The notes below the pieces were generated by a model. The model had not been told where the DNA came from. It saw only the letters and a program-made list of their open reading frames with translations, and did no database searches. This document shows positions 1 through 64,000 of a stretch of 64,000 nucleotides of DNA, piece after piece. Numbering within the stretch: position 1 is the stretch's first letter; the number at the start of each line of letters is the position of its first letter. Made by a program: the position numbers and the translations under genes. Source of the stretch: Protoeuglena noctilucae (lineage: Eukaryota); NCBI GenBank assembly GCA_958009085.1, contig OY253678.1, positions 682,001-746,000 of the forward strand. The letters run 5' to 3'.

Positions 1-1239
1 CCAGGTGCGCCTGGGGCCGTTGCGGCTGGCGTGCATGTCACCACGGGTCTCCCCCGTGTCGCTGCCCACCAGGGCGATGCCTTGGTATGCTTTCTCTGGA
101 CTCGCTGCGGCATTCAGACCCGCCTTGCCCTCCCCGCCCCCAGGATCGCCTTCCGCACCCCGGAGAAGCCGTCCGGCGAGCACAAGTGCTCGACCGACTG
201 CCCCATCTGCAAGGCCGCCGTGCCCCGCGCGACCGTGCCCCACCAGGCCCCCTCTCGCTCCGTTTTCAGCTTCTTCCGGCGCGCCGCCCAGGGCGCAGCA
301 CACGCCTTTGTCCCGGGGCCGAGCGCGGCCTCGCAGGCGGCCAAGAACGCGGCGCTGTCCTTCACGATGCTGGAGGCGCCGGAGCGGGCGTCGAGCACGC
401 CGGGCTCCCGCGGTCGCATCTCGGACGCGAGCAGCCCCGTGAGTCCTGCCAAGGAGGCGCTGGCGGGGCGGGCCGACGTGAGGCGCCGCGGCTTCCTGAG
501 CCCCGGCAAGCACGGCTTCGAGCGGCAGCGCGACCGACACGCGCCCGCGGTGGCCGAGAGCATGTCCGGGGTCAAGGTGGTCCAGGGCCGCTTCAAGAGC
601 ATCCTCGTCGCCAACATGCCGCTCCGCACCGACAAATCCAAGAAGGGCCTCCTGCCCTCGGCGCACCTGTCGGACGGCTGCGTCAAGGTGCTCTTAATCC
701 GGGACGTCAACACCATCGAGCATCTGTGCTACATGGCGCGGATGTCCTCCAAGGTGCGCGCGGAACGTGCCATGCGAGACGTGCTGTGGGCATCGTGCGC
801 GCCGTGCGACGATGACTGCGCCTCGCTGCGATGCTCCGACTTGCGTACCTCACTGGTGGCAAGTGCTTGTCCCTGTTGCGGAATTGGGGCGCAGCAACAG
901 GAAGCACCGTTGGCAGGCCGGGCACGGTCTCGATGCAGCCTCGCCGCCGCTGTCCCCGCGCAGGGTTTGACGCGTCCCATGCGCCGGCTGGAGTTGGTGG
1001 ACGCGACGGAGGTGGAGGTCGAGCACGTGGGGGAAGGGGCCATGAGCGCGTGGAACGTCGACGGGGAGATTGTGACGGCAACACGCGTGCGGGCCGAGGT
1101 CCTCAGCGGGCTCGTGCAGGTCTTCGCCAGGGGCCTCGACTGCGGTGAGCAGCGGCGCGGCGCTGGGGATGGCGTGGACCATCGGTGCGGCTGGCTGGTT
1201 CTAACTTCAACGCTTGGGCGGCTGTCATGGCGCGTTTGA
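1..1239 (+). CDS. CERK: Ceramide kinase (CERK/ACD5-like), 3' part; gene begins before the window
   Basis: Introns 5-143 and 754-963. Translation has the CERK-type CxxxCxxC motif (CSTDCPIC), 'GLLPSAHLSDGCVKVLLIR' and the C-terminal 'SAWNVDGE...GLVQVFARG' of the DAGK/sphingosine/ceramide kinase family. Exact stop uncertain (possible donor at 1147). Confidence 0.8.
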   Translation, partial: PGAPGAVAAGVHVTTGLPRVAAHQGDALVCFLWTRCGIQTRLALPAPRIAFRTPEKPSGEHKCSTDCPICKAAVPRATVPHQAPSRSVFSFFRRAAQGAAHAFVPGPSAASQAAKNAALSFTMLEAPERASSTPGSRGRISDASSPVSPAKEALAGRADVRRRGFLSPGKHGFERQRDRHAPAVAESMSGVKVVQGRFKSILVANMPLRTDKSKKGLLPSAHLSDGCVKVLLIRDVNTIEHLCYMARMSSKVRAERAMRDVLWASCAPCDDDCASLRCSDLRTSLVASACPCCGIGAQQQEAPLAGRARSRCSLAAAVPAQGLTRPMRRLELVDATEVEVEHVGEGAMSAWNVDGEIVTATRVRAEVLSGLVQVFARGLDCGEQRRGAGDGVDHRCGWLVLTSTLGRLSWRV

Positions 1240-2956
1240 CCACGGTTTCAATCACACTCTTTTCTCTTATCATGCGTCGTGAGCGTCAAGAGGCTGAGAT
1301 ACGCTCCTTGCGCGCAGGTTCGATGATATCCAGGTCGGTCGTATCAGTGTCTGGGCCGGAGGGAGGGGTGCGGAGGCCGGCCAGGCGATATCAGGCCCCG
1401 CCACAGTACTATCCGCAGAAGGTGAGGGCGCTGGCAAGGCAGCCGCTTGAAATGCCCTGCCAGTGCCTGGGGGGGCGATGGGAATGCAGGCGTTTGACCT
1501 TGGCGCCCCCTGCCTTTGTGAAATGCAGTACGATGCCTGAGGGGAGGCGTGGTTTTGGCGGATGCGTTTGCACAGCATGCTGGAGTACGTTGGAACATGA
1601 GAGGCTGCTAGAGGTGCTTTCGTTCGGCACACTTGCAGAGGGGTGCAGCCAGGCACAGGCCCTGCCCTCTCTCTGGCGCCAGATTGTGTTTCAAAGAACT
1701 TGCGCTGCATTTGGAGACGCTGAACACAACTCCTGACATGGAACGGATGGGCACGGAAGAGCTAAGTGATGACCTGAAACCCCACGCTTCAGCTATCAGC
1801 CAGCAGCCCACCTTGAGTGGGCCAAGCGGCAGAGTTTAGGGGCGCACTGCTCTTAGTTGGCCGGGCGTCTCGTCGACGCTGCACGAGCCAAGGCAGAGCG
1901 CACCGCAGACGACGCGGAGCAGGCGGCACATGCATCAGCAGTAAGCTACAGCATGGAGCAGAACTGTTGTGCAGAGTCGGTCGCTAGAGGCAAGAGGGGG
2001 GTAGCCGCGGCGCAGCGAGCAGTCGCGGACGCTCCACAAACGCGGATGCTCCGCGGATGCTATTGGGGCGGGGGTAGGGGTGAGGGTGGACGTATTAGAG
2101 ACCCAGCACGGTGCTTGCACCTCCATGACAACAGGCGCCATCTCCACAGCCAAGCAATCAAGCAGAACCCGCGTGACTCGTGAGCGTGGCTGCAGCTGTG
2201 CACTACCAACTCTCGCGACAGGGCTGGGCCTCAAGGGTGGCGGCGTCAGCATCGAGAGGCGAAGGGGCACGCGCTGGGCGACCCCAGCAACCAACTGCTC
2301 GGGTACGGGGATCGCCACAGTCGACGAGAACGGGAAACGAGAAACGGGGAACAGGACTAGGTGGGTCGCTCGCGGCGGGATGCTCCAGCGCGCGGCGTGG
2401 CAACGAGGCGGGCAGGTGTCTGTGCAAGGCCTTGCAGAAACGCAGCAGCGAGAGAGAGGAGGGCGAAGCGACGAGAGAGCGACTGCCAAAGAGCAAACCG
2501 AGCCGGTGGGTCGTCGGCGCCGCGCCTGAGCGCGCGAAGAAAGCTCTTGGGGCAAAGGCGGGCGCAACGACGGAGGTCGGCGGGCGCGCGGGCCGTGGGG
2601 TGCCAATCCTGCCGTAGATGAACCCATAGGGCAACGTGAACTCCACGGCCCGTCCCGTCCGCTCGAAGGTTGCAGCCGTCAAGGACAGCCGACGGCGAAC
2701 GGGCACAGTGGGGATGCTCCAGACTGCTTGGGGCGAAGAGGGCGGTGCTTGCTGACGGTCGAGCGGGAGCGCGTGCGTGCTGCACAGGCTTTGTCTGCAC
2801 AAGTGATGATGGAAGGGGAGCGGGCGCGCGGCCGTGTAACGCGACCAGCCTGCGCCTGGGGCGCCACGGCCGCGATTGCTGCGGGCGGTAGTGGGGTGTC
2901 GCCGCCGCGGCAGGCCCCGCCGGTCCGCGCGCGCTCCGCGCGTGCTCCGCGAGCTC

Positions 2957-5436
2957 TCAAATCCAGCGCGGGAACGGCGGGGGCCCGCCGACGGGGAAGT
3001 GGGGCCTGGGCATCCCGGGGAAGGGCGGCACGGGGAGCCCCGCCCCGAAGCCGAGGCCCGGGGCGGGTCCCGGGTGGAGCGGGGGTGCCCAGGGCGGGGG
3101 CACGAAGGAGGGCAGGGAGTTGGGCGCCGGCGGTGGCAGGCGGCTCCACAGCGCCGACACCGACCCCGGCGGTGGGTACGACGGCGGCGGGAGCTGCTGG
3201 GTGCCCAGGAGGGCCGAGTGGGCCGCGGCGAGCTGCTCGAGGAGGTTCTGCTCGCGGATGCTCTGCTCGCGGATCGAGTTGAGGAGGACGGCGGTGGACG
3301 GGAGCGGGACGCCGGCAGGAGGGACGCTCATGGCTGGCGGCAGCGGGCCCGGGAGGGGAAGCGACGGGCCGAAGGGGTTGGGAGGCAGCCGGGGGAGGTT
3401 CGGGAGCGGCGCCTGCGAGAGTGCGGGGCGGCGCTGCAAGGATCACGGTCGGGCCCGGCGGGGTGTGTCAAAGCGTCATGCCGAGGCTTGTGAGGCATGC
3501 CAGCGTGCCCGCCTGCTCCACTCGCCTGTCCCGGGAGAGGCCAGCGCGGCGGCGCCATGTTCGGCAGGCCCTGTGCGTCTGCGTGGGGGAGGGCGAGCAC
3601 AGCGTCACACTCGCGGCTGCGGCACACCGCTGCACCGCACCGTGGCGACCACGACCCCGAGGGGCGCCCCGGTCGCACAGCAGCGGCATTGCACCCACCC
3701 GCGGCAGCGGTCGGGGAGGGCTGGAGGCGCGCCGCCGTTGCCGCGGGCGCTGCCTTGTCCACTTGGGCCTTCTTGTCCGTCTGGTCCTTCTGGGAGCTCC
3801 GCGTCCTCCTCCGCATGTGCGCGATCATGTCCGCCACCTCAATTCCCTCCTGCAGACCAGAGAGAGCGGCGACGAGGTTCGACTTGCGCCGGCGGCATCG
3901 CAAACGGGCAGCCACGCCTTGGCAAGTCTCACCTCCTTCGCCAGCTGCTGCGCCTCGCGCTGCCGCTTCTTGCTGCGCGCCGCGGACAGACGGTTGTTGA
4001 GGATGCGCGCCGCGCGGGTCGGCGAGATGGTGGGGTCGTCCCGAGGGTCCGGCGCCACCTTCCTCCCGCCTGCACGCATGGGGCGTCCAAGACGCGCGTC
4101 AGACCCGCGCGCGCCGCGGCCGAAACCTCGCGTAACGTGCCGCAACCTCGCGCGCCGCGCACCGCGCTGGGACGAGGCGGAGAGGGACGGGTAGAGGGTC
4201 AGCTGCAGCTCTTTCAGATGGTCGGGAGGAGGGACTTGGTCGATGACGTCCACGCGCCGCGCCTGCCGTCGCGAGGCCATCTTGCGCTCGGCTGAGGCAT
4301 CCTCCGCGCCCGCCGCGGGCCCCTGGCCGGCCGTGACTTGCGTGCCCACAACTTGCTTCCCCTCCTCCGCCTTGACGCCTCCCTTCGGGGCAGCTGGCCC
4401 GGACGTGGCGTGCAGCAGATAGCCCCACAGCTCCTGCGAAGTCATCTTTTCGACCGCCGCGCGCTCCTGCTCCTGCAGGGGTGGAGCGCTCGCTCCCAGG
4501 TCAACAAACTCGCTGGGGCAGGCCGTTACGCCCTGCACGCCTCGCCGCGGCGCACCGTGATCTCGTGCGGGAAGTTGAGCTGGAACGGCTGGTCCATGAG
4601 GCGGTTCGCACGCAGCGTAAGGCGGTCGACCGCCCGTGCGGCCTCAACCTCCGTCGTGTAGGTCTGGGTCCGGCAGATGACGTGCGACGCCGTCTGCACG
4701 CAGGTAGAAAGCCGCGTCATTCGCCCGCGCCCTTCCCTGCTCGGTCTCCCTCCGCAGCAGTCGAAGCTGGCGTCGCCTGTTACCTCTTCCGACCCAGCTT
4801 TCACCCTCAGCCCGCCAAAGAAGGAGAGTCCACCATCCTTTGTGAAGACGGAGTAATATTGGGCCGAGGGACGCACAATCTGGCCGGTCTCGCGCCCGGA
4901 GACGGCGTTGGCGGGGTCGGAAACAGGGCCTGCATGGACGAAAGCATTATCGGTCGCCCCGCGCCGGCGGCTGCCTCCACAACGCGCACACCTTGTAGCT
5001 CCCATCGCGCCCAGCCGACGGGCGGCCAGGGAGCATCCGCCGGCGCACCTGGGACGGTGGACACGGGGTTAGACGCTGGGGCAGAGTCCAGAGTCCCGCT
5101 CGTGTGGTCCGCCGTGCCAGCAGGCTTGTCAGCACTGCTCTTTGGCGTGTAAGGTTGCTCGCCGCTCCTGGGACGCTGTGAGGACTGGAAACTGGAGGGC
5201 TCACAGGCCGCGGGGTCATTCAGGCCTTCAGAGTCCGCCCTCGCCCGCTCGGCGCGCTTTTGGTCCTCCGCAGGCTCCTGCGCGGGCACCGCTCCACGCC
5301 ACGATGAGATTCTGGACAGCTTTCGGGCAATGTCTGCGATCTGCGGGCCTATCGGACCCCACGCCGCAATTACTTGGCATGTTATGACGTTCCCCTCATC
5401 CTCCTCCGCGCGCCGTTCCCGCCCCTCGCTGCCCAT
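2957..5436 (-). CDS. Putative transcription factor: divergent AP2 domain, bZIP-type basic region, Pro-rich C-terminus
   Basis: Spliced reading gives 'SAQYYSVF...TQTYTTEVEAARAVDRLTLR...QLNFPHE' (AP2-like). An 83-nt intron (4473-4555) then leads to 'EQERAAVEKMTSQELWGYL' and 'DPTISPTRAARILNNRLSAARSKKRQ' (bZIP N-x7-K basic region). Pro-rich tail ends at 2957. Confidence 0.7.
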
Positions 5437-5679
5437 CGGGGCCAGCGAACAAATGGCTCACAGCAGAACAGCGGGACTTCAATCGGCACGCGCCGACGAA
5501 TTCTGGCCCTCACGGCGTTCAGGCGCGAGCGAGAAGGACGCTAGGCTGCGGTCGGACACGTCGAGGGCAAACCAAGGGTTCTGAGGCAACCTGCCGCTCG
5601 CGTCGATAACACTGTCGTGCATCTGGGCGATGAGGTTTTTTGCATCTCCTCACGCCGCTCTGCACGTTCCAAAAGAGGA

Positions 5680-7872
<2,193 letters not shown>

Positions 7873-8229
7873 TCAGCGTGCGCGAACTCGCCTCATGGTG
7901 GCTGGAGGAGGGACGGGTGCAAGTCACGGATCGGCGGCGCCTCTGCACGCTCTGCTTGATAGTTCCAACACGCAGGATTGGACGGCCATAATCAAATGCG
8001 GCCAGGCATGCGGCTCGTCTTGCGAGAAGGCTGTGCCAGCCATCACCGCGTCGCGGACGGCGCCTCTTCGGGAACTGAGCCAGGTACAGCTTCGATTCGC
8101 AACAATCATCCAGGGGCACGACTGGATTTTTTGAAGGGTCCCCTGCAGAGGGAAAGTTTGCGCTGCTCCCTGCTGGCAGCGTGAACGAAGCCGCTGTGAA
8201 GCAGAATGTCCGCGATTTAGGCTGCAGAT

Positions 8230-11200
8230 ATGAAGGGCGAGGTGGACTCGGAGGATGAGGACTTCGTCTTCTTCGGGACGCCCATCGAGGCACGTTTGGC
8301 ACCCTCGCGAGTTGCTTTGCCCGGGCCGACGCCCTGATCCGCGCACATGCACCCCCGGGCCCTCGCTTGCAGGTGGAAGAGAAGGAAGCAGGCCCGTCGC
8401 AGCGGAAGCAGGGACTAGGCTTTTGGCGCGACCCCGCGTCAACAAAGGTGATCATGCGCCGCCCTCGCCTCAGGGCAGGCTTTTCAGGCCGCGCGCGATG
8501 GGTGCCATGATCTCAGGATGCAACTGCGGCCTCTCAGCACCATCGCAGGCCCTGCCGGTGTGGGAGCAGACCCCGGTCGATGCCGAGGGACGTCGGCGCT
8601 TCCACGGCGCCTTCACGGGCGGTTTCAGCGCCGGCTTCTTCAACACTGTCGGCAGTGCGGAGGGATGGCAACCCAAGACCTTCGTATCCTCCCGCAGCAA
8701 CCGGCAGAGCGTCCAGCAGGTGCGCCCGGCGCTCGCCCTCGCTTCCCTCTGTCCCGCGCCCGTGCCCGCTCATGGTCCCGCTCTCCGCCCTCCCTCAGCG
8801 TGTTGAGGATTTCTACGACGAGGATGAGCTCGCCGAGTCCAGGAAGACCACGCTGGTGGCCAAGGTGAAGCAGCGGCGACGCCATCGCGTGCGTTCGCTG
8901 GGATCGCAACCCTTTCCACCTCGCGACCAGCGCCGGGAGATCGAGAGTGGGGAGCGCATTTCCGTGCGGGTCGATGATGACCAAAACTTGATCTTATCTA
9001 TGAATGGCTTTGCCTCCGGCCAGCGCCAGCGACCCGTGCTGCCGGACAGGTTGAAGCATTGTGTTGACTGTGCCTTACTGAGACCCATCGCACGCGTGCG
9101 TTCTCTTCCCATGCAATCCCCTTGCACGCTCGTTGAGACCCCGCACGTTGTCAGTGTCGCCGGTTCCCTCGCCAGCTGTGTGCCTTGCTTGCAGAACGAC
9201 TACGACACCTTCGGCTCTCACGCGGCGGAGGCGGCCCTGCGCGACGCGGACCGCGACCGCCAAGACCGGGACGATGGGCTGGACCTGCTGCCCCGGGAGC
9301 TGCTGCAGCCCGTGGCCGACTCGGTCGGCATTCGACTCCTCAACAAGGCGCGTGCAAGGGAACCATTGCCGGGCGTCGACGCGGATGCGCTCGCTCTGCT
9401 ATTGCCATGTTAGTGCTCTGCTGTTCAGACCGCCAAGACGGCACACAGCAGCGCCCTGCGACGCGCCCCTATCATCACGTGGGCCGGCAAGGTTTCTCAC
9501 TGGCATGGGCTTGGGATGGTTAACAATCACCCCACGTTGTTGTTGTGCTGCAGTTGGGATGGAGGCAGGGCAAGGGCATTGGGTTCTTGGATGACGAGGG
9601 AACGATGGGGGCCGACAACACGCCCCTGTGCCTCCTGCCACCTAAGACCAACACGCACGGGCTGGGGTACGACCCGTTCAAGGGAATGGAGGATTTCCGG
9701 CGAATGAAGGCCGAGAGGGACGCGGAGAAGCAACGGCGGCCCGAGCGGAGGCGGCGCGAGCGGGGCATGGCGTTTGGGACTGGGGTGTTTGATGAGGACG
9801 ACACCCTGGGGGGCGAACTGGACGACTACGTCGTTGAGGGTGAGTGGTGGCCTCCGCGAAGAGCCGAGGAGATGAGGTGGTGGCTGGCGGTTGCGTGACA
9901 CATGGTTCGATCTCGTACTTTAGACAGCGGACGCCCTTGCGTCGGCTAAGCGCTGGCACGCGTTGTGGCGCGTCTTGTCGGTGCTCTTTGGTCAGTCGGC
10001 TCGGCTCGGCTCCCAGGTCTGCGTGGCGTTGGCTTGCGTGCAGACGTGGAGGGTGCCGTGCCCAGGGTCATGGACCGGGGCCGGTTCGCCTTCTTTGAGC
10101 AAGACGATGGGTCCGACGAGGAGGGGCCTTCGGGGCGCAAGCGGGCCCGGCCGCTGCGGCTGGGGGGTGGCGAGGAGCGCAAGATGATTCTGGCGCCGGG
10201 CATGACGGACCCCTCGCACAGGTGCGTGGGGAGGTAGCAGATGCTGTTGGGGCTACAGTCCACTCTTGGTTCACTCTTGCGCCGCAGCACGATCTCTCCT
10301 ATGCACCGTGCCCTTCCGTGCCCTTCCATGCCATGTGCCGGTGCTCCACACCCGTTAGCACCTTACTCTGCGTTCTTGACTCACGCCCCCTGGCTGCGAC
10401 TTTCCCCAGGGGCCCGCGCCCGTCCTTCATCGCCGGCTTCACGGTGGCCTCCACCGCCGTGCGGCCCAAGTGGTATCCGCCCCCCAAGGTCCCCTCCTGG
10501 TTCGTCCCGAAGCACGTTTTCGACGACGTGTTCGAGCCCCCGCCTCTGCCCCTTTCCAAGGCCATGGCCCCTAAGGTCCCGCCCCCGCCCGCCCCGTCCG
10601 ACTCGTCTCTGCGCCAGGCCATCGAGACCCTCGCGCCGTACATCGCCCGCAACGGGCCCCAGTTCGAGGCCCTTGTGGCCCAGAGGCAGGGAGGCCAGCC
10701 CGCGTTCGCCTTCCTGTGCGGGGGCGAGGGCGCCGCCTACTTCCGGTGGCGCGTGCAGACGCTGCGCGCGTCGCAGATGGCCGTCGCTGGCATCGGGCGC
10801 CGGGCGGAGCCGCTGGTTGCGCCGGAGGAGGCGGAAGGGGCGGGGGAGGCCGGGCGGGTTGGGACGGCGGCGACGGCGGCAGCGGCGGCGGCGCTCGAGC
10901 CGCCCAGGGCTCCCGAGGTGCCAATGGGTCCAGGGCACCGGGGAGCGCCGGTGGCCATCGCGAGCATCGCGGAGGGCGACCGCGTGCGGCTCAAGCTGGA
11001 TCTGGGGAGCAGATTCCGCTCGGCGGGCGCCCAGGCAAGGCGCACGGCACAGCACTGTATAGCACGAAGCACACGAATCGATGCGATGCTCGTTTGATGA
11101 AGCCCATGCAATCTGTCGCACGAGCTTGTTGGAAGTGAACAAGGCTGCGACTGATTGAGTCAGGCCCGTTTCCCGTTCCCGCAGCCCACGGCGCTGCCCG

Positions 11201-12845
11201 TGGCGGGCCTCATGACAGCGGAGGACCTCAGGCGCATCGCGGCCGAGCGGGCGGGGACGAGCGCCACGGCACCCGCGAAGGAGGAGGCGCTGGCGGAGAA
11301 GAAGGAAGAGCAGCTGCGGAGCAGCGTGCGGTGCGTGCGGCTGTGGTGGTGGTGGTTGTGGCTGTGGTGGTTGTGGTCTGGTTTCGGTGCGGTTGTGGTC
11401 AAGCAGTGTCATTGTTTGAGCAAACGTGACCCTGCTCTGTCCGCAGCACGGTGGAGGATTGGCGGCCGGCCCCGCTGGTGTGCAAGCGCTTCAATGTCAA
11501 GGACCCTTACCAGGGCCGGAGCGAGCCGTGGGAGGCGTCTTCCAAGATGGGCACGGGATACCAGACGGACTTCATCGCCCTGCCAGAGACGAACGCGCAG
11601 GCCGCGCGGCAGGCGGACCAGCAGCGTCAGAACGCGCTTGTCGAGGAGGCACGGCGCAGGGCGGCGGCCGCCGTTGCCGCAGCACAGGCGCAGCCGCCGC
11701 TCCCGGGACCCCCGCCCGGTCCGCCCCCGGCGGCGCCTGCAGCGGCGGTGGCCGAAGGCAAGCCTCTCGGCAAGGCGCTACCCGCGGAGGCGACCGCAGG
11801 GGAGGGTGTCGGGTCGCCTGCAGCTGAGGGGCAGCCACTGGCACGGACGGCAGACGAGTTCCTGGAGAGCGTGTTCGGCGGCGGTGCGGTGGAGGCACCC
11901 CATCCAGGCGAGGGTGACGAGCGGGGTGGGGCGTCGGAAGCCCCCCCGGCGCCTCCTGAGGCGGTCCACTCATCTGCTATCCACCGTCCGCTCGACATAT
12001 TCAAGGCCATCTTTGAAGCATCAGACTCGGAAGACGAGGAGGTGGGGGCGGGCAAGGGTGGCGGGGGTGGTGGAGCGGGCGCGGCGGATGGGCGGGGCGC
12101 GGCGGCCAGCGCAGTTGATGATAGGACCCCGGGGGTGGCAGCGGAGAGCGTTGGGGGTGGCAAGGAGAGGGCAGCTGCCGGGAGCGGGCCGGCCTCACGC
12201 GATGGAAGGAGTGGATTGGGAGCCGGCGATGCTGGCGGCAGCGGGGGGGAGGGGGTGCGGGGTAACGGGGCAGGGGCAGGGACGTCAGGGGAGCTGCCCA
12301 TCCCGGCGCCGAGAGGGAGTGATGCTTTGCATCGGGGTCGCGATCCACTGGGGGGATCTCGTGTGGACTGGGACGCCAGGCAGGCGAGGAGCCAGGATCG
12401 TGACACTCGGGGCTCGCGTCATTGGGATGAGCGGGGAGGGCGGGGCGAGCGTGACGGACGCGGGGAGCGTGGTGAGGGGGACCACCGGGGCGATCGGGAC
12501 CACCGGGGCGAGCGTGAGGTGCGCAGGGGTGAGAGCAGCACGTCCAGCAGCGACAGCGAGGGCCCCGCCACGCCCCTGAGGGGCAGCCCTCCTCGCTCCG
12601 GGCCGTCCGGTCGCGACGCGGACCTCTTCCGGATCATCGAGCGCATGGAGGAGCACCGGCGGCGGCTGGGCAAGCGCGGGCGGTCCCCGACTCCGCCCCG
12701 GTCGCCGTCGGGGGAGCGGAGGAAACGGAAAGGGCGTGACAAGGATAAGGATAAGGAGAAGGAGAAGGAGAAGGAGAAGAAGAGGCATAAGGAAAAGCAT
12801 AAGAAGAAGCACAAAGAGAAGGACAAGAAGAGGAGCAAGGGGTAG
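8230..12845 (+). CDS. TGH: G-patch domain protein 1 / TOUGH homolog (splicing, small-RNA biogenesis)
   Basis: N-term '[12 protein letters not shown]'; '[27 protein letters not shown]'; G-patch '[17 protein letters not shown]'; SURP domain '[16 protein letters not shown]...FAFL...AYFRW'; '[17 protein letters not shown]'; '[10 protein letters not shown]'; Lys/Glu-rich C-terminus. Confidence 0.92.
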
Positions 12846-15111
12846 AGGGGTAGTGGTAGAGGGAAGCTAGGACAGCTGGGCACATCCTGGCTGTGGCGCG
12901 CTTAAGTCTGCCTGAGTTGCCGCCGTCGGCAGGGTTGTCGCTTCAAGGTCGCCGCGCGCGCTTTCACCAGCGCGCCACGGCTCACGCAGGTCCGCTGGTA
13001 GTAAGTGGGATGATGCTATTCCGGAATGACGTTCGTGCAAAGGGATGTCCAAGGGTCGGGTGTGCCCCCGATGCCTGTTAGCCTCATCAGGCATCAGTTG
13101 TCAACAAGTTCAGCACCACTCGTCCAATCGAGCAATGACGTCCTCCATCCCCAGGTCCTGCGGCAAAAGAGCAGGGATGACTTGTGCATTCACCAAGCAC
13201 TGTGCCAATGGTAGCCACTCGCCACGATGCCCTGTGGTCATGCCACAGGTCGTCGCAAGCAGGACGCGTTGTGCCAATGTTCAGCAGACCCCGCATGCTT
13301 CACGTCAACGTCAACCCCGAGGTCCTCACCAGCCGGCCCCCCTTGCTGGGTGACGGCGTGGGCACGCAGTCCGTCGCCTCTTCCAGCTGATCTTCCAACC
13401 TCCTTTTGGCATTCTGCGGGGGTGACAACCAAGGATCAACGAACGGCCCTTGAATGACCCCTTTCAACTGTCTGTTCAGAGCCCGCCGCACTGACGGATG
13501 CAGGGCGGATGAGGACGCGCCCAGACCGCCGATAGCATGTCAATGGCGCTGCTGCATGGCTGCTCGGTCGCAACGCACCTTGTCGATCGCCACATCGTCG
13601 ACGGGCACGACCCCAGGGGCCATGAGCCCATCCCCCGCCACCCCAGCTAACAACAGGCCGGCGCCCTCGGGGTGCTGGGCGCCGCGCATGGCGTCCAGGC
13701 CCGGACTGAACGCATCGTTCAGTCTCAGCGCTCCTGGTACCGCGGAGCTCGGCCCGCATCGCGCCTGCCGGCCGCCCATCTCACCCCCGCCCCCCATTGC
13801 ATCCACCAGGCACCCCGGCCCACCGCCCATGGAGCAACCCCGCTCGGATGCGCTTGACTGGGAAGGCCCCGGATCCTCCAACAGGCGCATCACTTTGTTC
13901 GGCTGCCAGCCAGTCTCCTGCGCACACGTCGCTCCACCCGACATGAGTTGCCGTCACAGAGATAGTGGCTCGGGTCGCCAGCGCGGCGCCCCGCCACCTG
14001 CGGGGACGTTCACGATCTCACCGCATCCGAAGAGGACCTTGGGCGCCGCGCCAGCGTCGGCGTGCGGTTCTGCACAGCGCGCAACCGAGTGACCGCGGCC
14101 TGCACGAGCCCTTTGGGCCCCGCGCCCGCCACGTGGGTCACGTCGCGCTTCCGAGGCGCCTGTGGGCGATCCCTCGCCACGTCGCTGCGACACCTGCGCG
14201 CGGGGCCGAGCCGCGGCGGGCCGTTCCGGGGGCCAAAGGCGCGCGACCCGGACGACGGCCGCTAGCGTGCGCGCGGGCGAGCATCTCCTGACCGCAGGGC
14301 GCCCACGCACCTCGGTACAGGAGTTACACTTTCCGCGCAACCGGCGTCGTCCGAAGTCCCCGAGGCCGTCCGGAGCAGGGGCGTCTCCGGGGCGCACCCC
14401 AGCGCTCCGCAATCGCCCTGCCGGGACGAGCACTCCCGCGGGGTACATACCCTGTCTCCTGCCAACCCCGCGGCGACCTGCAGCTCCGCCAGCGCCCTCC
14501 TGCAGACGCCGGGGCGTGGCGCAGTACACGTGGCGATCCAACCCCCGCTGCACCCGCGAGGGCGCGCCAGATGCAGCGGCGGGCCTCGCAGATCAAACGG
14601 GTGCATGACGGGAAGGGCTCGGCAGCGCGGGGTTCGGCTCGCAGGGAGCGGGCAGGCGCGGGGAGGGCCGTTGTTGCCCAGGGACGAGCCTCACCTGCGC
14701 GTCGGCCGGGGCGGCTTCCTCGACGCCGCCTCCCCCCCCAAGACTAATGACGCCTCGGACATCGCCAATTTGGCTGCGTTGTCCGCTTTGACGCAGCGGA
14801 GCGGAGGCGGGGCCCGTGGGGCGCCGTTCGAAATAGCCGCAGGCGGCAACGGGAGGCGGTTTGCCAAGGCAGGTTTCAGCGCATCTTCCGTTTGCCCGAA
14901 CGGGGCTGGCGGCGTTTCAGTCCCGCGAAGAGGCGGTCAGACGGACCTGACGTCAGGTCAGGGCTGCGGCCTGCTGGCGACCCTGGGGCCTGTATTGCTC
15001 GCGCTCGACATGCACGATGTGACAATTTTCTCGGGCTGCAGCGTGTCCTGGTCAACGCAGGGCAGAAGCAGCGGTAGAAGGCTTTTCTCTTGCTCCGGCA
15101 CGCCGGAGGCC

Positions 15112-18100
15112 ATGGCGAAGAAACGCGCACCCAAGGCGGGTGCCCGCCGGCGAAATCCTGCAGAGGAGCTCCCTTCCGACATGTACGATGAGGTGGACGC
15201 CTTCCACAAGCAGCGGGACCGGGTGGCGCTGGACAAGGAGGTGGGGCGGCAGCCACGGTCGCGTGGAGCCGCCGCGCGCAGGCCGGGGGGGCAGAAGCGC
15301 TCTATCCTGTTACATCAATTTTGGAAGCACATGCCACACTGCTCTGGGACCTCCGCCATGCGCTGCCGGGACGCGGCGGGCCTGCTGACTGCCGGCGGCC
15401 CGCCCTACTGCAGGAGGACGCGCCGGACACGGACGACTCGGACGCGGAGGTGCCGGTATTGGGCGTAGAGAGCTTGGAGGAATCGGAGGACGACATGGAG
15501 GACGTGGACGACATCGACAGCGACGGGGACGAGGAGCTGCAGGCGATGAAGGCGCAGGCGCGAGCCCTGAAGCAGCGCCTGATGATTGCGAAGGGAGCGC
15601 GCGGCGGGGAATCGGACGAGGAGGCGGGGGACGACGCCCGCGCGGCGCTGCGAGAGCGCCTGTGGGGCGCAAGCAAGCGCAACTACTATGGCGGCAACGG
15701 TGAGGAGTCCTTTTGGGGTGAAACCTTCACCTGGCCGCACAGTCGCGCGCTTCGTCGGCTTCATTCGTTGCTGCTAGCCGTTGCTTGCCAGGCTCCCGAG
15801 TGGCTTGTCGTGTCATGACGACCTATCTGCGACGCTCAGTGGTGCCTGGCTGCGATTGCAGAGAGTGCCAGCGACGAGGAGGCGGAGGAGGAGGAAGAGA
15901 AGGAGGCGCGGAGGCTTCAGAAGGAGAGGGCGGCTGGCATCCGTCCCGAGGTGCGTGCGGCGTGGGGCCCACAGTCCTGAGGGGCACCCCGGCTGCCCAC
16001 CGATGCCAGCACTTGACTCTGTGCCTTGCCCCGCGCAGGACCTGGGCCTCTCATCGGGCGACGAGGACGAGAGCAGCGGGGAGGGAGAGGACGAGGATGG
16101 CGAAGACGCCGCACTGGGGGAGCGGGTGCCCAAGGGCGCGCAGGTCAACAGGGTGGCGTCCGAGACGGGCGCTGCAATGACCGAGGAACAGATGCGGGAG
16201 GCGGTGCGGCGGGACGCGCCCGAGGTGAGACTGACTGATTGAGCACATACGTGTGTACCCACGCAAAGGCGTGCAGGCGTGCCTCTGTCGGCGCCAGGGA
16301 CCGACGCCTGAGGTGACCGCCTTTGGCCTCTTCACTGCAACGCCCGGCTTGCCCCCCTTGCAGCTCGAGTCACTGGTGGGGGAGCTGAAGGGCGCGCTGC
16401 AGGAGGTGCGGGGCCGCGTGGCGCCACTGCTGTCGCTGGTCAGGGAAGGCAAGCTGGCGACCGACCAAGGCATCTCGTACCTCGAAGCCAAGCACCTGCT
16501 GCTCCTCACCTACTGCAGCTACCTGGGTGAGATGTAGTGTTACAGTAATGCCGTCTGCGAGCACACGCCGCATCCGCACCTCGCGCCACGCCAGTGCCGT
16601 TGCTGTGACCGTGAGCTGCCCACTGCAGCATCTTTCGCACGCACCCATCCACTCCCTTGATACCCCCGCTCCCTTGATACCCCGCCCGTTGTGCTCCACC
16701 CCCTTGTCGCAACCCAACCCACTCCGCATTCCCTTCCTTCGCATCCGCCTCATTTCATGTCTCCTTTCCACCCCCAGTCTTCTTCCTACTCCTCAAGGCC
16801 GAGGGCATCCCCGTCAAAGACCACCCTGTGGTGCAGCGCCTGGTGGAGACGCGGCTGTACTTGGAAAAGATCCGTCCGATCGATAAGAAGCTCAAGTATC
16901 AGATCGACAAGCTCCTGAAGGCGGCCGAGCGGGCGGGGGGCGCTGACGAGGGGCGGCGGGCGGGTGGGGCCGGTGGGGAGGACGATGACTTGCAGCTGAG
17001 GCCCAATATCGGTGAGATTGCGACGTGGGGTTCCAGGTCGGTAGTACAACAGCATGTCTTGAGTTTAAGCGTGGTGGGTTGCCAGGCAGGGAGCTGGGGC
17101 GTAGTCGGTGGAGGGTTGGAATGCGCGCACGGTGGCCCAAACCGCACCAGCAAAAGGGTGTGAGCTTATGTTGCTGAGGCCAGCGCAGTGAACTTGACTG
17201 CGTTGCGTCTGGTGCTCGCAGATGCGATGGTGACAGACGATGCGAGGGCAGCGGGCGATGGGGATGGGCCAGTGGGGGCATACAAGGCGCCGAAGCTGCG
17301 GGAGGTGGCCATGGCGGAGGACATGGAGAGGTCGCGGCGAAAGAAGGAAGAGCGGGCCGCCCGGGAGCTCCGGAGGAGGTGAGGGGGGGCGGGGGTGGGC
17401 GTTGCTGCTGTGGTGAAGCAGGTGAGGGAGCCGGGAAGGTGTTGTGGGAACTATCGCGGACCATTAGTGTTCTTCTTACGCATGAAGCAGTGGAATATGA
17501 CCTGGGATGGCTAGTGAGATGACTGGCTACGTCACTGCTGGTCGCGACTGGGCACCCACGCAGGGCGGCGAGGTCGGAGCTGGTGCGGGAGCTGGAGGCG
17601 GAGATCACAGGAGCGCCTCGGGAGGTGCGGGACGAGGTTCCGGGGTCGGACACCGCGGTGGCGGAGCGGGAGAGGCAGCGCATTGCGGAGCGGGAGCGGG
17701 TGGAAGAGGAGCTCATGACGCGCGTGCACCTGAGCAAGGAGGAGCGCAGGCGCATGCGTGTGGCGCGGACGGCGGGGCTGTCGGGCGCGGACATCGTGGA
17801 CGACATTGCCGACGAGGTGGTAGGGCTGGCGGCCGGGTTCGGGGGCGACGAGGAGGACGGGTCGGATGGGGGCGCGGGCGACGGGTCACTCCGGAAGCGG
17901 CTGTCCCAGGTGTGGATGCGGGGACCATGCGCGCTGTTCTTGGCGGGCTTGGACGGACGGCCAGCAGCGGTGGGGCTTGGGTGTGGCTACGATGTGGTAC
18001 CTTGACAGAGCTGCCCCGGGTTTGTCATCGCCGGCCATCGTATGCGTCTCGGTGCTCGTTTGTGCAGAAGTATGGTGGGGAGGTGCGCGGGGTGCGAGGG

Positions 18101-18680
18101 CCGCGGTCGGGGGACGACGACGCCCCAGGCCGGGCGACCCTGGGAGAGCGGCGCGCACAGCACGACCGGAAGCGGGCGGCGCAGCGGGCAGACGAAGAGC
18201 CCGACGAGGAAGGCAAGTTGGACCGATGGACCGATTCTCGCCCACTGGCATGCTACGTGCTGGCACATGCTGGTGTGTGCAGGGCCATGCACCTCACGCA
18301 CGCACACCCTGTCGACCCCCGCAGGTCCCGGCGCGTGGGGCGAGGAGGACGACTTCTACAAGGCGGCCAAGAGCGCATCGAAGAAGCGGCGGGAGGACCA
18401 CAAGGCATCGCTGGCGACACCCGCGTACCCACCTTTGGAGGAGCCGGTGGTGCGGGGGGCGCGGGCGGTGACGACGGAGATCATGCAGAATCCGGGGCTG
18501 ACGGCGCACCGGAGGCGGGACGTCAAGGCTCCTCGGAAGAAGAACCGGACCAAGTTCGAGAAAGCCCTGGTGCGGCACAAGGGGCAGGCGCCGGCGATGC
18601 GCGAGCGCACGGCGGGGTACGGGGGAGAGGCCACGGGCATCAAATCGACCGTCACCAAGTCGCGCAAGTTCAAGGGATAG
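15112..18680 (+). CDS. UTP3: SSU processome Sas10/Utp3 protein containing an Lcp5/neuroguidin-like central region
   Basis: 'MYDEVDAFHKQRD', 'WGASKRNYYGG', Sas10/Utp3/C1D domain 'ISYLEAKHLLLLTYC...HPVVQRLVETRLYLEKIRPIDKKLKYQIDKLL', and Sas10 C-terminal 'GLTAHRRRDVKAPRKKNRTKFEKA...YGGEATGIKSTVTKSRKF'. Confidence 0.88.
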
Positions 18681-18975
18681 GGTGCGGTGCCCATCGCATG
18701 CCGGGCAGCTGTGGCAGCTGGCTCGCATGTCGCGCTTGTGGTTGCTCTTGCTTGGCTGTGGCTCGTTTCAATGGATGCGCGGACGATTGGCACGACAAAC
18801 GCATGCTAGGTGTATGGACGAGGGGCGATAGGTGCTGCAGCAAGTGGTACATGTGGTCGGGGCATCAAATCAAGCATGGGGTGCAGGAGGGTGTGTAGGG
18901 CATACCCGGGGCTGCCCTTTGTCTCAGAGGATCATCCTCCTGCCCGTCGGGGATGAGGGCAGGTTGATGGCGCTC

Positions 18976-21390
18976 TCAGGGACGCTGACACTGCTCCGGG
19001 CGAGGGAGTGACGATTGCCGAGGGCCGACATGGCACTGTGCCTGCGAGGGCAGGTGATGAGCACATGGGTGGGGCCCATGGGTCATGGTTTGACAGCCAG
19101 CCGCTGGGCTGAGTGACACAAGTGCAGGAGCACCGGCGCTGTCTGTGGGAACCACAGATGAGCCGGAAACCGAAGGTATGGGCACTGACAAAAGCGCCAC
19201 CTGGCTCCGGTGCGCGCCCTCGTTATCTCACGCAGCACCTCCTCTGCAACCACTTGCACCTGTGAGGGGGTCTGGGGTAATGACATGGTCGACGCGGGCT
19301 TGGTGAGCTGTGAGCCACTAGGCATATGGAGGGTGCGTGTCAAGCCGAGCGCGGAACAGGTGGCCCGTCTGTCACCTTGGCCTGCATGCGCAGGGGCAGG
19401 AGGGAGCGTGCCATGCGCACGAGGAGGAGGGCGCTGGAAGTCCGGGGGACATTGCGGGGCCAGTCTGCAGAGGATGAGTCACTCGCTTGCTGTCAGTGTA
19501 CAGCAGGCCGTAACAAAGGCACAGGTAGGGGCATAGGTAGGGGTATGAGCAGGGGCACAAGCAGGGGCATATCTAGGGCTATGTGTTGCGCATAAGCCGG
19601 CACTCACCGATGTCTGGGAGGGCCTGCAGGAAGGTGCAGGACAGGGACACGCAGATGAGGGTGATGCTGAGGCAGGTAAAGCTGTACAGGATGGATGCGA
19701 TGGACAGGACGTCGAGGATGGCCAGACGCAAGGGCAAGCTGCGGAGAGGGAGGTGCGAGGGAGGCGATGAGTGAGCGAGAGGGGCTTGAACACCATGCGG
19801 TGTTGTAAGTGAGAAACTGGGGGCTCACTGGGACCAAGCCGTCACCTGAGGGAGTCGACGAACTGCGGCACTGCGTAGGGGCCGAGGGCAGCGGCGACAG
19901 CAGCGAAGCCGGCCGTCATGGCCAGGCGCGGCAGGGCGTTGCAGCACAGCATGGACATGTGGCAGCCGATGCAGGACTCGGCAAGGTCGACCGTCTGCGC
20001 GCAGGGAGTGGGCGGGATTGGGCACACGGGTCAGCTGGGATCTTAGGCCACGCGACAAGGTTCAGGGTCAAGGCACTGACGTAGGCACAGAGCACGATGC
20101 ACTGATGTTGATGCACGGCAAGCAAAGGCATTGATGTACTCACCAGCAAGTTCGTCCTGAGACGGAGCGCGCTGTCGCACTCCTGTCGGCGCGTCTGCCC
20201 ATCGCCGGGCTTGTTGAGCGTCAGGGACACGTGGCTCCACTGCGTCGGGACGTCGCACTGCGAGTCGAAGGAGAGAGCGGGCGGGGTCAAAAGTGGACTC
20301 GGCCGCGGCTTGCGTAACCAGGTCAGGCGCTTTTACACCCACGGCACGCTCCAACGCAGGCCATTCCACCCCCAGACTCTCGCGCAGCAGAGAGCGGCAC
20401 GTCCGCAGCGCCTCTCGCCTTGAAGGTCTCCACTTGCTTGCCCTGGTGGTGCCACCCGTGCTCCCCCACCGCGCAGTGGCATAGGCGGCACGTCCACAGG
20501 ACCGCTTGGTCGCTGAAAGGGCACGTGCGGAGGCTCGGGTCCGCCTGCAGAAGGGCCTTTCTCTTCCAGGGCTTTCTGAGGGTGTGGAGCGGGGCAGGGT
20601 GTCGGGGAGGGCAACTGTCGGGTCGCGAAAGGAGCCGACGGGGGGCCGAGCACGTGCATCGCGCGTGCGCCATCGATCCCTGGCCTCACCCTTGCAAGGA
20701 GAGGTGGATCCTCCAGCCACCGAAAACGATCGCCGCGATGCAGATGGCGGTGGAGATGGCGATGGTGGCCACCACGGCCGTAAAGAGCGCTGCGGGTAGG
20801 GACCCCGTAGCGCCCGGTTCGAGGGACAGCCGCACGCGCCACGCAGAGGATTGACTGTTTTGACCATGACTAGCGTAACTGGGGACCCTGCGTGCCCTTC
20901 CATCCACCCCGGCGCAAGTGCGGCGGGTGCGACCGTTCAGGGGGGGGACAGCCTCGCGCAACGAGGGGCGATGAGCATGCATGTCCCGGCCCGATTGATT
21001 TATCGCAAGATTTAAAGGTCCGCAGTATTCTCGCTGGGGTGTGAAAGGCCTCAGGAGCGCGGTGCGCCGGGCCCCAGTGCCGAACCGTCGCAACGGCGCC
21101 AACCCGCCCTGGATGCCAGATCAGTGCCCTCACCCCTCGAGCCTTGAGATTTGTCGTCTCCGAGCGGGATGCATGCCAAAAACATGAGGATGGCGGCCGC
21201 CGCGAAGGGGAAGGCCGCCTTCCATCGTGCGAACCGCACCACGCAAACGAGGGCGCCGGTGACGTGGTACATCTCTTCCAACGTTCGAAGGCGTACCCGG
21301 CGGGTGGGAGACTGCCCAGGAATCGAGCCGAGCGCCGGTCATGGGCCCGGAGCCCGCCGGTTTGACTGCCAGTGGGGCACAGTTTCATGT
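18976..21390 (-). CDS. Hypothetical multi-pass membrane protein (boundaries approximate)
   Basis: Several splice-site-flanked minus-strand segments encode hydrophobic helices ('FPFAAAAILMFLACIPL', 'ALFTAVVATIAISTAICIAAIVFGGW', 'LAILDVLSIASILYSFTCLSITLICVSL'). No family recognised. Confidence 0.4.
19524..19583 (+). repeat. Degenerate 12-bp minisatellite (about 5 units, approximately GTAGGGGCATAG), probably intronic
   Basis: ggtaggggcata ggtaggggtatg agcaggggcaca agcaggggcata tctagggctatg read directly from the sequence. Confidence 0.6.
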
Positions 21391-21549
21391 TCCGACCTTC
21401 ATTCCCCGGCGCAAAGCGCCGTGACAGCAGGGAGGCCAAGTCCGATGCCGAGCCAGGCGGTTGCGCGCAGCGGAGCCAAATGACGCTGCGAGCTGAGCCA
21501 CCCGCGCAACCGCGCATGGCCGGCCGGGACCCTCCGCGCATCTCCGCGC

Positions 21550-22971
21550 CTATCCCACGAGAAGACCATCTCTGAAACCCCGCGACACACCCTCGAGCCT
21601 CCGCGCGAGCCGGTCAGGCACCCCCCTAGCCCCCAACGCTACCCCAGGCCCCACGGACTCAGGAGACCCGTTGGGCACCGAGTCTAGCAGGTCCTCGCCC
21701 ACACGGTCCAAGCGGGGGTGCTCGAGAGACGTGTCCACCTTCCCCGGACAGAGGGGCAGGGCGGGCAGCAGCCGCGGTGCCCCCTCGTGCACGCCACCCC
21801 ATGGCACCCCTCCCCCGCCCACCGTCTCCGGGGTGGCGGCCGCCGACTGCGAGAAGCGGGGGGCACGCCGACTCAGGACCTCGCCCGGGTCGTCGCGGCT
21901 GCGGGCTCTGGCGCGCCTCGCAAGCGCCCACGCACCTCGTCTGCTCCCGGCCCCACCGGCGCCGTCTGCGGCGTCCCGCGCGCCTCCGCGCCGCCAGCCC
22001 CGAACACCCGCAGCGCCCGCATGCGCTGGTACTCCTTGGTCTGCTCGAGGCAGAGCCAGGCGGACCTGCTACGCAACGTCCGCGCCATGTGGGCGTGCAC
22101 GTGGGGCCCCGCCCGCATCAGCGTGGTGACCAGGGGCTCGTTCATGCACTGGTCGCATTTGTCCAGGTATGCCCAGAGCGCCTGCGGGCAGGCTGGGCAA
22201 AGCGCGTCCACAGCCGCAGGGTACAGCGCGCCGGCAGCCCGGCGCAGGGTGGCGGAGCGCGCAGGCACCTCGTGACGGCTCTCCACCGCCTCCTCCGCCT
22301 TGGTCTTCTTTTCCAACAACCCGCGGGCCTGCGTCGCGGGGGCGAGGAATCGCACTTGCCGCGGATCCGTTGGCTGGCCAAAAGGCGAGGGTGGGAACGC
22401 GCGCGGCGGCGCGCTGGCCGGGCCCCCGCGTCACCTTCAGCACCGCCCTCGCTCGCTCAGCATAAGACGATCCCGCGACGACCGTCGTCCGCCGTGGGCC
22501 GCCCGCGCAGACCATGTGCAGGCCCCGGCGAATGTACCCGTGCGAAGCCATCTCGCGAGCCCGCTCGGGAGGAGCACCCTGCGTCCGTTAAGTCCAAAGC
22601 TCGGTCACGAACACGCGCGCAACGTCCGACGCGCCGCCGGGGGTCTCGGAGGCCGCTCATCGCCACCGTCGGCATGCAGTCTAACAACGCCGCAAGTCCC
22701 GCCGTCCGCGCGCGCGCTGGGCGCCCCGGATGGCGCGGAGGGTCCCCACCGTATGGGGTGACAAAACGAATTTCCCTCCTGCCATCCGCGAGCCCGAGAG
22801 CCCGCCCGGCCGGTCACCTCGGGCAGGGTAGGCTCGCCGCGGTCTCACCTCTGTGGCGGGCTCGACCCGGCCGGATTTGGCCGCCTCCGCGCAGGCTGCC
22901 TCGCGGAACGACGCTAGCAACTGGACTTCCTCCGGATACTCATCCTCGTCGGAGGCATGGTCGCGGCTCAT
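21550..22971 (-). CDS. Hypothetical protein (spliced; 3' end uncertain)
   Basis: ATG at 22971 'MSRDHASDEDEYPEEVQLLASFREAAC...' and a coding-like exon 'LEKKTKAEEAVE...LWAYLDKCDQCMNEPLVTTLM...WLCLEQTKEYQRM'. Confidence 0.45.
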
Positions 22972-23443
22972 CGCTCGCCGAGGCCAAAGACGCCCCCGTG
23001 ACTCCCCCACACGAGCTCCGGCCACCGGACGCGCTCACAGCTGCAAATGTGACGAGAACAGTGGACCGGTGAGCCCGGCGTCCGAGCCCGGGGCCCCGCG
23101 GGGACCGAACGGCAGCGGGCACCCAAAATATGGCGCGTGCGCCGTGCTGGGCGAGGTCCCAAGCGCGTGTGGGGTTCTTTGGTATAACTCAATTGTCATG
23201 CTTCACAAACTCACCTGCCAAGCTGACTGCCCGTCCTGGTTCGGCCCTGTTCGCGCCAAGACACGCAATGCGAGCGGGAGTTCAACACAATGGACGTCAG
23301 TCGTAGCTCATTAATAATGTTTGCATTTCCAGGCGCCGGGGTTGGCGCCGCGCTGATCGGAGGGGGAAACTCCGCTGGCTGACAGGGGAGCTGGTCAGAC
23401 CAGGAGACCCCCCCCTCGAAGTCCCCAGTGCCATCTTTAGCAC

Positions 23444-24573
23444 CTACACAAGCAGGCTCTTGACGAGCAGCGCGCGGGGGTTGGACCCCTGCAGCAGGAC
23501 GAGGAATGGGTCGCGTGCCATCTCGCGGTACCCGCAGCCTTGATACAGCCTGCGGCCAGGGCAGGATCGGCGTCGTGCAAGAACAGCAAGTCGGATGCCA
23601 TCAATGCCAAGCGAAGCACGCCGTACTTAAAGGCCGTGTCGTTCGAGAGGCACACATGCAGCGTCATCTGGGGTGTTTCGCGAAGCCTGGCGACGTCCTC
23701 CGCGGCGGCGATCAGCAGCTTCGCAAGCCCCTGCGAGAGGGAAGACGCAGGGGCCTGACACAAACTCGCAAAGGGTTGCAACAGAGTCGCAGGGCCCAAG
23801 CATAGGCGAGACTCTTGCCTGCTTCCGATACGCTGGCAACACTGCCATGTTGGACAGGTAGGCATCGTGAGGTTGCGGTCGGAGGGTGCGGAAGCTGTCC
23901 CTGCGGGCGGGCACCATGGAAACCTTCAGGCGCAGCCGACATATCCGCCACGTCTGCCACGCCTCTCCACGCTCCCCACCTGGTAGACCGGTGGAACGAG
24001 ACGGCGGTCATCCCCACCACCTTCGGCGCACCGTCCTCCTCGGATGGCACCTTTGCGACCAACACAACACCCCGTGCGGGCGACGCCATGAGCATGTTCT
24101 CCAGGTAGGCGTTCACGTCCGCCAGTCGGACGTACTCTGGCGATGCCGCGAACGAGCGCGTGAGGCATATGCTGGCAGTGGCCAGGTCCTGCACGTGTGG
24201 AGGCCGGCCAGCGAGAGCCTCGCACCCCCGACAATATGCGGGCTCAGATGCGCAGGCCGGCGAAGAGGCACCCTCTCACCTCGCTCGAGCTCAGAATCTC
24301 GATCGACACCGTAGTCTTGCGGCCGCGGAGCTCCATAGCGTGCGTCGCGACCACGTGGGCGACGTCTTCGCCGCAGAGGCTTCCAGTGGATGTCGACACC
24401 TCCTCCGTGCTTGCCCCGGAGCCTCTTAACGAGGCAGTTGGTTTAGAGAGTTTGCTAACCGAGCACAGATAGCCAGAAGTCGGGCCCCGCAACGGCCACG
24501 CCGCGCTGGTTCGCGCAACCACGGACCACCCATTCGCGCGGATGCTCCCCGCCACAACCGCCGCCGCGGACAT
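23444..24573 (-). CDS. GNAT-family N-acetyltransferase, probably organelle-targeted
   Basis: Ala/Ser/Arg-rich N-terminus; 'AYLSNMAVLPAYRKQ|GLAKLLIAAAE' acetyl-CoA-binding motif; 'LHVCLSNDTAFK..LYQGCGY'. Confidence 0.85.
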
Positions 24574-24812
24574 CTCTCCGTCGCAGCCCGCCGCCTTTAA
24601 GAGGATTGCGCTTCTAACGCACGAGCCACTGGCAGGCCTTACAGCGACCCTCGCTGCCCACACCGGGGAGATGAAGCCGGCTTGGGTGGGTGGGTGGGGC
24701 TATTATTCGCAAGCGTGCGCACTCTGTGTGTGAGCAAAGCATAGACTCGCTCAAATGCTGACACCTTCCCCTAGGGATAGTGTAAAGACGCTTGACTCTG
24801 ACGTACGCTCGC

Positions 24813-26015
24813 TCATCGCAAGACGCGGCCCCGGGCCCTGCTGTGTCCGTACCACTGCACCCACTGCGAGCGACACGGCGGGGGCGGCTTGACACGCCTG
24901 GCACAAAGGTCGGATGGATGCGTGCATCTCGACTGGTGGCTCCAGAGGCGAAGGGCAGCGCATGGCGGGGGCACTGCGCAGGTCACCTCGCTGGACGGCA
25001 CCCACTCCGGCGGCTCGTAGTGCCAGTTGAAGAGCTCCGGGTCGATGGTCGAGAGCAGGTCCTTGTAGTTGATCTTGTCGGCCCCTGCGGGTCAACGACA
25101 TGGGACGACACCTAACCGAGCAGTGAGAGCCTGGCACGACGCAGCCCAGTCTCCACAGCACCAGCCCCGCTGCACTCACTGTCGGGATCGAATATGTCCA
25201 CGAAGGCCTCCTCGTCGTCACGGTCGATGTAGACGGTGAAGCGCTGCAGCAGCATCTTGCACGTGTTCCGCGTGATGCACTCGTGAGCGTCAGCCTGTCT
25301 CCTCAGCCCTGCGACGGGAAGCGCGGCGGGTCCGAGTCACGTCACACCAGCATAGCAAGCCGGGGCCCAGACATGGCCGCGCCCTCACATGAGAGGAGCT
25401 CATGTGTGCCGCCCCGCTGCTGCCGAATTTTCCGGGCCAGGACGTCCAGGATGTCCTCTCCGTCCGGTCCCACTCTGCAAGCAAAGGGCGCCGGTCGTTC
25501 GAGCGCGGAAACGCCGTGCCTGCCCGCCTCACCGAGCCACAGGAGACGCTCGCCTCATGCGCGACCTCTGGGCGGGACCCTGCAAACAGGGAGACGATAT
25601 CGGAGCATGAGTGCGCTGGTGCGGCCGGGTCTGCGGCCAAGCGAACAGCAAGAATGTCCACACACCTTTCCCCGCAGGTCCCCCGCAGACGTCGACGGCC
25701 GGCCGTCCGGGCTTCGTGAAAACTCGGCCTTGTAGATGGACATCCAGTCCTCCTCCACGCCCTGGAGGCACGGTGCAAGTGGGCGCAGGATGGCGGTGGG
25801 AGGGTTTCGAATGCGCCGATTGCAAGCCCTTCCGCGCGACAGCCTCGGCAGGCCGTGGGCCAGCCTGACTCGATGCTTGCCTTCTTCCTCTCGTCCCCTA
25901 TCTTGACGGAGGACTGGTTGGGGTAGAACGTGCCGGTGAAGTGCAGCCTCGCAGATGACGGCCTGGCATGCGCGCCCTCCTGCGCCGGCCCCGAGCTGGG
26001 GCGCGTCATCGCCAT
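24813..26015 (-). CDS. EF-hand-like protein, possibly flagellar-associated (3' end approximate)
   Basis: Spliced exons 'EEDWMSIYKAEF', 'ECITRNTCKMLLQRFTVYIDRDDEEAFVDIFDPD..ADKINYKDLLSTID' (EF-hand pair pattern). Confidence 0.55.
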
Positions 26016-26388
26016 CGAGAACGATGTCCCGGTGGCAGGAGCCGCCGGCTGCCGGCACGGCTGTCCCCCCCGCGGTCGCCACCCCCGCGTGTGAGCGTTG
26101 TTAGCACGTCGTGTTGTGCGTCACCCCTGGGCTGCCGGGCTCGCGGGTATGAGACACGAGATTCGGGAGTCTCTCAGGAGCGTGACCAGCGAGTGAACCG
26201 ATGACGTCGTGTGGAGAAATGGACCTGACATCCGCCAGAACCGCGCTCGTCTTTGCGCCCCCGCCCGTCCCACCCGCCGCAGTCCCCGCCTTCTGCCCCG
26301 TGGTGTGGGGACTTGTGCGATTTGGTTGCAGTGAGCCGTTTGAGGGGGAGCTCGCGCGGATATTATACCCTCGGCTGGCGGGCGCGAA

Positions 26389-29300
26389 ATGTCGGTCGCT
26401 CCCGGCAAGGGCCGGGAGCGGGAGCTGGAATCGCAGTTGGAAGTGAGAAGCGCACCCTCTGGCGCGACGGGCGGGCCCGTCGGCATGCCATCGGCAGATT
26501 CTGGCTGGTTGTCACCAGGGGTGCCTCCTCCGCTGGGCAGCCCGGGGGCAGGGTCTTGCGACCCCCCTCGCAATCGCCCCACTTGTGCGTCGCAAGTGGC
26601 GACGGCGGGCGCTTTGCGCAGGCGTATGAGTGCTCGCAGGGCGCTGCAGCCTCCGCCGCATCGGGGCAAGGGGGCGAGCTGGAGCCCTAAGGCGGCGGCC
26701 ACCCGATCCCTCCGCAGGACAGCCGCGTGTTGCTTCTCAAGAGCAAGAATGCCATCGAGCAGCTGCAAGTGGAGCTGGACGCATGCCGGCGCAGCGAAGA
26801 GGACCTGCAGGCGCGCCCCATGCTGCCCGGCGTGCGCCGCGGGCGGGCTGTCGCGCTCTCCTTCGATTTCTGACACGTACCACGCATGCGTCCTTTTCAC
26901 TCGCAGCGATTCGCGGGCCAGGCTTCGGCGCAGCTGCAGCAGGAGATGGGGCGCGTGGCTGCGCTGGAAGTGGACGTGAAGAACTTGCAGCAGCAGCGGC
27001 GGGAGCTCGAGGCCGACGTGCGCGAGCGCGACGAGGCTCTGCGGGCACGCGCGAGCGAGGTGGAGGGCGTCGTGAACAGCCTCGCGGTGCTGGAGGGGCG
27101 CCTCAAGGCCTCAGAGCGCGAGCGCGAGGACCTCGCCGCAAGGTGCCGGGGCGGCGCGGCTGAGTCAGGGCGCCTCTGCGGGCTACAGGACGGTCGGGCG
27201 TCTCGTCGGCCACTGGGCGCGAGCGACAGGACCGGTTGCTTGTCGCGCGCAGGTGTGACTCCCTGACCCAGGACGTCCAGGACCGGGACCGTAGGATCGC
27301 GGGGCTGCAGGAGGCGCTCGCGCAGGAGCGGGCGGAGGTGGAGGCGCTGGAGAGGGCGCTGCAGGAGCGGTCGCGGAGCGCGGAGGACGCCCAGCGGGAG
27401 CGGGACGCCCTGAGCGGCCGGGTGCAGGGCCTCGAGGCATCGCTGAGGGACGCCCGTGCGGCTGCGGAGGAGGCGGTGGCGCAGGCGACGCGGGACCGGC
27501 AGCGGGCGCGGGACGAGGCGGAGGCGGCCGAGGCGCGGCATGCGAGGGAGATGGAGCGGAGCGCCGAGCAGGCGGCGCTGCGGGTGCAGGCGCTTCAGGG
27601 CGAGCTGGAGATGCGGGAGATGGCGCTGGAGGAGGCGCGACGGGAGCTGCGCGAGGAGAAGGAGGCGGGGGCGGAGCGGGTCAAGTCCCGCCTGGCAGAG
27701 GCCGCGGCGGCCCTGCAGGAGCAGCGGCGCGAGGCAGACCGGCGCATCCAGGGCGAGTCGTGGGGCTGGGCCTGGCCGGGCCGGCGCGTGGCTGCCGCTG
27801 CGACTATGACCCACCCACGTTGCGTGCGTGTTCCACTGCAGAGCTGAAGGAGGAGAACGAGGACCTGCGCACGCGGTCCCGTGAGGCGGAGACGCGTCAC
27901 CGCGAGGAGCTGCAGGAGTCGCTGGCCCAGCAGCGTCGGGCCCAGGAGGACCGGGGCCGGGAAGCGGAGGCGCAGTGGCAGGAGATGGTGGGGCAGCGGG
28001 AGGCGGCGCACAAGGCGACGCTCGAGGCACTGCAGGAGAAGATGACCACGGCGCAGGCGCAGCACCGGCAGGAGGTGGCGGCGCTGACGGAGCGGGCGCA
28101 GGAGCGGGAGTCGGAGCACCGCGAGGCCCTGGCCCAAGCGCGGCAGGAGGCTGCGGGGCGGCTGCGTGACCGTGAGGCGGAGCTGCAGGGGCGGCTGGAG
28201 GAGGCGCAGCGGCGGGCGGAGGAGGACAAGGCGCAGCTGCGAGCGCAGGCGCAGGAGGCGGAGGAGGCGTGGGCCGCGAGGGTGGAGCGCCTGCGCGGGG
28301 AGTTTGCGGCGGCGGCCGAGCGTCTCGAGGAGCAGCTGAGGTCGCGGGCGGTGGAGGCGGAGGAGATGGCGGCGGAGCACGCGCGGCGCCGGGAGGAGGA
28401 GCTGCAGGAGCGGTACGTGGCGAGGGCGGAGGCCGAGCGGGAGGCGGTCGAGGAGCGCGTGCGGGCGCTGATGCAGGGGCTGGAGGAGATCGCGGAGCAG
28501 CAGAAGAAGAGAGAGCGCAAGAGGCAGGCGCTGCAGGAGGAGATCGCGGAACTGAAGACGAACTTCGAGGTGCGCGGCGGTGCTGGTGGCCGGACCGGTC
28601 GGGTGGTAGGTACGGAAACCGTCAGGGCGGCAGACGGTGCCCGGCATGCACAACACCCCCAACATGCCCACCGGGCTCCGCGGCGCGCCTTGCTACCCCT
28701 GTGATCCTCTCCTGCCCCGCAGAAGGAGCACACGCGCCGCCGCCAGGTGGAGCGCGCGCTGCGTGACGCCGCGGCGGTGTTCAAGCGTGAGATGTGGGAG
28801 AAGAACGAGGAGCTCCACAACATCCAGGTCGAGCTGCGCCAGCTGAGGTGAGGGAGCTGGCTCCCACGACGGGAGCTGGCGCCCTGTGGAATGGTGGGCG
28901 CTGCCCCATAGACTGCACGGCACACTCGCTTGTCTCGTCTCCCTGACCCTGCAGGGACTGGCAGACCAAGTCCCTCGAGTCCTTTATCCACAACATCTAC
29001 CATATCTCCAGCCAACAGACCATGGCGGCCTTGGGAGGCCCCATTCCCGCGGCGCTGCCGGCAAGCCCAGCACGCCCTGCTGCCGCGTGAGCTGCCAAGC
29101 CACATCCCTCTGGCCCATGTTTGCTTACAACATGAGGACCGACAAGCCTGCGTCTGTCCAACTTGTCCAGTGCTGATGGGACACCTAAGAGGGGTGTCAT
29201 CCTTCCCCACGCATCTCTGCTTGCAGTCCCTCCGCGCTCTCGCCGCCCCGGCATGGCCTCTCCTTCCGCAGCAACGGCACGCCCGTGCAAGCGTCCCTGG

Positions 29301-29566
29301 CCAAGACGGATCCCCTGGGGCAGTGGCACAAGTGAGCCACGGCCGCGCACAGCGCTGGGTCGCGGCGGATGCAGGAGGCGCGCATGTCGTGTGCTGCGTG
29401 CGACATGAAGACCGCATCGCCGCACGCGTGCTTCGACCTCCCCCGCAGTGAGGTGATTGCACGCCTACAGAAGCTCGAGACACAGGTGGCGGGCGTGGCG
29501 GCCCGGCCCTGGGGGACGCTGGAGGGATTCGGTAGGGATGGCAACGAGGCCGCCGCTACCGCGTAA
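26389..29566 (+). CDS. Long coiled-coil protein
   Basis: Multiple exons of E/A/R/Q-rich heptad sequence (ORFs 26886-27266, 27236-27847, 27760-28704). Last exon 'EVIARLQKLETQVAG...AAATA*'. Confidence 0.75.
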
Positions 29567-29832
29567 CCGGCCCAGGCACATCTAGGCACAGCCCAGATGT
29601 GGCCATGGAGAAACTTCACTGATTCGTGTTGTCTTTGTTCCAGTAGTAATTCTGGCACGCAGGCGGCCGAATCGCCGCGGCGCAATCGCTTTCGCACATC
29701 GTGTGATCCATGATCCATCTCCAGCGCAGCTCCGTTCAAACCAGAGAGAGCTGCTCGTGCGTCCGTGATCGTTGCGACATAAGGCGCCTGCCCGTCCAAA
29801 GCCATGTCGATAGACACTCCACCCAATCCGAT

Positions 29833-32624
29833 TCATCTTCGGTACCCTCGGCCTCGCCTCGAAAAGCCCATCCCACGCACGGGCGGACCGCCCCTGAAGT
29901 CGCCCGGCATTGACCCCGGCCCCGGGAACGGCTTCCCCGGACCGTGCATGCCAGGCTGTGGGAACGGTGGGCCGAACCCCGGAGGCCCCATCCCTGGCCG
30001 AGGGCCCGGCATCCCAAACGGACCCCCTACGCCTGGCCCCCCCATGCCCATCCTGTGCATGCCCCCCGGCCCCCCCGGCATGCCCATGTGCCCCATACCG
30101 TTGGGCCCCATCGGCCCCATCCCTGGCCCACCCATCGCCATCGGAGGCCCTGGCATGGGCCCCCCCGGCATCACACCGACAAACGGAGGCCGCTCCATCT
30201 GACCCATCATCCCCATACCCCCATTGAACCCCATAGGCTGCGCCATGGGTGCCGCGTGGCCCTCTCTCCCCCAGCCTTGAGAGACCACGCCGTTCGGGGC
30301 AACCCCCGGCCCCACCCACGCCCCGTTCCCCATTTGCATGGCCTGCGGACCTGCCATCCCCGCCGGCCCTGCATTGGCCCAGGCCGCCGGCACTACTCCC
30401 TGCATGCTTGCCATCTCAGGTGCCATCGCCCCCTGCATCCCAGGTGGCCCGGGCAAGGCTGGCATCCCAGGCATGCCAGGCATTCCCTGCCCCGCAGCCA
30501 ACGGTTGGGGCGGTGGGAAGAGTGGCGGTGGCAGCTCCACGGGCTGGCTGGCCGCCGCACCCGCCCCACCGCCGCTTGCCGGCGGCCCTCCCACCCCCAG
30601 GTCTGGCTCTGGGCCATCCTCGGGCAGGGGCGGCGGCTCGGTCGCCGGTGCGGTCGACCCAGCATGGAGCAGCCTGGCGATGGCTGCCTTGCGCCTAGCC
30701 TTGTCATCGTCGGGGAGCGCGCCACCCCGGGACGCGGCCTTCACGGGCGTGCCCTGGGCTGCAGCTGCGGCCTGGCCCGGCGCCGCCCGCGCCTCCGTCG
30801 CTTGCTGCGAAGGCCGCGAGTCCAGGTCCGTCCCCACCGCCGAGCGCCGCCGGGACGCGGCAGACGAGGTCAACTGGGGGGTACCCTCGCTCAAGTCACT
30901 GCGTGGGGAGGAAGCAGCCGGGGTTGGGCGAGAGAAATGAGAGACTGCTGTAAACGATAACACTGGCACAGCACTCCGGGAGGCCGCCAGGTGTCATGAC
31001 ATGGAGGCACATCGACCCCGAGACTTGCGTCAGGGAAGCATGCACGGTTGAGCAGCAGCCGCCCTCACTCGAGGCCCAGGGGCGAGTCCAGCTCGGATTG
31101 GAAGCCGAAAGAGTCAGACAGGCTGCGCTTGGGGGCCTTGAGCAAGTGATCCGGCGGCGAGTGAGGGCGTGTTGCGAGCGATCGCTTCTGACCCACGCCG
31201 TCCGCTCTGGCCCATGGCGACGAGTCCTCCTCGTCCTCGGTCCCTTGGCTCGCCGTCTCGCGGACGGTAGCGGTGCCGCTGGGCTGGGGCGGGTACTCAC
31301 AGGGACGGCCAGACCAGTCCAAGCCCGCCATCCCACCGAGGAAGCCCCCGGGGCGCGACCACGTGCCGTCCTGCACACTCGCTGCAAGAAAGGGAGGGCG
31401 GGAACTGCTTGGCGACACCCACTGCAAACTCGCTCGGGTCACACATGCAGTGACAGCGGGCGCTGGTGAGGGACCCCACAGCACTCGGTAGAAGTGTCAC
31501 CTACTACCCCGTGCTCGCCCATCCACCCCGGCTGGTCGCGTCCCAGGATCCACAACGCGTTGCGTGGGTGGGAGGTGAAGGGACCTGCCGAGAGGGCCAC
31601 GACCTCCTGGCCCTCCCGCGTCAGTCGCAGCCCTCGGTTCAGGAGCATGGCCACGTTGCCCTCGGAAAGCATCGTCTCGTCTGCGGGGGCCAGAGACAAG
31701 CGGCGCGCTGAGGGGCGGACACAGTAGACTATGCGGGGAGACGTGTCATGGGGATGCAGAGGCGGTGGTGATGGGGGCCAGCACCCTCGCAGCGCCGACG
31801 CAGAGCGCAGGCAGCAGTCACCTGGCCCAGCGGGCAGGTCGGCGTGGGTGTTGACGCGGCGGTCGGACCACACGAGGCGCGCCCCGCTGACGAGCGCGCC
31901 GTTCGAGGGCCCCGACCCCGCGGCCTTGCCCCCGCCGTGCGCTGCGACAATCTGGGCCCGCGCGGTCGCAAGGGCCTTGCGTAGGGCGGTGGGGTCGCAG
32001 GTGCCGAGCGCCGCCCAGGACTCAGCCTTCTGCTGCAACAGCTCCGTCAGAGACCCGGACATGGCCACGGACGGGGCGGCCTTCGTGAGGCACTCCAGCA
32101 CCAAGGCGGGGTACAGGGCGCGCGCGGCTCCGTCCGGACCGGTGTTTTGGAGCCGGGCGTCGGCCTGCATGGCAGTGGGCAGTGCTTGCGCTCAGCGGAC
32201 GAGCGAGAGGTCGAGGACGGGGTGCGTGGGCAAACCATGGGCTCACCTGCGCGGCGGAGCTGGCGCGCATGATGCCGTCCAAGAGATGGACAAGACTCCG
32301 GCGAACGAAGACGACGTTCTGCGCCGACAGGTTCGCGCTGGGGCTCCGCAGGGCCTTCACGATGGTATCGATGACCGCAGCCCCGAAGCCAGGAACGTGC
32401 GAATACTCTATTGCCGCGCGGACGGCATACTTGACGGCGTTGCGATCTTGCGTGGCCAATTGCAGCGTGTTCTGCAGGACGACGACGGGGCGGTCGATGA
32501 CGCTGGCGGTCCGCAGCAGTCTGTGGCGGTTTGCGGAGGCTCAGCCCCGTACGGGAATGTCCGGCTTCATCGTGACCCGACGCTGGCCTTGCATCACCTG
32601 GAATTTGGCAAACTCGGTGCTCAT
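29833..32624 (-). CDS. CID (RNA Pol II CTD-interacting)-like domain protein with Pro/Gly/Met-rich low-complexity tail (HUA2/RPRD-like)
   Basis: 'MSTEFAKFQ|NTLQLATQDRNAVKYAVRAAIE...VIDTIVKAL...RRSLVHLLDGIMRAS...YPALV' resembles the CID helical bundle. C-terminal PGPMGM/RGRG region. Confidence 0.6.
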
Positions 32625-33500
32625 ACCCGAGGACGGGGGGCCTGGCGCGCTCGGGCCCGAAGAGAGCGCCGAGCGCGCCAGGAGTTGGGTCGAGTCCACC
32701 ATCGCCCATGTGTCGCCTCACAAATTCGAAGTCCCACGCTCGTCTTCGGCCCGGTTCAGCCATGTGGGACTGTCAAGGGTCTCCCCCAGTCTTGCATCGC
32801 CCCCGCTTGTGGCGATCCAGCAACGGATGGAGGCATTCGCGGCGCCGTGGCTTCTGACGCTGATCGGCTTCGTTCTCGGGAGGTGTGCTCGGGCGAGGGT
32901 CGTCGCCGATCGCGCGAATGCTGCCAAAACGCTGACCTGCTTTGTGATTTTCGAAATTGTTGCGTGCAACTAGCGACGGGGGGCACAGGCTCCCTCCTCG
33001 CGAGCGCGCCAGGTGGTCGCTCCCCACCGCAAGCATCCAGGTCCGCGACTCGCCCTCCTCGCTCCCCGCAGGCAAAGCGTTCGTCAGTACGCGAGGACTC
33101 GTGTGCAGCGGACCCGTGGGAACAGGTGCGCGGCGCTGGCAACGACCACAGGGCCCGCAGTCTGCATCTCCGCTGGCAATGCTCGATCGCGCGGGCACGG
33201 GGACGCCCGATTCGCACTTTCAACCTCCAACGCCCTGAGCTTGCCTCTCCTGCCCGACAAGGCGCCTCATCCAAGCAGCATCGGGGCGCTCCCGCCCCTG
33301 CAAGCGAGCAGGCGCATCTGCTGGGCAGATGCCGGCCCAGCGAGCGCGCCGGGCCTCCCCGCGCGTGGTCTCCGCGTGCGTTAGGCAACGATACCTCGCT
33401 TTGCTAACCTCGTGCAGCGGCTGCGCCAACTCCGGCCCCTCCCGCGCCCATGCAGGCACTGGCGTTGTCGCGCGGTCCAGGGAGCGCTAGGCCGGCGGGG

Positions 33501-34785
33501 ATGAGCCAGTTCGAGAAGGTGTTGGGGTATATGAATGTGACGGTGGTGGAGGCGTACGGGCGCACGAAGGTGCGGGCGCGCGCGCGCCTCGGGCTGGGGA
33601 TGGTGCGAGGTCCCGCCCTGGGTCGCGCAGTGAGGCACCTCGCTCGCTCCGCAGGACCGGACTGTCGTCTGGGATGAGGAGCCGTTCCAGGGATTCGTCA
33701 AGGTCGAGATCCGCGGGGGCCCGCGGAATGTCAAGCACAAGACCAACCTCGGTGCGGCAGAGGGCGCCACTCTGGGGCGGCCCCTGCGCGGTGCTGCCCT
33801 GCGCGACGCCGCCTCCTCCCGCCGCCACGCGCAGTGCCGTGCTCCAACGGTCGCCTCGTGTGGAACAAGACGGTCAAGCTGGAGGTGCTGAGCGGGGCCA
33901 AGGAGCTCCGCGTCATCGTCTGCAAGGTCCGCAACGACGCGCCCCGCGCGGGCACCGCCGGCACCTCGGTCGTCGCGGCGTGCGGCCTCTATGTCAAGGA
34001 CGTGCTCCAGTGCGTCCCGATCGACAAGTACTTCGAGCTGTTCAAGCCTCACCAGGTGCGCTGAGCATGCGAGGTACCTTTCGTGGGCAGAAATGCCTCT
34101 CCATACAAGGGGCGACCGCTCCGCGTGGGTTGCCGAGTTTGCGTGCGGACATATGTGCGGATCGTGATGGCGTACCCTGCGCCGACCTGAAACGGCTGGT
34201 CGTGTTGTTGCAGGGTGGCCCGGGGGGCTTCGTTCGCGTCAAGCTCGAGTTTACGACGGGAGACACGGGCGCCGCCATCACGGACGCCACGGAGGCGTCG
34301 AACGTGTCTGGCACTGACATGGCGCACAGCCGCCAGGTACGACGCAGGCTGGGGTCACGAGCCAAGTCAGCCGCGCTATGCGAGGCGTCTGTTGCTTGCG
34401 TGAACACGTCCTTGGCGCGGTTGTCGCCCCTCTGCGCTCAATCCTCCTGCCCATGGGTGGTGGCAGAGATGTGCGATCGCTGCGTGGGTGCAGGACGTGA
34501 GCTCGCGTGCTGACAAGAAGAAGAAGGAGGGCGGCGGTGGCGGGCCCCTCGGCGGCCTCCTGAAGCTCGTCCTGCTGAGCGGCGTCGTGGCCGGGGGAGG
34601 TCAGTGCGTGCGGGGGGTTGTCGTGATGCGCCGCGCCCTGCCCAGCCTCGGGGCGCTCGCAGCCCCGGGCCTTGCCGACGGCTCTCTGACGGTTGGCATT
34701 CTCCCTGCGGCCTGCAGTGTTCGCCATGCGCAACGAGGGGGTCCAGGAGAGGCTTTCCAAGCTGCGGAGGCGCTTCCAACGATGA
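33501..34785 (+). CDS. C2-domain protein with C-terminal membrane anchor
   Basis: 'LGYMNVTVVEAYG', 'FVKVEI', 'LVWNKTVKL', 'DKYFELF...GGFVRVKLEF' C2 strands. C-terminal 'LGGLLKLVLLSGVVAGG|VFAM' hydrophobic helix followed by a basic tail. Confidence 0.75.
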
Positions 34786-35050
34786 GGGCCTGTCAATGCG
34801 GTGTCGGGCCAAGGCGGCGGGCCCGGGTGGCCCGACAGGCCGGCGGCGCGCGGGGTGAATTTGCGGCTTGCACGGCACAGGGGGCGCGCTCGAACGCTCC
34901 CTGCCTTCGATCGCCTCTTAGGCCAGGCGTGTGCTACGCGCGCATCATCGCGCCAGCTATCGTTCATGCGACCATTCCCTGTGAAAAAAGCACGATTTTG
35001 CAAGTCATGTCATGTTGGGCCCATGGCACGACACGCAACGCCTAGCGCCA

Positions 35051-38000
35051 TCACTTGCACAATGGGATGCTCAGGCCGTCTGCGATGTACGTGTCCATCG
35101 GGCCTTTGCCCTTGACGTCGATCGTCTCGAGCTGGAAGCACTGCCGGACGTGGCTAGGCAGCCGCCAGTAGGTGGCTGCGGACATGCGTATGTGCCCCGG
35201 ACGAGACGAGCTCTCCATACGGCTCGCCGTGTTGAGGGTGTCACCAACCAGCGTCAGGCAGTTCCGCTTAAACCCTAGCGTAGACGCCGCCAGGGGCCCC
35301 GTGTGCACCCCCACTCGGATCCTGCGGGCAGGGGTCGGGTGTAGCCATTCATAGGCAGGGCCGCCCTCATGAGCTTACAGAGTGCAGCGCCCCCCCGTGC
35401 TGCAGTCATCACCTGAGCGTCTGGCGGGGCAAGGAGGTCCCCTCGGAGCTCTGCGTGGTCATGATCTCGCCACCTGTGTCCGAATGAGGCCGCCCTGGGG
35501 ACCTCCGCCCTCCCCGCATGACCTGCACCTCATGCGCAGGGACGTTTCCCTGACAACTCCGCCAGAGCAGCTCAGACACCACCGAACGAGCTGGGCTGCG
35601 GCTGGCAACGCGAGTCCCGTGCTCCATCTGAGCGACATGTGAACCTCACCCCGGGGCTCCTGTGCAGCCCAGCAACCCTGGAGTGCGCTGTGTCGGTGTC
35701 TGTGTGAACCCAGGGGCCCGCCGAACCTTCGGCGTCCTCCTCCTCCTCCCCGGCGACTGCGTTGGCGCTCGACCTCGTCCGGCGCCTCCCTCGGGGCCCC
35801 TCCACGTCCCCCAGGCTGCTGTGCCTCCCTCGCCGGGCATCCGACAGCTGGGGCATGTGGACTGATGTGGCGACCTGCACCATGGCGTGCGCCGTCCTGC
35901 GTGGCAAGGCATTTCTGTACTTGTGTTGTGGACAAACTCTGTTCAACTCAACTGTGTTGAAAATCCCATGAAAGAAGCTCTCTCACCGTACGGCGGTCAG
36001 GGCGTCGTCCACCGATGGGTTCGGGTAGCCAGCCACGACGACGTAAGCGTCTCCCACCGTCTGCGGGACGAGAGACCAGCGACACCGGTCCTCAGCAGCC
36101 GTGGCACGAGCCGCGAGAGGCGCTGCCCCCCTGTATCACGGATCATCACCTGGTACTTGAACGTCCCTGCCAGGTCCATCAGGGCGTCTAACTTGGTGAA
36201 GTACTCTGCGAGAATGAGAGGATGGCGAGGCTAGCATCGTCACAGGTGGAGTAAGCGCGGGTCTGAGAAGCGTTCAGGGCACGCGGGTGCATTGCACGCC
36301 CCACGTCATCGTCACCGTGCAGCATCTTCAGGACCTTAACGGGCGGGAGAGTGAACGACATGGCAGTGTACCCCACGATGTCGGTGAAGACGACCGTCAC
36401 AGTCTCGAGGGTCCGCATGTATGGCAAGCGGGGGACCACGACGGACCTGCCACCAGGGCTCCAGTTGGCGTGTATGAGCTGGGGCGTGCCCAGAGACGAC
36501 CCCAGACTGGCGGCGCTGATCTCGACAACGTCGCCTTCCTCCCTGGGGACGCCTGCGTTTTGGACACCGGCACCGGCACCGCCTTCTGGCAGCGCCATCA
36601 GAACGCCAGCCTCGCTCCTGGCACCCACAGCCCTCCGGCCTGAACCACCCTCGCTTCCCATGGCCCGGTCCACGGACCTCCTGCGCCTCACTTCCCTCGC
36701 GCTGAGACTCTCAGCCGTCTGCACAGCCGCAACCGCCCCCGCCGCACCCTTGGCCCTGCTGCTCGTGAAGCTGCCCCGGGCGGGCCCCTGAAACGTGAAC
36801 AGCGGCCGAATGGAGCCCGCTCGACTCGCCGCGTCCTGCGGACAGGCGAGGGTGTGTGGCATGGCAAACCCGGGGCTGCGGTCACAAGGGGCTGCCACGA
36901 GGTCTGCCTTAGCAGCACCCCCAGTTGCCTCTGACGCACCTTGGCAGGCGTCTCCTGCGCCACGCGTCCCGCATAGTTGCTTTCATGGAGGAAAGCGGCG
37001 GGGATGCGACTCTTCATGGCCCTGTGGGACAAATACGCCAGCGCGCATGTTTGCATCTGTCACTCTTGCCGCATGTCACAGCAGCTCTCCCAGGGCACAT
37101 CCTCGGCATGCACCGACGCACCTCTGGATGAGCGTTTCTGCTACGTCTGTCGTCACCGCCTCCTGCAACTCGGCGTCTAGAAGTCGAATCTGCACCTCCA
37201 TCGTGTACCGAATCATCATCACTGTGAGGGTGACCAAAGGGTGTGTCGGGCTCCCACAATCTTTTATAAGGACTCTTGTATCCGAGCTTGGTGACGTTGA
37301 CATCCAAGAACTCTCACCGACGACCACCATCACGGCGAGGCTCGCGGAGCTCCCCAGGGACACCCCGCACACGGCGCAGGCGACGAGGGCGAGGAGGGAC
37401 CCACACAGGACGGTAGAGACGGCAGCCCTGCGGTGGAAACGCATCAGGGCGAGAAGCCTGTGACGTACTGTGCGTGCCAGAGCGAAAGCGGAACCTCGCT
37501 GCTGCTGTGACATGCCTGCCTCACCTGAGCCACCCGACGGAAGAAGGCACCAGGGACCGCAGGAGCAAGGCGAAGCGCGTAACCCCGGAGGTGCCTTTGC
37601 GCCCGAGCAGCCACGCAGGTCGGATGGCCACAATCATGAGGCCCACGAACAGGGGCTCGACGACCAGCGTCAGTGGGATGGCGGGGCCATAGCGGAAAGC
37701 CCCGTGGGCCTCGAGGTCAAAGCACGCCGCCGCCACGCGCCACTGCCCTGCCACCGACAGCGCGGATGCCGCGGCACGTGCCCTGGTGGCCACGCCAACG
37801 GCGACCCAGGACGGTACCATGGCGTCTGAGGTTGCCACGACCGTAAACGCGATCCCCACTGCATAGGCAATCAGGCGCTCCACCTCCCTGTATGCCCTGT
37901 CGTCCGTGCCCGTTGATTGCAGGGCTTGTAGCTCCGCGGGGGTAGCGACAAGGACTCTGGATGCCTGGACGCTGTCGGCCAGGGAGAAGAGGACCCAGAC

Positions 38001-38670
38001 GGTGGCGGCGATGCCGGGGCAGTGGCGCAGGGTGCCCTTGCGGGTTGCTGGGAGGGAGAGGCCCAGTGCAACTAGGGCAAAGCCGCCGAGGCACGCGAGC
38101 ATGAGGATGCTGGGGACCTGGCACCACCAGTCCCGGACATCAGAGCTCGCACATGAAAACGTACTCAAAGACGTGTCCAGCCCTGCGATTGGGGACCCGA
38201 CAGATTACGTGAGGTGCGGGGCAGATTTCGAGCCTCGCGCAGGTGCACCCCATCCACTTCGCAAACAGCAAGGATGACATCACTGAAAACGCAGGCTCAC
38301 CTTGCAGCAGGAGAACGCCGCAGAAAATGAACATGATGACGCTGGCGAGGAGAGGGGTGTTGAGTTGCACTGCGGGGTAGCAGGGAACCTGCCAGCTTCA
38401 CCAAGATGCAGTTTATGATACAGTGCATCGGCAAAAGTGACATGGTGCTCATGCCCAGCGTGCCCCGTCAGCCAGTCCCTCACCGCTAAAGGGCAGCATT
38501 CCGTCCACGCGCCGCACGCGCTCTCTCATGGCCACCAGAACCTGGCGAGGGTTCGGGTCCGGCTCTCGACCTTCCTCCGGTGCTACCTTGCGGCGAACGC
38601 GCCCAACACGCGAGCCTGTCAGGGACGATACCTGCAGCAGCCAGGCGGTGGCAAGGTGGTGGCAAGTCAT
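35051..38670 (-). CDS. Multi-transmembrane class III nucleotide (adenylate/guanylate-type) cyclase
   Basis: 'VTVVFTDIVGYTAMS', 'FKYQ|TVGDAYVVVAG', 'IRVGVHTGP', 'VGDTLNTASRMES', 'IDVKGKGPMDTY'. Several hydrophobic helices in the N-terminal exons. Start approximate. Confidence 0.9.
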
Positions 38671-39375
38671 GCATCGGAGATGACTTTGTGCTTTACCAGT
38701 GCATGTTCCTGAATCTCACTATGGAGGCATGGTAGCGGACGGAGCCGGGCCGGCCAGGCTCGGCCTCCGCGTCCAGGGGCGCCACGGCCCCGTCCGACAT
38801 CTTTGTGTCCTGTGGAAGCCGGCAGCGGTCCACCGCGAGAGTGGGATGCACGCTCTGCAACTCGCGAGCCTGCCATTGAGACGTTGCTGCGGACAGAACG
38901 CTGGAAAGCTGTCAGGCGCGCCCTGGGGACCCCGTCGCAGGTCGCAAGGAAAACAGCCGACCTGTCTTCAGGAGGCGACTGGAGGAAGACCCTGCGCCGG
39001 GCAGCGCCATGCTACGAAGATTAGAATGCTGGTGCAGGGCCGCAGAGGTCGGGCCGGGATCCCAGGAGGGAACGCCCACGTGCTGACCCCTCCTCAGGCC
39101 AGCCGGCGCGCGGACAGGAGTTCCACTAGTAACGAATAAAGATGTCTAGCATTTTCAGACAATATGCGCCCTATCGACCGCTAGTTTTGCTCAACGGCGG
39201 TTCATCGAATGGATCGGCATTCGGGGCTCTCGCGCCTTCCGAGCCCCCCTGAGTCGCGCTAGTCCTCGCCCTCGTTTCGATTACGATGCATTCAATTCAT
39301 CGCTAGCAGGACAAGGTCGCTAGCGAGCGGATGGGCACGCCACAGCACACGACACTTCTGGCACCTAGGGCACAC

Positions 39376-41327
39376 CTAGAACAGCCCGAAGAGCTTCTTC
39401 TGCGACCGCATCGCAGGAGCTCCGCCAAGTTTCCAGCCCTCGGAGCCCAGGAGGTCGACGAGCGCGACCACCACGTTGTCCTGCGTCTTCCGCTGCAGGG
39501 CCTTGTCCACCAGCTGCTCCGCCACCTCCTGCGGGCTCACGCCCCGCTTGAGGAGGCCCCGGCAGAACTGGACGGCCTGCTGGCTCGAGAAGACGTCCCA
39601 GAGCCCGTCGCTGGCGAGGATGAGGAACTCGTCCGACTCCGTGTCCATCCCGACCTCTGCGGAACAGAAGGGCCGATATTGTCAGCGGCACCATTACGCC
39701 AGCACAGTCACAAGCGAGAACGTTTACGCCGGGCCATCGCAACAGCGCGTCCTCACCGGTGACGTCAGGCAGGGCCGTCACGGGGTCTGCTTTGAAGTCC
39801 ATCTTTTCCGCCGTCTCCTGGTCCCAGCTCCCCCACTCGACCCCCGCCTTCTGCAAACGTCGAAAGCGAGATACGTCACGGAAGCTCTGCGTACCTGTGG
39901 GACGGCGAGCGCCGTCGCGCGAAGCGTGATGCGCACTCGCCTTCAAATAGGTCAACCCCTCGCCCTTCCACTCCCAGTCCCCGAAAGATCGCGACACCGC
40001 AATGACGCCGCAGAGGCGCCCGTCGTACACCCACGCCCCCGTCTCCTCGACGCGCTTTACCTCCCGCACCGCAGCCTCCGACACCCCCGACAGCCTGGGG
40101 CGAGAGCACCCACAGCAAGGCGTCAAGTTTCAGCGGCTGCTGACACGCAGCGACGTCATGGACTGATTCGGAAGTCTCTCGCCTGTGCTCCACCGTGAGG
40201 TCCACGGAGGCCCCTGCCCGACACAGCACGCATTTCGAGTCCCCGACGTTGGCCACGACCATCTTGCCCTCTCCCACGAGCAGCACCGTCGCCGTGGACC
40301 CCGCCTCCTTCGCCGCCTCGCCATCCACGCTCGTCTCCAGATACTGCGACCCCAACAACAGCGCTCGCATCCGCATCGGCATCGGCTCGCGCCGTGTGGC
40401 CATCGCGTCAACCGTAACCAACCCACCGGGCGCACCTTTATCACTTCCTTGTCGAACTCCCGGAATATTCCCTGCATTTGGGCCTCGGACCCGCTCGGTT
40501 GCCCGTTCACCGCCTTTCCCTCCTCGCCCTTCTCCTTCGATCCCCCTCGTGGCCCACCGTCGGGAAACGTCTTCCCCGAAGCATCTGCAGCCGAACGCGA
40601 GAGTCGCCTCTCGGGCCCGGAAAGGTGCCATTGCCCTGGCACGCGCGGCCCGCTAGGCACCCACCGCCCGTCAAGCCGCGGTCGCATGCCTCGTGCAGGT
40701 GGTCCCGCAGGAACGTCGCGACCTGGTCTCCCCCGTGTCCGTCGAACACGCCAGCGTAGAAGTAGCCACTGGAGAGCGCCCGCACGGCCCCGCAGTCCTC
40801 CATCGTCTCTCTCTGCAAGCGCAGTCCCGTGGGTGAGGGCGAGGCAGTGGCCTGAAGCCCCGCGGCCAAACCACACCGCGTCCGCGATGCACGGCGACGC
40901 TGGAGAGCGAGTGTCTGTCGCGATGGGAGTCGCGGGGCGCGCGCACGCGGCAGCGCGCTGGCGCAGCATTCTTCGCATCGCACCCGACCCTGCGCCATCG
41001 CCAGGCCCGAGGCGAACGCCTTGCTGGCGTCCTGTGCGGCCACGCTCTCATGTGTCTGGGATGACGAGCATGCGAAACTCCTCCGCGCTCTCCTTGGCTC
41101 GGACCTGCGTGGACAACCCACGCGCGGTCGGCCGGGTCGGAAGGGGGACAAGACGGGCCCCCTGCGCGCACCTCCGGCCGCTTTGGAGGCGAACTAAGAC
41201 GTCGCATTTGGCACGCCCGGAGAGACCGCTCGGGCAGCCGCTGCAGTTGCCCAGATTCGCACTCTGCCCCTCAAGCGACTCACCGGTTGACCCCTAAGCC
41301 CCCAGGCGCCACCCTTAGCCTAATCAT
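39376..41327 (-). CDS. PPH1: Thylakoid PP2C phosphatase PPH1/TAP38 (LHCII dephosphorylation, state transitions)
   Basis: PP2C motifs 'QGR|RETMED', 'GVFDGHGG', 'GSTAT', 'ANVGDS', 'LILASDGLWD', 'QDN'. TAP38-like flap 'EVKRVEETGAWVYDGRLCGVIAVSRSFGD...KAGVEWGSW...DFKADPV'. Confidence 0.85.
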
Positions 41328-41747
41328 TTGCGATCGCGGCGCCCCGGGGCCGCGCGCCCCTCGCAAACTTCCTGTGCGCGACGCAGACCTAATCTGCACC
41401 CGATCTGAGGAGAAGAAGCTACAAGCAACGAGCAGGGCAGTTTGCTCGACACAAAAGTGAGGTGCCCGCGATGAAATGGTTTCAGCAAGTCATGTGCAGC
41501 ACAGGATTTCCTTCTTCAAGCCAGAGCGCGCAAGCTCTGGATGCGGTGACAGCGATACTGCCTCTGGGAAACACGTGTACGTGCTGAGAGCACCTAGGCT
41601 CTCTCAAGGCGTGCGCAGAGCAAAGATCCGAGTCTCTGCAAAAATGCGTCTAGTCTCCAGTGGGAGTGGATAAGTAGATGACCAAAATCTGGAAGTAGGA
41701 TGACGTTAAGGCCCTCTTGGGCCCGCGTGGCCGTGCCGCGTGTCTCA

Positions 41748-44249
41748 TCACGCAACCGTCTCGCGCTCCTCTGCCTCATCCCGAGACGACATCCCGGGCT
41801 TCTCAAAGTCCACATCGTAGAGCTCAAACTCTTGAGGCAGAAGCACGTCCCCGCCGAACCTCGACTCGGCCGCCCGCTTGAGCTCCTCCAGGTGCTGCCC
41901 CTCGCCACCGTCCGTACTCGCCAGGGGCACCCTGTAGGGGCGGGCAACACTCACATGCGTCGAGCCAGACCCTCACTAACGATCGAAGCTCTCCCAAGCA
42001 GAGCAGCAAAGCGCACGGCAGCCCCAGCTCACACAGTCTCACCGGAAGTTGGTCAACGCCAGCATCCGCGCCCCCACGCGCTCGCAGAAGCGCCCCGCCT
42101 CCTCGCACATCCCCCGGTCCTCCGCCACAGTGCCACTGGTCACGAAAGCCTCAGCCGGGCGCACGACGGAGCTCGTGTGCACCACCAGCGAGGCCCTGCG
42201 TGCGACGACCACCGTGTCAGTCTCCGCATCCCTCAGGCCTCCGCCCACACAGCAGACAAACACCACCCGCCCCGTCTCACTTGTGCGCCAGGGGCGCGAG
42301 GGTCGTGTGGTCCGGTCGGTCCAGCGCCACCACAATCTTGCGTCCCGGCCAGTCGGGCGACACCACGTCTTCCGGATGGATAAGGACGCCGCTGGGCGAC
42401 ATGACCGACTCGCCGCTCTTGAGCTTCGCCAGCTGGGCACTGGGCGTCAGGCCCATCTCCCGGCATTTGAAGGCGTCCACCTTCCCAGCCCTGCGGGGGG
42501 GCAACGGGGAGGCCCATGCAGTCCTGGCAAAGTGCGGGAGGCTGTCGTACTGTGCACACAACACCTTAAGAAAATTAATGCTCACCGGTTCGCCTCGCGC
42601 AGCAGGAAGCTGAAGCCGCCGGCCTGGTCCCTGGGCCGCGACACGACGACCTGCCACTGCGCGTCCACCCCGATGGACCAAAGGCCCATCGCAGGGAGCG
42701 TTGCCGCGTCCAGCCCCAGCCCCGAGCACCCCTGCTCCACCTCGCTGCCCACCTCCTTGAAAGGCCGGAAGATGGCCCGGTCTGCGGGCAGGGAGAAGGA
42801 CGGCCCGTTGGTGCGGGGGCGTGTGCATTTGCAAAGCATAGCATCGTGACTCCTGGCCTCGCACGGACCTCCGTAGAGGGGCCCCTTGTCGTTGCGAATG
42901 ACGCTGTCGCGCAGCTGCTGCGTGTACGCGATGCTCTGCAGGTACTCGTCCTCCTCCTCCTCCGTCATGTCCGACGCCTCGTCACGGTAAGGCAGGGACG
43001 GGAGCTTGGCGCGGAAGAGGCGGCACCGGGGGTTGACGAGCTGCGGGCGGCGCTCCTCGCGGGAGACGGGCCCGTCGACGAGCTCGTAGACGACCACGGG
43101 GATGCAGACGTAGGTGTTGGAGACGTCGAGGGTCGTGTGGAGGTACTCGGCGACACCGGGGGGCGCGTAGATGCGCAGGGGCGTGCGGCCGTCCGACTCG
43201 AGGGGCACGGTGGACATGCCGCCCGAGCGCGTGCCGGAGATGGTGCAGACGATGCCGGGGAGGCCCAGGTAGAAGACGGGGTTGCGGGACGGGATGAAGA
43301 TGCGCGACACGCGGTACGGGGTGATGAGCGAGTCGGCGAACCGCCGCTGCGTGTCCTCGCCGACCCCGAAGAGCAGCGTCTGGCGGCTGAGGCGCAGGGC
43401 CGTGCAGGGCTGCCCGCGGGCGTCCGACGCCCCCAGGGACGTGCCCATGAAGAAGAGCTGCAGGCCCTTGGCGTTGGACGTGATGGAGTTGCGCCTCTGC
43501 ACCTCCTCCTCCTCCTTCTGGTCCGTCCGCCACTGCTGCGCCTGCTCCTCGTACCGCCCCCCGTACGCCACCTCCAGCAGCACCTCCACCCACCGGTCCT
43601 TGCGCCACAGCTCCGCCTCCTCCGGGACCTTCACGCCACGGCGGATCACCTCGGCCTTGATGTCGTCGACCAACACGCGGCGCAGGCGCGACTTGGTGAT
43701 CAGGACCCCGTTCGGGAAGTAGTGGTCCGGGTTGGAGCTGGACGGGGGCGGGGGGTCAGACACCCCGATCCGAGGCAGCGCCACACCCGACGCGGAGGCG
43801 CGAGTGTTGCGGCGTGGGCGCGCGGGCGGTGCCGACGGCGACGCGATCTCGCGGCCCCACCCCGGCGACGCCCAGCCGTGGTGGAAGGCCGCGAAGGGCG
43901 GGGTCGGCAGCATGGGCGCCTCACCCGGCCCCGGCAAGGCATGCGGCACGAGCAGATCGCCCCGGGCGGGGTGCGCGTGGCCGAACGCGACGGGCTGACC
44001 GGCCGTGAACGGCGGGTGCGCCACGTGCTGGACTACCAAAGCTGGGGCCTGCGTGCGACGTAAGACGGGCAAGCTCTGCGGCAGTCGGGCACGCTGCGGA
44101 GGCGACTAACGACATTCGCGAGCTCGGAACGGGATACTCACGACATGGACAGCGACGGGGTGGAAGAAGACGTGCGGCGTCGGGCCCATGGGGCCAGGAG
44201 CGGCCGACGGGCAGAAACCCATGGCCGTGACGCCCGGGGGGAAAGCCAT
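41748..44249 (-). CDS. RNase Z (metallo-beta-lactamase fold) homolog with degenerate metal ligands and an N-terminal SAP-like helical domain
   Basis: 'LFFMGTS', 'GEDTQR', 'RIFI...LGLPG', 'PLRIYAPPG', exosite 'GKVDAFKCREMGL...LAKLKSGESV...PEDVVSP..PGRKIV'. HxHxDH is replaced by 'PSRNPVFY'. Start codon uncertain (44249 or 43913). Confidence 0.8.
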
Positions 44250-45148
44250 GACGGGCTGCACGGGCGCGCGGGCATGCTCCCCGCTGCGACGACCTGCGAG
44301 GCGAACGAGGCGGACAGTCGCGCGACGCTCGGCGAGACGCGGATGTGCGCAGCCCGGCTCTTTCACAACCCGTCGCACCTGAACCCCAGCCCTGCCGTCC
44401 CTTCGATGTCTGGCCCCTGCATCCAAACGAGACGATTCGTCGGATGAGACAACGGCCGCGAGTCGCGGTGCGTCGCGCGCAGCCCCGGATGGGAGCGGGA
44501 TGACGGTGGCTTCTAGAGCGGCGCTGCGACGGGTCGCCTAGTGCCGTCTATCAGCTGTGCGTTCCGACGGCGAAACTCACCCGCGATTGCTGACGTGGTG
44601 TCGCCGCCCTAACCCGTGACGCAGCCCTGGGCCACTCGCGCCCTGGATGGGCCCGCCCGCCCCCGGGACCCCGATACCGAAGGCCCCTGACGACGCCATC
44701 ACTCCCAGCGCACGGACGGCGCCCAACTACGGGAACTGCGCCTCGGGGGCACCGCTGGGGGTGCGCTAATGCTGCCTGGTCTGGCCTACCCCAGAGGACC
44801 CTGAGATAGGCGCGGGTTTCAGGTGCGCGACGGATGTGATTGCAGAGCAGGCACGTGGACTGTTTCGGCGTGGTCTGGCTCTGCGCTGACGCGCATCTGA
44901 CGCCAGCGCTGGCGCAAGGGACGCGGCGCAAAAGCAGCGCCCGTTCCCGCTCGTGCTGCATCCTCGAGTGTGGCGCGAGGTTGGGAGTCTCGACTCACGG
45001 GATCGGGGCTCGGCGGCGTCGTGGCAACGCTCGCGCACACATCTGGGGCGAAGGTCGGGGTCTCAGCCGCTTCTGCGGGATCGCGAGGGGGCGCATTGTC
45101 ATCAAGTGACGCGTGGGTGTCGCCCGTGCCGTGAAAGGACCGCTCGCG

Positions 45149-48100
45149 ATGAACTTCTTGCGGGGCCTCGGCGTGGCCGCCACGGGCATCGCTCGCAAGA
45201 CCGCGAGCGATCATGCCGCCGCTCAGGATGCCGAGGAGAAGGTGGAGGTGAGCGACGGGAACGCGCGCGACGCGCCAAGCGGCGCAGGAGCGGGACTGCC
45301 AGCACCATGGCGCGCGACGAATCTTGCTGGCCCCTGCAGGCGCTCCTGGACCGCGTCGTCAACTGCGTGTCCTCCGGCGAGCAAAGCAAGGCGCTCCAGG
45401 AGCTGTCCGCTTTGATGGCCACGGATCCGGGCGCGCGCGTGAGCCTGGGCGGCATCGGGTTCCAGCACCTGCTCAACATCGTGCGCACCGAGCGGGACGA
45501 CGTCCGCTGCCTGTGCCTGGCGCTGGAGGTCATGCTTGCAGCTGTGAGCGCTTTTTCAGGTGCCCTGCGTGCGGCCCCGCGGCCTGCGCTGTGCCTCAGC
45601 AAGCCTGGGGTACAAACATATCAAGAGATGTCCAACTCCCTCCATTGCGTTCCTCAGACCCCTTCGACGAGTCGGCCGGCGAAGACAGCGGCGTCCTGGC
45701 CGCGGTTGCCGAGCGCAACGCCTCCCTCCTGACCGAGGACGCGCGGTCCGTCGAGCTCGTCCTCGCCCTCTTAGAGGACCCGCCGGTCGGGTCCAAGGAC
45801 GGCAACGTTCGCTACCTGGGCCTCAAGCTGCTGAGGTGAGGAGCTCGGGTGCTGTTTGAATGCCTCGCGGGCACCAAGAGTGCACCGGACGTTGGCGCCG
45901 TCGCGACCAGGCGGGACAGCAGGGAGGCAGCATGACGTGCGCGCCTTCGTCAACAGATGCTACGCAGCAGACATCATTCCCGTCGCCGCAGGGCGTGCAT
46001 GGATCACGGGGCAGCAGACAAGGTCCGGGAGCAGGTCCTCGACACGCCCACCCACCTGGACCGACTGCTGCTGCTCTTGGACGCGAGGAATGCTCTGGCG
46101 TTTGAGTCCATGCGGCTGCTCAAAAGGCAAGACATTGTCTCACTGCTTCGTCTGGCTCGGCCGGTGCGCGTGGAGCGCCGTAGCTGGCGCGTTGTGGCTG
46201 CCTTGGACCCACACGCCCACCCGCTTCGCCCCGCCGCAGCCTCGCGCAAGGCTCGCCGGCCTGTCAGGGCGCCATGGCTGCGGGCGGGGCGCTGGAGCGG
46301 CTGGTGTCTGCGGTGGATACCTCGGGTGGCCTCGCGGGGGGGCCGGAGGTGGCTTCCCAGCTGCGGCTGGTGCGGCAGATACTCGCCGGGAATCTGCAGG
46401 CGAGCAATGGGCCTGCTCTGTGCGCTCGCTCTGCCCGATGACGCGAAGAGGACCGTCGGCAAGTGTATTTGTGCCGATGGCATTAAGCTACAGACACCAC
46501 GAGTTTGCCCTCGCAGGCTTGCGAGCGGTTCGTGACCGGCGGCCTGCTTGCGCGTCTCCTCGACCTGCTGGCCCCGGCTCTGTCGGGCCATCTCGAGGGC
46601 GAGGGCACGGCTCTCTCGCCAGACGCCGTCGCCAACACAGTCAGCGCCCTCGACTGCCTGGAGGCGCTGGGAGCCTCGTCCGGGTCTGCCATAGACCCCG
46701 CCACCGTCCGCGCCCTGTGCCAGCACGCGCTCGGCAGTCCAGCCGGTCAGTCCGCTACTTGCGCCCCCCCGACATGCACCGGCATGATGGCCCTGGGCGC
46801 CACTTGCGCTCTTCAATGCCCCATACAGCTCGTCCACCTGCAGCCCACATCGTCATGGACCCTGCCGTGCGTGTCGCCGCCATGCGCGCTCTCGCCAGCG
46901 TTCTGCGATCGTCTCCCGCGGCCCGCGACGTCTTCCTTTCTGGCGATGTCCCCTGGGCACCCACGCCTGGGAAGAGCGCTGATGGCGACTCCACCGACGC
47001 GACCCTCGCATTATCGGCCGCCCAGGCCGCCCTGCGCCACGCGCTCCGGAGCGCGACGGATGCGGTCCGCGATGGCGCTGCTGAAGTCCTTCGGGCGTTT
47101 TTCCAGGGCAGCCCCGACGGGCAGCTGGCCCTGGCGTCCACTCTGGCGCCGCTGTCGGGGGACGACGGCGAGGCGACGTTTGGGACAGAACTCCTGTCTG
47201 CGCTCTGCGGCAAGGTGCGTGTCGAGCGCACGGGTGTACTGGGCCTCGTGAAGGCTACCAGCGCGTTTGCACATGCACTTCGCTTTCCATCCCCCGCCTG
47301 TCCCACACCGCCCTGTTGTCTGCGTTTTCTTTGCAGAGCATGGGGCACGCGGCCGGCCCCGCAGACCCTCAGGAGTTCGCGATGGCAGCCACCGTCCTTG
47401 CGTCGGTGATGCACGGCAACGAGGGCGTGCGCCGCAAGGCCCTCAAGCTCACCGCCACAGTCGAGGACGACCCTGCCGACCCCAGAGCTCGCGTTTTGCA
47501 CCGAGGTGAGGGACATAAACCACGAGGGTAGCAACTGAGACGGTGGCAGCAGCGTGGAAGGCAGCATGGTGACACAGGGCACTGACAAGTAAAGGTGGCC
47601 CAGCATGTCGTTCTGACACAAGAGACTGCCACTCTAGCACCGTCCGCATGTCTGATTGCCCTCAGTGGTGCGCTCCTTGCGCTCGTGCCTGCACCAGGGC
47701 TCTCCCAGGGCACGTGCGTCTGCCCGCGCTCTCCGGCTCCTCGTCGTGTGGTGCCAGGGCTGCCCGGAGGCCGCACAGGCCATATGCGGCGACCCGGAGC
47801 ACTTCGCGGTGGCCGTCGACATTCTCAGCAACCGCATAGGCCCTCCCAGGTGAGGGCCGGGCCTGACACACACCGCCCTGCATGTGCCTCCAAGCACGCT
47901 GCCCGATTCGGGCATCCCATGTTCAAATTCGTGCATTGCTTCCTGCAGGAGCCGCGTGGTCCCGGGACTGGCGGCCCTTTTGGTCGGCACGTGCGTGGCG
48001 GCGTCGCGAGACACCGACGGGGGTGCACAAAGGGTGCTGGTTGACTCTCTCGTCGAGCGTGTGGGCCTCAGCGTCTTCTTTGCTGCCCTCGATGCTCTGG

Positions 48101-49565
48101 TGGAGGCCGCAGACAAACCAGAGACGCTGCACGCCGACCACGTTGCCGGGTGAGCGCACTTTGACGCTTCCACGCATGTGCATGGGGACGCGTCCTGGCA
48201 TGGCCACGTCTTGCGTCGCTCGCTCTCGTTTCGGTGTTCGGGCTGTCTGCGGTACGGTATCCTCTGCCCTGCGCATGTGTCGTTTTGCAGAGCACACGCG
48301 GCTGCCGGTGGCTTGGTGGGGGCGGCGCGCAGCCTGCTCGAGGCCATGGCGGGCTTCACGGGTGGCCATCACGCGGACGGGGACGGCATGGACGCCGCCA
48401 CGGTTGCGCTCGTGAAGGAGGCGGTCGAGGGGGCACGCGAGGCCGTGGCCCACAGCATTGCTCCCGTGGCGCTGGGCGGTGGGAGCGCAGCGGGGCTGGC
48501 GCCGGCGCCGAGCGCGGTCGAGCAGCTGCGGGCGGTGCTGAGGGATCTTGCGAGTGACACGGGCGGGCCGGAGGCGCCAACGGGGCAGGCGGAGGCGCTG
48601 CTGGGGGCGCTGGAGCAGGAGGTTCAGGAGCTGCGTGCGAGAAATGCGGCGTTGGCGCAGGACGCGCTATCGCGGCGCGGGCGGGGCGCGGACGCCGCGC
48701 CGACCACCCCGGGCGATGCGGAGGAGCTGGCGGCCCTGCGGCGGCGGGCTGCGGAGGCCGAGGCGCGGCTGGGCGAGGTGGAGGAGGAGGCGGGGCGCCT
48801 GCGCGCGCGGGAGGCGGAGGCGTCGGGGCGCGTGGCGGAGCTGGAGACGGCGCTGGCGGAGGCACAGGCCCGGGCGACGGAGGCGGAGGGCGAGGCGGAG
48901 GCGGTCCGGGAGGCGTATGCTGCCATGGAGGCGGGGGCGTTTCAGAACGAGGCGCGGGTTCACGAACTGGAAGAGAAGCTGAAGGTGGGGGAGTGGATGC
49001 GGGGCTTCTGAGGTGTGTGCCTGTGGATGACGTGAGGGGACGCGGGTGGCCCCGTCGCAGGTGCTGGGGGAGGGTGGGTCGGCCGTGGACGTCGTGTCGC
49101 TCGAACAGCGGATACGCGCCGAGCTGAAGGAGGAGCTCGACTCGGTCAATGACTTGCTCGTGTGTCTGGGCCTGGTGAGTGCAGTGGGTCCTTCGTTCAT
49201 GGCACTGCCAGCAGAATCGGATCGATGTGGGGTCAGATGTCGCGTCGCGTGCTGTGCTGCAGGAAGAGGGCAAGGTGGAGGCCCTCAGCCAGCGACTGCA
49301 GGAGATGGGGGTGGACCCAGCGACCGTCCTGGCGGACGCGGGGCACCATGAGGGGCGTGGGGCGGATGGAGGCGACGGGGGCGCGAGGTCAGCGGACGTT
49401 ACGCAGGCGCGTCGGGGCGACGAGGCGCGAGACTCGGGTGTGGCGCCTGTACCGCAAGTCTCAAAGGGGGAATCCGCCGCAGCTGCGTCCCGATCGGGGC
49501 CGGAGTGGCGAGCCGGGGGGGATAGGGTGGCTGAGGGCGGGGACGAGGACGATGAGTGGGCTTAG
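45149..49565 (+). CDS. USO1: Uso1/p115 vesicle-tethering golgin (GC6-like)
   Basis: 'MNFLRG...VEALLDRV', armadillo-head motifs 'VELVLALLE...VRYLGLKLL', 'GQLALASTL', 'LRLLVVW', 'GLAALLVGTC', then coiled coil and C-terminal 'NDLLVCLGL|EEGKVEALSQRLQEMGVD'. Confidence 0.88.
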
Positions 49566-49774
49566 GTGCCCGATGACACTATTACTTTGCTTGAAGACGT
49601 GAGGAAGTAACAGGCGGTTTGTGAAAACCGGCTGCGACAACGGTGCCGGTTTGCATCGCTCGAGGCATCGTGCGCCAGCCGCGTCGTCTTGGGCTGACGT
49701 ACTTTCTTGGCAGAGACTGTTTCAAAGCGTCGTGCGGCCGACTGCACCGATATCCTCATCAGGCGCTGGTCGAG

Positions 49775-52171
49775 ATGTCGGAGCCTTCGAGCCAAGGCAG
49801 TGGCGGTCCTCCGAACACCGGGGGCCGCACAGTCTCAGACGACCTTCTAGACAGGATCTCTTTGCACGGGATTGATGTGAGGGCCGCTTCCCCGGCCCTG
49901 CGTGGCTGTGGGAGTTCACGGTACCACGGCACGCGCCGCCCCCTTGTCCTCGCTCGCAGGTCTGCTTTAGCAACCCGGGAACCTCCGAAATGTGGATCGT
50001 AGCCGCACTCACACGACGGAGCGACATCCGGCCTGTTCTGTGCCTCCACGAAAGCGTGGCTGCCGGCGCGGCCGATGGCTTTGCGCGAATGACGGGGCGC
50101 CCTGCCATGACGCTCCTGCACCTCGGGGCGGGGCTCTCCAACGCCTTAACGAGCCTCCACAACGCCAAGCGAGCGCGGCAGCCCGTGCTGGTGCGGCGGA
50201 GCGCCTCGCCGCGCCCACCAACCTTGATGGCCACGCCTGCGAGTCACGCTCTCTTCGCTCACCCGCCCCCAGAACCTCGTCGGCGACATGTCGACGTGGC
50301 ACAAGAAAGCAGACGCGCCGCTAGATTCCGACATGGAGGCCATCGCTGGCGCTGTCGGGTCCTGCTGCACCGTGCGGACCGTGGACGACTTGCTGGTGAG
50401 CTGTGATTGCTTAACCATGCAAGGCCTTCAGCAGATGCGCGCAATACAATCACAACACACTCAGATACGACCACCTGTGACGTGCAGAAGTCGGTTGACG
50501 CGGCGTTTGAGGCGATGAAGCACCCAACGGGGGACAGCACGACCGCGAGTCACGTGCACACGCTCATTGTCCCGCACGACTTCACCTGGGCGCCCAGCCC
50601 CCCCGAGAACGCGGCGCGCATGAGACAGGTCGACGCGCACCCTGCCGGCGCGCAGCAGGAGGAGTCCTGTCTGCCGGGCGTTGGGCACCGGGCACTCCGC
50701 ACGCAGCGTGGCGACGGCACGGGCACCGGCGACCACACCCTCCCCGTGACGGGCGGGCAGGCGGACTTCATCGATGCGTGCGCCCGAGCCATGCAGGACG
50801 CCCCGGGCAAGCTCTGCATCATGGTGGGCGGGAGCGCCCTGGAGGTGGACGGGGACGACGCGCCTCTGATCTTGGCGGGCAAGATTGCCGCCGCAGTGAA
50901 CGCCGAGCTCTTCTGCGAGCCATTCCCTGCGCGCCTCGACCGCGGCGTGGGGCTCCCGCGGCTCAAGCGCATGCCATACTTCCCAGAGGTGTGCTGCGGT
51001 ATCGAATCGCACGGCCTGACGCTGCATGAGCTGAGCAGAGGCAGCCGGGGGCTCCGAGTCGTCTGCTTGGTCTTGGAAATGCCCATGCCTGCTCCTGACT
51101 CATGGGGTTGTGCATCTGCTGCCGCTCGCAGGCTGCGAGGGAGGCATTCTCGCGTTTCGAGGTGGTGGTGCTGGTGGACACGCGGAGGCCAGTGGCCATG
51201 TTCGGGTACCCCGGCGGCGAGTCCATGATCCTGTCGTGCAAGGAGGAGAACCTGTGGGAGATCGACGCGCAGGCGAGCGGCTGCGAGGACAACCTCTGCA
51301 CTGGCTTATGCGCTCCGTCTCGACTGCTATCCTCTTCCTGCTGCCGAGACACGCCAGCGGATACGGCAGACCATCTCGTCTCGCGGGCGTGCAGGGCGCC
51401 GACCTGCGGAGTGCGTTGGCGGCACTGGCCCAGAAGGTCGATGCTCATGCCATCGTGCCGGGGGTCAACTGTGGTGGCCTCTTCGTCACTAAGGAGAAGC
51501 AGCCCCCGCTGCCCGAGGGACGGCTGTCCCCGCCGTCGCTGTGCCGGTGCCTGGCGGCGCTGCAGAGGGAGGGCGACATCATCGTCGACGAGTCGCTGAC
51601 CACGGGAGGAAGCTACTGGGCCGCAGCCGAGGCGGCGCCGCGCTTCTCTCAGCTCTTTCTGACGGGCGGGGCGATTGGAAACGGGCCGTGCCTGTCCGTC
51701 GGCGCCGCCATGGGGTGCCCCGACCGGCGCGTGATCAACTTCCAGGCAGACGGGTCACTCTGCTACAGCCTCCCGGCGCTGCATTCAGAGGCCCGCGAGA
51801 AGCTGAACGTCTTGACGATCGTCTGCAGCAACCGCAGCTACCACATCCTCGAGGTGGAGACCGCGCAGCAGAAGATCCCAGGGGCCGCCAAGAGCGCCAA
51901 GGTGACTGGGTGCCAGCACTGGGTGACAAGACGCGTAGCACACGGTGGCGGTTGCCGAGGCGCACAGGGACCCGTGCTAGTACCTCATCCCCCGCAGCCA
52001 CTCACGGAATTGAGCCAACCCGACATCGCCTTTGTTTCGATCGCGCGGGGGCTCGGGGTTCACCGGGGCGGCCGGGCGAGCACGTGCGACGAGTTCGTCC
52101 GGCTGTGGCGCGAGGCGGAGAAGGCGATGAGCGAGGAGCCGGGGCCGTTCATCATCCAGGCGGACCTCTGA
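49775..52171 (+). CDS. Thiamine-pyrophosphate enzyme, bacterial acetolactate-synthase-like family
   Basis: 'VCFSNPGTSEM', 'CLHESVAAGAADGFARMTGRPAMTLLHLGAGL', 'DAPLDSD', 'IIVDESLTTG', 'LTGGAIGNG', TPP motif 'QADGSLCYS...CSNRSYHIL'. Confidence 0.88.
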
Positions 52172-52351
52172 GGTTGCCTTATCGTGCCGGAGTGCCGCAC
52201 GCCACACAGGGCGACGTGTGCGGCACAAGCACCAGCAACCGTCGCGCCGTCCACCCCAGCCTCGTGCATGGAAGCTTGACCAGCATGCTTTTGTCAGGCC
52301 CAGCCCTGTACTGTCACAGCTCAGCACGTGAGTTGAACGCCCCAATGCACC

Positions 52352-53929
52352 CTACAGGGGGGGCAAAACCCAGACGAACTCCTCCGCATATGCCCCGCTG
52401 AGCCCCTCCTCCTCCGGCAGACCCCGGCGAGGGTCGCACGAGGCGCTGCACGTGTAGACGGCGATGGTGCCGAAGTCGAGTGACTCAGAGGCCTCTGCGT
52501 CCTGTCCCAGGTAGTGCACTAGGTGGGGCAACACCTGAAACTCGAAGCGCCGGGCCGAGCCGCACAGGGGACAGGGCAGGATGTCTGCGGACAGGACATG
52601 GACACAGTGGATGGTTTCGATGGCGATGGCTGGCCGGGGCCCACAGCTGTGGGTAGCAATCACTTGTGAGGGTCAAGGGCCGCGCGACTGCCCTCTTGTG
52701 GTCGTTACCGCGTCGCGCTGGCCGAGTCTCACCTGCTGGGTCCGGCAGGTTGCGGCGCGACGGCCACAGGGGTTCTGCCCCGTCTTGGAAGCAATACCGC
52801 AGCACCTGCCCGGGCGCTCCGTCCACCCTGGCCTGGAAACTGGCGAATGTTGCGCGCTCCCGGTCGTTCCCCGCCCCCGTCAGCGACCCAGCCACCGCTT
52901 CCAACTCTCCGGCGTCGACATGCTCCCCGTCCTGGCCCTGCCGGCGCTCGTACTCCTCCAGCACTCGCTGCACCTCGGCGTCCCTCCCGGCCTGCGAAGG
53001 CTAGCGCACCAACAGTTGCAAGAGCCATACGGGACAAAGCGTGGTGTCAAAGGTTGTGCCCGCGGCGTCCACACTCCTTGGCAGCGGCTTCAGACTCCGG
53101 CTCCACCACCAGCTCCCGCTCCGGGAAGGCCCGCAGCAGGGTCGCTGCGTCGCCCCCCTGAGCCCCTCTCTCGCGTGCGACGACGCCCCAGCGGTCGCGA
53201 GAGGCCGCAAGAGCCGCGAGGTCATCCGGGAGCGCCGAAGGAGGGGCACCGTCGGGCGCCGGGTCCGATGGATAGAAGGCGTTGTCCCGAGGCAGCTGGC
53301 ACCGGAAGGCCCGCACGGCGCCGCGCCGATGGACCTGCTGGACTGCCGGGGTCGTGAAAACGAATATCGCGCGGTGGAAGGCGTGGTCGACGTCCTCCAC
53401 GGGCGCGTACACTTGCAGCAAGAAGTCGAGGGGCTTCCCTGTGATGCTGCACGTCAATTGCGCGGTTCCGGGGACGTCCACCGGGTCCAGCCACGCGGGA
53501 CTGCCCCCGACCTGCGAGGGGCGACGAAGCGCGTCTGCTCACAGTCTCGCGCGACGCCAGGCGACGAAGGAGGGCAGCGGCCGCCGCCGCCCTTGTGTTG
53601 CAGAGCTCGCCGCCACGCCAACATGCGCTTATGCACGCAAAGCAGCCGCAGCAGGTTCAGAATCGATGCAGCTATCGATGAGGGCGCAACCCGGCGGCTC
53701 TCGCACCTTGGACGGGAAGCGGTGCCGCTGCAGCGTGGCAGGGTCCTCATCCTGGCAAAATCCGAGCATCCACTGCACAAAAGTGAGGCCCTGGCTATGT
53801 ATCATGCATCATCACTCCCAATCCGCATCTATACGCCAGCGACAGGCCACCAGGGCTTCTGCAGCGCCCTGCGAGGGGCACCTCCAGCTCGTCATCGCTG
53901 CCCTCATCGTCCGACGTGTTATTCGACAT
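52352..53929 (-). CDS. PDCD2: PDCD2/Tsr4 family protein (uS5 chaperone)
   Basis: 'RHRFPSK|VGGSPAWL', 'FLLQVYAP...AFHRAIFVF', 'FRCQLPRDNAFY', 'PGQVLRY', 'CPLCGSARRFEFQVLP', 'LDFGTIAVYTCSASC...YAEEFVW'. Confidence 0.92.
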
Positions 53930-54305
53930 CGTGATGCAACAGGAATCGCGTTGGATTGCAGAAATCAGTCGGCGCAAACGCGATGGGGACGTGAATAGGG
54001 CCTTTGCCTTTACGTGCACTTGCTTTGTGATAAGCACTGGATTTGCAACCCAGCTGCCGTGTAAGATCGCTTATGTCTTCAGCTCCCGTTGCAGCCCGGT
54101 ATTGTTTCACTGCCCCGGTCTGTCTATGCCTGACGGTGCCACCGCATGCGCGAGAACGCCAGCGTCCCGGCAAGCACAGACGGCCAGACATGCTGGCGAG
54201 CCTCCCCATCTTCCCCGAGTCTGCCTGGCTCACAATCTTGAAGATTGCATTTCACGACCTCGCACACCAACCACGCGGCGTGCCCGCCGTCGCACCACCC
54301 CGCGC

Positions 54306-57144
54306 CTACTGCGCCTGCTCCCGTGCGCCCCTCTGGCGCCCTGCTTTCTCCGTCGGGGCCACGTGGACCCGCACGTCGCACGTCCACCCCTGCTCCAGCA
54401 CCTTGAACGCGGCCTCTTCCATTTCGCGCGACGTCCTGCGTGCGGAATGGGATGTCATTTGGTAGTCCAGAGTTGTTACCCACGTCACCCTGCAAGCCTT
54501 TTTTGGCATCTACAATACAGCCACGCTCGCCTGAGGGCGTCCTGCAGCTTCCGCTGCTTGACCGCCGCACTCGGTTGCCTCTGCCGCTGCTGCGCCCCGC
54601 CCTGCTTCTTCCGCGCCAACCACTCCCGGAACCGCTGCTCGTTCTCCTCCTGTTTCTGGCGCTCCTCCTCCAAGAAGTCATCTGCGTGTCAAGGGCACGT
54701 GCCGCACGAGCTAGCGACCGGGCGCAGCAATGGGGTGAGGGCCGGCCGGCCGCTGGCGCGCGGCAGCACGCACCGATCGTCTGCTTGTCCCCCGCCTCCC
54801 GCGCCTTCAGGCCCCGCTCCTTGCGCCGCTCGGCGTCCTGCGCCAGCCACGCCTGGAACGCCGCCTGGTTCCTCTGCTTGCGCTCCGCCAGCTCCTCCTG
54901 GGAAAAGGCACCAACACGCCCATTAGCGGCGCTCCAATGTAAAGCTAAGTTTGCCGCAGAAGATGCGGGCGTGACACGCTGTCGAGAATAGCCACGCATG
55001 CTGTGCTGGCCCCTGCCCAACCCGGCACCAGTCCCCAGGGCATGCTCTCCCTGCACCAGTCAGCACCCCGAAATCACCTCCGCCTTCTTCTGCTCCTTTT
55101 TCTTCGACAGCCGCTCCATCCGCGCCTTCTGCGCCGCTGCCTCCTTCTCCTCGAGCCAAGTCAGCACCGAAGCCTTGGTCTCCTCCAAATGACGTGCGGC
55201 GCGGATGCGGGCCGCCACCTGCAAGCGCAACCGACACTGGCACACGCCTGGTGAGTTGCGCTACCCATGAGACCCCCAACGGCCGTGAGTCACGACGTGT
55301 AGGCCTTCCCAAACTCGTCAGCTGCCCATGCGCTCATGCCAATGCACGACCCCATGCCCACCCGCCCCAGCCCCTCGCCTGCGGACATCCCTCGGCCGCC
55401 GCCTGCGCCTCGAGCTCATCCATGCGGGCCTGGTCCCCGATTTCGATCGCGATGGACGCCTGCAGGTCCAGCTGCGCCGCGTGGACCGCCCGCTCCGCAC
55501 GCCGGTACTGCTCTGACGTCTCCTCGTCCAGCTCCACTTCGTCGCCGTCCGCTTGGCCCGCCACCGTGCACGCGATGGCGTCCAGGGTGCGAGGGAGGAT
55601 GTCGGCGTGGTGGAAGCGACACGCGTACGACACCTCGTTGGCGAGGGAGTTGAGGTACACGACCGCGTGCGCGAGCTCCACGTAGCGGTTGGTCTCCGGG
55701 ACACCCATGCGCTGCGGGGACGTTCGATAGTTACAGAGGTCAGTGCCAGACACGCCGCAGCATGCGTGAACGTCACCGAGGTTCGTCACCCAGGACTCAC
55801 CTGAGCTGCCGCGAGGAGCTGCCCGACGGCGCTCATGTCGAGATCGATGACCCGCATCGCCAGCTTGCGCTCCAGGTTGGCCACGGTCGACGTCCGGCTC
55901 CCAGGCGAACCCTCCGCCTCCACCTGCAGAAGGGCGCAGCTTAGACGCGCTCCCGGACGCGACGCACCCACTTGCGCCCTCACACAGCATCAGGCCAGCC
56001 CTCAAGGTCTCACCTTGGAGCCCGACGCGCGGCCCACGTCGCGCATGGGCTTGGGGCGCTTGCCGCGCTTGCCCTTGCCATGCCCGTGGGACCCCCGGGT
56101 CGTCGCGTGTGGCGAGGCGTCCAGAGACTCGGCCACCGGGGGAGCGGGGCTCGACTGGCTGGCAAGTGGCTCGTCCACAGCGCCCCAGTCACGTGGTGCA
56201 CCTCCATCTGCGGCTTGCCCGGCCCCCGGAGGCCTCCGCGGCGACATCTGCACCGTCACAGAGTTGTCCTCCGCCACGCCGATGTCCACCTGGACGCCGT
56301 GGGAGTAGTCGTGGCCGTGCTCCGTGCTGCTGTCGCCCCTCCCGCCGACGCCACCCTCCGGCCCCGCCTCCTCGGCCGGTGCTGCCGACGCGTCGCCCCC
56401 CGCTGCGTCCGCGCCGGCGTCTGCGCCTCCAGAGTTCAAGTCCCCGCGGTCCAGCGCCCCTCGCGCAGCTGCGGATGGCGTGTGGGAGCCACGTTCTGGG
56501 CCTCGCCAAGGCAGCGGAGACTGCGATGAGGAGGCCAACATGTGTCATATTGTGCCCACTCACCGAGCTGGATGATGGCCGCAGCTTCCGCTCTGCTCAT
56601 ATCTCGTGCAATGTCCCGTTGTGTCGTAGCTTCTCCGGCGCCGGTTCCAGCTTCCTCCGCGTCGCGGACGTGGGCTTCCTCGACCAGCGTGTCCAAGGTG
56701 CTCGGCGGGTCGCTTTGTCCCTCCGCTGGAGGTGGTGGTCCGTAGCTCGTCTCCGCTAAATCGGCTTCGGGGGTGCGAGCGCCTTCAGCGACCTGCTCTT
56801 GCGACACCTCGCCCTTCGAGGCCCCTGCTGGCTCTTTCGCGAGGTCTTCGGGCGTATCCTGGGGTCGCGGAAACGCGCGACTCGATGGAGTGAAAGACAC
56901 GGTAAAGATGTGTCAGAAAGCGCATGCAGTTCGGCCAGGCTAGCGGGCATCGACGCGCAACGGCCTCCAGCCTGCACATGTCGCGGCACACCTTCGCGGC
57001 CGCATCGCCCTCGCGGCCCTCGTCTGCCGCGGTGTGCGCCTCCGCCATCATATCATTGTGACCATCCTCTGCAGGCGCAGAAGTCTCAGCGAGGACCCCG
57101 TCCCCGCCCTCGCTGGGCGGAGGCGGATCGGTAGGCTCAGACAT
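54306..57144 (-). CDS. Acidic N-terminal, coiled-coil protein with CCDC34/CCDC181-like 'F..WL..K' repeats
   Basis: Multi-exon. 'TKASVLTWLEEKE', 'NQAAFQAWLAQD', 'NEQRFREWLARKK'. Confidence 0.6.
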
Positions 57145-57267
57145 GGGCACCCAGCGCCCAACGATGCACTACCGTGCTACTCAGACCGAGCAAAGTGAGC
57201 TCGCCTCTTCTCTCCGCGAGATGTTTTTCACAGCTTCCGCTCTGTCAGCGTCACTGACGCAGTGATG

Positions 57268-57283
57268 CATCATCGGGAAAACC
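57268..57283 (+). repeat. Left terminal inverted repeat
   Basis: CATCATCGGGAAAACC; imperfect similarity to the right end extends to ~57308. Confidence 0.9.
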
Positions 57284-57302
57284 CGGCGATTTGACGTCAC
57301 TC

Positions 57303-57420
57303 GGATCAGAAGGATCGCGGGAATCACTGGATTCATCCCAGTGATCCCCGGGAATCGCCGGGATCATCCCCGTGATCCCGGCGATCCCCGCCACTGCCGC
57401 AGTGATCCCAGCGATCCCGG
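57303..57420. repeat. Left subterminal repeat array (GGGATCA/GGAATC and TGATCCC units, both orientations)
   Basis: ggatca, ggatcg, ggaatca, gtgatcccc, ggaatcg, ggatcatccc, gtgatccc, cgatcccc, gtgatccc, cgatccc within ~120 bp. Confidence 0.85.
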
Positions 57421-57962
57421 GCCGCGGCCCTGACGCGCGTGCGCGCCCCCGCGTTTGCTCAGGGGGCTCGAGAGGAGGCGGAGAGACCGCACATTTGCTA
57501 GTTGGTGCTAATGACTGCCTCGGAGGCCCCTCTCGCGTCCTAAAGCTTGCTCCAGCATGCAGACGGGGGCCGTCGACGCATCCGGGGTCCGCTTCCCCTG
57601 CGCCGCCGCTGTTCAACGTGAGATGTCCATATCTATGCGATGAGCGGGAGCTCGCGGGCTCGCCGGGCCCCCGGGGGCGCCGGGGAGGTCCCCGTGCTCG
57701 ACCAGGCCTACCGCCGCCGCGGCCGCGATCGGGCACGCAGCGCTTGGCCTATGGATTGAGGTGACCTAAATCTCGCTAGCTGCGGCGCCTTTGCCGGCTA
57801 CGCCGCACGGAGGTGGCTGCTGCATGGGAGGTGAGCCGTCCCCGCCGTCATGGCGCTGCGGATGGGGGCGCGGGGCTGGCTTCGGAGAATTATCTCGATA
57901 CAGATGACATCGCCGGCGTCGGGGACCTGGCACCGCGAGCATCGGGGAGCTCCTGGGGTCAC

Positions 57963-60900
57963 CTACTCCTCGCCGCCGCTGGCGTGGTGCTCCCAGACCT
58001 GCTGCACGTGGCCGCAGTGAAGAAGCTTCCCAGCAACTTTCACGGCGTGAAGCTGCCGCCGAAGGTTGCGGAGGGGCACGCACTTCAGAGCCTCGCCCTC
58101 CGCAGGCTCCAGGAGCGACAGCTGGGGAGGCTGCAGCGCTCCCAGGTTGGTGTAGAACGACAAGCACTGGTTGGACAGGTACCTCAGGTCGCATGGGGCC
58201 CTGTGCACCGGGGCCACCAGGGCGCAGAGGAAGGTCCCGGCACCGGAGCTGGTCTTCGCCTCAACCCCGCACACGACCCTGCCCGTCTGCAGCGTGCCCC
58301 TGTCCGGGAGGTACTCGACGAAGGACAGGGTCTCGTCGGTGGCGACGATCCTGGCCCGGTCCCCGCTGGCCGTCCCGATCTCGACCGTGGAGGTCAGCGC
58401 GACCTCGCCCAAGACGTGGCAGGGAAGCCCCGCGCCCTTGAGGGCGTTCAGGAGGTCCGCCTTAGAAACGAAGTCTTCCGCGCGTCCCTCGCTGCACAGG
58501 TCGTTCTTCTTCAGGACGGTCTTCACGCCCTTCACTTGGTCCTCGGGCTGGGACGGGACCGGCTGCTCCGCCCTCGCCCGGCTCTTGATGACGGAGGCCG
58601 CCCTCTGAGAGATGACGCTGGTGCTCGCCTGCGACAGGGCTCGGGGGTCAGTCCAGCGCGGCTCAGCATGGCACGCGGGTCGAGCGCCGTGCGACCGCAT
58701 CGAGACGTGTGAGTCGCAAGAAACGCGTCCTGCGTGGGCTTCCCCGCGTCGCCTACGCTGGGCGGCGCTTCTTGCCTGTACCTGCACGTCGCCCTTGCCG
58801 TTCGTGCGCGCGTTGGCAATGGGCTTGTGCATGCGCTCGGCGTCGTTCATGCTGCCCAACATGATGGAGCCGTTCCTCGCCACCACTGCAGGGAAATGCG
58901 AAAGCGCGTGGCACTTCTGGCTGTTCTCGATCTTGCTGAAGAGGGGCTTCTCCGTGCGGACGATTTCGTGGCCACGCAGCAGCGTCTTGAGCACGACCTG
59001 CGGCGACACGGCAGCGACAAGGCTTCCAGAGTGAGTAAGGGGCAGCGAACGATGGGGCTGGTGTTGGAGAAGGCCTCACGTGGAGGACCTTATTCAGCTG
59101 CGCGTCCGCCGCCTGCGCCCCTGCGATGGTGGCGCTCTCCAGGGACCATTCGGCATAGAGCTGAAGGCATGCCAGGGCTACGGCCACGAGCCCAACCCTC
59201 TCGTCGTGCACGTCTTTGCTGCCCGTAGGCTCTGCAAGGGATGTGGTGGTGGGGAAACACTCCCGGGGTTCCCCGGCCCGCATCGCGATACCCGCAGCTC
59301 CTCCCGATGCCCTCGCAGCGCTGACTGTCGGCCTCGCCTCGAGAGAAGAGCTCGACGAGGGCGAAAGGCAGAGCTTGGATCAAGAACCTCGCCTCGTACG
59401 CCTTTATCTTCCCAAACGGGTCCACGAGGCTCAGCACGATATGGAAGGTCTCGCCCCACGGACGGGCGTGGATCCATGCCGGGGCCTGCGCTCCACCCAC
59501 ACGACGATGGACATGCCAGGTGAATACCGAGCAGCTGCGGCGCCACTGCAGGCAACGCACGCCATTGCCTGACCTGCAGCTCACCTTGGCATCCGCAATG
59601 ATCGATGCGAACGCAGCCAAGAGGGCGTTTGCCTTTGTCGCAGACTCTCCCGCTGCCGCGTTGTTGTAGAGGACGGTCAGTATGCAGAAGGGAACAGTCT
59701 TGCCCAACATTCCCAGTTCCACGGTGTGCATGGGGTCAGGTGCTTGGCCCTGATACAAGTCCGACCCGAACTCGTCCCAGTACGACAGGGCAGGAACCAC
59801 AGGATGAATTTTGCTCTCCCTGGCTTGTTCGTTGGCCCTGGCCGTCCCCACGTCCCTCCTCAAGCGCAGGATGTGCTGCACCTGGAGGCGATGCAGCGCG
59901 ACGGTGCGAGGCGTGCGGCAGTCATCCTGGAGGCACAGCGGGCACGACCTGACGGCCAGCGTGGACGAGTTGGCCATCATGTCGTTCAGCTGCGCCGCCA
60001 AGACGGGAAAGACGATGACTCTCCCGACGTCGGGGAGGGTCATCCACACCCCACCGGACCTCGCCACGCCAATCAGCTGCCGGTCCACGGCAGCCAGCCG
60101 CCGCTGGATGGCCTCTCTGTTGTTCAGGTCTGCCTGTGACCCCGGAGTGATCCCGGACACCTGCGGGGGCCTCGAGCGACAACTCATACACGCGGCGTGG
60201 TGGTGGACGTGTGGGCTGCAACGCCGGCAATCCTCCTCTCGCCTTCATGGACTCGACGGTGGCCACGGTTCGCGGCGTCCCTGTCCTCACGGCCTTGCAA
60301 GGCGACAGGAGGTGCATGTGGATGGGCGTCGTCGATGCGCCCTTGGTCATCTCCACCCCGTCGATGCTGTACGCGACGGGCACGAGGAGCAGCCGGGCGT
60401 GCAGCTCGGGGCGGACTTTGCCAGCGACAGCCTCGGCTATGTCGCTATACCCCTTCGCCCGGGAGAAGGTGAGCTTCTCGTGGATGCTGGGATGCGTCTC
60501 ATGTGGTCTCGCCCGCGCCTGGCGTGACCGTTCCCGTGCCTCGCTGAAGTCTCGCATCAACTTAACGAGCGTCTTGGGCTTGATCTGCTCCGCGTGCACC
60601 AGCATGTCCCTCAGCACCGTTATCGTTTGGTAGATGATGGTTGTGCTGCCCTCCTCTTGCAAAACCTGCAGGCCGTGCGTGCACTGGTTGGCGTCAGCCC
60701 CCTCGGCCGCGTCCGAGGCCCTCGACACAAGCGGCACCGCGGCGTGACGCACCTCGTACTGGCCATGGATGCTGTTGAGTGAGGTGTGGAACGTGCGGTG
60801 GGAGCGCCCGAGGTCGAGAAGGTCGTCGCGGATGTCGGGGCGCAGCTTCACGAAGCAATCGAAATGCGCTGCCGTCAGCGATGCCATGAACTGCGCCCCT

Positions 60901-61421
60901 GCTTCAAGTTGGCTCAGGTACTCATCGTCACTGTCCCTGCTCCTGGCCCGCCATGCCTCCAGGTCCTCCGGCAGCTTCAGCGGTTCGTACTCCCCGGGCG
61001 CAGGAAGGTAGGAGACTCCAGGAGCGTCCTCTTGGGGCGCATCATGCGCTCCGGCGCTCTCGGGCGGTTCACCCCTCTCCGAGTCAATGTCCACGTCCAT
61101 GTCCACGTCCGTGTCGGCGTAGTGGAGCCACGCGAGTCCTACATCTTCGCTCTCGCCATCACTGCCCGCAGCAACGTCCGCCGTCCCGTCTTCCTCCCGC
61201 AGTTCTTGGTCTGGTCCCGCGCTGGCGCTGTCGCGTGCCAGCCCGTCCGAGCCTCGCAGAGACGGAGAGACATAGTGTTCGTGTGGGGCGGCGGGGCGGG
61301 GTGCTTCCTGGCGGCTCTCCTCGCCATATCTCCAGCCCCACAGCGCAGGGCATCTTTGCTGATGCCGGGCGAGCTTGGCCGGGGTATCGAATTGCGTTCC
61401 ACACGCGTCGCATTCGAGCAT
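57963..61421 (-). CDS. Plavaka transposase with N-terminal C2H2 zinc finger (about 7 coding exons)
   Basis: 'CDACGTQFDTPAKLARHQQRC'; 'VPVAYSIDG...PIHMHL'; 'GVWMTLPD...VFPVLAAQLND...CPLC'; 'APDPMHTVELGM'; 'KCHALSHFPAVVARNGS...AERMHK'. Predicted introns 60666-60752, 60161-60242, 59486-59584, 59232-59337, 58998-59079 and 58629-58775 give an uninterrupted frame. Confidence 0.82.
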
Positions 61422-62681
61422 GGTGAGCTGCAGCGCAGGTTGCGATGCAGGGTTCAAGGCGGGCATGGTGAGGGCGTGGAAGCGGAGGTGAGGAAAGTCC
61501 AGCGCGCGCTCTGAGGGTCAGGCAGGCTCAGGGGTCGTCAGTCCTCCAGGCAAGCGGGGGTGGATTGCAGGGCTGCAGCGACAGCACCGCGCACAGGTGA
61601 GGCTCGGCGCTGCTGGTGCGAACAGCGCTGGATCATCGTCCCTCTCTAGGGTGAGAGTGCAGCCTGCTGCTGAGCCATCTGCGAGGTGTGCTGACGTGGC
61701 TGGGGAGGGGAGGGGCCAGCTCCCGTGAGGTGAGATGCAGCATACGCATGACTAGATCAGGTCGGACATTGTCGCTGTCCCCAAGGTGCGCGGTTGGTCT
61801 GCTGCGCTACCGGTGGGGTCTGCGACACGGTCAGGTGTGCAAGGGGGGGTTGGTTGGCTGGGAGGGACGAAGGGCTGGTCCGCCAGCGTGGTATCTCTGT
61901 ACTTGCTAACTGTACCTGGCACCGTGCCTGCACTCTCTCACCCCGAGACTGACTCTAACTTCGCCTAAAAAGCACGCAGGCGCACGTGCCACCTCGTCCC
62001 AAGTTCCGGCGCTGGTCGGGTGCTGGCCGGGCCCGCCATGGCTCGTCCGCCGACCCATGCCCCTTGTCTGTCGTCTGGCGTCCGCGGCGCCCCGCAGCGG
62101 TGGTCATCGACTCCTGGGGCGGCCGTCGGCACGGCGGAGTCGCGCACGCCACCATCTCCCGAGTGCCTGGCCCGAGTGCCGGAGCGCCGCTCCCCGATGG
62201 AGCGGCAGCGTCCGGAACAAGCGGTCGGTGCCTCTGGCGGTGGTCGCTGCGCGCTCCCGTCGCGCCTGCGGCCGCCCGAGTCCGGCTGCATGTGCGTGCA
62301 TGAGTGCGTTGCCTAGAGCGTCACGGATGGTCATGTAACCTCGGCGTAGGGATTGAAATACCAATAGCTACGCTAGGGAGCGATTACGGGCCGAACGGAG
62401 CCCCCCGGGCCGCGCGGGCCCCGGAGCGCGCGTGCCCAAAAGATGCGTCCGATCGCGATCAAGATAGGTCTGATCGCGGCCGAGAAGGAAGATAGGCGGC
62501 GGGATAGCCTCGGCTAACGCTTCCGGCGCCGCTGCGCTCCCGAGTGGGCCCCGCTCCCCGCGATCCCCGACCACGACGAAATGCCGCGAAACTGCTCCCA
62601 GCGGCCTCTCGCATCCCGGGTGCGCCGTGGCCGTAACCGCGCCGCGTAAAACGGCCTCCCCAGGGAGATCGGGCGCGCGGC

Positions 62682-62812
62682 TGGAATCACTGGGCTCAAT
62701 GAGGGTTTACATTACAGTCTGTGTCGTCAGTGGGATCACTGGGATGATCCCTCTGATACCCCGGGATCAGCGGGATGATCCCCACGATTCCTGGGTATCA
62801 CGGGGATGATCC
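62682..62812. repeat. Right subterminal repeat array
   Basis: ggaatcactggg, gggatcactgggatgatccc, tgatacccc, gggatcag, gggatgatcccc, cgattcc, gggtatcac, gggatgatcc; same unit as the left end. Confidence 0.85.
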
Positions 62813-62830
62813 TACTGACGCCAGACTCGC

Positions 62831-62846
62831 GGTTTTCCCGATGATG
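62831..62846 (-). repeat. Right terminal inverted repeat
   Basis: GGTTTTCCCGATGATG, the exact reverse complement of 57268-57283. Confidence 0.9.
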
Positions 62847-63153
62847 GGATGCTTAATGCTGGCGCTCCTCCTGTTGTCCCTTCGCGTATGTGTCAGCTTA
62901 GGGTTGGGGGCCGTGACAAACCCGTTCCTCGCACCGTACTTGTTCCCATTCACCGCCCCAGCCCCGGCTCGCACTGGCGAAGGCCGCTCGTGCCAAGAGC
63001 GGAAGGTTGCGCTTTCCTCCTGTGTCATTCTTGTCCGTGCCCATCCAATAGTCGAGGGGGAGGGGCTGCAGTGGGTCCCTGCGGGGCCCGCGCGGGGCAC
63101 ATGCAGGTCCGCAACTCACGGCTTTTCGGCCCGCCTCCGGTCGGGAGGGCGTG

Positions 63154-64000
63154 ATGGGTTCGCCCAACCACTCGCGTCCGAGCTCCGCAAAGCTCAAAGA
63201 AGGTGCGCTGGTTTTCCCGCGTGGCGCGACGCCGGGAGGGGGCTGCGTGTCGTGGCCCAGGTCGCCATCGCCGTTTCATCAATTCCGGGGCATTTGTCGT
63301 CGTCGGTACCCTGTGCGCTACTCCCCTGTTTCACCTCGTTGCTCGCAGCTCTGCGGGCACACTCCGAGCGCGTCATCGGAGCGTACACGGATGGCGCGGT
63401 GAGAGCTCCACTGCTTGGCTTGTTTCTCCCTCCCTTGTTCACCTGGCCGCCCATTCCTTCGCGCGTGGCATGTCAATGATGCAAGCACTCATCCGCTTTC
63501 CCGCGCGACCGCAGAACTCCTCGGCTGGAGGGGTCTCCCTGGGCCCCAGTGGCAGGTGGAGCCCACCCACGCCGACCCGGCCTCAGCCGCACCGCCGTCA
63601 CTCCGGTGAGATGCGGCGAGAGTCTGGAACCGCGCTCTCGGCGCAGCTCGCGAGCGCTGCGCCGCACCGTGCTCATCCTGCCCACATGCTCACCCCCGCC
63701 ATCGCAGAGAGGATGAAGCGGATGAAGAGCCTGGCCGCGGAGACCATTCAGTCGCTCGACCCCAATGAGATGCTCATCATCAAGCAGCCATCCCTGCCAA
63801 AGGCTCCCAGGTGTGGGCCTCCTGCGAGCGCGACACCACTGCTGGCTCTGTGCTGCATCGATGGCATGGCGCCATCACACCGCTCTTACCCTTCCCCTGC
63901 TCGCTCCGGCCCCAGCCTGAGCAACCGTCTGCCCCGCACCGGCAGCACCAGCATCAGCATCAGCACGAAGTCGCCACCGACGTCGCGGCCAGGGTCGGGA
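63154..64000 (+). CDS. Hypothetical protein, 5' part (runs off the window)
   Basis: ATG 'MGSPNHSRPSSAKLKE' followed by short exons with clear ag|...|gt boundaries, e.g. 'RMKRMKSLAAETIQSLDPNEMLIIKQPSLPKAP'. Confidence 0.45.

Follow-up and report, generated by a model that had tools for sequence, protein, structure and literature searches.

A young, multi-copy, single-gene DNA transposon of probable Plavaka affinity in a GC-rich marine eukaryote

The locus and its gene

The window (the whole 64-kb stretch of DNA that was analysed) contains an element of about 5.6 kb in total, which carries a single gene between inverted termini and whose parts are the following.

57268..57283, plus strand: left terminal inverted repeat (TIR) as observed, 16 nt, CATCATCGGGAAAACC; a Plavaka-type core, CATCGGGAAAACC, runs from 57271
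57284..57430: left subterminal array, GGGATCA / TGATCCC with a period of ~31 nt (4 GGGATCA, 8 GGRATC)
57963..58628, minus strand: exon 6, C-terminal 221 codons and TAG stop
58782..58997, minus strand: exon 5, with HALSH (H-x3-H) and the candidate catalytic Glu E743 (AERMH); GC3 0.90
59080..59231, minus strand: exon 4
59326..59485, minus strand: exon 3, 3' end uncertain (59326, 59338 or 59292)
59585..60160, minus strand: exon 2, 192 codons, with the candidate Asp D452 (LND) and CPLC; GC3 0.80
60291..61466, minus strand: exon 1, 392 codons, ATG at 61466, with a C2HC finger, an acidic stretch and the candidate catalytic D369 (SIDG)
61467..62669, minus strand: non-coding 1.2 kb from the right array to the start codon, presumed promoter and 5' UTR
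62670..62830: right subterminal array, mirroring the left one (4 GGGATCA, 6 GGRATC)
62831..62846, minus strand: right TIR as observed, 16 nt; the Plavaka-type core stops at 62843

The two TIR arms, described in the first-pass annotation of this DNA as a perfect 16-bp repeat, are indeed 100% complementary, and are the only two matches to the repeat in the 64-kb window at up to three mismatches (0.26 expected; 1 of 100 shuffles gave two). The mirrored subterminal arrays are equally real: eight of the 10 GGGATCA in the window (both strands) fall within two subterminal stretches of ~150 nt, one lies in the element interior and one in the remaining 58 kb. A 25-nt subterminal unit occurs in five copies at 31-nt spacing (two left, three right), the arrays pair as inverted arms of 58-60 nt at 78-81%, and the left and right element ends align at 80% across 187 columns; these repeats are probably transposase-binding sites.

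As had been proposed, the transposase gene is predicted to splice into a stop-free frame, its six minus-strand exons adding up to 2946 nt (981 codons and a stop), with five predicted introns of 130, 99, 94, 82 and 153 nt, all of them GT..CAG, the donor of the third being ambiguous in that several GT or GC donors preserve the frame. Coding periodicity is seen in all six exons (GC2 0.39-0.48, GC3 0.78-0.90; 0.69/0.48/0.78 by codon position in exon 1) and in none of the five proposed introns (GC2 0.64-0.78). The motifs named earlier are all present, i.e., SIDG at residue 367, LND at 450, CPLC at 465, APD at 532 and AERMH at 741, and so is an N-terminal finger, the actual pattern of which is C-x2-C-x12-H-x3-C (C2HC) and not the C2H2 ascribed to it (E = 0.06 against zf-C2H2, 14.2 bits vs. 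a cut-off of 25.2). Exon 6 has no match to a known domain, the 17 remaining ORFs of the element have none to any Pfam family at E <= 0.1, the 61467..62669 stretch shows neither a Pfam family in its ORFs nor codon periodicity, and no Rfam match was found in the element. Across the element, contigs from the RNA libraries X10 and X13 are unspliced, with no intron joints, DNA carry-over being possible in these libraries. As for the host, a putative green alga in the first-pass annotation, the best named relatives of one of its genes are from two chlorophytes (43-46%), a diplonemid (46%) and a pelagophyte (42%).

Copies, exact ends and mobility

Further copies of the element, near-identical and situated on many contigs at other insertion sites, were found in marine metagenomes, supporting a family that is young and present in many copies. 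In the 90% protein cluster there are 28 members, which sit on large contigs of at least seven different sizes, one ORF product is found on 55 contigs, and single residues or frameshifts set the family members apart. In the DNA run X2, word depth is ~355-375 over the element vs. ~15 over both flanks (to be taken as a rough ratio and not as a copy number); nine contigs pass from the element ends into DNA unlike the window flanks, and one more, at a flank-like depth of 14.6, joins 58390 to 61650, a derivative that has lost 3259 bp internally. Relative to the sequence common to all four runs, the window copy has just six differences; five of these six private substitutions lie within 61467..62669, and a private non-synonymous change at 59441, in exon 3, gives H where other members have Q.

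Where exactly the element ends is a matter of two competing registers, for which the candidate target-site duplications are these.

57269..57270: candidate 2-bp duplication AT, left (preferred model; 2 of 6 left junctions differ at 57268-57270)
62844..62845: candidate 2-bp duplication AT, right (preferred model; AT in 7 of 7 right junctions)
57264..57266: alternative 3-bp duplication GAT, left (earlier model; unpaired G at 57267; GATG 57264-57267)
62848..62850: alternative 3-bp duplication GAT, right (earlier model; unpaired G at 62847; GATG 62848-62851)

GATG does stand on both flanks (57264-57267 and 62848-62851), as had been noted, with an extra G at 62847 separating the right arm from the right GATG. 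Such a configuration has a chance probability of P = 0.006 (P = 0.006-0.022 for the exact GAT(G) configurations), and any direct repeat of at least 3 bp among six comparable configurations one of P = 0.08, so the flanking GATG says little by itself. The preferred, if unproven, reading places the ends three bases further in, the element proper being 57271-62843 with a 13-bp TIR, CATCGGGAAAACC, and a 2-bp AT duplication within a CATG-like target, so that the outermost CAT/ATG, counted above as part of the 16-bp repeat, would be target DNA. It is preferred because of the comparison with fungal termini and the variation among copies at 57268-57270 and 62846. Among the printed fungal termini, that of PlavakaB-1_RuGr shares 12 of 13 bases with the 13-mer from 57271 and that of PlavakaB-1_PaIn 11 of 13, as opposed to 6 of 13 with PlavakaB-1_RuGr for a register starting at 57268 (all counted by eye), and, when the element is taken to start at 57271, AAAAC is as far from the end as it is in fungal PlavakaB. 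Junctions unlike that of the window copy number two of six on the left, within 57268-57270 (the window counted), and two of seven on the right, at 62846, and in X9 and X10 the contigs of the collapsed repeat cease to match at 57271, the copies being otherwise ~99.9% alike. Only the 57271/62843 register has a perfect duplication (AT/AT) directly adjoining the CATC end. These junction letters come from aligner-clipped short-word contigs and are single junctions, never paired flanks of one copy, and an X13 junction may duplicate one of the X2 ones.

Against the 2-bp model, AT would need a strong target preference in a 67% GC genome, being found at four of six left and all seven right junctions; the extra G recurs at three of six left and five of seven right ones, and the GATGC that flanks the window copy on either side suits a GAT(G) duplication better. 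The ends as first annotated, i.e., from 57268 to 62846 (or from 57267 to 62847 if each end has an unpaired G), a 16-bp CATCA TIR and a GAT/GATG duplication, keep an appreciable, though lesser, chance of being the right ones. Besides the perfection of the 16-bp repeat and the low P of the exact flank configuration, they are favoured by CAT at four of six left and ATG at five of seven right junctions, by that same extra G, and, in PMC12730594, by the 3-bp duplications normal in PlavakaB and EnSpm and by CATCA being the published PlavakaB terminus. They require, however, either a terminal G..G that is not complementary or an extra G placed asymmetrically; the flanks directly beside CATCA..TGATG (ATG vs. 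GGA, TG vs. GG) form no duplication, the P = 0.08 over six configurations applies to them, four of 13 junctions vary within what would be the TIR, among copies otherwise ~99.9% identical, and AAAAC would lie three bases further from the end than in the 17 printed fungal PlavakaB termini (by eye). An empty site would read ...CAGTGATGCTTAATG... if the GAT/GATG duplication is true and ...GTGATGCATGGGATGC... if the 2-bp AT one is.

The element had also been called potentially active, which is plausible, although contigs of the four runs contain no sign of splicing, expression or an empty site. As contigs drop rare variants, this silence on empty sites and spliced forms weighs little, and the many dispersed near-identical copies imply very recent movement of a family whose frame, in the window copy, is open across six exons with coding periodicity. 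That this copy looks intact while its family is no longer mobile, being silenced or defective (via the exon 3 Gln-to-His change or a mis-predicted intron), is somewhat unlikely, even if the four runs showed no spliced RNA contig, empty site or strain-specific insertion, the H for Q at 59441 is private to the window copy, the intron 3 donor is atypical (GTCAGC) or ambiguous, and several members (e.g., P0014 and P0006) are frameshifted or truncated.

Affinity of the protein and nature of the element

The Plavaka affinity of the protein stems from converging lines, each of which is weak individually. The Pfam Plavaka model (PF18759), proposed earlier as a check, matches the protein below threshold only and in exon 2 only (E = 0.0072, 16.0 bits vs. 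a gathering cut-off of 26.3), with exon residues 33-152 falling on profile positions 198-317 of 325, i.e., protein residues 425-544, which span D452 and CPLC; it is the sole family matched by exon 2, the sister fragment P0016 gives E = 0.0083, and exon 1 has no match to it at E <= 10. In the ESM Atlas, the nearest cluster is Plavaka both for exons 2-3, with a score of 0.93, 155 shared features and a structure TM of 0.52-0.55, and, separately, for exon 1 residues 175-392 (0.90, 153 features), values of 0.90-0.93 with ~155 shared features being a lead, not proof, on the tool's own scale. The candidate layout is D..D..CxxC..HxxxH..E, with CPLC and HALSH between D452 and E743, and a CxxC plus Hx3H after the second Asp and before the Glu is given as the layout of the CMCT clade (short for CACTA/EnSpm, Mirage, Chapaev and Transib) in PMC12730594; the D/D/E residues and the position in this clade are both candidate assignments. 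A phmmer search of 1.84 billion representatives, with a family member of 791 residues as query, returned four proteins at E <= 0.001, two from its own family and two spurious, and word-seeded protein searches returned its own family only (single-sequence searches spanned 1.84 and 5.8 billion proteins).

It is unlikely that the element is a CMCT transposon outside Plavaka, whether as a divergent EnSpm/CACTA or as an undescribed lineage of its own with a superficial Plavaka likeness. The sub-threshold Pfam match with exon 1 unmatched and the lack of a phmmer relative among the 1.84 billion representatives would suit such a lineage, as would the Transposase_21 (CACTA) clusters also given by the ESM Atlas (0.89, TM 0.46) and the classing of some fungal Plavaka-transposase-like elements as EnSpm (PMC12730594); the termini, however, are not CACTA/CAC..GTG, Transposase_21 gives no match at E <= 10, Plavaka is the top-scoring family in three separate tests (exons 2-3 in the ESM Atlas, Pfam, exon 1 in the ESM Atlas), and the terminal 13-mer is almost identical to the printed fungal PlavakaB ends. 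A domesticated, host-retained transposase gene, to which the open frame with its host-like introns and codon bias might point, is extremely improbable given the intact TIRs and subterminal arrays, the many near-identical copies with different flanks and the deletion derivative, i.e., a multi-copy and young family instead of a single-copy gene.

We therefore read the stretch, with a probability of roughly 0.8, as a single full-length copy of a class II cut-and-paste transposon of the CMCT group, young, present in many copies and carrying one gene, closest to the Plavaka lineage and with PlavakaB-type ends, which supports the initial view of a TIR-bounded, autonomous-looking relative of the CACTA/Plavaka group. 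What is observed comprises its anatomy, the multiplicity and close identity of its copies, their presence at other insertion sites and a single deletion derivative; the catalytic residues, DNA-binding role of the repeats, exact ends, duplication length, splicing and present-day mobility are put forward as inferences. The N-terminal zinc finger and adjoining region would bind the GGGATCA repeats packed in ~150 nt inside each end, and an RNase-H-like core (candidates D369, D452 and E743), braced by a zinc site (C465/C468 and H718/H722) in a RAG1/Transib-type layout, would cut at the CATC...GATG termini; the excised element would be inserted with a short staggered cut which, in the preferred reading, would give a 2-bp duplication, in this case AT in a target resembling CATG.

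Comparison with known systems

With EnSpm/CACTA the element seems to share the clade, the short TIR with dense subterminal arrays (which, in EnSpm/CACTA, are TnpA-binding repeats) and the catalytic layout; unlike these CACTA-ended transposons it ends in CATC and has no Transposase_21 match, and unlike maize En/Spm, with its two products, TnpA and TnpD, it has one gene. The CxxC...Hx3-4H...E arrangement resembles that of RAG1/Transib as outlined in PMC12730594, the window transposase having no detectable sequence match to solved structures. Fixed dinucleotide targets do occur in the CMCT clade, ESTA being, in that source, EnSpm-like transposons with TA duplications, as opposed to the (unproven) AT of the window element.

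The view that Plavaka is mostly fungal is outdated, as EnSpm-Plavaka elements are described in the green alga Auxenochlorella (bioRxiv 10.1101/2025.02.07.637104) and candidate Plavaka elements in chlorophytes and in streptophyte and red algae (PMC13519894; bioRxiv 10.1101/2025.02.11.637652). Compared by description, these too are cut-and-paste elements in algae, some potentially active and with polymorphic insertions; the red-algal families are giant (17-19 kb, three accessory genes), whereas the window element has no accessory gene.

The closest likeness is to fungal PlavakaB, a CMCT-clade group of Agaricomycotina fungi with CATCA..TGATG ends and 2-3 bp duplications directly beside CATC, the printed flanks including AA, GG, TG, AT, CAG and CTA (PMC12730594). 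Both have CATC(A)...(T)GATG at their termini, then a G-rich step and, at equal spacing, AAAAC; they also have in common short 2-3 bp duplications, weak PF18759 similarity and a transposase in which CxxC and Hx3H lie after the second Asp and before the Glu. The window element differs in its GC-rich marine eukaryotic host, its size of ~5.6 kb with neither a second gene nor a TET/JBP gene, a protein too divergent for the Pfam threshold or for a fungal relative by phmmer, and, relative to the printed elements, a possibly strict AT/CATG target choice. Since such ends and duplications were published for fungal PlavakaB in 2025 (PMC12730594), the window element does not set out a new end structure, although the first-pass annotation had inferred that it would define that of an algal Plavaka family, but is a further example of a known element type, in a GC-rich marine eukaryote.

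Anatomy of the element and its surroundings

The left end of the element carries the 16-nt arm CATCATCGGGAAAACC at 57268-57283, the exact reverse complement of which lies at 62831-62846, in keeping with the perfect 16-bp terminal inverted repeat (TIR) of the first-pass annotation; with up to three mismatches allowed, the arm matches the 64-kb window twice (0.26 matches expected), a count reached in 1 of 100 shuffles. The ends are CA..TG, and the termini read CATCATCGGG...CCCGATGATG, that is, the CATCA..TGATG which, together with duplications of 2 or 3 bp, passages of PMC12730594 give for PlavakaB. The mirrored subterminal arrays and the GATG on both sides of the element, noted alongside the TIR, can be seen as well: a 25-nt subterminal unit recurs five times at a spacing of 31 nt, the arrays pair as inverted arms of 58-60 nt (78-81%), the element's two ends align at 80% identity across 187 columns, of the ten GGGATCA heptamers in the window, eight lie in the two ~150-nt subterminal stretches, and GATG is found at 57264-57267 and again at 62848-62851, an additional G occupying 62847. 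By blastn, no second copy or fragment of the element turned up elsewhere in the window.

Three long minus-strand open frames, when joined via five predicted introns (130, 99, 94, 82 and 153 nt; donors GTGAGG, GTGAGC, GTCAGC, GTGAGG and GTACAG; acceptor CAG in all five), give a 2946-nt frame of 981 codons and a stop, which agrees, by prediction, with the stop-free spliced ORF proposed earlier. Codon periodicity is strong in the six exons (GC2 0.39-0.48, GC3 0.78-0.90), while the five proposed introns, including two that are in frame and stop-free, are without it (GC2 0.64-0.78); the third junction can be placed in more than one way, with GTCAGC at 59326, GCGAGG at 59338 and GTATCG at 59292 each preserving the frame. 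The predicted protein has an N-terminal finger (C-x2-C-x12-H-x3-C, weak against Pfam zf-C2H2 at E = 0.06), an acidic stretch and the following motifs, among which the previously named SIDG, LND, AERMH and CxxC could all be located.

Motifs of the predicted transposase
Residue 367: SIDG, candidate catalytic D369
Residue 450: LND, candidate catalytic D452
Residue 465: CPLC, CxxC
Residue 718: HALSH, Hx3H
Residue 741: AERMH, candidate catalytic E743

CPLC and HALSH lie between LND and AERMH, the layout of the CACTA/EnSpm-Mirage-Chapaev-Transib clade, and D369, D452 and E743 would be the catalytic residues. As Pfam gave no family match in any of the element's 17 other ORFs and Rfam no family in the element, there is no TET/JBP or other cargo. 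Regarding expression, for which RNA data had been suggested as a check, contigs of two RNA-library runs (X10 and X13) cover the element unspliced, contain no intron-skipping joints and may be DNA carry-over; they are no proof of transcription. Splicing, expression and present mobility of the element are all presumed.

On the minus strand, an ORF at 56785-57145 (ATG at 57145-57143, MSEPTDPPPP...) starts ~120 bp from the element's left end, which puts the insertion where the promoter or 5' UTR of a neighbouring gene is presumed to lie; 56300-56709 is covered by contigs from RNA libraries. The 134 long ORFs elsewhere in the window yielded ordinary nuclear gene pieces only.

Gene pieces in the window outside the element
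5985-6864, minus strand: class I/II aminotransferase, intron-split nuclear gene
8234-11094, plus strand: DUF1604 and Surp, probably one G-patch/SURP splicing-factor gene, intron-split and nuclear
18006-18677, plus strand: Sas10 C-terminal domain, intron-split nuclear gene
39368-40652, minus strand: PP2C phosphatase, intron-split nuclear gene
51035-52168, plus strand: IlvX-like TPP enzyme, intron-split nuclear gene

The best named relatives of the TPP enzyme come from Parachlorella (46%), Diplonema (46%), Auxenochlorella (43%) and Chrysophaeum (42%), a spread that leaves the host lineage undecided from one gene.

Family assignment and proposed mechanism

Pfam PF18759 (Plavaka) was the sole family match, on exon 2 alone (E = 0.0072), so that the Plavaka check proposed by the first-pass annotation yields a weak match, which at 16.0 bits is below the gathering score of 26.3. 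Profile positions 198-317 of 325 pair with residues 425-544, D452 and CPLC included. Pfam was run exon by exon, the introns splitting the Plavaka domain; exon 1 did not match PF18759, the unspliced long frames gave no Plavaka match and only a weak zinc finger, and a sister fragment of the element's family matched the same profile at E = 0.0083. With P0014, a family member of 791 residues, as query, phmmer on 1.84 billion representatives returned four proteins at E <= 0.001 and no genuine relative, two of the four belonging to the element's own family and two being artefacts: P0017, a tandem-repeat protein aligned to the read-through of intron 2, and P0018, a bacterial Ig/cadherin-repeat protein aligned to the acidic stretch. 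Word-seeded searches of 5.8 billion proteins with exon 1 and exon 2 (E <= 10) recovered the element's own cluster alone, phmmer of exon 2 against PDB sequences gave nothing meaningful (best E = 0.15, a designed coiled coil), and the AlphaFold2 model of exon 2-intron 2-exon 3 (278 residues, single sequence) was unusable (mean pLDDT 38, pTM 0.26).

In the ESM Atlas, Plavaka clusters came first both for exons 2-3 (score 0.93, 155 shared features, structural TM 0.52-0.55) and for residues 175-392 of exon 1 as a separate query (0.90, 153 features), scores that are leads by the tool's own calibration. These leads, the CxxC/Hx3H layout (described for the clade in parts of PMC12730594) and the PlavakaB-type ends converge on Plavaka. 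An assignment to EnSpm/CACTA proper was rejected, the termini being CATC..GATG instead of CACTA (CAC..GTG) and no exon matching Transposase_21 (PF02992) at E <= 10; so was one to KDZ (Kyakuja, Dileera, Zisupton), for which KDZ-type transposase domains and, in Zisupton, 8-bp duplications were sought, as no exon had a KDZ-family Pfam match at E <= 10 and no 8-bp flanking repeat was found. By analogy with the clade, the transposase would bind the subterminal GGGATCA repeats and pair the element's ends; its DDE core, stabilised by the Cys2/His2 site, would cut at the CATC termini, and integration would follow with a 2-3-nt stagger. Of this scheme, the anatomy alone is observed here.

Element ends and target-site duplication

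For 17 PlavakaB consensus sequences, the opening bases are given in the supplement of PMC12730594, along with real insertions and their flanks; in these printed portions, the termini begin with CATC, which is followed by one or two bases that vary, a G or C and then AAAAC, and the fungal duplications (AA, GG, TG, AT, CAG, CTA) directly adjoin CATC. Compared by eye, the 13-mer from 57271, CATCGGGAAAACC, agrees with PlavakaB-1_RuGr (CATCAGGAAAACC) at 12 of 13 bases and with PlavakaB-1_PaIn at 11 of 13, whereas the register from 57268 agrees with PlavakaB-1_RuGr at only 6 of 13; moreover, the 57271 register puts AAAAC at the same distance from the end as in fungal PlavakaB and has G at position 5, as in PlavakaB-1_AuCo. 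The flanks adjoining 57271/62843 are AT and AT, a candidate 2-bp duplication, and, AT being self-reverse-complementary, the apparent inverted repeat would gain two bases from it, while its third pair, C..G, would be target sequence. We put the probability that the element ends at 57271/62843 with a 2-bp AT duplication at about 0.5.

The GAT or GATG duplication outside the 16-bp TIR, as proposed by the first-pass annotation, is a tentative alternative, somewhat behind the AT duplication in likelihood and carried mostly by its 3-bp GAT form. It can draw on the outer G that recurs at junctions and on the GATGC present on both flanks of the window copy, the GAT(G) configuration being expected by chance at P = 0.006-0.022 for exactly this form and at P = 0.08 if six forms are allowed; however, the bases directly adjoining 57268/62846 are ATG and GGA, which is no duplication, GAT/GAT works only with one unpaired G per end, and junction letters vary within what would be the TIR. 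The left junctions number six, the window's among them: CAT is present in four, a fifth departs from the window at 57268-57269 and that of organism B does so at 57270, and the match of the collapsed contigs of runs X9 and X10 ends at 57271; all of the seven right junctions have AT and five have ATGG, the other two differing at 62846. Such variation would be unexpected inside a true TIR, given that the copies are otherwise ~99.9% alike. The junctions of other copies agree in part with the 2-bp AT duplication, under which the element must have a strong preference for AT flanked as CATG in a genome of 67% GC. Some end structure other than these is unlikely. Two 3-bp models were rejected: asymmetric ends (57268..62843) with ATG duplicated, since the right flank is near constant among copies whose left flanks vary, and a duplication at 57271/62843, since CAT and ATG are not direct repeats.

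Loose-end consensus letters of paired contigs agree at 0.62-0.67, which is too low for pairing left and right flanks, and the search for an empty site, advised earlier, found no flank-joining contig among those of the four runs (X2, X9, X10 and X13). An empty allele would read ...GTGATGCATGGGATGC... under the 2-bp AT duplication and ...CAGTGATGCTTAATG... under GAT or GATG.

Copies in public data and comparison with known Plavaka elements

That the element is multi-copy and young, copies being a point that the first-pass annotation had asked to be checked, is borne out by several observations. A cluster at 90% identity, with 28 members from public assemblies, contains the exon-1 product; its members differ by single residues, frameshifts or truncations and sit on large contigs that have at least seven different sizes, and one ORF product of the cluster is recorded on 55 contigs. 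In the DNA run X2, word depth is ~15 in the flanks and ~355-375 in the element (a rough ratio of ~25, not a copy number), and nine contigs exit the element's ends into DNA unlike the window flanks. Another X2 contig, with a flank-like depth of 14.6, joins 58390 to 61650, so that 3259 bp and most of the transposase gene are gone; having 7 other letters in 117, it stems from a more diverged copy and is a non-autonomous derivative of the family. So many near-identical dispersed copies with varied insertion sites, along with a deletion derivative, rule out a domesticated single-copy gene.

Part of the stretch is present in 19 of the 24 public runs listed, and half or more of its sampled words in 14; the runs comprise marine metagenomes, libraries of marine metatranscriptomes and four coded organisms. 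Compared with the sequence that the four runs have in common, the window copy is different at six positions: 61514, 61598, 61783, 61908 and 61969 cluster in 61514-61969 (456 bp, upstream of the start codon), and at 59441, in exon 3, the change replaces Gln by His. One X13 contig lacks two bases at 62622 relative to the window (depth 8.65; a variant copy or an error). A terminal pattern, which matches both window ends, had 0 loci for the two termini in JGI metagenome contigs, and a protein-seeded scan of these gave 96 pattern matches, none a relative. Prokaryote-style gene calling split the transposase into "proteins" across introns (514, 356, 296 and 791 residues, among others), which, as queries, can pick up artefacts such as P0017 matching an intron-derived peptide. 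This matters for annotation of the genome: at a depth ~25-fold in excess, the family will fragment assemblies and pass for host genes, as such ORF calls in public collections already show.

Plavaka elements were named from fungi. The description "mostly from fungi", however, no longer holds, Plavaka candidates being reported in chlorophytes, streptophyte algae and red algae (in sections of PMC13519894), active families of EnSpm-Plavaka in Auxenochlorella, a green alga (in part of bioRxiv 10.1101/2025.02.07.637104) and giant cargo-bearing families in red seaweeds (in part of bioRxiv 10.1101/2025.02.11.637652); nor are CATCA-type ends newly defined here, PlavakaB ends of this kind having been published since December 2025 (PMC12730594, in the portion concerned with termini). 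Outside fungi, full-length near-identical Plavaka-type copies with both ends defined are still few, and the element offers both a reference for the lineage that is compact and free of cargo, from a GC-rich marine eukaryote, and a testable case of target-site choice.

A bolder and doubtful reading is that the element founds a deeply divergent marine-algal Plavaka branch, the transposase of which has drifted beyond sequence search, while the PlavakaB terminal motif CATCNGGAAAACC was kept and a strict AT (CATG) target acquired, and which is still moving in wild marine populations. Were this true, end recognition in the clade would predate the divergence of fungi and algae and have stayed conserved from then on, and the element would recommend itself as a candidate tool for mutagenesis of its host. 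Set against fungal PlavakaB, the terminal motif matches, which hints that this motif is conserved across kingdoms and the transposase sequence is not; what sets the element apart is a compact, cargo-free and apparently intact structure that combines a very divergent transposase with a terminal motif like that of fungal PlavakaB.
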